Source: Tubulanus polymorphus (lineage: Eukaryota > Animalia > Nemertea). From it: a stretch of 64,000 nt of DNA. Positions 1-64,000 of the stretch are shown in pieces. Position 1 is the first letter of the stretch; each line of letters begins with the position of its first letter. The translations under genes were made by a program, and so were the position numbers. Location of the stretch: the NCBI RefSeq assembly GCF_964204645.1, contig NC_134025.1, forward strand, positions 17,955,101 to 18,019,100, given 5' to 3'. The notes below the pieces were generated by a model. That model was not told the DNA's origin. It did not search any database and worked only from the letters and a program-made list of their open reading frames with translations.

Positions 1-44
1 GCCAAGTTTGAGACCATTGCGTAAAAGGTTTTTTTGGGGTACCG

Positions 45-962
45 TTAATATCTTACTGGATAGTTTACGACTTCCACAATTTTTTCTTTGATGTTTTCGG
101 GTTCGGCACCTCTGTAATGTACTGATGGTTTATGGCCATTTTGTATTTCAAATATGGTTGTATCTTCTGCGACCTTTTCTTTATGTATCCTTGCAGTATT
201 ATCGGCTAGTTTTTGAATTCTTGAATGAGTTTCGCGCAAGCATCTAAATGGTCGACTTGTGAGTTCACTTATATTGAAATGGTTATTTCTACGTATGATA
301 CCAATGACCATTTTTTCGTGATTACATTCACCAGGGGGAAATTTCATCCATGTACCTGCACCGTTGATGTTGGTTTGCACGAATATGTCAATTGAATATA
401 AATACGATGCGACTATGATATCCGCCTCTGCGGCCCATGAGTCAGTGTGACCATCTTCTCTTAGTACATTACGGGTGTGAATATCATAGTCCCCATCTAT
501 GTATGGTTCGTATTCGACAATATTTGTTTGAAGCTCACATGCTATTTCTCATCTAACCCTTTTGTATAATTCCTCATCACCATAAATAGAGTGTGCAATA
601 CACCTATAGAAACAATTTCCATTTTCATTTCTATATATCTGGATCAATGGTTCCACACTGGCTGTTGTTAACTAAGGTCCAGAATTTTTTCTGCTTGGTT
701 TTTCGTAATTCATGTCAAGTTTTCTCACTCGGTAGTCGATATTGTCCAGTAATTCTTGTTTCGTGCTTAGTTGAGAATTTCTCTCTAATGATGTCATTAT
801 TCTTTCGTCCTCCATATCTAGTTTCATTATTTTACCCTTACAAATCTCAATGGTTTTCTTTACTAATTTATGTGAAGCTGTGTTTAAGATTCCATTTACT
901 GTCTCCAATTCCTCCGGCGTAGAATCAAAGGTTAAGTTCCATTTAATCAAAAACCTTTCGGT
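45..962 (-). pseudogene. Disrupted ORF containing an OTU-family cysteine protease (deubiquitinase-like) domain
   Basis: ORFs 672-977 and 45-380 are in one frame separated by stops at 672-674 and 549-551. Read through, it gives ENGNCFYRCIAHSIYGDEELYKRVR*EIACEL...DSWAAEADIIVASYLYSIDIFVQ...WMKF...NNHFNI, i.e. the OTU Cys loop, Trp helix and His loop. The 5' end is cut by the repeat starting at 963. Confidence 0.75.
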
Positions 963-1835
963 AGTAGTCCGGATCAAGTATAGTATATGGGATTGTAGTT
1001 CCTTCGGTGTATGATTATATAGAAACGGAAGTTGTGATTTGGCTTCTCATACGCAACGTAAAGATATCATACAGTGAGAAGTGCCGTCAATTGGATGTAG
1101 GTTAGTTTTACTTGCCGACATTGCCGACATTGGGAAAGATATATCTATTGTAGGTTAGTTTTACTTGCCCACATCGCCGACATTGGGATCGACGGATCCC
1201 AGCCACTTTATATAACGGTAAATCACGCAAACATTTAGCCTCTCGATCCCAGCCACACTTTATATAAGGGTAATCCAGGCACACACCCAGCCCCTCGATC
1301 CCAGCCACTTTATATAAGGGTAATCCAGGCACACACCCAGCCCCTTGATCCCAGCCACTTTATATAAGGGTAATCCACGCACGCACCGAGGGCCCTCGAT
1401 CCCAGCCACATTATATAAGGGTAATCCCAAACACACCCAGTCCGTCGATCCCAATGTCGGTGATGTCGGCAATTTCGGCAAGTAAAGCTTACTTACATTA
1501 AAAATATCTTTTCCAATGTCGGCGATGTCGGCAAGTAAAACTAACCTACATTGAAAATATTTTTCCCAATATCGGCGATGTCGGCAAGTAAAACTAACCT
1601 ACATTAAAGTTATCTTTCCCAATGTCGGCTATGTTGGCGATGTCAGCGAGTTAAACTAACCTACATTGAAAATCTATTTCCCAATGTCCGCAATGTCGGC
1701 GATATCGGCAAGTAAAACTAACCTACATTAAAATTTCTATCCCAATGTCGGCAATGTCGGCGATGTCGGCAAGTAAAAGTAACCTGTATTGAAAATCTCT
1801 TTCCTAATGTCGGCAATGTCGGCAAGTAAACCTAA
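963..1835 (+). mobile_element. Probable Polinton/Maverick-type terminal region with internal tandem and inverted subrepeats
   Basis: Starts AGTAGT, a Polinton-type 5'-AG microrepeat end. Contains ~56-bp tandem units (GATCCCAGCCACTTTATATAAGGGTAATCC...) flanked by inverted arrays of CCCAATGTCGGC...AAGTAAAACTAACCTAC. A homologous copy at 4575-4890 runs directly into AT-rich virus-like DNA. Confidence 0.55.
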
Positions 1836-1960
1836 CCGGTTCAACTCCAGAATGGGTCAAAATAGTTCTATCGTGCAGGGTATTCTCAAATGAGGGGAGT
1901 GGTTCGGTTTCAAATTGCCGCCAGAAACCTTTCTCGGGTCGGGAAACCTGATTGTCGACG

Positions 1961-2013
1961 TATGTATATATTCGTATGTATATATTCGTATGTATATATT
2001 CGTATGTATATAT
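1961..2013. repeat. 14-bp tandem repeat (TATGTATATATTCG) about x4
   Basis: Directly visible just before the splice acceptor of the 31-nt exon. Confidence 0.9.
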
Positions 2014-2018
2014 TGTAG

Positions 2019-2049
2019 GGCGATCGCATGTCGGAAGAGGATATCGCAA
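2019..2049 (+). CDS. Calmodulin-like gene, 31-nt coding exon (GDRMSEEDIA)
   Basis: TGTAG acceptor and GTAAGT donor. Size and phase equal canonical calmodulin exon 2 (ADQLTEEQIA). The ATG-only first exon was not located. Confidence 0.8.
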
Positions 2050-2247
2050 GTAAGTAACTGATAAGCCTCAAATTACGTACGTAATGAAAGATTCTTCTAA
2101 AATCATTTGGGCGATATTAGTTGTTTGCCGGTATCTCGTTTTCCTACTACATCAGGTGACCTCATGTCTGTTCGAAGTCATGCCTGAAATCATAAACTGG
2201 CATGTCTAAATCAGTACCATGATCTGTCTGGTCTACGTATGTTATAG

Positions 2248-2391
2248 GATGTCGGGAAACGTTTTCATTTTACGATAAGGACAATGACGGTTTCATACAC
2301 GTTTCTGAAATAGGCGAAGCCGTGCGAATACTTGGAAGAAATCCAACCCAGGCAGAAGTTGTTGACTTAGTAAAGACCATTGATTCTGAAG
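2248..2391 (+). CDS. Calmodulin-like gene, 144-nt exon (EF-hand 1 and start of EF-hand 2)
   Basis: AG...GT bounded, phase 1/1. Translates CRETFSFYDKDNDGFIHVSEIGEAVRILGRNPTQAEVVDLVKTIDSE(G). 144 nt equals canonical calmodulin exon 3. Confidence 0.88.
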
Positions 2392-2408
2392 GTACATAGT
2401 GATTGATT

Positions 2409-2815
2409 AGGCCAAAAAATGATACCTTGTTTCTCATAAAAATCGTAAACACTAAATGCTGCCGGCCAGGCCTAGAGATAATACCGTCTTCTTTTTATGA
2501 TGAAAGTAAAAACCGACCTCAAAAATTGGGAAAACAGGAAAATAGGGATGATCCAACATCTGGCAATCAAACTAAACTAACAGGCCTACTAGAATAGTTT
2601 TTTGACAAACAGTAAGAACTTCTGAAAACCATATGCTGTACTTTTTATTTTTTTTTCTATTTTAAAGATTTTCAGTGGAAACTGTTTTTGAATAAAAATA
2701 AAAAAGGCTGGCCTGGTGGAAATATGTCAAATTACATAATTTTTTGGGGAATAAAATTGTTTTGGGGCATACAGTTTTCCTTCAAAAATGAGAAACAAGG
2801 TATCATTTTTGGCTT
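2409..2815. mobile_element. MITE / non-autonomous DNA transposon
   Basis: ~28-bp terminal inverted repeats AGGCCAAAAAATGATACCTTGTTTCTCAT / ATGAGAAACAAGGTATCATTTTTGGCTT. A related end occurs at ~11161. Confidence 0.7.
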
Positions 2816-3611
2816 TACAATGACATTTCGCAATTCTCCATTGCTTTACCCCGTTAGGTGATAAGGGCATCGCAGCTTTTGTTATGCGGGCAAAATGGGT
2901 ATAGTAGTACTTCATGTGGGAATAGCCGCCTTTTAAATTCACCACTACCATGTACCTTACAGCGCATGCGCCAATCCGTTGGACTTTTGAATACGCTGAT
3001 ATTTCTAAGAAAGTACTCGAAAAAATGATGGGATTCGAACACGCAAGCACTGGTGTACTAGGGCAAAATTGTACCCACGAAACTACAGCAGTGACACTTC
3101 AGCTCGTCACTTTTTCACCACTAATAACCCACCGTACAATATTGCACAACGGTACCCTAACCCCCTGGACCCTATTTTTACCATCTCGACGCTGGAGTCC
3201 TAGTTTCCTGCAGTTGAAAGAGGTGTCATATTGCTTTTGAAGTCCGAGCATGCACAACGAGGTACCATTTACCCTTTAATTTCTCATGACTTCTGTTTAA
3301 CTAAGCAATTTAAGTACCTATTGATACCTTTAAAATGTCGAAAATTCGTTCAACTCAAATGTTCAACAAATGTTGAAATGTATTTTATGTCTCCTATGTT
3401 AAACCATACATTTAAATTTACTCAATATTCGTTCAACTCGAACTGTTATTGACCAAAATTACGTTCAAACTCCTCTAAACTGGAATTATCGAACACAATT
3501 ATCGATAAGAATATACAAGCGTTTATTGCTTTAATTGGTACGTATGTCATCCCCGAGAGATATGACACGTTAAAATTCTGACATCGGCTGCCCATTTATA
3601 GGTTATTTCAC

Positions 3612-3790
3612 GGAGCGCTGTGACCGAGCGGTTAGAGCGTTCGACTCAGGGAAGCCAGGTCGTGGGTTCGAACCCCGTACATTGCCGTAGTGTCCTCAGG
3701 CAAGACACTTATCCTCATTGCCTCTCTCCACCCAGGAGTAAAGTGCTCTGAGCAGCCTGGCTGGATTTAGTGCTATATATTATTATTATA
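3612..3790 (+). mobile_element. tRNA-derived SINE
   Basis: tRNA-like head with A box (TGACCGAGCGG) and B box (GGTTCGAACCC), a SINE-core-like body (GTGTCCTCAGGCAAGACACTTA...CTCTCCACCCAGGAGTAAA) and a (TTA)n tail. Confidence 0.75.
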
Positions 3791-3849
3791 TTCACGTCAC
3801 CCGCAAAAGCTGCAACTTCGACCAATCATATTTTTGTTGTTACTGATCC

Positions 3850-4440
3850 TACAGGTCTGAAATTAATCTAGATCAGCAATCAAAGTAAATTTGTCTCATC
3901 AAACTAAAATGTTAGGCCTATTTGTATTCCAAAAATGAAATATGTCATTTTTTAAAAATCTTGGGTGACCTTCAAGACAACATTTAATCATCAACCAGAC
4001 TATGGACCATAACATAATTGCGTGTTTACTATATGCATGAATGCAAAGAAATTTAAAGTGTTCAACAACCATTCGTTCGGTTATTGTTGCCTGCAAACAT
4101 GCCCGCGCAACGAATCATTTTACGGCAACGTCTATGCCATCAAATAGTCATGTTTCATGGCTTGAAGGTGAAATTCCATTCTGATGGTAGATAAAAAAGT
4201 CATTTTTGTGACAACGCAAAAAATTCGTGAGGTTTTAAAGTTCTTGTATTGGCTTGCAACACCATTACTGAAATATATATTTTTTGACTGGCCAGGAACA
4301 GTTTGTTCCACAAATTGTACGACTGGTTCCAAAAACGCGCGTGAACAGTTGTTGTATATCATGATTCATACGGTCCGATATTATACATATATGGATTATT
4401 TTCAGTTCCCCGTCAGATTTATCTTATCAAAGAAATGGGT
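3850..4440 (-). pseudogene. Degraded DDE-type transposase remnant (Sola-like)
   Basis: Frameshifted motifs YFSNGVASQYKNFK ... SEWNF..SSHE..FDGIDVAVK..ARACLQA resemble the FSDGxxxQYKN...SHGKxxxDGIGG transposase family. Confidence 0.5.
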
Positions 4441-4449
4441 AAAGATTTG

Positions 4450-4560
4450 CGGTTTTTTCATATCGTGGATTTACGGAATCGCGGAATTTTTACAAAAACA
4501 CGGAATTTCTTCACTTTCACTATAAATATTAACCGGGTTTTCGACACACCGAACAAACCG
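4450..4560 (+). repeat. Copy of the dispersed CGGTGTTGTCATATCGCGG long-TIR repeat family
   Basis: Homologous to 6699-6900, 22735-22793, 24178-24310 and 25107-25310. Confidence 0.75.
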
Positions 4561-5065
4561 AATATTTGGTGCTGGATCAAGTATAGTATATGGGATTGTA
4601 GTTCCTTCGATGTATGATTATATGGAAACGGAAGTTGTGATTTGGCAATGTTAAGATATCATACAGTGAGAAGTGCCGTCAATTGGATGCCAGCATTGGG
4701 AAAGATATATCTATTGTAGGTTAGTTTTACTTGCCGACAGTGCCGACATTGGGATCAACGGACCCAAGCCACTTTATAAAAGGGTAAATCACGCAAACAT
4801 CCAGCCCCTCGATCCAAGCCACTTTATGTGAGGGTATCCACGCACACACACAGCCCTCGATCCCAGCCACTTTATATAAGGGTGGTCCATCTTTAACCAT
4901 CTTTAGAATATTTATCTTTATTAAATTCTGTAAATGATTTATTTATTTTACACTTAGAACATTTCTTATAGTAAAAATTAACAACGCTATGCGTAATATT
5001 TATAGTTTTCAGCTGTTCCATTAATTATACATATTTTTATTAAAATATCATTAGAAAACTTAATT

Positions 5066-5365
5066 TCAATTATGTAATTTCTCATCTAATACATGAATAT
5101 ATCTATGAGTTTTTAAACTCTTTAAATTTTTATATCTTTTATTACATATTTCACAGCATTTAATATTATTGATTCTATCTGAAATATAATCAATGTTTTC
5201 TTTTAATTCCGCGTATCTAATTTTACAAGAATCATAGAATTCTAACAACTGTTTTATACTATAAATTGAAAAAGAAAATAAACCTGAAATCATAATAATT
5301 GATTTAATATTCTGTTGATTTTTATATATTAGATGTAATAAATTTAATACCTTACTCTCACTCAT
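5066..5365 (-). CDS. Small viral-like protein with hydrophobic segment and C-terminal C2H2 zinc finger
   Basis: CEICNKRYKNLKSLKTHRYIH is a C2H2 pattern, in AT-rich context. Confidence 0.55.
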   Translation of the reverse strand: MSESKVLNLLHLIYKNQQNIKSIIMISGLFSFSIYSIKQLLEFYDSCKIRYAELKENIDYISDRINNIKCCEICNKRYKNLKSLKTHRYIHVLDEKLHN

Positions 5366-5437
5366 TTTTATAGTTAAAATATATAAAATAAATTGAATTA
5401 AAAGATTCTGTTTTAATCCTCTATTTCTTTTAAATCA

Positions 5438-5635
5438 TTAATTTTTTTTATGATTACTTTTTCTGTGATTGTTTCCATTTAACTTCTTTAACTTTTTACT
5501 CAATTTCATATTTTTATTCATCAAATCTTTTGAAATATTTTCATAGTAAAAGTAAAGTGCAGCTAATATTAAACCTCCAGCAACTAAATAATGTTTCAAA
5601 TCACTTTTTCCAATTGGAATGCTGAAACCATCCAT
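5438..5635 (-). CDS. Small single-pass membrane protein, viral-like
   Basis: YLVAGGLILAALYFYY hydrophobic helix plus basic tail. Starts in TAAATG context. Confidence 0.5.
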   Translation of the reverse strand: MDGFSIPIGKSDLKHYLVAGGLILAALYFYYENISKDLMNKNMKLSKKLKKLNGNNHRKSNHKKN

Positions 5636-6576
5636 TTACTTAAGAGAACAATTAAAAGTAATTTGAAATATCTTATTATGAATATTTAGAGTCGAATTAT
5701 TATTTTTGAGTTATGATATTTTGATTTAAGATGGTGTGATTTATTGCTTCGAATATAATATTTTCCACAGTTACATATCGCTTTTTCATTAGGTTCGTAA
5801 TTAGGTGTTTCGATTTTATTGTCTAAATTACATTGAATTCCAACATTTTGAATGATTTTTCATTTGGAATGTCAGGGATAAATCTTTTCTCTTCTACTCT
5901 GAAAAAAAATTACATAGTATTCTCTGAAAGGGCAGTAACGTAAGTGTAAAAATAAAGATTTATGTGAATTTTCATTATTTAAAAGTGATCGTATTTCATC
6001 TATAATTATTAAATGTTGATCTATTTCATCAAATGTTGTGCATTTTGGAATTATTGTATTGAATAAGATTTTATCTTTATCATTCGATTACTCTATTATT
6101 AGATAATGATTTTTAAATATTAATTCAGTAATATTTTTCACTTGAAAACGAAAACGCCCAGTTTTAATCAAATCTTAATCAGGAATGAAATTTCTAATTG
6201 TTAGATATTTTTCTAATTCATTTAAATCGATATCTTTGAATTGTAGTATCTGTTCATTCATTTATTAGTCATTTTTCTATTAAAATTGATATTTTCTTCA
6301 ACTCGTTAATTACTCGTTACTTTTATATTGAAAATAAGAATTTAACGCATATAGATATAAATATTCACTGTTTTAGATATGAATTATTTCACTCACACTT
6401 TACTCACACTTTTTATGTTAAAAATTGATTTTTTATCATTCGAAATCTATATTTGATCTTATTTTTCTAGATTTTTCTAGCTAACATTTTACTCTCACTT
6501 TTAAAACATGAAATTTATTTTAAGATATATGAAATTCATTTAAATAATGTTCATATATATATATGAATATTATATG

Positions 6577-6698
6577 AGTAATAGGGAATATGGGAGTTCA
6601 ATTCAAAGGTTGAATGGTCGGAAAATAAATTCGAGTGTGCGAGAATTTATTTTTCGACCTTTCGACCTTTGGCTTGAACCCCCATATTCCCTATTACT
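6577..6698. repeat. ~122-nt imperfect palindrome (terminal hairpin)
   Basis: AGTAATAGGGAATATGGG...CCCATATTCCCTATTACT, with arms pairing up to a central TCGAGTGTGCGAGA region. Confidence 0.9.
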
Positions 6699-6900
6699 GG
6701 TATCGTAAAACAATTTCAGATAAAATTGCCTGCAAATGATGGGATTGGAACCTAACTGAGTGCATCGATCGGTCCGGTGCCTTGTCCGACACTGGGTATC
6801 TCCACGGGAAAACCCGGTTACTATTATTAGTGAAAATGAAAACATTCCGTGTTTTTTGGAAAATTCCGTCATTCCGTTGTTTCGCGATATGACAACACCG
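6699..6900 (-). repeat. Copy of CGGTGTTGTC repeat family abutting the hairpin
   Basis: Closely similar to 25107-25310. Confidence 0.75.
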
Positions 6901-6919
6901 CTGACACCCATCACTATTC

Positions 6920-8770
6920 CGACACCGCCGCTACGCTGTCAGGCTGTGCAATACGATATTGAAGCAGATAGATGTGAACTTAGATGATGTCTTCTATTGG
7001 ACGGACAGCTCAATAGTTCTCGGTTATATTAGTAACGAGTACGCGAGATACCGTACATATTGGCAAATCGGGTCGAAGTGATTCGAGATGGCTCCCGCGT
7101 AGATCGTTGGCGATACGTCGATACCAAATCGAATCCGGCAGACCTCGCGTCTAGGGGAATGATCTTGACGGATGAGCGAAATATCAAACTGTGGCTAACG
7201 AGGCCAGATTTCCAGTATCGGCCTTGTTCCAAGTGACCAAAACTGTCTAGCGTAAATGCACTAAAGTCGTCAGATTCCGATCCTGAAGTAAAGGTCGAAC
7301 GCTCGTGTTGTATTGTCTCCGCCGTCACAGAGAATGACCCGCCGAAGCATTCAGTGCAAGTCGTTCTAGATTGAATATCGTCGTGGCCGGCTAAGATAAA
7401 GGCTGTCGTTGCCGTGGTGTTAGTTGCGGTTAAACGTTTCACGATTCAGAGGACAATCGGTTACTTATTCGAAACCTGCCGATCTACGTTCAAGTGAATT
7501 AGATTCGGCCGAACGTTTATTAATTAGTCATGTCCATTCGGCAAAGTTTTCGGATGAGCTGTAGTCGCTTCGTGTGGGAAAAACCCTGAGTCCATTCATT
7601 CGTGATTGTTTGCTGCGTGTGGCGGTCGACTCGCGGGTTGTACGATTTCATTAATTACGAAACAACCGAAAGATTCTACATTAGCGTTACGTCTGATCCG
7701 AGTTCGCGCCCAAGATTGGGCACATGGCTACGGAAGCGATATTATCTGAATTGTGCAGACTGGTATTCTGGATCGTACAGGCCGACAAGCTTATTTGACG
7801 TTTGGTTTACAGTTGTCTCACTTCTCGGTGATATAGGGATCGCGTTGTGGAGCAAATGATGGCTGTCCTTTCAACAGAATGAGTCACCCGGAGAACCGCC
7901 GTTTACTAGAATTGGGATGGACTATTTCCGAGCATTCAAGTTCGGACCATCGCGAGCTGTGCACCTGTAGAGTGCGAACAGCCTGAAAACCGGATCGGGC
8001 ATCAATGCGATACGAAGATTCATTGCGCGTCGTGGAGTGGTGGAATTCGTACGTTCCGATAACGAGACTAGTTTAGTCGTCGCGAATAAAGAGTTGAAAG
8101 CGTGTCCGCAACGATTAGACCAGAATCAAATCTCAGGTTTTTTTAGAAATCGTTGTATAGAATGGGAGTATAATCCCCCAGCCGCATCCCATTTTTGGGC
8201 GTGTTGGAGCGTGTAATTCGGCCAGCGAGAAGTGTTTTGTATGCTCTCATGAAGGAGCAATCACACAAATTGTCTGATGAATCCTTTAACACTCTATTGT
8301 CTGAGGTCGAGGCTATATTCAATATACTATAACAGCCGCCCGATAACAAAGGTTTCTTTCGATCCAAATGATTTGGAGGCTTTGACCCCAAACCAAGCCA
8401 GGTAAATTTCTTCCGCCAGGTGTATTTGTGAAGTCTGATGATTATTCTGCTATGTACTGGAGACAAGTCCAGTATTTGGCGGACCAGTTTTGGTCGAGGT
8501 GGATTGTGGACTACTTACCTATGCTGCAAATGCAACTGAAGTGGCCTCGTGAAGCGACGTAATGCGGCAGTTGGCGATGTCGTGCTGATCGTAGATAGTT
8601 CAACAAGTAAAAGTTGGGCTATTGGTAGAGTCATTGAGACCAGGCCGGACAAACATGGTCTGGTTCGATCGGTTGTGGTGAAGACCGCCTGTAATGAGCT
8701 TACTCGCTCTGTTGACAAAATAGTATCGCTTCTAGAGGTCGAGGAACCTTTGAGTGATCGTGAGTTGTAA
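6920..8770 (+). mobile_element. BEL/Pao LTR retrotransposon pol remnant (RNase H region, integrase, C-terminal domain)
   Basis: Decayed motifs YWTDSSIVLGYI, ANRVEVIRD..WRYVDTKSNPADLASRG, PFTRIGMDYF, FIARRG..VRSDN, WRQVQYLADQFWSRW and VGDVVLIVD..WAIGRVIETRPDKHGLVRSVVVKT. Confidence 0.88.
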
Positions 8771-9247
8771 TTGTCTCACGTGAACTTTGTACTGTATTTA
8801 CCTATACCAGGGGCGGATACAGGGGGTCGCACCTGCGGCACGTGCGACCCCTTAAATTTGTCAAGTGCCCTTTTTTCAAAAAACTTCTTGTAAAATTTCC
8901 GTCCGGCCCGCTACAGCACCCGCAAAATCCGACGTCCGGACCTATGTCCGAGGTGAATTCCCTGTAATAGTGTTGCCATACAAACATGACGTCTCTGCGC
9001 TAGCCGGTTCCTGGAAGATTTATTTCTTGAAAAATGCCGAGAAAAGAGCGAATCGCTAAGAGAAAGCGGGAGGAAACTACTGCCGTCGCCGCTAAATGTC
9101 ACGCAATAGGTGAATTATTTCGGTGAGTTGTGTATTTGAGAAATATTTAACAAATGATAAAATGTTTGCGTTTTCGTCGCAGTCAGTCTGTGTGTTTGTT
9201 ATGAGTGTCACCAAAAATGTTCAGCGCACGACTCAATAAGTGTCAAA

Positions 9248-9420
9248 AAGGGCACGTCTAATTGCCAAAAATCCTAAAGGGCACATTATATTGCCAAAAA
9301 GGGCACGTTATATTGTCAAAAAGGCACGTTAAATTGCTAAAAGGGCACGTTCTGATTGCCAAAAAATCCTAAAGGGCACGTTATATTGCCAAAAAGGGCA
9401 CGTTATATTGCCAAAAATTT
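9248..9420. repeat. ~22-bp minisatellite (AAAAAGGGCACGTTATATTGCC) inside the hAT element
   Basis: Directly visible tandem copies. Confidence 0.8.
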
Positions 9421-10214
9421 ATATTGCACCAAAAATAGTTTGAGAAATCGTGGAAAGGGCAGAATTAATTTCAAAAAGGGCACATTCATATTACTTAATT
9501 GCTCTAAAGGGCATGACTCAAACTATCACATATTCTAAAAAAGGCACTTTCAGATTGCATTAAATACCATAAGTGGTAATGTTATTGCCTAAAATTCAGA
9601 AAGGGCACATTCATCACTAAAATTACACTACAAAAGAAAATACTGTCAGGCCTAAAGAGCTCATTCATCGAAATGCTCGTTAACATTAAGGGCCTCATAT
9701 ATGTTTTGTCTATTTCAGATCTGGGGCTAGGCCTATTAGGCCTTTGAGTTAAGACACACCTCAAGTGGGAGAGATAGACCGGGAAAACAGGTAGGTGCTT
9801 CAGGTACAAATCGGGAGGAAAATACAGAAATGCCGATGGTTAACATTGATATGAAGCAACCATCTCCTCATACATCTCACAGTACAGGGGCCAATGTCAA
9901 AGTTAACAATAACAACACGTATGTAGTTTCTGTGACTGTTATAAAATTTGAAGTTGAGTCTTAGTACAATTGTTTCTAAGCAATGAGTCTAGAGGCCTAG
10001 CTCAGGTGAAAAAAAATTTCCTGGGGTCATATAATAAGCTTTGCTATTGAATGTGTCCTGAATTACGGCTGATGTAACGCATTCTAGAGGATAATTCTGT
10101 ATCAATTTTATACATGTGTATGGCACAAAAAGTATGTTAATGTACATAATTTATGATGCGGTTAAATGTTAGCAAGTTTATTTAAAAATTGCCTTTCTCC
10201 ATTTCCTTTTTAGG

Positions 10215-13200
10215 ATCACTACATCGGCAACACCTAATACAACTGGTTCTTTGAGGATTCAGCATACAAGGGATATATTAGGATGTATCGGTGAACAGTT
10301 TGTGGATGAGGAACGTTTCCAAGTTATGAATAATTTCTGGCATCCCACAGCTGATTATAAGTTTCCAAGACACAAAGATGGCAGCAAAAACAAATCTTTC
10401 CGTTGGGCTTGGCTCAATCAGTATCCATGGTTGATCTATTCTAAAGATGTTGATGGTGCATTCTGTCGCAGTTGTGTTCTTTTTGGCAAACCGAGTGAAA
10501 TTCGAGGTAAACAGCTGGAACGTCTGTATTCAGTTCCATATACTGATTGGAAGACTGCCAAAATTTGATAAGCACCAGGCATCAGCTACTCATCGAAAAT
10601 CTATGATCGATGAAAAAACTTCAGAATGTTCATGGAACAAACAAGCACTCCTGTAAACGTTCAGCTCGATAGTCTTCAGCAAGGGGTACTTCTAAAGTAC
10701 AAAACTACGAAATTAAGAAATATGAAACGAAATTACGAAATGCGAAAGTACGAAACGAAATACTATACGAAATGCTAAACTACGAAACGAAATGGTCATT
10801 TTTTCGCGGGTCCTGCTAAAGTATAAAATGTAATACGAAACGAAAATTTTGTAATTTTTGCGCTATAGCAGCGGAATCGTGGAGCTGGCTTAAACATGCG
10901 CACCCGGTCTAGTGTGGCAGGGTTCCGTGCCGCGATTCACCAAGAACCTTAGTGTCTGATGTATGGTTACACAGGATCGTAGAGCAACGTAGATACACTG
11001 TGGAGACAGCCACACTGCCAGGACTGGGTGAATGCCGCGACTGAGTTTAGCGATGCCATCAGGGAGAATGATCTGCGCATGCTCATATACAACTGGAAGG
11101 TAGCGATTAATAAATTACGGGTTAGAGAACGAAGTGTGCCTTAAAATATATCCTGCAGTGTAGGCTAAAAAATTGATACCTCGTTTCTCCTCTGCTGAGG
11201 AGCTTAAAAGTTGACCCGACCGGCCGCTAATCTACCCTGTACATTAATTTTTTCTGAGCTAAATGATCGATACTAGACAGGTTCAGATATGTCGGCCCGT
11301 GTCCAAGAACGGGATAATCCTATCGCGGTTACGAGCTCGGTGTCGCGTGAAGCGCTTGCCTTTCCTTTCTGCTACAGACAACCCCGCATAAGTCGTCATC
11401 GAAATAGTCGTATCATCACATCTCTCGTATAATTATTTTGGTCCCGATTTTTTTCTTCTTTAAACCTTATATAAAATAATGCTTATAACTCGTACTTTAT
11501 AAGTCGTATTTTCACGTAAGTCGTATCAAATATAAATTCCAAATCTTCTGATTTCATTCAAAATACCTCGCGCAAGTCGTAGCCCGATATGCCGGCAACA
11601 GATGAATCAAAAATACGCTACAATATTGTCTGTGTAAGTGTTTAGACTGTTAAAATGTAACTTTCTTGTGGTAGGGCACGATATATAGGACCTGCACGGT
11701 CAGCTCGGGATACGACTGGGCCGGGGACTAACCACGCTGGAACTTGAGAATCGTATATATCGTATTTTCACGGGTTATTCGCGGAATTCGTATAAAACCA
11801 CGAATTACAGATAACTCGTAAAAATATGACTTACACATAACTCGTACATCACGTAAGTCGTCGCAAAATCGTAAGTCCCGAGGGCTGCGACTTATGCGGT
11901 GTTGGCTGTATATCGGGCTAGTGACTAGCACTCTTGAGAGGGGCCGTGCATAAAGTACGTACGCTTTACTTCCGGGCATTTTTAACCCCACCCCTCCCCA
12001 TGTACGCTCTCTGTACGGTTTTCCATAACCCCCCCTTCCTTACGTACATACTTCAATGAATGACCCCCTCCCTGTAGATCCATGGCAAAATTCACCAGCA
12101 TTCATCAGAGGAGCTCCAACGACGATGTACCGTCGTATCGACGAAGTGAAAGACCGAGAGTGGGGAATTCCCAAGAATACTTCTACTCAATGAATACTCC
12201 CTCAAAGAAGGGTAAAGAAAAGAAAATTATAACATTCATAGGAATTTTTACAAAAAATTCAACTGCATGTATTTATTAGAAAAATTTTGGAAAAATACAA
12301 AATTACAGTTTTTTAATACAGAACCTGTATGAGCTGAAGAAAACAAAAATATAAAAGATATACATAAACACTCTGAGACAAGAAATTATGGTGGAAACAG
12401 GAGTGAACCAAGAAAATAAAGTAATTGACACATAAAAACATAAAATCTATCCATATTTGGAGACAAGAAGAGAACAACGGTGTATTGAGGAGAGCATCTT
12501 GACTAGGTACCTTCAGGAAAATAAAATTAAAATAGTTAAGAGAAATAGTCAAAATTCGTCATAGTAAATGTAAATTCACTTATGGATCAATTTGATCCTA
12601 GTGCACAGTTCATTTTGTGAAGCCTGAATTGTGTATGTAAGGAATAGCTCTCGACCCTCCGCCATAACGCCAATGAAATCATACAGTCCTATTCTACTCT
12701 TAGAAAAAACTTTCGTTATAAAACGCCAATGATGTTTCCCCCGTCTGTTATGTTAATAATTGATACATGTGGTCAGCAGTATCGCACTGTATCATTTATT
12801 TTCCATTATCAAAATGAAATAAACTAAGACCTTTACCCTGTCTGGATTTTGCAAGGGATGCGGATTCGAAAAGAAAATTCACGGCCGGAATTTTTTTCTA
12901 ATTGCTCGTCACTACGCTGTTAAGCGGTAAAAAGATCGTCATGTAGTCCATGTGTAGGGCCTATCATTTCACTATGCTTTACCGTGTCTGAGTTCGGGGA
13001 AATGGCGCAGCGTATTCATTATTTGTTTTTTGAGAACATCCTTCAAGTTTCTACTAATTGTAGACGTTCTTAAAACCCTCCAGTTTAAGAAAATAAATTC
13101 TTGAATATGGTACTTTCAAAAGATCATTTACATGCACCGCCGAGATTTTTACAGTCCCGTAGCGTTATAACGATCTTTGACCATAGTATGGGCGTGTGTT

Positions 13201-14750
13201 TGAAATGTGTCCATTTCGTTTCGTATTTCGGTTCGTATTATAGCACTTCTGGCAAAAAAATTTCCATTTCGTAATTTCGTAGTTTCTTAATTTCGTTTCG
13301 TTTCGTAATTTCGCTCCATATTTCGTAATTTCGTTTCATATTTCGTAATTTCGTAGTTTCGTACTTTAGCAGGACCCTTCAGCAAGAACGAATAGAAACC
13401 AACAGACAAATCTTGAAATCAGTTGTGGAGACTGTTGTTCTGTGTGGTAAGCAAAATCTACCTCTAAGGGGACACAGAGAATCGCAGAATTGAGATTAGA
13501 AATGGAATATTGTCGGGGTCAGTGTTACGATGCGCTGGAAATGTTGCTGGCAAACATTAGGGTATGGCTACATTAATAGTACAGGAGTTCCCTAAGGCTA
13601 TATACACGCACTGCGCTTCGCATCGATTGAATTTATGTCTTGTTGCCTCCTGTGAAATTCAAGTGGTAAGGAATATGCTGGACACCCTTGGAGAACTAAG
13701 TCGTTTCTTTTCATCTTCTTCAAAAAAATCAAGAACTGCTTTCAAGTACCATAGAATCTGTTGTTCCTGAAACAAAGAAGAAAAAATTACTAGACGTTTG
13801 TAAAACCCGATGGGTTCTGAGACTAGATGTGATGGAAACCTTTTCTGAGATATACAAGCCAGTTTTGATAACCTTACTGGAAATTGCTGAAAATGTTGGC
13901 CGTGAATGGAATCTAGAATCAGTGAAAAAAGCAAATGGCTTCTACCAAAATATTTCTAATTTTCACTTCATAATGGCATTTGTTGTTACTCGTGAGGTGT
14001 TTCAGCTGACCCCTAGAACACTGAGAAATAGCCTTGCAACACTGCGTGGCAATATTGATGCAAACCACCTTGTGTGGCACCAGCAAACATCCTCAATAAC
14101 CGAATCACTCGACGTCCCCATAACCAAGCCAAGAACGTGTGGCCGGCAACGTACCAGAGAGAATACACCAGCAGACACTGTGGAGGAGTACTACAAAAGG
14201 ATACTCTCTATTCCTGTAATTGATCATCTCGTCCAGCAGTTGGACGACCGGTTCTTCCAAGCGGGACAGGAAGACATTATAAATGGTTTTTCTATTTAAC
14301 CAACATTTGTGGTGTCTACTAGTACTGAAAGTAATCGGAAGGAGAAATTCTTGCAGTTTTGTAAAAGATATGCTGAGGATTTGCCAGCTCATGGTGCCAT
14401 TAATGGTAAACTATTGCTATGGGAAACTAATTGGAAGCAAAATGATCTAGACAATTTACCTGGAGGTTTGAGAGTTCTTCTCCCTTCAGTGGATGGTACT
14501 TTGTTTCCAAACATCTTAACGGCACTGAGAATTTTAGGAAATATACCAGTTACAACCTGCCAATGCGAGCGATCTATTTCAGCTCTCCATAGAATAAAAT
14601 CATATATGCGCACAACAATGTCGCATGATGGATCAAATGGACTTGCTCTTATGACTGCCAACTATGACATACCCATTGATATTGAAGCTGTCATTGATGA
14701 CTTCGCAAGACGGAATAGAAGGAGAATGGTGTTAGACAACGTATTTGAAT
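10215..14750 (+). pseudogene. hAT transposase pseudogene (TTF zinc finger, ZMYM1/PRKRIR-like), split by an insertion
   Basis: WLNQYPWLIYSKDVDGAFCRSCVLF, then after the insertion LCGKQNLPLRGHRES, AIYTHCASHRLNL, CKTRWV and PVTTCQCERSISALHRIKSYMRTTM (dimerisation domain). Multiple frameshifts. Confidence 0.88.
10684..13377. mobile_element. Non-autonomous Mutator/foldback-like element
   Basis: Perfect 9-bp TSD TTCAGCAAG (10675-10683, 13378-13386). Long TIRs GGGT(A/C)CT(T/G)CTAAAGTAC... built of TACGAAA repeats. A solo related end occurs at ~22425-22578. Confidence 0.85.
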
Positions 14751-15789
14751 GTAGAGTCTGTTTTATGTACTGTACGTAAACTCAGTCCAAAAACGATACT
14801 TGATCTGAATCTGATCGATTTTTTTATGTTTTAAAATCCGTCTTGCTGTTTTTTTTTACTTTTGCAATTTTACTGAGTGGGACATCATTGTAACAAACCC
14901 TATGCAATGATGAACATTCATTTCATTCTTCCGTAGTTTATGAATAGGTTCCACTGTATGGTTAGTCTGTACATAGTTAGGGTTTTCTGTTTCTTCACAG
15001 AAAACCCTATTGAAATTCGCGTGATTATTATTATTTTTTCCCTTTTCCACATAGTTTTTGTTAAAAGTGTAAGGGCTTCCTTACCTTACCGCTGTCGCGG
15101 ATACAATCCGTATGATATCCTTCAGCTCACTTCAATCTCCAGATACTGCATGGGAATTTTGATAAATCCACGTTATAAAGGCACTGTCGAGCCGTAAACA
15201 TCGGAAAATTGGCTCCGTTCAATTAGTAGCCATGTTGTGTTTTCTTTCCGACATTTCTCTCTTCTTTTCGAGGAAGAGCTATCGAATAATTCCCTCTCTT
15301 CTCCACAATCAATTTCAAAGTCAATTTTATGAATTTATTGCTCAGCGGGTCCGAGTCCAATAGTTTACGAGTCCGGCGTTCGCGTGTCTGACGGGTTTAC
15401 GGGCATTTGTTTGTTACCTCTTTAATATTTTTGATTTCTTGTTATTCCGGTTATTTCATTTAAGTATATTTCTGATCAGTTCATTAACCAAAAGCGACAA
15501 TAAACAGATTTTGAATTGATCAAGTTTAAATCAAGGTCGTTGAGTCGCGGATGGCTACTAGAATTACGTTCGTCTCAGAGAGAAACAAACGACAGAAAAG
15601 TATCAGGTGATTATCGATAGCCTACTACGGTACACACAGTTGACAAACAGTGTTAGGCCTGTGCCGGTTGGTGCGTACTGGGACTAAATATACTGGTTGG
15701 TCAGTTGGTTCGGCTGTGAAGTGTGGTAGCTAAGAAAGCCTACCGCAGTACCGGTATTTATTTGTATAGGCCTATTATATAGTAGCCAA

Positions 15790-17290
15790 TACCAACAACG
15801 TAGTTGTTTCCCGTACGTGACTGTATGGTGATCTCCACAGGTTAACCGTACGTGAGTTCCCTACTAACGTCGTACGTGAGTTTCTAGTAGCCAATACCAT
15901 TTTTTTAAGTACGAAGTTGTTACCCGTACGTGACTGTACGGTGATATCCACAGGTTAACCGTACGTGAGTTCCCTAAAAACGCCGTACGTGAGTTCCTAT
16001 AATCTGCAAACGCGCATGCGTGAAAGAATAGAGTTTGGGTTAGGTGAGGCTAGGCTATTTGTAAATCAAATTTCATCCACCCTGCAGTTACGTTCTGTGG
16101 CACAGTGGGTAAATCACTGGACTACAACTGGATTTTTTGGTTTACCTTTGTTAGCGATATAAAGTTGGCATTGAGCCAATTTCATGTAAAATCGCGGTAC
16201 GTTTTTTTTTATGTGAGCATTTGTTTCATTGGTTCTCGGGTTAAACGTTTAATCGATGCGCTTGAAGACATGACGAACCTCCGTCGATGTACATGGTCAA
16301 CTTTGTTAAAATTCTACGATAAACTGTTTTTGGCGGGAAAATTCTTAGCTCTCGCATATAAAAGTGCGATGACCTCGATTGGAGGGCGTTGTCTCTACGA
16401 GCGAATGTGATTGGCTGTTTTTGGGATATACGGGGAATTCCGGCGCTACTAAAATAATTATGGGAAAGCCATAGCATGGCGAACGTTTCATTGGACTAGG
16501 TGCCGTATACGAGCAAATTTCAAATGCTCATTGCTGATGAGAATGTAATTATTATCCGCCATAGGTATTGTTTCATTTTAATACCCGGTGATTGATTTGA
16601 TTGACACTGAAGTGCAAGCGAACATTCACTTACACAAGGCCTCCACGTGCGCGCGGATTGCTATAATAGACTGTTGCATAGGCCTACACAAACACACGCT
16701 CGTACAGTATACACTACTAGACGCTGCTTGCTGGCGCGTCTGACATTTCATCAACAGAAGATGAGCGCTATGTTTTCTGTTTGATATAATTTATAATAAA
16801 TTGTAATTTCTTGTGACCTGAAAATATTAAGCAGCAATATTCCGCGGCCATACGTTGGAAGAAGTTTCCGAGACTAAATATTCAGCCACCCTCTGATATG
16901 TGACATCATATGAATTTTATTTGAATATTTTTTCATATTGTGAAAAATATTTCTTTGAAAATATAATATAGTTTCCCTGCCGCGCCTACCTGTACCCTAC
17001 GAAATGTATATATTTGGTCTTATTTCACTACAAAATAATTCTTTGAGAAAGATGAAATACAATATAGGCCTAGAACTTTGAAGTCACGAATTCACGAATT
17101 AAAAAGATTTTTCAAGCAATGCCCTTACCCCAAACAACCTCTGGCTTTCAAGGTAAACCACACTTTGCCCATGGGCAATTTATTTTTCGTTTGGTTTCGA
17201 ATCCCAATATTGCAAGTCTGAGCGTCAAAGTACTCACATACGGTTAACCTGTAGAAATCACCATACAGTCACGTACAGGTAACAACAGCG
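15790..17290. repeat. Possible TIR element nested in the hAT
   Basis: A ~100-bp unit (CCGTACGTGACTGTATGGTGATCTCCACAGGTTAACCGTACGTGAG) is duplicated at 15790-15990 and inverted at ~17232-17285. Confidence 0.5.
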
Positions 17291-17374
17291 TTTTAAGTAT
17301 TAAGTGAGTACGACAAGCCTACCATGCCTATGTAGTACAAGCCCAACTTTTTCCCTCTCGTTTGCCCTACAGTG

Positions 17375-18935
17375 ATGTTACTATAAACTGGTGCAATTAT
17401 AACATGGATAGGATTTGGTCAGGACTAGCCTAAAGTCTAATTCAGTCTATGTACTAATTCACTCGATAGGCCTATTTTTAAAACAATACAGTGAAGTATT
17501 CACACGCAGAAAGGCTAATTGATTTGAGCCATGTGATTAAATTTGGCCAGGCCTTCTCTGACCTGCTGAAATTAATAGTCAAACCAAAAGGTTCATGTGG
17601 TCACGGCTTGTACACCAGAAATCATTGTAGGCCTGTACATTTTGCTGTTCGTAGGTTTGGTATACCGATTTCTCCATTCTTGACTGATAAGTGTACGGTA
17701 CAGCTGTACGCATTATACAATTGTTCCAATGGGAATAGGGCCTATTGATTGGGCTTATTATTTCCTGCTTTAGAATACTGAAATAAGCCCAACGTTCATT
17801 CAAATATCCAACATCGGTGAAAGTTTGATTACTGTATACATGTACTGTAGGTTTTCATGTTGTATGAATATTTTGCAGTTCAAATGGGTATGATGCTGAT
17901 TCCAATGTCAAACGCATGCAGTTAGATGGTCAAGGACAGTCAACACCAAGATATCTCTCTTCGACCGATGTTGCACCATAGAAGATCTGATTCTTTCAAC
18001 TCAAGGAAGTGATTCAACACGATCGACATAACACTGGAATAGGTTTGCAGTAACTAACGGTTCATTTCATTTAGTCCTATGTACTTTTTAGCCAATTTGG
18101 ATGTGATTGTAATTGAAACTCTGGAACTGTTAACAAAAGACAAGTTGAAAAAACAAGTTATGCTTGATTCTCATGTTCAAATTTAATTCAAATTCAAATT
18201 TATTTTATTTCATCATATTTACAAAGCATATCATTGGTTCATACAGTAATAAAAATTAGGACAGAACAAATATTATTACAGAATTTCCAAAAAGGCAATG
18301 AATTTCTATAATTAAATGAACATTATTTTTCTAATAACTCAGATCAAGAGTGACTCTCCCGTTTATTAGGAAACACACGCAACTAGTGGAATAGGTTTGA
18401 TTTACACACATGTTGCAGGTATCAATTGTTTATCACTGTAGAATTATAATCCATAAAAGCCAAAATCAACATCAGCCGGAAACCCAGACCAGATCAATTC
18501 ATAATTTATTGATTGAATCTACACTACAATATATGTGTTTATTCAAATATTTCGATAAAAACATCAACTTCTTAAATCTATTCTAAATCATAATACGTTC
18601 TTATCTGTAAATTCACTCAATCTATCGACTCAGCAGGTGCTTAAGATGAGTTCTTAATAGGACAGATCCATTTTTAAGCGTGGTGATAATACAGTATCAT
18701 GATGTTTGAATGCCAAAATAAATGCCTGGTCAAATAAATTAATATTTGTTGATTGTACGTCCGCGTATGTTCGGTTTCAAAGCTGATTCATATTTGACGT
18801 TTACACAGTGGTAGCATATTAGGTTCGAATCTGTCAATGCATTTTATTCTATGTATCGATATTCCAATTTACTACAATTCCCATCTTTCTGAATGGCTTT
18901 GCAGAAAACCCGTCATCGCTGCTTGGCAGCTATAT
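17375..18935 (+). repeat. ~1.55-kb repeat, inverted copy at 32988-34560
   Basis: Near-identical reverse complement checked at both ends and at internal points. Confidence 0.88.
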
Positions 18936-20149
18936 TTAATATTTTTTTCAGAAATTTAAAGCAGCCTGTTTATGGATATCCTAGATAAATTTCATGTCAT
19001 TTACAGGTATTCAGCGAAACAGTTCTATACGTTGCGTTATATGGTATAATTCTATGAATTGCATAACCTTAATTTAGTGAATCAGTATTGAGGAAAACCG
19101 TTTTGTGCAATTGGTATGCTATTAATTTACTCGTTTTTCTGAAGGCTTGTCTGGTTGAGAAGGGACTATTGTTACATGAATTAATTTCATGTCACCAAAT
19201 GTCAGGCAATTAGAAATGGTGCACTACAGCAGTATTGATAGAATAGATAATATGAAAAATGTGTTGATTCTATAAAGATTTTAATTTCTTTAATTTGTTT
19301 TTGCTAATACCTTACCTTGTCTCAGATTAAGATATTTGTCTCTCAGTATTACTATTTTGTTGAATCATGGAAATTTGATTTTCGTTAAGTATATTTTATG
19401 ATTTGAACTTCAAATGAATTTCATCTGTTTTTATTTGAAAAGCGTCTGTATCACCATTCTCAAATTCATGCCAGAATATTTTTCATTTCTCGATACAAGT
19501 AGTGAAATTACGTGAAATAAAAATAGGTTCAGTATCATAATAATCATCTTTAGTTGTTGTTTCATTTATGTCCACATATATTTTACCCTTACATGCATCA
19601 GATTTACTCAGCAGGACTCAATAGACCATAAAAAACATTGAGGACTTTTATCTTATTACATATTTTTTTGCTATTTTAATGCCACAGTTGCTCTGGTAGG
19701 GCTTAAAATTTTACAAACGTCTTGGGGAGGGCCAACCCTTGGTGGCTTTGCCCCTTCGGTGCTCGTCTCGTCGTTGTAATACAAATTTGGACAGGTGCCC
19801 TCTTGAATGAGTGCTACCCCTTAAATTTGGGCCTGGATCCGCCCCTGTATACGATGTAGTTTCTTTGAAAGTTGATTATTGCATTGTAGTACTCTATTTA
19901 GAACTATAGGGTGTAATTGTAATGGTATAAGTAGGGTTTTTTCTTTTTTTCGTTAGGTTGTATTCTTGATTGTATGATATGATCTCTGAGTTACCATGTG
20001 ATGTTGACGTGCTACTTATTTGTTGGTTCTGTCAGATATTGTAATCGGTTTTTAGAAGATGCGCGAAAGGGATTAACCCTTTCTTTTTTGGTTCTTAGGT
20101 GGGATCTGAGTAGTATTGTTTGATTTGTTGCAAATTGAAGGTCCGAATT

Positions 20150-20663
20150 GGGGGGCCGGGATGGTGCACGCTTATTGTTCGGACGGGCGTCCACCTCGCG
20201 GTCCGGAGTCTGTGTCTTAGTTTAGTTCAGTTGTTTTACGTGTGCCTAGCGTATCCCGTTGCGGGTTTCTTAGTTTAGTTCTTCAGTATGTTGCCGCAAC
20301 GTTGTCGGTGAGTTGGTTGATTTAATTTGGTTATTATTAGTCTCTGTTTATGTGTGTTAGATTTAAAGTGATTAGAAATTAGTTTATTGAGTTTTTTACT
20401 TAGTTTCTGACTTAGCGTTAGCCTCCTAGTCAAAGTGGCATGTGAAGGGGAAGCACCGAATGGTGCCTGTGGCAATATCAAAGTTTTTAATGCATGTTAT
20501 TTTTGTATCGTTTTTTTGTAGTTAATCATATCTGATCGCAGTAATCGAAGCAATAAATTCAGGGCAAGTTCAGAGAGATATAACGACGTTGTGGTTGTTG
20601 TTTTCTCAGTTGTATGTCGCAGTATCGTAACGTGGATAGAGGAATTTTTAGTCTAGCTCTACA
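20150..20663 (+). mobile_element. Polypurine tract and 3' LTR of the BEL/Pao element
   Basis: GGGGGGCCGGGA followed by TG at 20162, AATAAA at ~20552, ending ...CTACA at 20663. Confidence 0.55.
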
Positions 20664-23600
20664 TTAAATGTTACTTGAACGGCACTAGCCTTAATAATAT
20701 CATAGATGATGAAATGCTCACTAATTTTGACCCACCTTATATTGTGACCTGCCCCAGGATAACTTTTAAATTCGGAGCTTAATGTGTTACAATTAAATAT
20801 GCATATGGCCTACAGCAAACTTGATGAGTTAAAACTTATACAATTGTATTAAAACAATTCTAGTAAAAGAATTCGATATGAACTTGATATTACTCTGTGA
20901 AACATTTATAGCTGATTTTACTGCTAATCTTTGTCATATACCAAAACATTTTATTGGAATTCAAAAAAAAACCCGGTCGTTGTGGAGAAACAAGGTTTTC
21001 ATTTTTGTTATCCTGTTCGTAATGACGTCATGTTGTCTCCTAGGTCAGTCGATTTCGTGCCGTTCACTTTTCTCCGTAACAACAAAAATTATAGCCTTTT
21101 CGCAGTATACAACTTATTTGTACTATTGAATGATGGATCAAGTTCATTGCGCTGTTCCATAATTCCGTCATTTGATGTAAAAAACATATACAAGATTCCT
21201 TGAAAAGTTATGGCTAGACTATGGCACATATTATCGGCACGGCACTGCTATGTCGAGCGCGCTGACGTAATTATGGAAAACCCGCACTCTAATTGGTTGT
21301 TTTGGGAATGCCAGCGCTTTTGACGTATTTAAGGGAAACCAGGCTATGATTGGTTGTTACTAGGATGATGTGTAAGAGGCTAGCACGCGCGCCGCCGATG
21401 TATGAGAGAGCTGTTCATAATATCATCACTGAATGCTGACTGCTGCGTGCATAAAAACGTACTATATATAGCAGACACGAGGTATTACACTGACGCGCGC
21501 GTCTATACCAATGTATTATCTTGCCGCTGTGAGTTGATGAAATAAGCAAATAATGTAAGAATAACATCGGGAAATGATTTTTATTTTTAGTCCTGCCGTA
21601 CACTCAGCCTATTGATATACAAATGGAGCGAATTTAATTGACCAGACTGTGGTTTCCAGATGAAAGGCTTTTTCACTGTGCAACCTGGGCATATATTCAT
21701 GATACATGAAATCGTGCATTCAAGCGTGCGTGCCGAATTTTGAGAAAGGGCCTCGTCGGCTTAGCCTTGATATGCAAATTAGCCAAGTGCACGAATTGCA
21801 AATTCAATAAAATTTTAATCCACAAAAATGTCAAATCCATGTCAATTTTACTTTATTGAGCAAAAAATTCAAATTCACCGAATTCCATTTTATTTTATTC
21901 TACATTCAAATGTATTCACTAGACGATCGGTAAAGATTTATCTGAGGTATTCGTTCGTGCCAGCCCCAGTGTTTCTGTTAGTACTGTTACTTATAAAACA
22001 CAGCCAGTCTAATGAAAAACGATCTTCGTCATTCAAACCTACCAGGGCAGAAGAACCGACCACATGTTTGAAGTTTCCTAGTTTAGCCTCAGGCTTCATT
22101 TTTGGTTTCCTGGAAACCTTCACTATGCATCTACTCAGATCAGGTGACTTTCTTGTTCTATAAGGCGAGTCATGTTGTTTGATCCACGATGGAGGAAATG
22201 AAATAACGACACACAATACAGATTCTGGTGTATATTCATCATGTCAACTTTGGGACCGTCTCAAAATGTAAATAGGCTAAACACCTTCCAGTTTTTAAGA
22301 ACATAAATTCTTGATTACTTTCAAAAGATCGATGACATGTGCCGCCAAAGTGTTGACAGTTCCGTGGCGTTATAACGAGCTTTGACGGCATGGACGTGTT
22401 TGAAATATAACCATTTTGTTTCACATTTCGTTTCGTACTATAACACTACTCGCAAAAATTCACATTTCGTAATTTCGTTTCGCCTTTCGTAATTACGTAG
22501 TTCCGTAATTACGCTTCAAATTACGTAATTTCATTTCATATTTGGTAATTTCGTTGTTTCGTACTTCAGCAGGACCCGGGGCTCACAAACAAGGTTAAAT
22601 CTATTTCCCAGACGTGGGTCTGAGGCGTAATGGCGTCATGAGACTGATGACATCATCACATTGATTTCTAAGGTCGTGTGGAGCTTGCCAAAAATATCGA
22701 ATAACTACATTAGGGATCTGAAGGATTTACTATCTATAGTGAAAATGAAGAAATTCCGTGTTTTTGGAAAATTCCGCGATATGACAACACCGCGTTCTGA
22801 TCTATAGAGATGCACTACGTGTATTTGGTGTTGTATCTATTATGGGAGAACTATTCTATGCAGAATGATTTTCTAGATTTTTTATCAATAATATAGATTA
22901 AATATCAAATGTTCGATAAATTATTTTTGTCTTTTTGATTGATTGATTGATTGATTGGTGCCACTGTTTTTGTTTTGGGTTCTTTGAAATAAGCCCCTGG
23001 ATCCACTGAAATTCTTGTTGGAATTACCCCTTCCCCCAAGTGGAGCCGAAGAGTGGTAGGAGCTCGCCTACAGGAGCTGTGCGAATGATGTTGACGGAAG
23101 ACATATTAGACAAGCAATAAATTGACGAAAGAAACTTTGACAAATTTCATTCATTTTACGCTTAGTGTTCAATGGGAACACGTTCTCTCTTGACAGAGAC
23201 TCGAACCCAATCGCACAGCATGGATACGTCATTGATGACGTATTCGTATAGTGACATCAAGTTCGCCTCGACACCTCGGACCAACGTCTAGGATATAGAT
23301 CTAACCCAAAAAACAACCGTGAAAAGGGTACGCACCTGCTCTCTGGCATGCAGCGCTCCTACGATCCTGGGGGATGATGGGATCAGTGAGCAGTGATCAT
23401 GACAGTTTAGCATCAGACGTTGTAGGGGAACCCGTAACAACAACAGGTAAACATTCAGACTACACAATGAGCCTAGGCTCATAGGCGCCTAATGATAGCT
23501 TTTCGGGAGAATGAAACTTGATGATTGGAAGGTTGTCACAAAGCTATTGGTAGCTAGGGGTCAGAGACAGTAGTGTGATCTGCGTGCTTTTTCTCTATCA

Positions 23601-24177
23601 AGGAAATGACTAATTAAATAGGCAAACGATTCCTTCATCATCCTACACACAGTGAGCTATGTTTGGCATAAATTCTCAAACCCAAAGCATACGTGTCCCT
23701 GTGCCACAAAAATGCGTACAAAGCTGAACTAAACTGATCTGTTAGCTGTGATTCAATTTCGGTTAATTTTTCTCTTTGGTAAACATTTTCAGAGAAATAA
23801 TCATGAGTCCGAGGCACCAGGATAGGCCTTATACATAAAGAGCCATGAATTCACAGGACAGAATCCATTGGTTGACTTTGGGACGTGTCGGAAAACAAAA
23901 ATACGAAAGACGTCGTATACTGCGTATTTTAATAGTTTTTTGACGCCATAAAAACTGTTACAAAATGTTTATATATATTGGTACCTACGATGTTTTATTT
24001 TGATCATATGTGCTCTATTCCGGTTTCGGTGTTTTGCGCTTTCTGTTAACGTACTTTTCATTATATTACAACCCTGTCCAAGGTTGTTGTACCATTTCTA
24101 TTGATATTTGTTTGAAAAAATGGCAATTAAAAAGTTTTGCTTCAAATTGTGAGTTCTAATTATGACCGTCAAATGTG

Positions 24178-25310
24178 CGGTGTTGTCATATCGCGGAAAG
24201 ACGGAATCGCGGAATTTTCTAAAAACGCGGAATTTCTTCATTTTAACTAAAAATAGTAAACGGGTTTTCCCACGGGGATACCCACTGTCGGACAGGGCAT
24301 CGGACCCAGGTTTTCAACACCGGGAATTAGTATTTGATAATTTATTATATCGCCAGTCAACAACTTAACGATACTGTTCCAAATAATGTAGAACCTAGGC
24401 AATACGTGCTTTGCGAATTTAGTGATACAGAGTATCGCTGCATTAACTGAAGGAATACAAATCAATGGTACGTAAACGTAGGATTTGTGATGACACCATG
24501 GGTCATTCTCCAGGACTCGGTTCCGAGTTAAGATTTGACTCTGGTCTCTGGATTTAAAACATTGGAAATGAATTGATTCTAAGTAACTCAGAGTTAACTC
24601 ACAACTGTGGAACTGGATCGATGTCAGACGAAAATAAATAGACATTATGTAAATTTCATTCTGGCTTAGGATTGTTCATGCGTGTTGTGTGTCTACATTG
24701 TTGTTATAAGCGAATGTGGTTTATCTTTTAGAATTAAATGATATGAAAGATTATAAAATGGTTTCGTTTTTTTAATGTTTTCTTTGTGACTGCTATAACA
24801 TATATGTTCCTATGCTGATTATTTGGATCAAAAGAATCTTATTGGTACCGGTACTGGACGAATTTGACGAAGGAATTTGAACCGGTACTTGTTTGGTCGT
24901 AGGATTTCATGTTTGCAACAGTCTACAACTACGGTCCGACACCGCGAACGTGCTCAATATTTATCTGATAATATTCGTTTCGGAAGTTCTCAAAAAGTCG
25001 ATGAACTTCGATAACCGAAGTTAGCCCAGTAGAGATAGACATTAGGTGCCTGGTCTCTTTCACCCCACTTGATTCTGACTTCTTCTACAGGTGGCAGCCA
25101 GTCAACGGTATCGTAATATAATAATTCCTTATAAAATTGCCTGCAAATAATGGGACTCGAACCTAACTCGTTGCATCAATCGGTCCGGTGCCCTGTCCGA
25201 CAGTGGGTATCCCCGTGGGAAAACCCGTTTTCTATTTATAGTAAAAATGAAGAAATTCCGCGTTTTTGGAAAATTCCGCGATTCCGTCTTTCCGCGATAT
25301 GACAACACCG
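24178..25310. mobile_element. Non-autonomous element with ~130-bp TIRs (possibly MULE-like)
   Basis: CGGTGTTGTCATATCGCGGAAAGACGGAATCGCGGAATTTT... inverted at both ends. Flanks TCAAATGTG / TCAAACGTC match at 7 of 9 (possible TSD). Confidence 0.6.
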
Positions 25311-25569
25311 TCAAACGTCACGTAGTTTATGACAAACAGCTCAACAGTTTATGATTAAACGCTCGCGTTGTAATGAATCCCGGGAACCGAGTCGTCAACA
25401 CCCATCCTACTTATCCCTTAATAGTCAGCAAACATTCATTCGGGTATTCACACTGTATGTTAACTGTATATTAACACTGTATATCTCGATTCATAATGAT
25501 AAGAATAGTTGTCAGAAAAAAATGTCAGAAAACCCTTTATGGCAGCTGTGCAGCTATCTTGCTTTTCAG

Positions 25570-25812
25570 GTAAAGGTCTTGTCGATTTCACACGGTTCCT
25601 GGTATTAATGTCGCAGCCAATCAATGATGGAGAGACAATCGAGGATGTGATGGAAGCATTCCGGGTGTTTGATAAAGATGGAAGTGGGTATATCAGCGCA
25701 GCTGAACTAAGACACGCTATGACAAATCTAGGTGAAAAAATGCCCGACGAGGATGTCGATGAAATGATTCGGGAAGCTGATGTTGCTGGGGATGGACAAA
25801 TTAAATATGACG
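25570..25812 (+). CDS. Calmodulin-like gene, 243-nt exon (EF-hands 2-4)
   Basis: TTTTCAG acceptor, GT donor, phase 1/1. Translates [13 protein letters not shown]...[53 protein letters not shown]. 243 nt = 107+136 (fused vertebrate exons 4 and 5). Confidence 0.9.
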
Positions 25813-26149
25813 GTATTATGATATTACTAAACACTAATATTATTAATAGTAGTATATGTTGTGTGTAGTCGATATGTATCGGGTTCTCCGCCATGTAACT
25901 AGGTCCGGTCACGATGTGGGTAGAAGTTGACCAACAGAATTGACGACTATAACCACAACCAACGATTTAACTTTCATGGCCTTTCGTTCATTTCGAACTC
26001 GTAATGCGGTTTATCAAAATTTAGTTGTCGTAGTTGAGACTCGAAGCCACTGAGTATGAAGTTCCCTTTTTTCAAATAGCGCACTCTGCTGCACTATACC
26101 CCGTATCAGAGTGGCTGATGCAACACCTGATTACTATAGTTATTTACTA

Positions 26150-26990
26150 TTTGTAGCTCCGCTGTTACCGAAGGTCTGCAGAGCTGATGGTTTAGAGTGA
26201 TTATCCGTCGTCGTCTGTCGGTCCGTCCGTCCGTCAAGTTTTGCTTCAATTTGCTACTTGTGCTACAGTTCTTTTCTAATCTTTTTTAAACTAGGTACGA
26301 AGCTAATACGGGCCAAGGTCTAAAAAGTTATAGAGCCGTTTTCCAAATTTGAAGGGGAGCTGTACAGGTTGCACTTGTAAAATCTTTAAATCGCTACTCG
26401 TCCTACAATTATAGTCCGATGTTGACGAAACTTGGTATGTAGATACTATGTGGGCCAAGGGCTAAAAACCTATGGGCGGTTTTCGAAATTAATCTCTAGG
26501 GGTTGCGCATATATCATTATGTCTCCCCGGTCGGAGCTGGGCAAACATCATATTTCATTCAGCGGGTGCGTCTGTCGTCCCTTGAGATCTCGTTAGCGTC
26601 ATAGAGCCTGTCATTCTCTATAAATTTGGGCAGGTGAGATGTACAGCACTATCAAAATCGGGGGTCATCAGCCAACGAATATGGCGGCCTGGTCCGCCAA
26701 CTTGAATTTCTTGATACACATTACAGTCTACAATTTTGAAAGGATTTTCATGACACTGTGGAGTATGAGATGCGTAAGCTCTTCACTCCTTCAAAACAGG
26801 GTCATCAGCCACCAAATGTGGCCACTTGGGCGGCCATCTTGGATTTCTTGTATGGAAATACGGCCTTATTATTGCTGGATTTTCGTGATACTAAGGGTTG
26901 TGGTTTTGGAAAGGTGAACCTATCGGGAATAGATGTTATTGGTCCTCTCATTTGCCGCCACCGAAGGGTTTTCTATATGCACATCTCAAT
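26150..26990 (+). mobile_element. Helentron-associated non-autonomous element (HINE/DINE-like)
   Basis: T-run start TTTGTAGCTCCGCTG..., 5' stem-loop and (GTCC)n microsatellite. The right boundary is approximate. Confidence 0.55.
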
Positions 26991-27089
26991 ACAAATACAA
27001 ACAGGGTATCCTAGAAATTAATATATAATATAATTTATTTTTCGCTTGAAGATAACAATGCAATGAACAATATAAATGCCGAATGTAAA

Positions 27090-27292
27090 AACTTTGGACC
27101 AAGCCAAGTGGTGACCAACAAGACAAAGAAAATATTAATATACTACATGAGATGGGTGAAATGAGGCATGGCATGTTTATATGAAGCCATTAGTCATTTA
27201 GTATCTTCTTATTAAGCCAACCATCAGGAATAATATTGAATAGTGATAATATGAGGAATTAGTTAATTGTTAATATTTCGCCAGAGTTTGTT
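27090..27292 (+). repeat. ~200-bp direct duplication of 28868-29092 including the last splice acceptor
   Basis: ACTTTGGACCAAGCCAAGTGGTGAC...TATTTCGCCAGAGTTTGTTTT is present twice. Confidence 0.85.
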
Positions 27293-29083
27293 TTTTGAAG
27301 CAACTTGTTATAGAATTAAGTCAAGTTTGGTTTTTGCCAGATTATTGGTACTTTAGTAAACAAGAAACATACTTTCGAGGAAAATACTGGCGCCTGGTGG
27401 AATAATGGAGAATGTATACATTTAGGTGAATGGGACATGGATGTTTGTGTATTTGGGGATTTTTCATGAAACTAGGGGTCCAGAGACACCATCGTCACTT
27501 TAGATATGATTATAAGACTGGTGTATATTAAAGTTAGGCATATACCCCCAAGACGTCATTAAGTAAATGTATAACTTTTCACTAGGTGTGTCAATCCACG
27601 GGTTATATATTTGTAATAATTTGTCATTATCAAATTTGCTGCCTTTAGGAATGATAGGAAAGAATCAGCTGTGTCATGTTTGCACCCCCTGGTGGGCACA
27701 TGGGAACGCATGCGGTCTTAGAATAGTAAGGTGACCATTCTATGCATAGTATCAGTCAGCTGTGACGTGTAGGTCAAACGTGACATGTCTCCTTAACTGC
27801 TTATGGGCAGGTATGTTGAAAATTCAAGTGTTTGTAATAATGGTGTTGACGTCGTTGAGGAATCCGGCTGACATATAGGTATGGATGGGAATATATGTCC
27901 ATTTGTGTTGTAGGTTTGTGTATCCAAGACCCCATGAAGCAATAAATAAACAATGCACACCGTATAGATTATGCAATCAAATATATTTATTTGCAGAAAA
28001 ATACAAAAGAATTACAATGTCGTAAAGAAAAATATAATGTCGAAGTAAAATAATGGAGACAGTGAATACAGCTAGCTGCGCATTTACATCCGCGTAGTAC
28101 AATTCACTCAACACTAATAACGCTACCCTCTATCGGCACACTATAGGCCTACTGGGCTTACTAATTGGTGTATACTTTGAGTACTACTTTCTTGATCAAT
28201 GTGACCTTGCTGCTGTTCACCATTCTCTACTTTATAACTGTAAGTGTAAGACGCCACACTTTAACCCTGGAATGGAATTTTATTTTTAATGTTAGTGCCT
28301 GCTGCATAATTTGATTGCTTTGCAATTAATAAAATAAAGCAATTAGAAAATTTGTGGCGGCCCAAGTTCAAAGATGTTCATAAGAGTTTGGCCATTTCAA
28401 TTGTAGCTTATGATTAATTTGTTAAACATAAATGAATAATTTTTGACAAATATTGTATTTTCATTTCAGTTTAGTTTTTATATGGTCAGTTTTAGGGGTG
28501 CATCTAGCTGCTTTTTTCAGTGTGATTGGTGATGAGGTAGGCCTAAGTTACTGAGGGCAAGGCCTTCATTCAGAATGAAATAGGGGTTTTCTTTAGCTTT
28601 ATCGGCAACATCATCCCCAAAACTACTCAAAATAAAATAATTACCACAAATTTCATTGATCCTGGGAAAAAAATGACTTAAAACAACTTAAAACTAGCGT
28701 AAACAGCTGATTTAAACGTGAAACGCTAACGCGAACCCCGGAATAAATGAAAATGCCCGGATGAAGCAATTTTACTTCCCAACTTTACGGCCATTTCCGG
28801 GAAAAGACGGCTTAACGAATCAAACTAAAACCTTTTGCAATATACACTAAAACCCACAGGCCGTAACAACTTTGGACCAAGCCAAGTGGTGACTGTACCC
28901 ACAAGACAAAGAAAATATTAATATAGTACATGAGATGGGTGAAATGAGGCATGGCATGTTTATATGAAGCCATTAGTCATATAGTATCTTCTTAATAAGC
29001 CAACCATCAGGAATAATATTAGATAGTGATAATATTAGATAGTGATATCGTGAGGAATTAGTTAATTGTTACTATTTCGCCAG

Positions 29084-29118
29084 AGTTTGTTTTGGTGATT
29101 GGTGATACTGGACCCTAG
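29084..29118 (+). CDS. Calmodulin-like gene, probable last coding exon (EFVLVIGDTGP*)
   Basis: TTTCGCCAG acceptor. Phase-1 join G|AG gives YDEFV, matching calmodulin YEEFV. Confidence 0.6.
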
Positions 29119-29749
29119 GATGTGTGCTGCTGAACCCTATGGTTATTTCTACCGCGCGTATTATGTCGTTGGTTAGAGAAATTCTGATGTAACAATTTCA
29201 TAAGAGGGCTTGGTAGCAGTTTATTTACAAAACTGTAGCCTAATTCAACCATTTCGAGGGTGATCATATCTTCGACTTTAAGGATTTTTTATTTCATAAA
29301 TAAGGGGGCAGCTGAACCATTCAAAAAAGTATGTGTGTATTTCTTTGCAAGTAATGGTCCCCATGTTGATAGACAATAAATACACAATGTCGCGATGGAA
29401 TCGGTCTGTATAAAATCTGGCGCAGTATCGCAGCTATGTCCTTAAATAAATCCGCAACACGTACCCGCTACGGTTCTTTCTTCTAACCGCAAAAGAATAT
29501 GACCCATGGGCTATTATTATTTTGAATGAAATAAATTTAATAATCGATTTTCATTTAAGTTGTTATCGTTCCAATTATTATTCAAAAGTCGGCTGAAGTC
29601 CAGTATACGGTTAAGGTCCCCAAGACATTACACTTAGAATTAATTTCTATATTTTTCCGCGCATATCTTGCGTAGTTCTCTTTCTACTTAAACTTCGAGA
29701 ATCAATGTACCCTTCATAGTATCCCATCCATATCTTTCTTGACAATCGC

Positions 29750-29950
29750 GAAATACCCGACAGTCCCGACACTCCCGACAGTCCCGGCCATTCCAGCACT
29801 CCCGACATACCCGACACTCCCGACAATCCCGACATACCTGACACTCCCGATACACGCGATAATCCCGACACTCCTGACACACTCGACACTCCCGACAGTC
29901 CCGACATACCCGGCACTCCCGACAATCCCGAGATACCCGACACACGCGAT
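29750..29950. repeat. 9-bp minisatellite (CCCGACAyT/C)n
   Basis: Directly visible. It explains the four overlapping low-complexity ORFs. Confidence 0.9.
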
Positions 29951-30675
29951 AAAAAAAGCATTACTGAAAGCACACATACAATAGTAAGATTCAGGTTAAA
30001 AAGGGCGAGAGTAGACAGATGCCAGAAGCTGTAAGGCATAGATATAAGATATATGTAAACAAGTCTGATATGATACATGTAACCTATTATGTTGTGGATT
30101 GATCCATCAATTATTCTGCAATAGACTGCAGAATATCGAGTACCGGGAATCTACGGCTTAAAATAAACAGTGCACGTGGCCAGCGGTACCGAATTCCTTA
30201 TTTGATGAAAGAAGGGGCGGAGACTAATGTTTTTTCCGACTAATGTTGCTGCTGCTGGTGCTCGAGCAAGACGTGCCGCGGGCCGCCGCACTGCCGTCAA
30301 ATATTGAGTAAATCGTACGACTCTAACGCATCTCTAATCTCAGTTTTAGGGTCATAAAATTTTTATGAAATAAACGTTTCTTTAGTGCCGTGGCTTGGGG
30401 TTGACTGCTTCGCGGGCGAGCATAATTCTCCGGGATTCGAACCTGTGGCGCCGAACCGGCGGGCGTTGTTTGTTATTTTGAATTCGCTACCGTTGCTAAA
30501 GGAATTTCAGCTATTTTAAACTCGTTCGATCAACGCGGTTCATTGTTAAACTATTCAACAACCCAATCTTGTTCTAAATATCACAAAAGAGGATAAATTC
30601 TGAAATCACCCGATCCAAAAGGATTTTAGCGTGACGTAATTCTACTTCCGATTTGAGATTCAAAGCGGACGTCAA

Positions 30676-31818
30676 CCCTGCTAACAAAAATACATTGTCG
30701 GTATGTCGTAACAACTTTAAATCAGATCAGACTAATGTTGCTTTAATGTTGTATCAACGAGAACTGTGGACTCATAGCAAGTTGTCACAACATTGTTGCA
30801 ATGTTGTGCCAAACATCTCCACAACATTGGATCAACGTTGGAGTGTTAAATGTTGAAACGGACAATATTTCTACAACATTGACACAATGTCATTATTTTA
30901 CTTGAAACATTCCTACAACGTCTATACAACATCCTAATAATATAAATTGGAGGCCTTCAATGGGTGACTTAAACTTCATCTTTTAATCCATTAGCCTATA
31001 TCCTCATCTTCGGTTGTATGGGTACAGCAATATAACTAATAAACTCGAAAATAAATTTGAGTCGATTTTGAATTGATTTTTATTAGGCCTACCTCAATAT
31101 TCATCGTATATACAAAGGATATAATTTATTGATACGATGCAACATCTATTAATATGTATTATCTTCGACCACATCGACATCCTTGATCACTGATTTATCT
31201 GAAAAGAATAAAATATTTGTAAATATATTGCCCCAATTTCAGAACAGTGCCACGTACCAAAGAAAAATGGCGGGAAATTCTAATGGGAAAGAGTCGTGTT
31301 CTAAAATCTCTTTTATCAATCAATTTAGAGAATTAACCACATATGCTTTATTCAAATCAAATCTAGTGCAGTAAAACTGTCACATCCATCATCGATAAAT
31401 ATCCAAATCATCCTCAGGACGCAGAAAAATGGAATAAACAACACACAGAAATCTTCTAAACCAAACGGAGAAAACAAAATGGTGGAGACTCACTGGGAAG
31501 GAACTACATACCCATCGTTTCGTATCCATTGATTAGAATTGCACGAAGGTGTAGAATGCTGATTATGGATCTTCATCATAGCCAAAAAGGTCTGGATTAG
31601 ACAATTAACCACGCTGCCATGTGCGAAACTAACATCAATTAACATCAATGTTGCAGCAATGTTGTATAAACATCAGTATTCCTTAGTGCTATCAACAGAG
31701 GGCGGACTTATTTATGTAACATTGTCTGAATGTTTTGTCAATGTTCTAGAGGAAAACATTGGATAACAACCTGCCAGCAACATAAGCTTAAGTTGTACCG
31801 ACATTGTTGCTGGCAGGG
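30676..31818. mobile_element. Non-autonomous CACTA/EnSpm-like element
   Basis: TIRs CCCTGCTAACA / TGCTGGCAGGG, 2-bp TSD AA, and subterminal ACAACATT repeats. Confidence 0.7.
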
Positions 31819-32987
31819 AAGTGACGTCATTTTTTTCTGACTTCGTCAGCTAGTCAGAATCGGTTAAGAAGACACTTCGTAGCATCCACATATACGCATT
31901 TACCAAAGGGACGCAGGCGCCCGGCGTCCGTCTATCATTTTTTTAAGGAACCCTGCATTTCTAATTATATCGTTTTTTCTACTTCGCGCGCCGAACAGTT
32001 TATTTTTCGTCAATCTGCGGGGGATTATGTTTTTATACGTCGGGTCGCAGCCGCTCATCTCGCTGTGTGTATACAGCCCTGATGTCTCTATAGCCTACTA
32101 CATGTGCTAAGTCGGGGTAGGCCTATTCCCGAGAGTACAGCATCTTCGCATTACTGGTAATTTTTATGAAGAAAATCCCTCACTCGCAGTTCTTTCAAGA
32201 AATAAAATAGGGCTAGCGACTGACAAAACCTCAGAGACAACCCTGCCAATCCTATCTAGTGTAATCTTAGCTTACATCAACAAAGCGACTGGATACAACT
32301 AGTTGCCTGTCTGCGGGTACCCCCGCGCTCATCGAAAATCTAATGAAAGCAACTGCGTGGCTCATGCCGGTCGCTAGGACCATAGAGCGTTCATCGACGG
32401 CAACTGGAATGTGTTATCTAGCAAATATTCTTGAGGGCACTCAAATCACGTAACTAATTGCCGACCAGTTGCAACCACGTGTTGTTGATTATGGAGCGCT
32501 CCCATCGACGGATATGAAAGTAACTGAGTACAACTAGAGAGTGAGAGAGAGTGTCTGCCATCTTGTTTGCAGTGCGCATGCTCCCCATTCTGTTTGCAAA
32601 CACAATAGTTTAGTATATCCTCAAAATTGATCTATGTGGGCAAATTTCTCATTCGTTACTCATCAACAACACAAACATTCTTTCTGTGTAAGTTTAAAAC
32701 ATTTTGATCGAGTAAAAAAAACGCTGTCCGGGTTCATTGATCAGGTTTTCTATCCGATAAGTAGTAGACTGTATAAACGCACACGTATGCATCAGTGTGT
32801 TAACAGTAGTGTACACTCTCCCATTACGTACGCGCGTATAGAACTCATGGTACGCGGGCACAGGCACACTACAATGACACAGTTCTCGGCGGTGTTCAGC
32901 GATTCCACGTGCATTTCTTTACAAATACAGCAGAGCATGCGCACTGCAAACAAAATGGTGGAAAATCTCTTGTGAAAAAAATAGCAT

Positions 32988-34560
32988 GTAAATATAGCTG
33001 CGAAGCAGCGATGATGGGTTTTCTGCAAAGCCATTCAGAATGATGGGAATAGTAGTAAATTAAAATATCGATACATAGAATAAAATGCATTGACAGATTC
33101 GAACCTAATATGCAACCACTGTGTAAACGTCAAATATGATTCAGCTTTAAAACCGAACATACGCGGACGTACAATCAACAAATATTAATTTATTTGACCA
33201 GGCATTTATTTTGGCATTCAAACATCATGATACTGTATTATCTATCACCATGTTTAAAAATAGATCCGTCCTATTAAGAACTCATCTTAAGCACCTGCTG
33301 AGTCGATAAATTGAGTGAATTTACAGATAAGAACGTATTATGATTTAGAATAGATTTAAGAAGTTAATTTTTTTATTGAAATATATGAATAAATACATAT
33401 ATTGTAGCGTAGATTCAATCAATAAATTATGAATTGATTTGGTCTGGGTTTCCGGCTGATGTTGATTTTGGCTTTTATGGATTACCAATTCTATAGTGAT
33501 AGACAATTGATACCTGCAACATGTGTGTAAATCAAACCTATTCCACTAGTTGCGTGTGTTTCCTAATAAACGGGAGAGTCACTCTTGATCTGAGTAATTA
33601 GAAAAATAATGTTCATATAGAAATTCATTGCCTTTTTGGAAATTCTGTAATAATATAAGTCCTGTCCTAATTTTTATTACTGTATGAACCAATGATATGC
33701 TTCGTAAATGTGATGTAATAAAATAAATTTGAATTTGAATTAAATTTGAACATGAGAATCAAGCATAACTTGCGTTTTTTCAACTTGTCTTATTTGTCTT
33801 TTGTTAACAGTTCCAGAGTTTCAATAACAATCAAATCCAAATTGGCTAAAAAGTACGTAGGACTAAATGAAATGAACCGTTAGTTACTGCAAACCAATTC
33901 CAGTGTTATGTCGATCGTGTTGAATCACTTTACTTGAGTTGAAAGAATCAGATCTTCTATGGTGCAACATCGGTCGAAGAGAGATATCTTGGCGTTGACT
34001 GTCCTTGACCATCTAACTTCATGCGTTTGACATTGGAATCAGCATCATACCCATTTGAACTGCAAAATATTCATACAACATCAAAACCTACAGTACATGT
34101 ATACAGTAATCAAACTTTCACCGATGTTGGATATTTGAATGAACGTTAGGCTTATTTCAGTATTCTAAAGCATGAAATAATAAGCCAAATCAATAGGCCC
34201 TATTCCCATTGAAACAATTGTATAATGCGTACAGCTGTACCGTACACTTATCAGTCAAGAATGGAGAAATCGGTATACCAAACCTACGAACAGCAAAATG
34301 TACAGGCCTACAATGATTTCTGGTATACAAGCCGTGACCACATGAACGTTTTGGTTTGACTATTCATGTCAGCAGGTCAGAGAAGGCCTGGCCAAATTTA
34401 ATCACATGGCTCAAATCAATTAGCCTTTCTGCGTGTGAATACTTCACTGTATTGTTTTAAAAATAGGCCTATCGAGTGAATTGGTACATAAACTGAATTA
34501 GACTTTAGGCTAGTCCTGACCAAATCCTATCCATGTTATAATGGCACCAGTTATAGTAAC
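32988..34560 (-). repeat. Inverted copy of 17375-18935
   Basis: Reverse-complement identity. Confidence 0.88.
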
Positions 34561-34599
34561 GTGGTTAGAAGAGATTCTTTACATTACGAAGGAATACAT

Positions 34600-35000
34600 T
34601 TTTATTCAGTTAAGAATTTAAATAATTATCATGTTGATTCCAATTCAGATTTCGAGCGATAAAAACTCCGAGAAATTTACTATGGGATATCGTCTCCTGT
34701 ATTTAATTTAAATTCGGTCTTATCTACAACAGATTTAGAGCGTTTGACTTGGGCACATTCAAAGTAAGATAATTGGCTCGGAACCAATCGATCAACGTAG
34801 CAATATCTTTTTCTATGTATGTATGTATATTCTGCAAATCTTTAATCGTGAAAAGTACATCAGTATCATCTGCAAATAATATGGGTTTAGAATTAACTAA
34901 ATTATGGCTAAGGTCATTAACATAGACCAAAAAAGCAGAGGTCCAAGGACGGAACCTTGGGGCACTCCGTAAGTGATAGATTTAAGTGAAGAATTGGTAT
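34600..35000 (-). pseudogene. Non-LTR retrotransposon (CR1/L2-like) reverse transcriptase fragment
   Basis: GVPQGSVLGPLL, YVNDL, ILFADDT and WFRANYLTLNVPKS. Confidence 0.85.
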
Positions 35001-36896
35001 TTAGATGAGAAACACACATTTTATACAGCGTGGGAAAACCACGTCATGCGTTATTATTGATATATCGTTTCGACCCTGGAGATTTTCCGTATATTTGCAA
35101 ATATCGTTTACCCATAAAGACCGATTGTGGACAGGTTGATTGATATATGTCTCAGTAAAAATGTCCGGTGATTCCCGTGACTCCCGTATAGGCTACAGAA
35201 ATAAATATAGGTAACACGGTAAATTGTATATGAGAGTCAAAATCACTTAATTCGTCAATTGGATAAATCCTCTCTTTTGAGTCGGTCCCAAAAGTGACGA
35301 TTAAAGCAAATTCGACTGTATATGAAATTGATTCACTTAGTGGCTCTCGAAGACCTACCGGTACGTATCATTTCTACTCGAGTCACTCCAGTTGTAGCAA
35401 TTATGACTAGACAATCAATAACAAGTGAATGAACGTGTAAACCAAATCGTTTCAAAGAAAATGCCTTTCACCATTATCGATCAGAAGTCAAGTATGTCAA
35501 TATTGAGTTCTGTATATCATCTTCGTACAAAAGGAAAGTTATACGAAGGGGTAGTAAACCCTACTGTTTGACATTATTGGATCTACTTAATGAGATGTAA
35601 TCAAATATCGTAGCCAATGTTTGAATGAGGGCAGGTTTCCCATTATATTGAAACACTACAAACAGTAAAAACCTGAAACAATATTTAAAACTGAAAGAAT
35701 TATTTTGGGTTGGTTTTTTACAGCATAGTTTGCTAAAACAATTTCAGGTGTTCCCCTAAAAGTGCTTTTCCGGCTTTTACTGGGGATTGATACGAACTAC
35801 GGGCCTGATTATGCTTATGTATTTTCGCTTGGCCAATCTTATAATCCTGCGACATCGTTTCCTATGTACGTTCAATGTACTGATTATTTTCATCGATCTT
35901 TACAAATGATCGTATTTCGAAGAAATGATTTTATAAAATGGTCGTTGTTTTTTTTTTTGCAGCTTTTACTAAAATCATACTTATGAAGAACTTCTAAGTA
36001 AAACGATGCAGGACAATTTCCTGGCGAGGAAGGTTGGGAAGTTTGGATGTGCTTTGCAAGAAGAACGTTCCAAGTAATAGTCTATTGTTCAATGACAATG
36101 ACGTTCCGAAATAAACAAAATCTGTTAGTAAACTGATTAAGGATCAAGTGTAGCCAAAGATATCGTCGGAGAAAATAAACATAATAATGAACATAAACAC
36201 ATAATAATCATTTTTGAGAAATTTAAGCTGCAATGAGTGATGTACACTGGAATAAAAAAGATTGAAAAGTGTAAATTTGAATAACTTTTCACCGTAGTTC
36301 ATCTGACACCGATGTAGAAGGTGCTGAAGATACCATAATATGGACTCCATGCTGAATTCAAGGCAGCGCGGTCTTATTGATACTCATGGTATTTGGGGTT
36401 TAGGTTATCCCTTTTTATCTCGTGTGACGTGCTTTTTATGTCTCTTTTTTGAGGTGTTGGAAACTACTGATATTGTTAAAATCTCAAGTTAGTATTCGCG
36501 TTTATTTTGCCGGCTACTGTGCTTCTGCGCCGATTGAGGGTAAAAAAATTGTTTCCTATCTTCATAATATTTAAACGATCATTACAGTAATGACGAAATT
36601 ATGATAATACCAATGCGTAATCGTGAATTCAGTTGGCATTGAATAGGAAAATTCCAATAAAACTAACGCTAATTACGTGAGCACAGTGCACGTTGTATTC
36701 ACTCTATTGTCCGTATGACGTCAACGCAATGCAGATAGTCAGTGAGCGTTCAGAAAATTCGCGCACGTGTTATTCATTTTTCAAACCTATATACTTATTC
36801 TAGTACATTGTTCAATCGAGAAAAAAATTATTACAATTGAAGGACATGATACATTATTAAAAGAATTAATTAATTATTAATTTTTGTATTTTATAA

Positions 36897-38330
36897 ATGA
36901 AGTTTCCAAAAGCTTTCCAATATAATAAATCAATTAAATATAATATTCAATATAATATTCCTGCAATAAATATTATTTCAAATATTTCATATAAAAATTT
37001 AGTTTTAAATTCATTAATTAATTTAGAAATTTATGTTACTGAAACAAAGTTTTTTATTTCTAGAATGGAAAATATATTTAACACATATGAAGTTACTTTT
37101 ACTCGAGATGAATATAATATATATAAAATAAAATCTAATCTGTGGTATAAGTTGGAACAATCATCTTAATAACTTAGATAAAAATTTGAATTATTCTGAT
37201 TTAAAATTAATTTATACAATATTTAGATTTCACACGTATTTTCAAATTAGAATTATATTAAATGAATTAGAATGTCCTTTACCTGGATCGAAATATTTTA
37301 AAAAATTGGATAATAATATTAATCTATCTCAGTTTTATAAAATATGTAATGAATTTAATATGAATATGAATAATTTTGACTTGGTGTTGGTGAACAGTTT
37401 GAAATAAAAAGAATTGATTATATGCATACAGTTGGTGCTTATGATAATTATAAAATTGATGATAATAATGGTTGGATTAATGTTGTTTTAGAAAATAGTG
37501 AAGGTTTTACAAAATCCGGTATGCAAAGAATAAATCAATCTATAAGAATATATTTGATTTGTATTTTAGGATCACAAGTTGAAACAAGATCCCCCAATAA
37601 TTGGAAATTTAAATACATCATTTGATACACAAAAACATATTCAAAGTATCATTTGAAGATTCTATTCGTAATGATAAAAATAGATCAATTCCAGAAAATA
37701 TAATAAGATATCAAAATTATTTAGATAAATCTCATGTAAGATTAAATTATTGTATAGGTCCCAATTTATTAATCATTTCTTATGATTTAATACTAAAAAT
37801 GGGAAATATAATTGGTTATAATAATCTAATTAAAACTGCAACAATAAATAATTCATTTGGATTAAATGATATAAATAAAAAGATTATTACTGCTCCAAAA
37901 TTAATGGAAGGGGAAAAATTTAAAAAAAAATTACAATCAACAGAAACTAAAACAAAAAATATTAAATTAAATAGTGATTCTAAAATTTAAGATTACCATA
38001 CGTGAGAAAATATTAAAACTGATAATATTCAACATGAAATAATTAAAACTAATGATAATAAATATCAAATTAGCTATAAACCACCAAATGATAACAATTC
38101 TATACAGGACAAAGTTAAAGATGGTTTGTAAAAATTAGCAAAATATTTATGTGAACTATCTAAAAAATCTGTTGCAGCTTTACCCGGAGTTATAGCATCA
38201 ATTGTTGGTTTTGTTTTAAAATCTACTGGAAATGTTACTAGTTTTGCTGCAGCATATTATTTCATTTTTAATAACAGTTGTAAGTGTAATTATTTTTGGA
38301 TTGGTAAACATGATAAAAAATAAATAATTA
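36897..38330 (+). pseudogene. Disrupted Polinton-like virus protein of unknown function with C-terminal hydrophobic segment
   Basis: Consecutive ORF fragments (HTYFQIRIILNELECPLPG; GFTKSGMQRINQSIRIYLICILGSQVETRS; ..AALPGVIASIVGFVLK). TAAATG start. Confidence 0.55.
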
Positions 38331-38350
38331 ATTTTTTTTTTCGTAAATAA

Positions 38351-39592
38351 ATGAGTGGGAGTTATATAAATCCTGCTAAGGATTCTAGAACATCTAATGC
38401 AATTAAAGCAGAAAGATCTCATCATATCATTACTCATAATCCTTCTAATATTAATCCTGATGAAACTTTATACGTTAGAATTCCTCGATTAACACAAAAT
38501 ACTTTTTATGTTCCAAATAGTATTTATTTATCAGCTGATATAAAAGTAACTGATAGTAACAATAATTATTTCGTAGATAATGTTGAAAGAAATTCAATTA
38601 AAAATTAATTATAAAGATTGGATCAGAAACAGTTTTTTCATTAGATGATTATAATTTATCTACGCATTATAAAGAGTTATGGTAAACACAAGAAAATAGA
38701 AATAATATGATATTTCAAGGCATCCAATCAGAAACCAAAATAAATTAAAATCAGAAGCTTATAATGCAGTAGTAACAAATGACATAGATAATTTAATGAA
38801 AAAAGATTTATGGAAGCAAATATAAAATTCCATTAGACTTTGAATTGATAAATGATAATGCACCTTTATATAAATATGCAATTCAAGAAGATATGATATT
38901 CGAAATAACATTTGCTCCTGTTAATGAAATTGTATTATCTAGCGTTGTTAAAGATATGGGTTATAAATTATCAAATATATGTTTAGAATATGATACAGTA
39001 ACTGATGAAAATATTGCCAACACAATTCAAACTCAATACAATTAAGGTTATTCATTATTATATGATTATATTGATAAATTTAAAACTGTTACTATTAATG
39101 CAAATGATGAAATAATTAATGAGAATATTAACTTCCCAAAAAGATCTATTAAAGGTATGTTAATATTTTTTACCATTGCAACATATTCCAATGGTGCAAT
39201 AAAAGTTGATAATTATCATACTCCTGAAATATCAAAAGTAGAAATAACCATTGAAGGTATAGCAAATAAAATATTTTGTCAAGAAATGAGAATGATTGAT
39301 CAATGGGTTGAAATTAAAAAACATTTTATGATTGAAAAAATAAAATCATCTGAAGATTGTAATATCAATCAAATTGATTATTATACCGGCAATAAATATG
39401 CATTATAATTAGATTTTAGAACAACTGAAGATAACTTATTATATGGTTCTGGGAAAAAATTACAAAATACAAAAGATGGAATACAATAATTCTTGAAAAA
39501 GAAAAAAGGAGGTTGAAATTATAAAATGCATATTTATACTATATCTGACGAGCAATTAAATATAAATTCCAATTAGATAGTGTTTTGTATTA
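38351..39592 (+). pseudogene. Putative major capsid protein (jelly-roll), disrupted
   Basis: About 410 codons and beta-rich: HHIITHNPSNINPDETLYVRIPRL..FYVPNSIYLSADI, LSNICLEYDTV, NFPKRSIKGMLIFF, DFRTTEDNLLYGSGKKLQNTKDGIQ. Size and position fit an MCP. The fold is inferred. Confidence 0.55.
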
Positions 39593-39642
39593 ATAAAATT
39601 TTTGTATTAAAATTTTTATTCTCATAAAAAATTTCATAATAA

Positions 39643-40582
39643 ATGGATGTAGGTAAAGTATATAAACATATACCATACAATGATAAACATGAAAATAATG
39701 ATGGTCTATATTATATAATACCTTGTAATATAGCTTTGATATTTTATCTTATTTTATAAATCATAAAACTAAACTAATAGAAATCGATAATAATTTGATT
39801 GAAACCGAAAATAATAAAAGTGGTGTTTTTGACAATTTAAGTAATGAAATTGATAATAATGTTATTCCTTCTACATCTAATAATGTTATTTCTTCTACAT
39901 CTAATAATGCTATACCTTCTACATCTAATAATGTTATACCTTCTACATCTAATATAGTTATACCTTCTACATCGAATAATGTTATACCTTCTACATCTAA
40001 TAATGTTATACCTTCTACATATAATAATGAAAAAATATTAAATTATAGTGAAAATAGAGCTTATTGTGGTTATTGTAATGGTGAATTTTCAAACTTTCAA
40101 ACAAATTGGAATAACCATATGAATAAATTTGTACATATTAAGCATGTTATAAAACGTGTTGGTATCGGAGAATTTATAGAACACCCATTTAGATGTAACA
40201 AAGTTTGTTTCAAATAAAAAAACAATTGGTATAGATTTATATAAAGATTTATTAGATGATTTTTTATTTAAGGAACCTGAACTCAGTAAAGCTGAAATAG
40301 ATTTAACTGATGCGAATAAAATATTAGGATCAATTATTGTAAATAAAATATTAGGGTCAAACACTAAGAAAGAGGATAAGGAAAATATAAAGGTTAGCAT
40401 ATTGATTATGATAATGAAGGTACTAAGAAATTGAAAATAGAAGATAAATTTACAAGTAGTTATAATACTCAAGCTTTATTAAAAAAAGCATTTTAATTTA
40501 GGTAATATATCAGGGACTGATGATGAATTAGGGGCTTATGAGGAAAATGATTCAGATAGTGATGATAATTATCTCACATAAT
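39643..40582 (+). pseudogene. Unknown ORF with 24-bp minisatellite (NNVIPSTS x7) and CxxC..H..H finger
   Basis: Repeat at 39856-40025, then YCGYCNGEFSNFQTNWNNHMNKFVH. Confidence 0.5.
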
Positions 40583-40682
40583 ATATTGGTTGAAAATTGT
40601 ATAAAATAATAGTTAATAAAAAGTGGGTTTTAAGTATTAGGGTATTAAATACGTATTAACTAAAATAACCTAAATTATAATC

Positions 40683-41603
40683 TTATTTCATGAATTTATA
40701 TTGAAGAGAACCTAATATTTCATAATCTTTTAAATCTTCTAATTTATAAACAAATGGTTTAGTTAATATTATCTTTTTAATCTTAAATATTTCTTCAGTA
40801 AAATTTTGAGTATAACCTTTATAAAATATTTTTCGATATTTAGATATTGTTACATGTTGTCCAATTTTAAATTTAGGTTCTCCGAAATCATGTGTTACAA
40901 ATGCTCCATATAAATTATTCCAAAACAACTTCTGAATTAGCTTCTTTTCTAGCTTTTATAGGTTTCATACCAATACTTGAATGTTTAGAATTATCATAAC
41001 CTTTCGCTAAATCATCTTATACATCGATGTTTCATTAGCAGTAGAGTTTTTTTCACATTCTAGATTTTTATGTTTTATTGAATCTTTCTATAATAGATGC
41101 TTTTTTTATCTGAGTGTGTTGAAAAATACTCTACATCGTTATCAGATAATAATTTCTTTAAATGTTTATTATAAAATTCTTTACCTTCATCAAATTGTAT
41201 CTCATCTAGGATAGCTTCTTTAAATATATTTTTAAAGCATTTGTTACTTCTATACCAGTTTTATATTTGATTGGTACACTCCATGCGTATCTACTGAATA
41301 TATCTATAACATTTAATATCCAAAAATATCCTTTATTGTATTCTTCTAAGTTTACATATCAATTAAATCTGCTTGCCATTGTTTATCAATACATGAAACC
41401 ATAACTTTTCTTGTTAAATAATTTTTATCCATTTTCTTATGGATTTGATATGTTCGTTGATTTTGTAACCATAATTTTAATTCACTATATTTTATATTTT
41501 CATAATCAAATTTTATTTTATCCCATAATTCTGAAACACTTGAATATGATACTTCACTTTCTGGATTATGATATAAATCTCTTAAGTATTGTTCTTTTTT
41601 CAT
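40683..41603 (-). pseudogene. Polinton-type retroviral-like (RVE) integrase, frameshifted
   Basis: WLQNQRTYQIHK, QWQADLIDM, VIDIFSRYAWSVPIK, QFDEGKEFYN, KASIIERFNKT and KFKIGQHVTISKYRKIFYKGYTQNFTEEIFKI. Confidence 0.92.
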
Positions 41604-41699
41604 CTTATTTTAATCCATTAATACTAATTTAGATTTATTTTCAATGATTTAATCATTTGATTTATTTTCTGGTATAATAGGTTTATCATCATCATTATT

Positions 41700-42010
41700 A
41701 AAGGCCCCTTTCATTACTGCAGACTGGGTATTGGCGAGTTTTAAGTCACGCGTTTTCGCAGCGGCTCCTATTTTGGGCCAAATTTCCGTATTAACCCGAG
41801 GCGTGGTTAATGCCTCGCAATTTTTGGGTACCGGGTAGGTCTTTTCCTTGGCCCTCATCATTTCAATGTTCAGGGCTTTAGAGAACCTTTTCTCTATAAT
41901 TTCTGTTAACCCTTTGTCCATTTCTGGCCCAGGGGTTTCATCGTTTAACTCCATATCGAGGAGTTTAAGTTTAGACTCTGAGTCCGAGGGGTTTTCCTCT
42001 TCGTCCCCTC
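41700..42010 (-). mobile_element. GC-richer fragment of DIRS/Ngaro-type gag-like ORF inserted in the AT-rich element
   Basis: YPVPKNCEALTTPRVNTEIWPKIGAAAKTRDLKLANTQSAVMKG, with a composition shift. Flanked by CATTATT on both sides. Confidence 0.6.
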
Positions 42011-42029
42011 CATTATTTTACATATTTCC

Positions 42030-42383
42030 TTATTCGAAATCTATTTCATGATGCCCTTTTTCATTCTTACCTTTGTATACGAAATAGAAATCACCAGAAC
42101 ATAATTCTTCTAGATCTTCACTTGATAATCTATGAAATCTATCTGGTAAATATGTTCTGAATTTATATGTATTTCCTTTTAATCCTTCATATTCTAAGTG
42201 TATAACTAATTTATCTCCATATTTGTTAGTAACTGTATCAATATTTGTAATTAGATATTTCTTATGGATTATTAATTCTTTTAACTTCTTAAATTTATAA
42301 TCTACTGATTTGACATTTGAAGTATCTTTTAATCTATCTAGAAATGATTTGTTGTTCTCACTGTGCACTTGTTTACTCTTCAT
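42030..42383 (-). CDS. Intact 117-aa pPolB-associated protein (ORF117; possibly OB-fold ssDNA-binding)
   Basis: Conserved in three copies (42030, split 52103/54277, 54983). KKLxEL..KYLITNIDTVTNKYGDKLVIHL..FRTYLPDRF..FYFVYKG. Function is inferred. Confidence 0.7.
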   Translation of the reverse strand: MKSKQVHSENNKSFLDRLKDTSNVKSVDYKFKKLKELIIHKKYLITNIDTVTNKYGDKLVIHLEYEGLKGNTYKFRTYLPDRFHRLSSEDLEELCSGDFYFVYKGKNEKGHHEIDFE

Positions 42384-42412
42384 TTATAATACATATTTTT
42401 ATTAAAATTTGA

Positions 42413-45400
42413 TTAACACGTTAGAATTCTTTTCATTATTTCCTTCTCTTTTGTTTCTTCTCTTTTAAATTTTAAGTATTCATCTAAATTACAACCATAA
42501 GCAACTGGATGAATTCCATCACCTAAAATATATCTTTTATCATCAAATGGGTTTAGACTTATCTTTTCAATTTCTTCAATAAACATTTCATGATCTTCAG
42601 ATCTTAAACATTTCATCTTATGTTTTCTAACTTCTTCATTGAATATACAATTGATGTAATCTTTGAAATGAATATTCTTTTCTACTACACTTTTGGTTAT
42701 TCCTTTTAACTTTTTAGCTTCATGTTCTTTAGTTTTATATGAATACATTTTAGATCTAATACCGATGAACTCTATCATTTCTTCACCGCCTAATTCATCT
42801 TTGAATTTACCAGGAACCTTTTTATTATCATTGCTAAACAATTCATGATTTTTAGGATAGTTACTGAAATCAAAATGATGTTTTAATGTTTTTAAATCAT
42901 CTGTTATGTTATTAGTTTTTATCTTTAATATGTAACTGTCAGTATCAAAATATAAGATTTCTATATGTTTTTCCCCAAAAAGTGGTTGTAATACATTATA
43001 ATAGAATTCATACATTAGTAATTTTGATAATTCTAAAACTGAAGCGCCAACATAGATTGGTTTATTAAATTTCATAGATGTTCTTCTCATTTTAACTGCA
43101 GCTAAATTTTCATCAAATATTCTGTTACCTAAAAACTTAGGATATGATTGTAAATGCCTTATCCCTTTACCATTACTAACTAACTCAATATCATTTCTAT
43201 TTCTAATATTTTCACAAGTCTTACCATAGAATGCATTATTCATTAACTTGAAGATATCTTTCTCAAAATCAGTTTTAGCTTCAGTTCTCTGTTTGGTGTT
43301 AAAATCTATATATTTTTCTAACCACTTAGATTGACTAAATGAAATATAACTATGTACTTTTTTTAGGATCATTCCTTGTTTTAGATAAAACTTTTAACAT
43401 TCTATAATGCACTACATAATTATATTTATCTTCCTGAGTTACCATTAACTTTTCTGTATGAATATGATTTTTCGGGTTTAATTCTTTTTTGATAATTTGA
43501 TAATTCTTCATGAGTTAGTTTTATGTTCTGGACAGTATGCTAGATTTCTAGATTTGAATTTAATATGTTCAGGATATTCTAAATCTACAACAAAAAAGTA
43601 ACCAGTATCTGAATCATCTGCAATATCTAGAATTCTTTTCTACCAATCAAATTTATCATTATTTTCACGTTGTAAAACTTCACTTATTTCAAATACTCCA
43701 TAAGGTTGTGGTTCCATCATTGCCCAACCATACAAATTATTTGCATCTATATATAATAACTTATATCCAGGGTTATCATTTACATTGAAATATCTATCAC
43801 CTAATACACCTGAAACTCCTCCTCTTATAGATTTTTCAAATAATAATAATTGATCTATATTTGTTAACAAATCCATTTTTATATTTGTAAATTTTAATCC
43901 ACAATCCCATGTTAAACCTGGTGATGAATAAAAATGACAAGGATCAATGTTAAAATATTTTAGGTTTACATCTCTAAACTTTCGAATATATCGGTTAATA
44001 ATAATACATCTGATTCTAAATATAAATCTACTAATCGCCCATGATTTTCTATTTTGAAATGATTCCAAATATTCAATGTTCTATTATATACTTCATCTTT
44101 AACATATTCATTTTTTAATTCATCATAGAATTGTTCTTTCAATAATTCAGTTATGTTAAAATCATTATGATTTTTATAGAAAGAATATGGAATTGCGCCT
44201 TTATATCTCATTAATTGAAAATCATCATTATTTGGGTAGTGTTGTTTTAATATTGTTACTTCATCATCAACTAATGATTTTGATAAGTTATCTAATGAAC
44301 TATTTAAAAATCTATATGAATCTATAAATCTTAGACACCCAAATTGGAATGATATATAATTCTCAGATGTTTTAGTTAACATTCTAAATTTATAAGTTGG
44401 TATTTTATCTTTTGATCTATTTGAATTTAATCTTTCTATTTCATTATTGATTTCTTCTATTTTATGGCATAACTGTTTGATAAATAAATGTGCATCATAT
44501 CCTGATAGATTATGAAATATAACTGGTACAAAGTTAATTTTCTTAGCTTGTAAGTTACAATTCTCATGTGCAGCGCCTCTAAACTTTCCATTCAAATGAT
44601 CATGGTCTCTTACTTTTTTATCTCTAAAATTAAATATCTTTTCACAATAATAACATTTATCTGCAAACGCAAATTCTTCTTTATCTTCTTCTGTCATTAT
44701 AATTTCTATATTTTTATTTAACTTTTCATTAAATCTTATTTCATATTCAATTAATAAGTCACAAAAATGATTGATAACATTTTCATTTCTATAATTATAA
44801 TATTCACTTTTAATTAGTTCTGGATAATCAGATTTTATATATAACCCAAAAGCTGCTGCTGATTGATGAATCTTTTTAATAGTATTTGTTTTTGGTGGTT
44901 CTTTTGGTGAGAAATCATTTTCATTAGAATTTAATTTCTTTCTTTTATAATATATTTCTTTTCTATCTTGATCAGTTAATTCTTTATTTAATGATTCAAA
45001 ATCTCCATATATAACAAATGGAACTTTATTTTTGTAATCATATTTTTTGAATTCTAATATTTTATCCTTTTCATTTGGTAAAACTAATTTACAATAATCA
45101 TGATTTTCACATAATTTTTTATGATTTAATAATGTACTTTCATTACTGAATCTATGTAAACATTTTCTACAAAGATATATTTTATGGTGATCATTTTCTG
45201 ATTTAAAAAATAAATCGATTTGTTTAATCCACATATAATGATTCTCATAATATAATATATCTATAACATCGTTTGAATCATAATCTTTTGATAGATATAA
45301 AGGTTCTAATGTATAATGTTTTATGTTGTTACCTTTTGTATTTGGTAATTTAATTAAATCAAATACATTTATTCTTAAATTATTATCTCTTTCTATTTTT

Positions 45401-46200
45401 GGGATGTTTTTAATTATAACAGGATACTTATCTATCTTATAATTATTTTCAAATGGTTTATAATGAGTTAATCTTAAACTATGTGTAATATCTTCTGTTG
45501 GATGTAAGCAACTTATAATTGTCCATAGAAAACATTTATCATCTTCATTTTGTACATTTATAACAGCATTAGTTTTAAATGGTAGTTCAATATAACTCGA
45601 TGCTTCAATATCTGGTTCTTAATAATATGATAAATTATTTTCATCAATTGGTTTTGATTTAGTTAACTTATTTTATTTTGTGTTATAAACATGTAAAGTC
45701 ATAAATATTTTTTCATCAAATATTAAACCAGATCCTTCAAAATATTTCTCTTCTATTTTAGTTTTTACTTCATTATAACATTTATCTAATTTATCATATA
45801 TATGTTGTTTATATATAATATGTTGTGAATGAGAATTTATATTATATATTGGTTTATCTTCAGATTTTATGAATTTAACTTTAGAAGATATACTTATTTT
45901 AGGATATTCAACATCAGATATTATTTTCATTATTTCTTTCATATTTTCTAAATGTTTTTTATTTTCTTCTAATGTTTTTCCTTTATGAAATTTAAACTCG
46001 ATAACTGCTGGACCAATATCACTTTTAAATGCTTCGGTTATCTCTATATCTTTTTTATTATCCAATAAATTAATATATTTTCTTACATCTTCCATGTATG
46101 GTCTTTTATTGTTTAATTTATTTTTTATGCTTTTAATTGTCTTCTCTTTCTTATCATTATCGTTATCAAAATAATCTTCACCTAAAATATCATTATTCTT
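42413..46200 (-). pseudogene. polB: Protein-primed family B DNA polymerase, copy B (5'-truncated, few frameshifts)
   Basis: YGDFES (ExoI), FHNLSGYDAHLF (ExoII), FIDSYRF, VRDHDHLNGKFRGAAHENCNL insertion, YIDANNLYGWAM (motif A), KLMNNAFYGKT (motif B) and YFDTDS (motif C, 42935-42952). Confidence 0.95.
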
Positions 46201-46211
46201 ATTTCTAATAT

Positions 46212-46272
46212 TTTATTTTTTTACTTTCTCGACCTCTCGACCTTTGGTATAGAACAACTAAATCCCTATTAC
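46212..46272. repeat. Inner half of terminal palindrome (left end of unit A)
   Basis: CTCGACCTCTCGACCTTTGG...ATCCCTATTACT matches the inner arm of the full hairpins. Confidence 0.7.
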
Positions 46273-46279
46273 TCTTATA

Positions 46280-47095
46280 TTTATGTATTACGCCAGAAAA
46301 TATTATAACTGTAACTAATCCAATTGTAATATATAATTTATTATTACTTCCAGCATTAGAAGAATTAGATGGATTATCATTCGAATCAATAACAGATAAT
46401 TTCTGTGATTCATTTATATCAGTTTATTTCTTTTTCTTAGCTCTTTTTAATTTTGCAGATCTTTTCCCCAACTCCTTTGCCCACTGTACTTGTTTTTCAG
46501 ATCTAGGCTTCTTCTTAACATCATCACTCATTCATTTTACTTAATTTTTGTTCTGATTCAATATCTTCTGATTTATTTTTATCTTTGTATTCAATAGGTT
46601 TAATGTTAGAAAATGTTATAACTCCAGTAGAAATCAATGTCATTATTCCACCTAATTGGAATGAAGCGTATCCAACCAATTTCTGTAGTTCTATCATTAC
46701 TAAATAATCATTTTTTAAATCGCTAAATAATTTATTTTCATCATCAATTGGTATAATCCGGTAACATAACTTAGAATAACATTTTACTATTCCATCACTT
46801 ATAGAATCGTTTATTCTAGTTAATCTAGCTTCTTCATATATTTTGAAATGTTTGATTACTTTATCTGTTTTCATGTTATCTAATTCTTGAAAAGTTAAAA
46901 TTTTACCCAAGAAATCCTTAGATTTTCCACCAGCAATTAATAACTCAAGATGATGCTTACATGTATAGTATTCATAATCAATATTATAATCAATATTATT
47001 TTCAATTTTGATGGAATATCCTTATTATTACTAATGCCCAAATAATCTAAGGTTTTTTCAATATCAATACTATTCTTATTAGATTTCTTTGACAT
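46280..47095 (-). pseudogene. Unknown viral-like ORF(s) with hydrophobic segments
   Basis: TAAATG start at 47095. Includes the 128-aa fragment 46524-46910. Confidence 0.5.
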
Positions 47096-47329
47096 TTATA
47101 TTAGAGAAAAAATACTAAAAAACAATAACTAATACTAGAATTCTTTAGGTTAATACTAGCTTAGTAAAGTTAAAGAATTCTAGTATTAGTTAATATTATT
47201 TATATTTTTTAGTATTTTTTATTTGTGATATAAAGTAATCTCCTTTTGAAAAGAAATAATAGATTTTGAAAAAAATTAAAACAGAAATAATGACTAGTTG
47301 AAGATATGTAATTTTTAATTCATTTTATT

Positions 47330-48093
47330 TGAATTATATCATTCTTTAACCGCTTAATAAAGATTCAATATATTGTTCATTATTTGGATCACTATTCCAT
47401 AATTCAATGAATTTTTTTGCCTTTGTTAACTGTTCTAAATATAATTGTAAATCTAGTTTATTAAATTTTATTTTCTTTTCTTTTCAAGAGGCCTTAAATT
47501 TTTCCAATTCCAAATTAACTTTTTATTGTATTCATCATTCATCATTCATGTTAAATTAAGATATTGGTAACAAATGATCTATTTGGAAATTCACCATAAT
47601 TTTCTATATTCATTTCACCATCAAACTGAAATATAATCCATGATTTTAGAAATTTATCTGAACAACCTAGCAAATTAGATAGTGTAACTGAGTGTTTATC
47701 TTTACTGTATAATTTTGATAATCTAATTATCAAACATTGTTTCAATTTAAAATCAAAATCTGTATGATATTTTTCTTTATAATAATTTTTATTATACGCT
47801 TTATAATATTCTCTATTATTATCCCTCCATTCTCTCATATATTCTGTTATATAATCTGGGTGATTTTCTCTCCATTGTTTATTTTTAACTTTGAATTTTT
47901 CAATATTATCCGTATAATATTCTTGATTATTCTTGTAATATTGTTTATTCTATAGTGTACGACAATTTTTGCAATACTAACCTTTACCATCTTTAGTGTT
48001 TTCATCATTATAATATTCTGATAATGATTTATCTTATTCACATTTTGAACATTTCTTATGGTGAATATCTATAGTTTGTGACGGTTCCTCCAT
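47330..48093 (-). pseudogene. HNH-type endonuclease with N-terminal CxxC...CxxC finger, large-DNA-virus type, disrupted
   Basis: KKCSKCE.DKSLSEYY..TKDG..YCKNC; LLGCSDKFLKSWIIFQFDGEMNIENYGE; QIDHLLPIS.FN; WNWKNLRPLEKKEN. Confidence 0.7.
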
Positions 48094-48122
48094 TTATAAT
48101 ATATATTTTTATTAAACATTGA

Positions 48123-51100
48123 TTAACATTTTAGAATCCTGTTCATTATTTCCTTTTCTTTCTCTTCTTCTCTTTTGAATTTTAGATATTCTTCTATATT
48201 GCAACCATAAGCAACTGTGTGTATACCATCATCTAAAATATATCTTTTATCATCTAATGGGTTTAGACTAACCTTTTCAATTTCTTCAATAAACATCTCG
48301 TGGTACTCAGATCTTAAACATTTCATCTTGTGTTTTCTAACTTCTTCATTGAATAATCAATTGATGTAATCTTTGAAATGAATATTCTTTTCTACTACGC
48401 TTTTGGTAATTCCTTTTAACTTTTTAGCTTCATGAGTTTTAGTTTTATAACTATACATTTTAGATCGAATTCCAATGAACTCTATCATTTCTTCACCTCC
48501 TAATTCATCCTTAAACTTCCCGGGCACCTTTTTATTAACATTGCTAAACAATTCATGATCTTTAGGATAATTACTGAAATCAAAATGATGTTTTAATGTT
48601 TTTAAATCATCTGTTATGTTATTAGTTTTTATTTTTAATATGTAACTGTCATTATCAAAATATAAGATTTCAATATGCTTTTCTCCGAAATGAGGTTGTA
48701 ATACGTTATAATAGAATTCATACATTAATAGTTTTGATATTTCTAAAACTGAAGCACCAACATGAATTGGTTGATTAAATTTCATAGAAGTTCTCTTCAT
48801 TTTAACTGCAGCTAAATTTTTATCAAATATTCTGTTACCTATAAATTTCGGGTATCTTTGTAAATGTCTAATTCTTTTACCATTTCTGACTAACTCAATA
48901 TGATTTCTATTTCTAATATTTTCAAAAGTCTTACCATAGAACGCATTATTCATTAACTTGAAGAAATCTTTTTCGAAATCAGTTTAAGCTATAGTTCTCT
49001 GTTCGGTATTAAAATCTATATATTTTTCTAACCATTTAGATTGACTGAATGAAATATATCTATGTACTTTTTTAGGATCATTCCTTGATTCAAGTAAAAC
49101 TTCAACATTCTATAATGTACTACATAATTATATTTATCTTCCTGAGTTACCATTAACTTTTCTGTATGAATATGATTTTCAGGTTTTATTCTTTTTTGAT
49201 AATTTGATAATTCTTCATGTGTTACAGTTTTATGTTCGGGACAGTATGCTAGATTTCTAGATTTAAATTTTTTATCTTCAGGGTTTTCGAGGTCTACAAC
49301 AAAGAAGTCACCAGTCTCTGAATCATCTGCAATATTTAGAATTCTTTTCTTCCAATCGAATTTATCATTATTTTCATGTTGTAAAACTTCAGTTATTTCA
49401 AATACTCCATAAGGTTGATATCTATCGCCTAATACACCTGAAACTCCTCCTCTTATAGATTTTTTAAATAATAATAATTGATCTATATTTGTAAACAAAT
49501 CCATTTTTATATCTGTAAATTTTAAACCACAGTCCCAAGTTAAACCTGGACTAGAATAACAATGGCAAGGATCAATATTAAAATATTTTAGATTTACGTC
49601 TCTAAATCATTCAAATATATCAGTTAATAATAATACATCTGATTTTAGATATAAATCTACTAATTGTCCATAATTTTTTATTACAAAATGATTCCAAATA
49701 TTCAATGTTCTATTATAAACTTAATCTTTTACAAATTCATTTTTTAATTCATAATAGAATTGTTCTTTTAATAATTCAGTTATATTGAAATCATCATGTG
49801 GTTTATAAAATGAATATGGAATTGCTCCTTTACATCTCATTAATTAAAAATCATCATTATTTGGATAGTGTTGCTTTAATACTTTTAATTCATCATCAAC
49901 TAATGATTTTGATAAATTATCTAATGATCTGCTTAAAAATCTATATGAATCTATAAATCTTAGACACCCAAATTGGAAAGATATATAATTCTCAGATGTT
50001 TTAGCTAACATTTTAAATTTATAAGTTGGTATTTTATCTTTTGATCTATATGAATTTACTCTTTCTATTTCATTATTGATTTCTTCTATTTCATGGCACA
50101 GTTGCTTGATGAATAAATGAGCATTATACCCTGATAAATTATGAAATATAACTGGAACAAAGTTAATTTTCTTAGCTTGTAAGTTACAATTCTCATGTGC
50201 TGCGCCTCTAAACTTTCCATTCAAATGATCATGGTCTCCAACTTTTTTTAAATTAAATGTCTTTTCACAATAAAAACATTTATCAGCAAACTCAAATTCT
50301 TCTTTATCTTCTTCTGTCATAATTATTTCTTTATTTTTATTGAACAATTTATTAAATTATATTTCATATTCAATTAATAAGTCACAAAAACGATTGATAA
50401 CATTTTCATTTCTTTAATTATAATATTCACTTTTAATTAGTTCTGGATAATCAGATTTTATATGTAACCCGAAAGCTGCAGCTGATTGATGAATCTTTTA
50501 AATAGTATTTGTTATTAGAGGATCTAAATAATCAATTACATCATTTTCATTGGAATTTAATTTCTTTCTTTTATAATATATTTCTTTTCTCTCTTGATCA
50601 GTTAATTCTTTATTTAGTGATTCAACTCCATATATTACAAATGGCACTTTATTCTTGTAATTATATTTTTTGAATTCTAATACTTTATCCTTTTCATTTG
50701 GTAAAACTATTTTACAATAATCATGATTATCGCATAATTGCTTATGATTTAATAATGCCCTTTCAGTTCTGAATTTAGTTATACATTTTCTACATAGATA
50801 TATTTTATTATCAAAATCATTTTCTGATTTAAAAAATAAATCAATTCTTTTAATCCACATATAATGTTTCTCATAATATAATATATCTATAACATCATTT
50901 GAATCATAATCTTTTGATAAACACAAAGGTTCTAATGTATATTGTTACCTTTTGTTTTTGGTAATTTGACTAAATCAAACACATTTATCTTTATATTATT
51001 ATCTCTTTCTATTTTTGGGATATTTTTAATTCTAACAGGATAATTATCTATCTTATAATTATTTTCAAATGGTTTATGATTTGTTAATCTAAAACTATGA

Positions 51101-52070
51101 GTAATATCTTCTGTTGGATGTAAGCAACTTTTTATTGACCATAGAAAACATTTATTAGCAGAATTTTGTACATTTATAACAGCATTAGTTTTAAATGGTA
51201 ATTTGATATAACTTGATCCATTTATAATATCATCTTTATAATATGATAAATTATTTTCATCTATTGGTTTTGATTTAGTTAATTTATTATATTTTGCGTT
51301 TTAAACATGTTAAGTCATAAATATTATTTCATCAAATATTAAACCAGATCCTTCAAAATATTTCTCTTCTATCTTATTTTTTTATTTCATTACAACATTT
51401 CTTAAATTTATCATCTATATGTTGTTTAGATAAAATATGTTGTGAATGGGAATTTATATGTCATATTGGTTTATCTTCAGATTTTATAAATTTAACTTTA
51501 ACTGATATGCTAATTTTAGGGTTTCAACATCAGTAATTATTTTTATAATATTTTTCATATTTTCTAAATGTTTTTTATTTACTTCTAATGTTTTACCTTT
51601 ATGAAATTTAAACTCGATAGCTGCTGGACCAATATCACTTTAAATGCTTCAGTTATCTCTATTTCTTTTTTTTATCTAATGAATTAATATAATTTCCAAC
51701 ATCTTCCGTGTATGGTATTTTATTTTGTTAATTTATTTTTCATTCTTTTTTTTGCCTTCTGTTCCTTATCATTATCTTTATCAAAATAATCTTCACCTAA
51801 AATATCATTATTGATATTTGTAATATGATTTTTAGATTTTAAATGTTCTTTATAATATCTTTCATCACTGAATGGTTGATTACATGTGTCACATTTGTAT
51901 ATTTCTTTTTCATTCTTTAATTCATCTAATTTAGTTTCTAATATATCATCTTTATATTCTAATTTCAATTTGTTTTATAAATGTGTTTTAGTTTTATTAT
52001 GCCCTGCTTTTTTAGATTTATCTATATTGATTTTACATGTTGAACAGTAGTACTTCTTATTTGCTTCCAT
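48123..52070 (-). pseudogene. polB: Protein-primed family B DNA polymerase, copy A, with N-terminal zinc fingers; motif A deleted
   Basis: Collinear with copy B. KLMNNAFYGKT and YFDNDS are present. An in-frame deletion at ~49417 removes YIDANNLYGWAM. Confidence 0.93.
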
Positions 52071-52361
52071 TTATTATATAATTTTTTATTAAATTGATTT
52101 TTTTATTCGAAATCTATATCATGGCGCCCTTTTTCATTCTTACCTTTATATATGAAAAAGAAATCGCCAGAACTTCTAAATCTTCACTAGATAATCTATG
52201 AAATCTATCTGGTAAATATCTGTTTTCTATAAATATTCTGAATTTATATTTATTTCCTTTCAATCCTTCATATTCTAAGTGGATAACTAATCTGCATAAT
52301 TATTAGTAACTGTTTCAATATTTGTAATTAAACATTTCTTATGAAATGTTAATTCATTTAA

Positions 52362-54183
52362 TTTTTAGCATTGGTTGACGTCTATGACGTCATGCCAATG
52401 CTAGTAAAATGGATCGAAAATAGTAGTACGAAAAAATAGCACCGACTCTTCTCATTTTCATTGTAACTTCAAATTGTCACTCCGTTCACGTAAAACATTA
52501 GAAACAGCTGAAAATTACTAAAAAAATGTTTCAATTATTCCCCACAACATAGCGTCGCCAGATTTCTGATTTAATGGTCCAAAAAGTTATTCGATCGCAT
52601 TTTTCTCGTTCATTATCTTGTAGATGAGAGCGGGTTAAACAATCGCGTAGCGATATGTCCGCATTGACATTGGCAGTAAAGAATGGGGAACAGCCTCTTC
52701 TGAATAGAAAAACATAAAATTATGTACCTCCGGTTTATAAATATCACAGTGTTTGGATATCACTGTTATTCCAACTATCAGTATCCATGGGATTTTTTGG
52801 GATTAATTCTCAGCGTCAGAATACGTATTTCTAGAGCAGTGGAACGGCAGCCTACTCGTGACTGAAACCCGTATGTGATCGTGCGGGAACGCCTTTACTA
52901 AAGTTAAAACCATTTCATGATTCAATTCAATATTTCACTTCAATATTTATTTCACGGAAAAGCAGAACAATCAAATCATAAGAAAGCTAAACAAATTTAA
53001 AAAAGAACGAGAAAATAAAAAAAATGATGACACGAAACATCGAACGGTAAACGGTAGACTACCAGCATGATAGGATATCACCAATAAAGATAGATCATTT
53101 TACTCAATTTTACCAGAGTTGTTTATTGAAGGAAAATATCATTGTTTAAGTAGCCGAGAACAACCATGTTGTAATATCAATCAGTTGACTGACATCGTAA
53201 AATTCGATTCGGCTATATTCTAATATAAGTTTTCTTTTTAGGATGCCCTACCCGCCTGCTGCGCACTCATAAGGCGGTAGCACCCTCTTACGCACTAGGC
53301 AGAGATTCGCTTTGTAATGCGCGCCGGGAAAAAATACCTTTTATTATCTTTTCCATGCGTTAAACAACAGTGATTGAATTTACGCGTTGTTTGTCGTAAA
53401 TTGCAATATTGCGATGGTTATTTGCCGCCGCTGTAGTTTTTTGGAATTGAATCGAGCGGCCTCGGTAGCTCAGTGAGATAAGGCGTGATGCTGTTGAATC
53501 CACTATCAATGCAGAGTTACAAGTGGGTTCGAGTCCTGCTGGCTGCGAACAGTGTGCGGGCAACACTTCAAAGGCCGTACCGTCGTGAGGTTAAATGAAC
53601 AATCCAATAGGAATAGTCTTGGGAAACCAAGATCCAAACGACGTACGTAAAGCCAAACAAACAAAAAAAACAAACAAACAATCATCAGCCAGGCTCAGTG
53701 ACACCAACGCCGGCATCGCTCTCTGCGACGTTTTGCATGCGTACATGCATCAGAGCTTGGAGCTCTAAGATCAGAGGGTATTGCAATTGCATTCAGAAAA
53801 ATCGTTCTGTTTTTGTTTTCATTATTCAGTGGGGCCTTCAGTTCATGCGTAATAATGGGGTTTTGTATCCAAATCTTGATTGATATAAATATCTTGGCTG
53901 GGACATGATGGAAAACATCATAATAAACTAGTTTCGTCTTTTTAACAGAATCGCATTAATTAGGTTTAACAGTACAAATAGCCTAGGCTAAATCGTTCGG
54001 CAGAAAATAAATTCATTTTCAGGAATAAAATCGTACTAGACAAATAGACCTTTAAGTCTGTGGTCCTTCCAATCAACATCGTCATAGAAGATTAGCCGGC
54101 AGATGTAAAACATTATAACCACTTAAAATACCACAGTATAATCTACCAATGCTTTAAGGCCCATGGCCCATGGGCCTCTTGTT
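52362..54183 (+). mobile_element. Helentron-associated non-autonomous element (HINE)
   Basis: Inserted in a T-run. 5' subTIR AGCATTGGT with nearby inverted copy. 3' subTIR ACCAATGCT followed by palindrome AGGCCCATG..CATGGGCCT and CTTGTT. A related 3' end occurs at ~57415-57452. Confidence 0.7.
53454..53682 (+). mobile_element. tRNA-derived SINE nested in the HINE
   Basis: A box TAGCTCAGTG, B box GGTTCGAGTCC and (AAAC)n tail. Confidence 0.65.
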
Positions 54184-54373
54184 TAAATTTATAATCTACT
54201 GATTTAGCATTTGTGATATCTTTTTTTCTATCTGGAAATGATTTGTTGTTCTCACTGTGTACTTGTTTACTCTCCATTTTAATAACATTTTTTCTATTAA
54301 AATTGATTTTAGAAGTTATTCATTTATATATGTTATTCATTAATATGTGATTCATTTATATGAATATTATTCG

Positions 54374-54463
54374 AGTAATTGGGCATAAAGGGATTCAGAT
54401 CAAAGGTCGAAGGGTCGAGTGAGGAAAAAATAAAAAAGAAATTCGAGCTTGCGAGATTTATTT
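54374..54463. repeat. Inner arm plus loop of terminal palindrome (right end of unit A)
   Basis: AGTAATTGGG...CAAAGGTCGAAGGGTCGAG...AAATTCGAGCTTGCGAGATTTATTT. Confidence 0.7.
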
Positions 54464-54800
54464 AGTTCATAAATACTATGTTGTATCTCAGACACAAGAC
54501 AACTAGCCTTCGCACCAAAACCATAATGGTCCTGTCCCTAGATGTTTGACTGTTAATCACGGCCACAACAGACCAGTTGTCCGAATAAAACCAGATCGTG
54601 CGGTTTCTCCACTCTGAACCCCAGGTAGCCAGGGCCGCTAAAATAGGATAGAACTCCAAAACAGATATATTGTAATTTCTCCATGCTGTAGACCAAGAAC
54701 CATAAAACCAGCGCTGACCATAGACACCCCCATAACCCAAGGCACCTGCCGAATCTGTATATAGAAAGAGTGCGCTAGACGTTTGCCTATCATCGATGAC
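54464..54800 (-). mobile_element. DIRS/Ngaro retrotransposon RNase H fragment
   Basis: LYTDSAGALGYGGVYGQRWFYGSW..NISVLEFYPILAALATWG..IWFYSDNWSVVAVINSQTSRD..MVLVRRL. Confidence 0.85.
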
Positions 54801-54923
54801 AGTAATAGGGAATATGTTGTTTCGGGCCAAAGGTCGAAGGGTCGAAAAAATAAATTCTCGCACACTCAAATTTATTTTTCGACCCTTCAACCTTTAACCT
54901 GAAACAATGTATTCCCTATTACT
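54801..54923. repeat. ~123-nt imperfect palindrome (terminal hairpin, left end of unit C)
   Basis: AGTAATAGGGAATATGTTGTTTC...GAAACAATGTATTCCCTATTACT. Confidence 0.9.
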
Positions 54924-54982
54924 CTTAAAATATTCATCTAATAACTTCTAAAATCAATTTTAATAGAAAATATGTTATTAAG

Positions 54983-55327
54983 ATGGAGAGTAAACAAGTA
55001 CACAGTGAATTCTTAAATAGAATTAAAGATACTACAAATGTAAAATCACTAGATTGTAAATATAAGAAGTTAACAGAATTAACAATTTACAAGAAATATC
55101 TAATTACAAATATTGATACAGTTACTAATAATTATGGAGATAAATTAGAATATGAATACTTAGAATATGAAGGATTAAAAGGAAATAAATATAAATTCAG
55201 AACTTATTTACGAGATAGATTTCATAGATTATCTAGTGAAAATTTAGAAGAATTATGTTTAGGTGATTTCTATTTCATATACAAAGGTAAGAGTGAAAAA
55301 GGGCACCATGAAATAGATTTTGAATAA
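54983..55327 (+). CDS. Copy of ORF117 (114 aa)
   Basis: High similarity to 42030-42383. Confidence 0.75.
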   Translation: MESKQVHSEFLNRIKDTTNVKSLDCKYKKLTELTIYKKYLITNIDTVTNNYGDKLEYEYLEYEGLKGNKYKFRTYLRDRFHRLSSENLEELCLGDFYFIYKGKSEKGHHEIDFE

Positions 55328-55363
55328 TATGAAATCAATTTTGATAAAAAATTTAGTATTAAA

Positions 55364-56817
55364 CTGGAAGCAAATAAGAAGAACTACTGTCCGTCATGTA
55401 AAATTAATATAGATAAATATCAAAAAGCAAGACACAATAAAACTAAAACTAGAGAATAAATTGAAATTAGAATATAAAGATGATACATTAGAAACTAAAT
55501 TAGATGAATTAAATAATTAAAAAGATATATATAAATGTGATACATGTAATCAATCATTCAATGACAAAAGATATTATAAAGAACATTTAAAATCTTAAAG
55601 TCATATTACAAATATCATTAATGATATTATAGGTGAAGATTATTTTGATAAAGATAATGATAAGAAACATAAGACGATTAAAAGAATAAAAAATAAATTA
55701 AACAATAAAAGACCATACATGGAAGATGTTAGAAATTATATTAATTCATTAGATAATAAAAAAGAAATAGAGATAACTGAAGCATTTAAAAATGATATCG
55801 GTCCAGCTGCTATTGAATTTAAATTTCATAACGGAAAAACATGAGAAGAAAATAAAAAACATTTAGAAAATATGAAAAATATTATAAAAGTAATTACTGA
55901 TGTTGAATACCCTAAAATTAGCATATCAGTTTAAGTTAAATTCATAAAATCTGAAGATAAACCAATATATAATATAAATTCTCATTCACAACATATTATT
56001 TCAAAACAGCATATAGATGAAAAATTAGATAAATGTTATAATGAAGTAAAAACTAAAATAGAAGAGAAATATTTTGAAGGATCTGGCTTAATATTTGATG
56101 AAATAATATTTATGACTTTACATGTTTATAACACAAAATATAATAAGTTTACTAAATCAAAACCAATTGATGAAAATAATTTATCATATTATAAAGATGA
56201 TAATATAAATGCATCAAGTTATATTAAACTTCCATTTAAAACTAATGCTGTTATAAATGTACAAAATGAAGATGATAAATGTTTTTTATGGTCAATTATA
56301 AGTTGCTTACATCCAGTTGAAGATTATAATCAACATATTTCTAGATTAACAAATTATAAACAATTTGAAAATAATTATAAGATAGACAATTATCTAGTTA
56401 GAATTAAAAATATCCCAAAAATAGAAAGAGATAATAATTCAAAAATAAATGTATTTGATTTAATCAAATTACAAAATACAAAAGGTAACAATATAAAACG
56501 TTATACATAAGAACCTTTGTATTTATCAAAAGATTATAATTCAAATGGTGTTATAGATATATTATATTATGAAATCATTATATGTGGATTAAACAAATTG
56601 ATTTATTTTTTAAATCAGAAAATGATTATACTCGTAAAATATATCTACGTAGAAAATGTTTATATAAATTCAGTAACGAAATTGCATTATTAAATCATAA
56701 ACAATTATGTGATAATCATGATTATTGTAAATTAGTTTTACCAAATGAAAAGGATAAAGTATTAGAATTTAAAAAATATGAGTATAGGTAAATACCTTTT
56801 GTTATATATGGAGATTA
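55364..56817 (+). pseudogene. polB: pPolB copy C, N-terminal part only
   Basis: Collinear with the N-terminus of copies A and B (zinc fingers, INVQNEDDKCFLWSIISCLHP, HYMWIK). Truncated at YGD by foreign sequence. Confidence 0.88.
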
Positions 56818-59564
56818 TTTGTTCCTGTCTACCAGTGTCCGCGGCGTCAAGTCTCACCGTAGTGCCCATGGCAGTTGCTAAAGCAGATCTTCATAATTTA
56901 AAGAGTAGTAGAATGAACAATGTAAAATGTTTTCATCGATATCATAAAAAACTGTACCTCGAAGACACAGGACCTTTGGTCCTCCAGTCCTTCCTATTGA
57001 GGAGGCCGATATCGAAAATTTCTATCTGAACCCAAAATAGATAATGGCCAAAATTCAAAATTATGAGTAAGTCATATCTTTGGGACCAAAATGTTCAATC
57101 TTGAGTTGAATATGAAACGGAAAATGGGCAATTGATTGATAGGATGATGAACAGGAGAAAAGGGTAACTTTTTGGCATCAATCAAACATCTTGAAATGAC
57201 AATATGTTTTGGGGTTAGAAATATGCCGATGCCGTTTGCCAAACACATTACCAAGTTGCTCACGGTTCCTCAGGTTTAACACTTATGTAAATTCGAGCAA
57301 CTCATTTTCAGCGTGAATGTGATTCGAACAGACAAAGTGTGTGGTTCCACCACTCACTGTTAGTGTACGTTTGTCGGTAGATGTAAAGCGTAACCATTTA
57401 ATATCGTACCAAGTACAATCTACCGATGCTTCGAGGCCCATGGGCCTTGTTGAATTTCATCCACTATTCACCCGAAAGACATACGTATAGTATTTTTATA
57501 GATATGAAAAAGACATGAAAAGACAAATGTATTTTGACATTTAGTGCGTATATTTGATCATCCAAAGTAACAATCAAAGTAACAAAAAATCCTTCGGTTG
57601 TGAAATCTTACGTGGCCCAGTATACGGCGTGCTGGCTGTTTCTGGGTCGGTCATTTCTATAATCGTGTACTTCAGACGTGTATATTTTATCGCACGAGCA
57701 TTAGTTTGCGACAGAACTCTGAAAAAAAAATGAATAAAGATACACGAACCGTACGAAAACATCGCATCATCGGGAGAGTGGCCTCAGCTCAAAACCGATA
57801 TTTTAACAGACTCAGTGGATGAGCAACGATGCACAATCCTGAAATTAGAGGCAGTTCATAAAGGACGTCTACGATTACAAAACGTATTTTCACAATAATC
57901 ATAAGTACCATAAAACTCGATGGAATTTCGTTTTTCAATCATCGTGATATAAAGATAAATAGTACTTTAACATACTTTGTACTTCTTATACTGTATATTT
58001 CTTTAGTAGTATAAATAAAGAGTGGATCAGCAGGGCACCTGAGACCATTCCACGATCTAAGGTCAGTTGCCAAAAGTTAGTAAGTTTACCAGTGGATAGT
58101 TAACATTTATAATGACAATTTAAACTTCATTGCTAAAATGCTCAAATGCGGAAAATTGATAATACGATAATACGATACGAAAACTCACTGTGTACAAATT
58201 CAAAAAGATGATCTCTAGTGAGAGATCGAACGTTGTTTCGTAAATTTCTAACGATAAAACTTGGTGTGAAATTTGAAATGTGTACTTAGTGGATCTTTTT
58301 CATATTAACAGTGTATTTGGTCATGTATCACATTGTATAATGGTTAATTTAAACTAACTGGTCCCAGAGTTGTATCCATAATTCCTGTAAGAGAGGATGC
58401 AATCTTTTTGCGGCTAACAGTACAAATAGCTAGAAAAAGCAACGATAGTGCATTGGGAAACTTAAAGCAAGCGTACATTGGTTGTTTAGGTTTTTCGTTG
58501 GGAAAATTAATGTTTAATCAGTATTGAAATATCCGAGGCGAACTTTTCCAGGAATTTACAAAGTTTAGCTTTTTTTACAAGGAATTTTTTTTTGTAGTCC
58601 GATATCCGAAATTACCTCTGGCGTGGTGAGATACAATATAAAACCAACCGTAGAGTCAAATATTTTACCACAAATTTCTATAATTGATAAGAAGATTGAG
58701 TAATAGACACAGACATGCAAAGAGTATCTGAATTCCACTCCATTTCAAACTCATCATCTTTACACAAACTCCAACTTGTTGAACAGTTCAAAATTGCGTG
58801 GCTTGAATTATTACGATAACTAAAATTAGGGAGAATTGCTTGCAATACTTGCTCATCTACATTGGCTACCAATTTAACAAAGGATTGAATTTGAGTGTTT
58901 GATATTGTAAAAATACCATACTGAATTATGGATTCAGTTTCAACTTTTTGATTGAACAATTTTAATCACATATTGGGTGATTTTTACCCGCATATATGGA
59001 ATAACTGTCAATATATCATGTTCAATTTTATACAATCTGACTTTTGAGATGTCATTCAATCAATACATTCATTTGCGGTCGTCGCTTTCAATAGCCACCA
59101 CGGACTGGCTCCTTATTATCCCCTTGGCGATACCTTTCGGAGCCGTGATTAATTACGTATCTCTATTGGGAGAGGGGGTTACTGAATTTTGGTACAAAGT
59201 TGTACATGGGGGAGGGGGTCAGCAAAAAAGGTACGTACTTTGAGGGAGGGGGTATTAATCAATCTTGAAAAACGTGAGATTTTGAAGTACGTAATTTGTG
59301 AACGCTCCCTTGGCGGACGATCCCACACGTTTCTTGCTCCAACCCTAGAATGCGCAATAGTCGTCATGAACACCCGATTTGAATCTAAATTCAAAAGACT
59401 CCTAAAAACACACCTGTTGGCTAGATTACTCTAAAGCGCCTTTGAAAATTTATATGCAAGAATCAGTGAAATTGGCGCATTATCAGTTGTATTCATCATT
59501 CGAACCCACAATTCTCCTATCCTATGAATGTGGAGACCCATTCTCGTAAGAGAATGAATATATA

Positions 59565-60334
59565 AGCCGCGTTCACACGACAACTAGTTAGACCGGTCTA
59601 AATTTGGACCGGACCAGGTACGGACCCATTTAGACCGATCTAACTAGTTGTCGTGTGAACGCGGCTTATATATACATTATCTTACGAGGACCAAATTTTG
59701 GTGAGCATTCACTCGGCGTTTTGACACGCGGTGATAAAATCGCGTGTCTCCGGGCCCACAAGATGTCGCAATCTGCTAAATAATTAATTGCGCCTGGATG
59801 AAGTCTTGCTTCCAGATTCCAAGTAGGACAAAACATTCTTCATTTCTTCAATTCGATCCTCTGTCAGGTTTATACATTTTTGCGAATTCGATTTTATTCT
59901 ATCATGCTGAAACTCAAGTGTCGTTTAAACACGGTTCAAAACACGGCAGTAAAACGGATGATGATCGCGATATACGAATACGAATTACGCTCCAAACATT
60001 TTCATTGAATAGGGAGGAAAAATAGTACTTAAAAATGATTTCATAAACGGTGGTAAAAGCATTTAAAACTTAATAAACTGGACTCACACTCTACCGCAGA
60101 GGTTGCGACATCTACCGCAGAGATTCAGAATTACGATTTAGACCGGACCTGGTATCACACACGCATATTTAGACCGGTCCAAAATTTGGTCCGGGCCTGG
60201 TTCGCTCTTTTAGACCTTGCCAAATTAGACCGGTCTAGTTTGGAACGGTATTTTTACCCGTGTGAACGCTTGGTCTGGTCTAAATTGGACCGGACCAAAT
60301 TTAGACCGGTGTAAATTTCGTCGTGTGAACGCGC
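59565..60334. mobile_element. MITE with GCCGCGTTCACACGAC-type TIRs (PIF/Harbinger-like) and TAGACCGG subrepeats
   Basis: TIR at 59566, with inverted copies at ~59650-59665 and ~60320-60334. Confidence 0.6.
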
Positions 60335-60468
60335 ATATAGGCTCTGTTGCGTTCATATCATTTGTTATGAGGCTACGTGTCATCTTTATTTGGAAAATGG
60401 CGTTTTCAGATCAGAAAACGAGAGGACGACAAATCACTCATCACCACCAGTAATTTTTTCCCTAATAA

Positions 60469-63400
60469 ATGGGAGACAGTAAGTACCAGACAGAAAATAT
60501 TGATGTTAGTAAAAATGAATATTAGTGTCCATATTGTAAAATATACATCGATAAATCTAACAAATCTCGGCATGAAAAAACTGCAAATCATTAAAAAAAA
60601 TGTTATAGATTTTGAAACACCAGAAAATTCAAATGATAGAAAAGAACGATTAAATGATATGTAAAAAGACAAAATAAAATGTAAGTTTGTAATGAATTTA
60701 TGGCAAAAAGGAATTATAAAAGACATCTCGAATCACAAAAACACCAACAAAATTTAAATAAAAATATTTTAGGAACAGAATATTTTGATGATAAACCTCA
60801 ACAGGTAAAAAAACCAGCTTCAAAAACTAAATCTATTTCAAATAAACCTTTCATGGAAAACGTTAGAAATTATATCGATTCACTAGAAATAAAAGATACA
60901 ATTGAAATTTTAGAAACATTACGTAGTAAAATTGGTCCTTAAGCTATTATATTTAGATTTTTTGAAGGTACAACAATAGAAGATTATAGCAAATATATTG
61001 AAATAATGGACAAAATAATGGACCTTGTAACAGATGCTGAATACCCAAAAATTACTATTTCTGGAAAAGTAAGTTTTATAAAATCAGAAGTAAAAATGGA
61101 GTATAATATTCAAACATATTCTGAAGAAATAATTTCAAAAACACAAATAAAAGAGAAATTAGAAAAAATATTTAATAAATTCAAACGTCATATTGAAGAA
61201 AGATATTTTGAGGGTTCTGGTTTAACATTGAATGCAATTATATTTTCAGATTTAAACATTTATAATACAAAAAGGAATAACGCATCAAAAAGTAATACAA
61301 TGTTTAAAAATCATTCAAAATTTTCAACAGAAAAGGATGTTAAAGCATCATCTTATATTAAATTACCATTTACAACAAAAGCAGTAATACATTTTCGAAA
61401 TGAAGATAATAAATGTGTTCTATGGTCAATTATTAGTTGTTTACACCCAACTCAGGAAAATATTTGTAGAATAACAGATTATCGGAAATATGAAACATTA
61501 TATAAAATTGATCAATATCCAGTAACTATTAAAATGATTCCTGAAATAGAAAAAGTTAATTATTCAAAAATAAATGTATTCGAATTGAAGCAATTACCAG
61601 AGACAAAAAGTGAAAATATTAAAGATTATACATTACATGCTTTATATTTAACAGAATATTATGATGATGAAAATGTTATAGATTTATTATATTACAAAAA
61701 AGATGAAAATGAACATTATATGTGGTGAAAACAAATAGATTCATTCTTTAGAACAGAAAGTGATTTAAACAGTCATAAAATTTATCTATGTAGAAAATGT
61801 TTATCTAAATTTAGAACTGAAAATGCATTACTAAAACATAAAGAATTATGTGATAATAAAGATTTTTGCATATTAGTAATGCCAACAGAAAAAGATTATA
61901 AATTGAAATTTACTCATTATAAATCTAAAAATATAGTGCCATTTGTAATTCATGGGGATTTTGAATCGTTGAATAAAGAATTTACTAATCAGGATAGAAA
62001 AGATATATATCACAAAAAGCAATTTTTAAAATCAATGGACAAAGGAAATGAATTAAATGAAGACATAATTCAAGACCCACCAATCATAAAAACAATTTAA
62101 AAAGTTCATCAAAGAGCTGCTGCTCATGCTATATTTATAAAAAAATCAAATTATCCTGAATTATATGAAAGTCAATATATTTCTTATAGAGGTGAAGATG
62201 TAGTAAATGAATTTTGTAATAATATAATTGAATTGAATTGAATTGAATGTGATTTTGCACAATTATTAAATCAAAATAAAAAAATAATTATGACTTAAGA
62301 AGATGAAGTTAATTTTCATTATGCAACTCATTGTTGTTATTGTGAAAAACGTTTTTATTCATTTGATAAAAAGTTAAAGATCATTATCATTTAAATTCAA
62401 AATATCGTGGAGCAGCTCATGAAGATTGTAATTTACAAGCTAAAAAAGTAAATTTCGTATCAATATTATTTCATAATTTATCAGGATATGATACTCATCT
62501 ATGTATAAAACAATTATCAGGAAAATTAGGCGCAATTAATCAAGAAATAGAAGAATATAATGCTATAAATGATGCAAATGTAAGAAAATATGATTTTAAG
62601 CTATTAGCTAAGACATCTGAAAATTACATTTCATTTCAATTTGCTTGTTTGAGATTTTCAGATCCTTATAGATTTTTAGCAAGTTCATTAGCTAATTTCC
62701 TATTTTAAAGCAAATGATGAATATAGATTATTGTATATCGATGCTAATAATTTATATGGTTGGGCAATGATGCAATATCAACCATATAGAAATTTTATAT
62801 TAACAGAAGTAGAAAATGATGATAAAACTAATTGGGAAAGCGCAATTATGAGTTTAGAAGATGATGCTCCAATTGGTTCTTTCTTTGTAATTGATTTAGA
62901 ATATCCTAATGATGATATAAAATTAAAATATAAAAACTTACCATATTGCCCAGAACATTAAGCCGTAGATGATAGTTATCTAAATGAATACCAGAAAAAA
63001 ATAAAACTGAACGACCATGTTTTTACAGAAAAATTGATATTAACACAAAATAATGAATGTAATAATATTGTTCATTATAGAATATTAAGATTTTATCTAA
63101 AACAAGGAATGAAATTAAAGAAAGTACATAGAGATATTGAATTTAATCAATCGAAGTGGTCCGAAAAATATATAGATTTCAATACTCAACAGAAAACAAT
63201 ATCTAAAACAGATTTTGAAAAAGATTTTTTTAAAATTAATGAATAATAGTTTTTATGGAAACATGTGAACATATTAGAAATAGAAATGATATTGAATAAG
63301 TAAATAATTCTGAACGATTGGGACATTTACAATCGAGTCCTGGACACTTAGGAAATAAAAGATTTGAAGATTATTTAACAGCAGAAAAATTAAAAAGAAC

Positions 63401-63537
63401 GTCAATGAAATCTAATAAACCTATATTCATTGGTTCAACTGTTTTAGAAATATCAAAATTATTAATGTACGATTTTTATTATAATGTTTTACAACCACTT
63501 TTTGGGGAAAAGCATATAAAAAATCTCATATTTTGAT
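60469..63537 (+). pseudogene. polB: pPolB copy D (more divergent), N-extein up to motif C
   Basis: Zinc fingers, KCVLWSIISCLHP, IHGDFES, FHNLSGYDTHL, YIDANNLYGWAM, KLMNNSFYG and KPIFIGSTVLEISKLLMYDFYY..ISYFD. Internal deletion near 62700. Confidence 0.9.
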
Positions 63538-64000
63538 TCTGTAATAGCTGATACTCCAATATTATTAAAATACAATAATGAAATGTTAATTAAAAGAATT
63601 TCAGAAATAATTCCTAAACAAAATGAACTTTATATTTCGTATGGTGAAAAAGAATTAATATAAATTAATGAATAAATGGATGTTTGGACAAAAAATGGAT
63701 GGGAAAAATTAAAGAATATAATGAGACATAAAACAAATAGGAAAATCTATAGAGTTAGAACTAAATTACGGTTTGTAGATGTTACTGAAGATCATAGTTT
63801 AATTAAACAAAATCGTGATAAAACCAACTGATATAGAAATTGGAGATGAATTATTACATAAAAAATTCTATTCAAGAATGAATCATATGTCATTTGATGA
63901 AATAATTAATAATATCTGTAACATTAGAAGAAAAAGAATATTTTATCAAAGGATTTTTTATGGGAGATGGTTCAGCAGGTGTTTATAAATATGTTAATTG
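63538..64000 (+). mobile_element. Intein (Hint plus LAGLIDADG homing endonuclease) in pPolB motif C; runs off the window
   Basis: After YFD the frame reads SVIADTPILL (block A)...DVWTKNGWEKLKNIMRHKTNRKIYRVRTKLRFVDVTEDHSL (block B TxxH, 63784-63795)...IEIGDELL...YFIKGFFMGDGS (LAGLIDADG block C, 63939-63974). Two stops and two frameshifts. Confidence 0.88.

Follow-up and report, generated by a model that had tools for sequence, protein, structure and literature searches.

We analysed a 64,000-nucleotide stretch of DNA, here called the window. In the reading that we consider very probable, the polymerase at its end (copy D) is a dead Polinton protein-primed PolB (pPolB) with a LAGLIDADG intein in motif C, and this intein belongs to one clade found in at least nine polymerases. 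Intact members of the clade are predicted to splice and likely home, and the clade likely stems from one old capture from a giant-virus PolB. The insertion is precise, is matched by intein profiles and folds, has conserved splicing and endonuclease residues in five full-length relatives, falls in a single clade, and is both present and absent within one near-identical polymerase family. The intein family is known, but its host class, comprising at least nine Polinton-type polymerases, is new, and the sequences show signs of homing.

A precise intein insertion in a decayed Polinton polymerase

The features of copy D and its intein are as follows.

60505–63537, + strand: N-extein, decayed protein-primed PolB copy D of the endonuclease-VII-bearing class (tblastn to P0033 at 60–80%)
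63538–64000, + strand: intein, N-terminal ~45%, bounded by the window end (TIGR01445, collinearity with P0014)
63538–63570, + strand: Block A with Ser1, SVIADTPILLK (from sequence; 275 of 278 family members begin with Ser)
63784–63795, + strand: Block B TxxH, TEDH (from sequence)
63942–63974, + strand: first LAGLIDADG motif, FIKGFFMGDGS (76% identity to P0014 over 25 aa)

The polymerase portion retains motif A (62740) and motif B (63233), followed by the YFD of motif C. Approximately 500 bp are missing at 62698/62719, and 12 stops occur in frame +1 between 60505 and 62343, to which frameshifted stretches may contribute. Copy D is a dead gene: stops and frameshifts interrupt extein and intein alike, and with these stops no protein can be made. 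The PF03175 profile matched copy D weakly and also matched its intact relatives. The intein-free locus L022, which encodes P0033, shares 85% DNA identity with copy D over 62719–63537, and the alignment ends at exactly 63537, the last base ahead of the Ser codon.

The intein begins at 63538 on the plus strand, within motif C (YFD/SVIAD, where the slash marks the insertion site), and its Ser1 codon occupies 63538–63540. An earlier note on this DNA had placed the start at 63523, which is the first base of ISYFD. The motifs that it had quoted are present: ISYFD is followed by SVIADTPILLK, VWTKNGW, MRHKTNRKIYRV and VDVTEDHSL, all in frame +1, with IGDELL in frame +2 and FIKGFFMGDGS in frame +3. The frameshift that it had proposed in an A-run lies near 63517–63522. 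Further frameshifts within the intein were located near 63815–63820 and 63915–63920, and in-frame stops at 63661 and 63673.

Profile searches identified the insertion as an intein. The window piece scored 32.6 bits against the NCBIfam intein_Nterm model (TIGR01445, cut-off 24.5), and its frame +1 part scored 101 bits against the intein set, where the best of 200 shuffles reached 28.1; the match is far above chance. The Pfam Intein_splicing model was weak on the window piece alone (13.8 bits, cut-off 35.8). A PDB sequence search with the same piece returned three chance matches at E 1.1 and no intein, and Rfam gave 0 matches. The window stops inside the endonuclease, covering the N-terminal ~45% of the intein, which is collinear with residues 1–160 of the P0014 intein. 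As far as the window reaches, the full-intein signature claimed in the earlier note is there, namely Ser1, TEDH and the first LAGLIDADG motif; the second LAGLIDADG motif is known from full-length relatives (5 of 5). A Hedgehog-type or free Hint domain was ruled out because the element lies inside a host protein, carries an endonuclease and has empty alleles.

Contigs of two further runs span the junction (X3 record 22, 63266–63670; X2 record 14, 63348–63571), so it is no chimera of the present assembly. These contigs are among the 24 pieces listed out of 2326, and the three runs belong to one study, comprise at most two samples and hold at most 0.12 of the window's words.

Copy D begins directly after host repeats. 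Short palindromic repeats built on GACCGGTC are found just 5′ of it, at 59566–59660 and 60130–60335, and resemble a miniature inverted-repeat element. No rve integrase was seen beside copy D up to the window end.

Other Polinton copies and flanking DNA

The window holds four pPolB copies from two families. In addition to copy D, we identified the following Polinton features.

42416–46212, − strand: copy A pPolB, empty site YFDTDS at 42952 (different family, close to P0017)
48126–52070, − strand: copy B pPolB, empty site YFDNDS at 48662 (motif sequence, protein match)
55385–56850, + strand: copy C pPolB, 5′ part only, stopping short of the intein site
40710–41639, − strand: decayed rve integrase of neighbouring element A (80% DNA identity to an L021 ORF)
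38354–39564, + strand: candidate major capsid gene of element A, a lead only (~50% identity to an L035 ORF)

Copies A and B are intein-free, as had been claimed, and read ILYFDTDSYILK and ILYFDNDSYILK respectively. The L021 ORF that resembles the integrase matches PF00665 above cut-off. For the capsid candidate, the Atlas look-alikes are capsid clusters, with low recognition, and the single-sequence fold (pLDDT 37.7) was unusable. It did not match the capsid of L098, and the L098 ATPase and protease ORFs had no match in the window. Nearby, at 37132–37990, lies a decayed ORF that is ~45% identical to an unannotated 422-aa ORF adjoining the L035 capsid candidate and matches no Pfam family. Among the inverted repeats of the window, the 25 longest of 68 pairs are copy-to-copy matches.

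The CpG observed/expected ratio is 0.31–0.55 over the Polinton copies (42001–52000) and mostly near 1 in the flanking DNA. A hAT transposase remnant (PF05699) lies at 13700–14779, and 54462–54893 is presumably a DIRS-like RNase H remnant. A calmodulin-like EF-hand exon at 25570–25812 has AG/GT borders, which we take to be the usual animal calmodulin intron positions. At 7900–8770 we found a BEL/Pao-like retrotransposon remnant, with integrase-like motifs and a match to DUF5641, a domain that we assume to be linked to BEL/Pao. The available part of PMC3118150 describes BEL/Pao elements as metazoan retrotransposons. With such flanking DNA, the host is likely an animal.

Intein-bearing relatives of copy D

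We found eight further Polinton-type polymerases with the same intein at the same site as copy D. Five are full-length (P0014, P0042, P0052, P0056 and P0057), and P0015, P0195 and P0298 are partial. A junction-spanning query returned 20 proteins, 2 of which are pPolBs with an intein: P0014 (1693 aa, intein at 1184–1537) and P0015, which is cut by a contig end. The P0014 intein as query gave 1302 matches, and of the best 120 of these 5 were of pPolB type and nearly all others PF00136-type PolB. P0195 and P0298 are C-half fragments obtained from a HMMER search, among the 150 matches listed.

All five full-length members possess Ser1, TEDH, two LAGLIDADG motifs and a GFPL-type C-terminus ending in HN, KN or SN, followed by TD. 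The two acidic LAGLIDADG residues are conserved in 5 of 5, and PF14528 scores above cut-off in each. The C-terminal Asn with Thr at +1 is likewise found in the five full-length and two C-half relatives. P0042 exceeds the Pfam cut-offs for Intein_splicing (37.7 against 35.8), Hom_end and LAGLIDADG_3. An AlphaFold model of a P0014 stretch is confident over most of the intein, with low confidence for the N-extein piece, and matches endonuclease-bearing inteins in the PDB, including 7qsu (E 4e-18), PI-PfuI and PI-SceI. The inteins of the intact relatives likely cut themselves out of the polymerase.

Across the 278 inteins of the wider family, the C-terminus is KN in 143, HN in 114 and SN in 13, with Thr at +1 in 270; the HN/TDS junction that the earlier note had expected downstream is too strict. 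The C-extein of P0195 shares 77% identity with P0033, and on the polymerase tree P0195 falls in one clade with copy D (99/97), so its junction, PLIVKN/TDA, is the best guide to the far junction of the copy D family, although P0195 has no overlap with the window sequence. The residues before the site in pPolBs are YFD, YGD, YMD, YLD, SSD or ASD, and 247 of the 278 family members have YGD. P0014 itself has YGD before the intein (residue 1183), as in giant-virus PolB, and its nearest empty relatives have YQD or YMD. The YGD of P0014 is possibly a trace of the donor, and it also occurs in the empty P0170.

Other searches defined the range of the family. Among the matches listed we fetched 176 loci, of which 120 held the intein only, 55 a pPolB only, one neither, and none both together. 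P0014 had no relative in the viral contigs, the phage collection gave one weak intein match only, and P0042 against the Atlas gave only leads below 0.9. Topoisomerase II also hosts this intein family, at three other sites (DxD/TDG, SKH/TDG and EGD/SAA; P0001, P0002, P0004, P0006 and P0050, and 9998–11200 of L013/L015), so the family jumps between genes. In the PF00136-type PolBs P0043, P0095 and P0053, motif C holds at least two inteins in close succession, the second starting two residues past the first.

Phylogeny of the intein

The 278 extracted inteins were reduced to 113 at 70% identity, and a quick tree was built from the 91 of 320–410 aa plus four fragments. A more careful tree comprised 60 rows, with 46 of the 83 PolB-type rows and two archaeal mini-inteins as an outgroup that fills 41% of columns. 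We use "giant-virus" for tree rows of PF00136 type, some of which are backed by GVMAG contig names (such as L103, L106 and L119).

All nine pPolB inteins, including that of copy D, form one clade (100/99). On a long stem, this clade sits behind three PolB-type nodes (starred nodes, 99/95, 99/93 and 96/86). The intein phylogeny, which the earlier note had proposed, thus nests 9 of 9 pPolB inteins among giant-virus-type PolB inteins. The note's reading of an endonuclease-bearing intein of the giant-virus YxD/TDS PolB family inside a protein-primed PolB is supported. AU tests of a root outside the giant-virus inteins (p 0.174, not rejected), a sister-group arrangement (p 0.46) and P0052 outside the other pPolB inteins (p 0.33) were all three non-significant.

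The copy D intein is 64% identical to that of P0014, 55% to the best non-Polinton intein (from topoisomerase II) and ~42–47% to PolB inteins, and it forms a 99/89 clade with the P0014 and P0195 inteins. Since P0014 is nearest, the copy D intein came by way of other Polintons. The nine inteins in one nested clade indicate that the crossing from giant virus to Polinton was probably single and old. The earlier note had argued for a crossing between nucleocytovirus and Polinton polymerases that implied co-replication with a large DNA virus. The family match is in keeping with such a crossing, but the nearest relatives are Polinton inteins and the crossing is an old, family-level event, which therefore says nothing on co-replication in this host. 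Nor can an old single capture place the capturing cell in an animal. The direction, from giant virus to Polinton, is favoured by the nesting but left unproven by the AU value of 0.174.

Signs of homing among Polinton copies

We compared the inteins with the polymerases that carry them. A polymerase tree was built from 9 plus and 42 minus rows (51 in all, from search-biased sampling, with P0052 omitted as too distant); on it the intein label requires 7 changes and clusters no more than in shuffles. P0052 shares 42–49% intein identity with the other four full-length members, and its polymerase is only 21–31% identical to theirs. Within the endonuclease-VII class, inteins and exteins have diverged to much the same degree, with identities such as 50 against 49/48% and 77 against 80/85%. 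Either an old gain inherited with losses or homing between closely related copies would produce this pattern.

Of the 136 members of the P0042 cluster, the 15 listed comprise 7 plus, 6 minus and 2 fragments, on contigs of at most 1.0 Mb among those listed. The family is ~99% identical, and the plus (1537 aa) and minus (1191 aa) forms differ by the 346-aa intein. At the protein level, at which this family was compared, the plus and minus forms differ in 40–42% of residues within 10 aa of the site and in 1.2–1.7% further upstream. Of 850 columns, 10 show fixed differences, and every one of these falls within −7 to +43. The plus flank has HYMD in common with P0015, the sister of P0042 on the intein tree, and TDSF in common with the empty sister L025. 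The flank resembles a tract that a neighbouring family donated by co-conversion.

The empty P0042-family copies vary in 6 of 20 columns at the site and in 66 of 830 outside it (Fisher p 0.0045). As the rows share ancestry, the higher variability at the site is a hint only. In the intein-free P0163 and P0165, Cys replaces the would-be +1 Thr (YTD-CDS), and other intein-free sites of this family read YFD-TDA or YGD-TDA. The P0208 cluster (39 members, contigs of at most 3.7 Mb) is sister to the intein-plus P0056/P0057; 0 of its 15 members listed have the intein, and the site motif was found in only 7 of the 15. Taken at the level of sequence, the data suggest that homing operates among Polinton copies, a view favoured because P0052 marks a jump into a distant polymerase and the P0042 family has a tract at the site.

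Proposed mechanism and alternative explanations

In intact members, splicing would follow class 1 chemistry, beginning with a TxxH-assisted acyl shift at Ser1, then attack by Thr+1 and cyclization of Asn. This would restore the YxDTD active site, in which the second catalytic Asp directly follows Thr+1. As the active site would be rebuilt only by splicing, the polymerase would depend on it. Empty sites, whether in integrated elements or in co-infecting ones, would be targets for the endonuclease, and gene conversion would then copy the intein with a short flank into the cut site. For the first capture, Polinton and giant-virus DNAs would have met in one cell, of a host that was possibly not an animal; this step is the weakest part of the explanation. 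A more far-reaching version, which we put forward tentatively and think somewhat doubtful, is a homing drive among animal Polinton copies, in which the intein converts empty copies within the nucleus, empty copies diversify the target to escape cutting, and the intein is a receipt of past replication of animal-type Polintons in a cell shared with a giant virus.

An improbable alternative is one ancient gain with vertical inheritance, many precise losses and homing that is now inactive. Within the endonuclease-VII class, the branching of the inteins largely matches that of the polymerases and identities are similar, in line with this history, but it sits poorly with P0052, whose intein is of the same clade in so distant a polymerase, with the distinct tract around the site in the P0042-family plus copies, and with endonuclease motifs intact in 5 of 5 full-length members. 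We give slightly less credence to a reversed direction, from Polinton to giant virus, or a third donor among unsampled viruses or eukaryotes. The AU value for a root between the pPolB and giant-virus inteins, the sparse mini-intein outgroup and the long pPolB stem speak for such a history. Against it, the best tree nests the pPolB inteins behind the three starred nodes, the family is far more diverse in PF00136-type PolB (pPolBs being 5 of the best 120), and the C-terminal GFPL motif is common to a subset of giant-virus inteins.

A direct, recent transfer of the intein to copy D by a giant virus that infected the same host is very unlikely. The site and the family are those of giant-virus PolB inteins, yet the nearest relatives, P0014 and P0195, lie inside a pPolB-only clade, and non-Polinton inteins reach at most 55% identity, compared with 64% for P0014. 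Less credible still is that copy D is an artefact of chimeric assembly, or a gene simply inactivated by an insertion unable to splice. Copy D is indeed heavily decayed and lies among a tangle of four polymerase copies, but contigs of the two other runs bridge the junction, and five full-length ORFs, each from an independent record, contain this insertion at an identical position. At the family level, the intact relatives refute this explanation. We retain a likely single old capture from a giant-virus PolB, with later likely spread among Polintons, as the preferred reading.

Comparison with known inteins and Polintons

A conserved and apparently mobile clade of this kind would extend both protein splicing and homing to the endogenous viruses that animals carry. 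The available text of PMC11161782 suggests that nuclease insertions in pPolBs derive from intein invasions, and the present family turns that guess into a concrete case. Contact between Polintons and giant viruses can also be traced through the intein, a point relevant to the question of virophage-like behaviour in Polintons, and the plus and minus alleles form natural sets in which homing and target escape can be followed. If the more tentative drive reading were true, the family would represent a natural homing-endonuclease drive among endogenous Polintons of animal genomes.

The portions of the survey PMC5784728 available to us, including supplement rows, list 67 viral DNA-polymerase inteins, assign viral inteins to no viruses other than large DNA viruses and unclassified ones, and count 0 inteins in Metazoa. 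This count agrees with the earlier note, which had regarded inteins as essentially unknown in animal nuclear genes, but the gene that harbours the intein here is endogenous viral and not one of the host's own, and the copy is dead. We did not find an intein in a Polinton or a protein-primed polymerase described in the literature covered; subscription papers were mostly outside this scope and an earlier mention may exist. The word "intein" has 0 occurrences in the main text of PMC8502044 or of the coral survey PMC11131425, and the main text and two supplement files of PMC10710043 do not mention Polinton or Maverick.

The closest known systems are the motif C inteins of giant-virus PolBs, such as mimivirus R322, with which the pPolB inteins share the YxD/TD site, Ser1, TxxH, Asn, Thr+1 and LAGLIDADG motifs. 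Compared by published features, in the part of PMC549080 available, the lengths are similar (337–354 aa for the pPolB type, 351 aa for mimivirus), and full-length identity to PF00136-type PolB inteins reaches ~42% among the matches listed. Unlike the giant-virus inteins, those described here form their own clade, their host is the protein-primed polymerase of an integrating mid-size virus, and the residues before the site vary, in a family where YGD predominates. Endogenous viral-like polymerase inteins are reported from the nuclear genomes of Klebsormidium, Tetrabaena and a labyrinthulomycete (PMC10710043, in the parts available). These cases resemble ours in placing a viral polymerase intein on nuclear DNA, but they concern algae and a protist, whereas ours is a multi-copy Polinton in a likely animal.

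With the Polintons/Mavericks termed adintoviruses (the accessible sections of PMC8502044), the elements share pPolB, the rve integrase and many endogenous copies. By PF03175 score, the window's class looks Beta-like and P0052 looks like an Alpha adintovirus. HNH and VSR endonuclease domains occur inside nematode Polinton pPolBs (bioRxiv 2023.08.22.554363); the text available of that study has 0 hits for Hint and LAGLIDADG and describes no splicing domain. Those polymerases and ours are alike in holding a nuclease within a Polinton polymerase, and the window's class also has an endonuclease VII domain. Unlike the HNH and VSR insertions, however, the insertion reported here is, in its full-length members, a complete Hint and LAGLIDADG intein placed in the polymerase active site.
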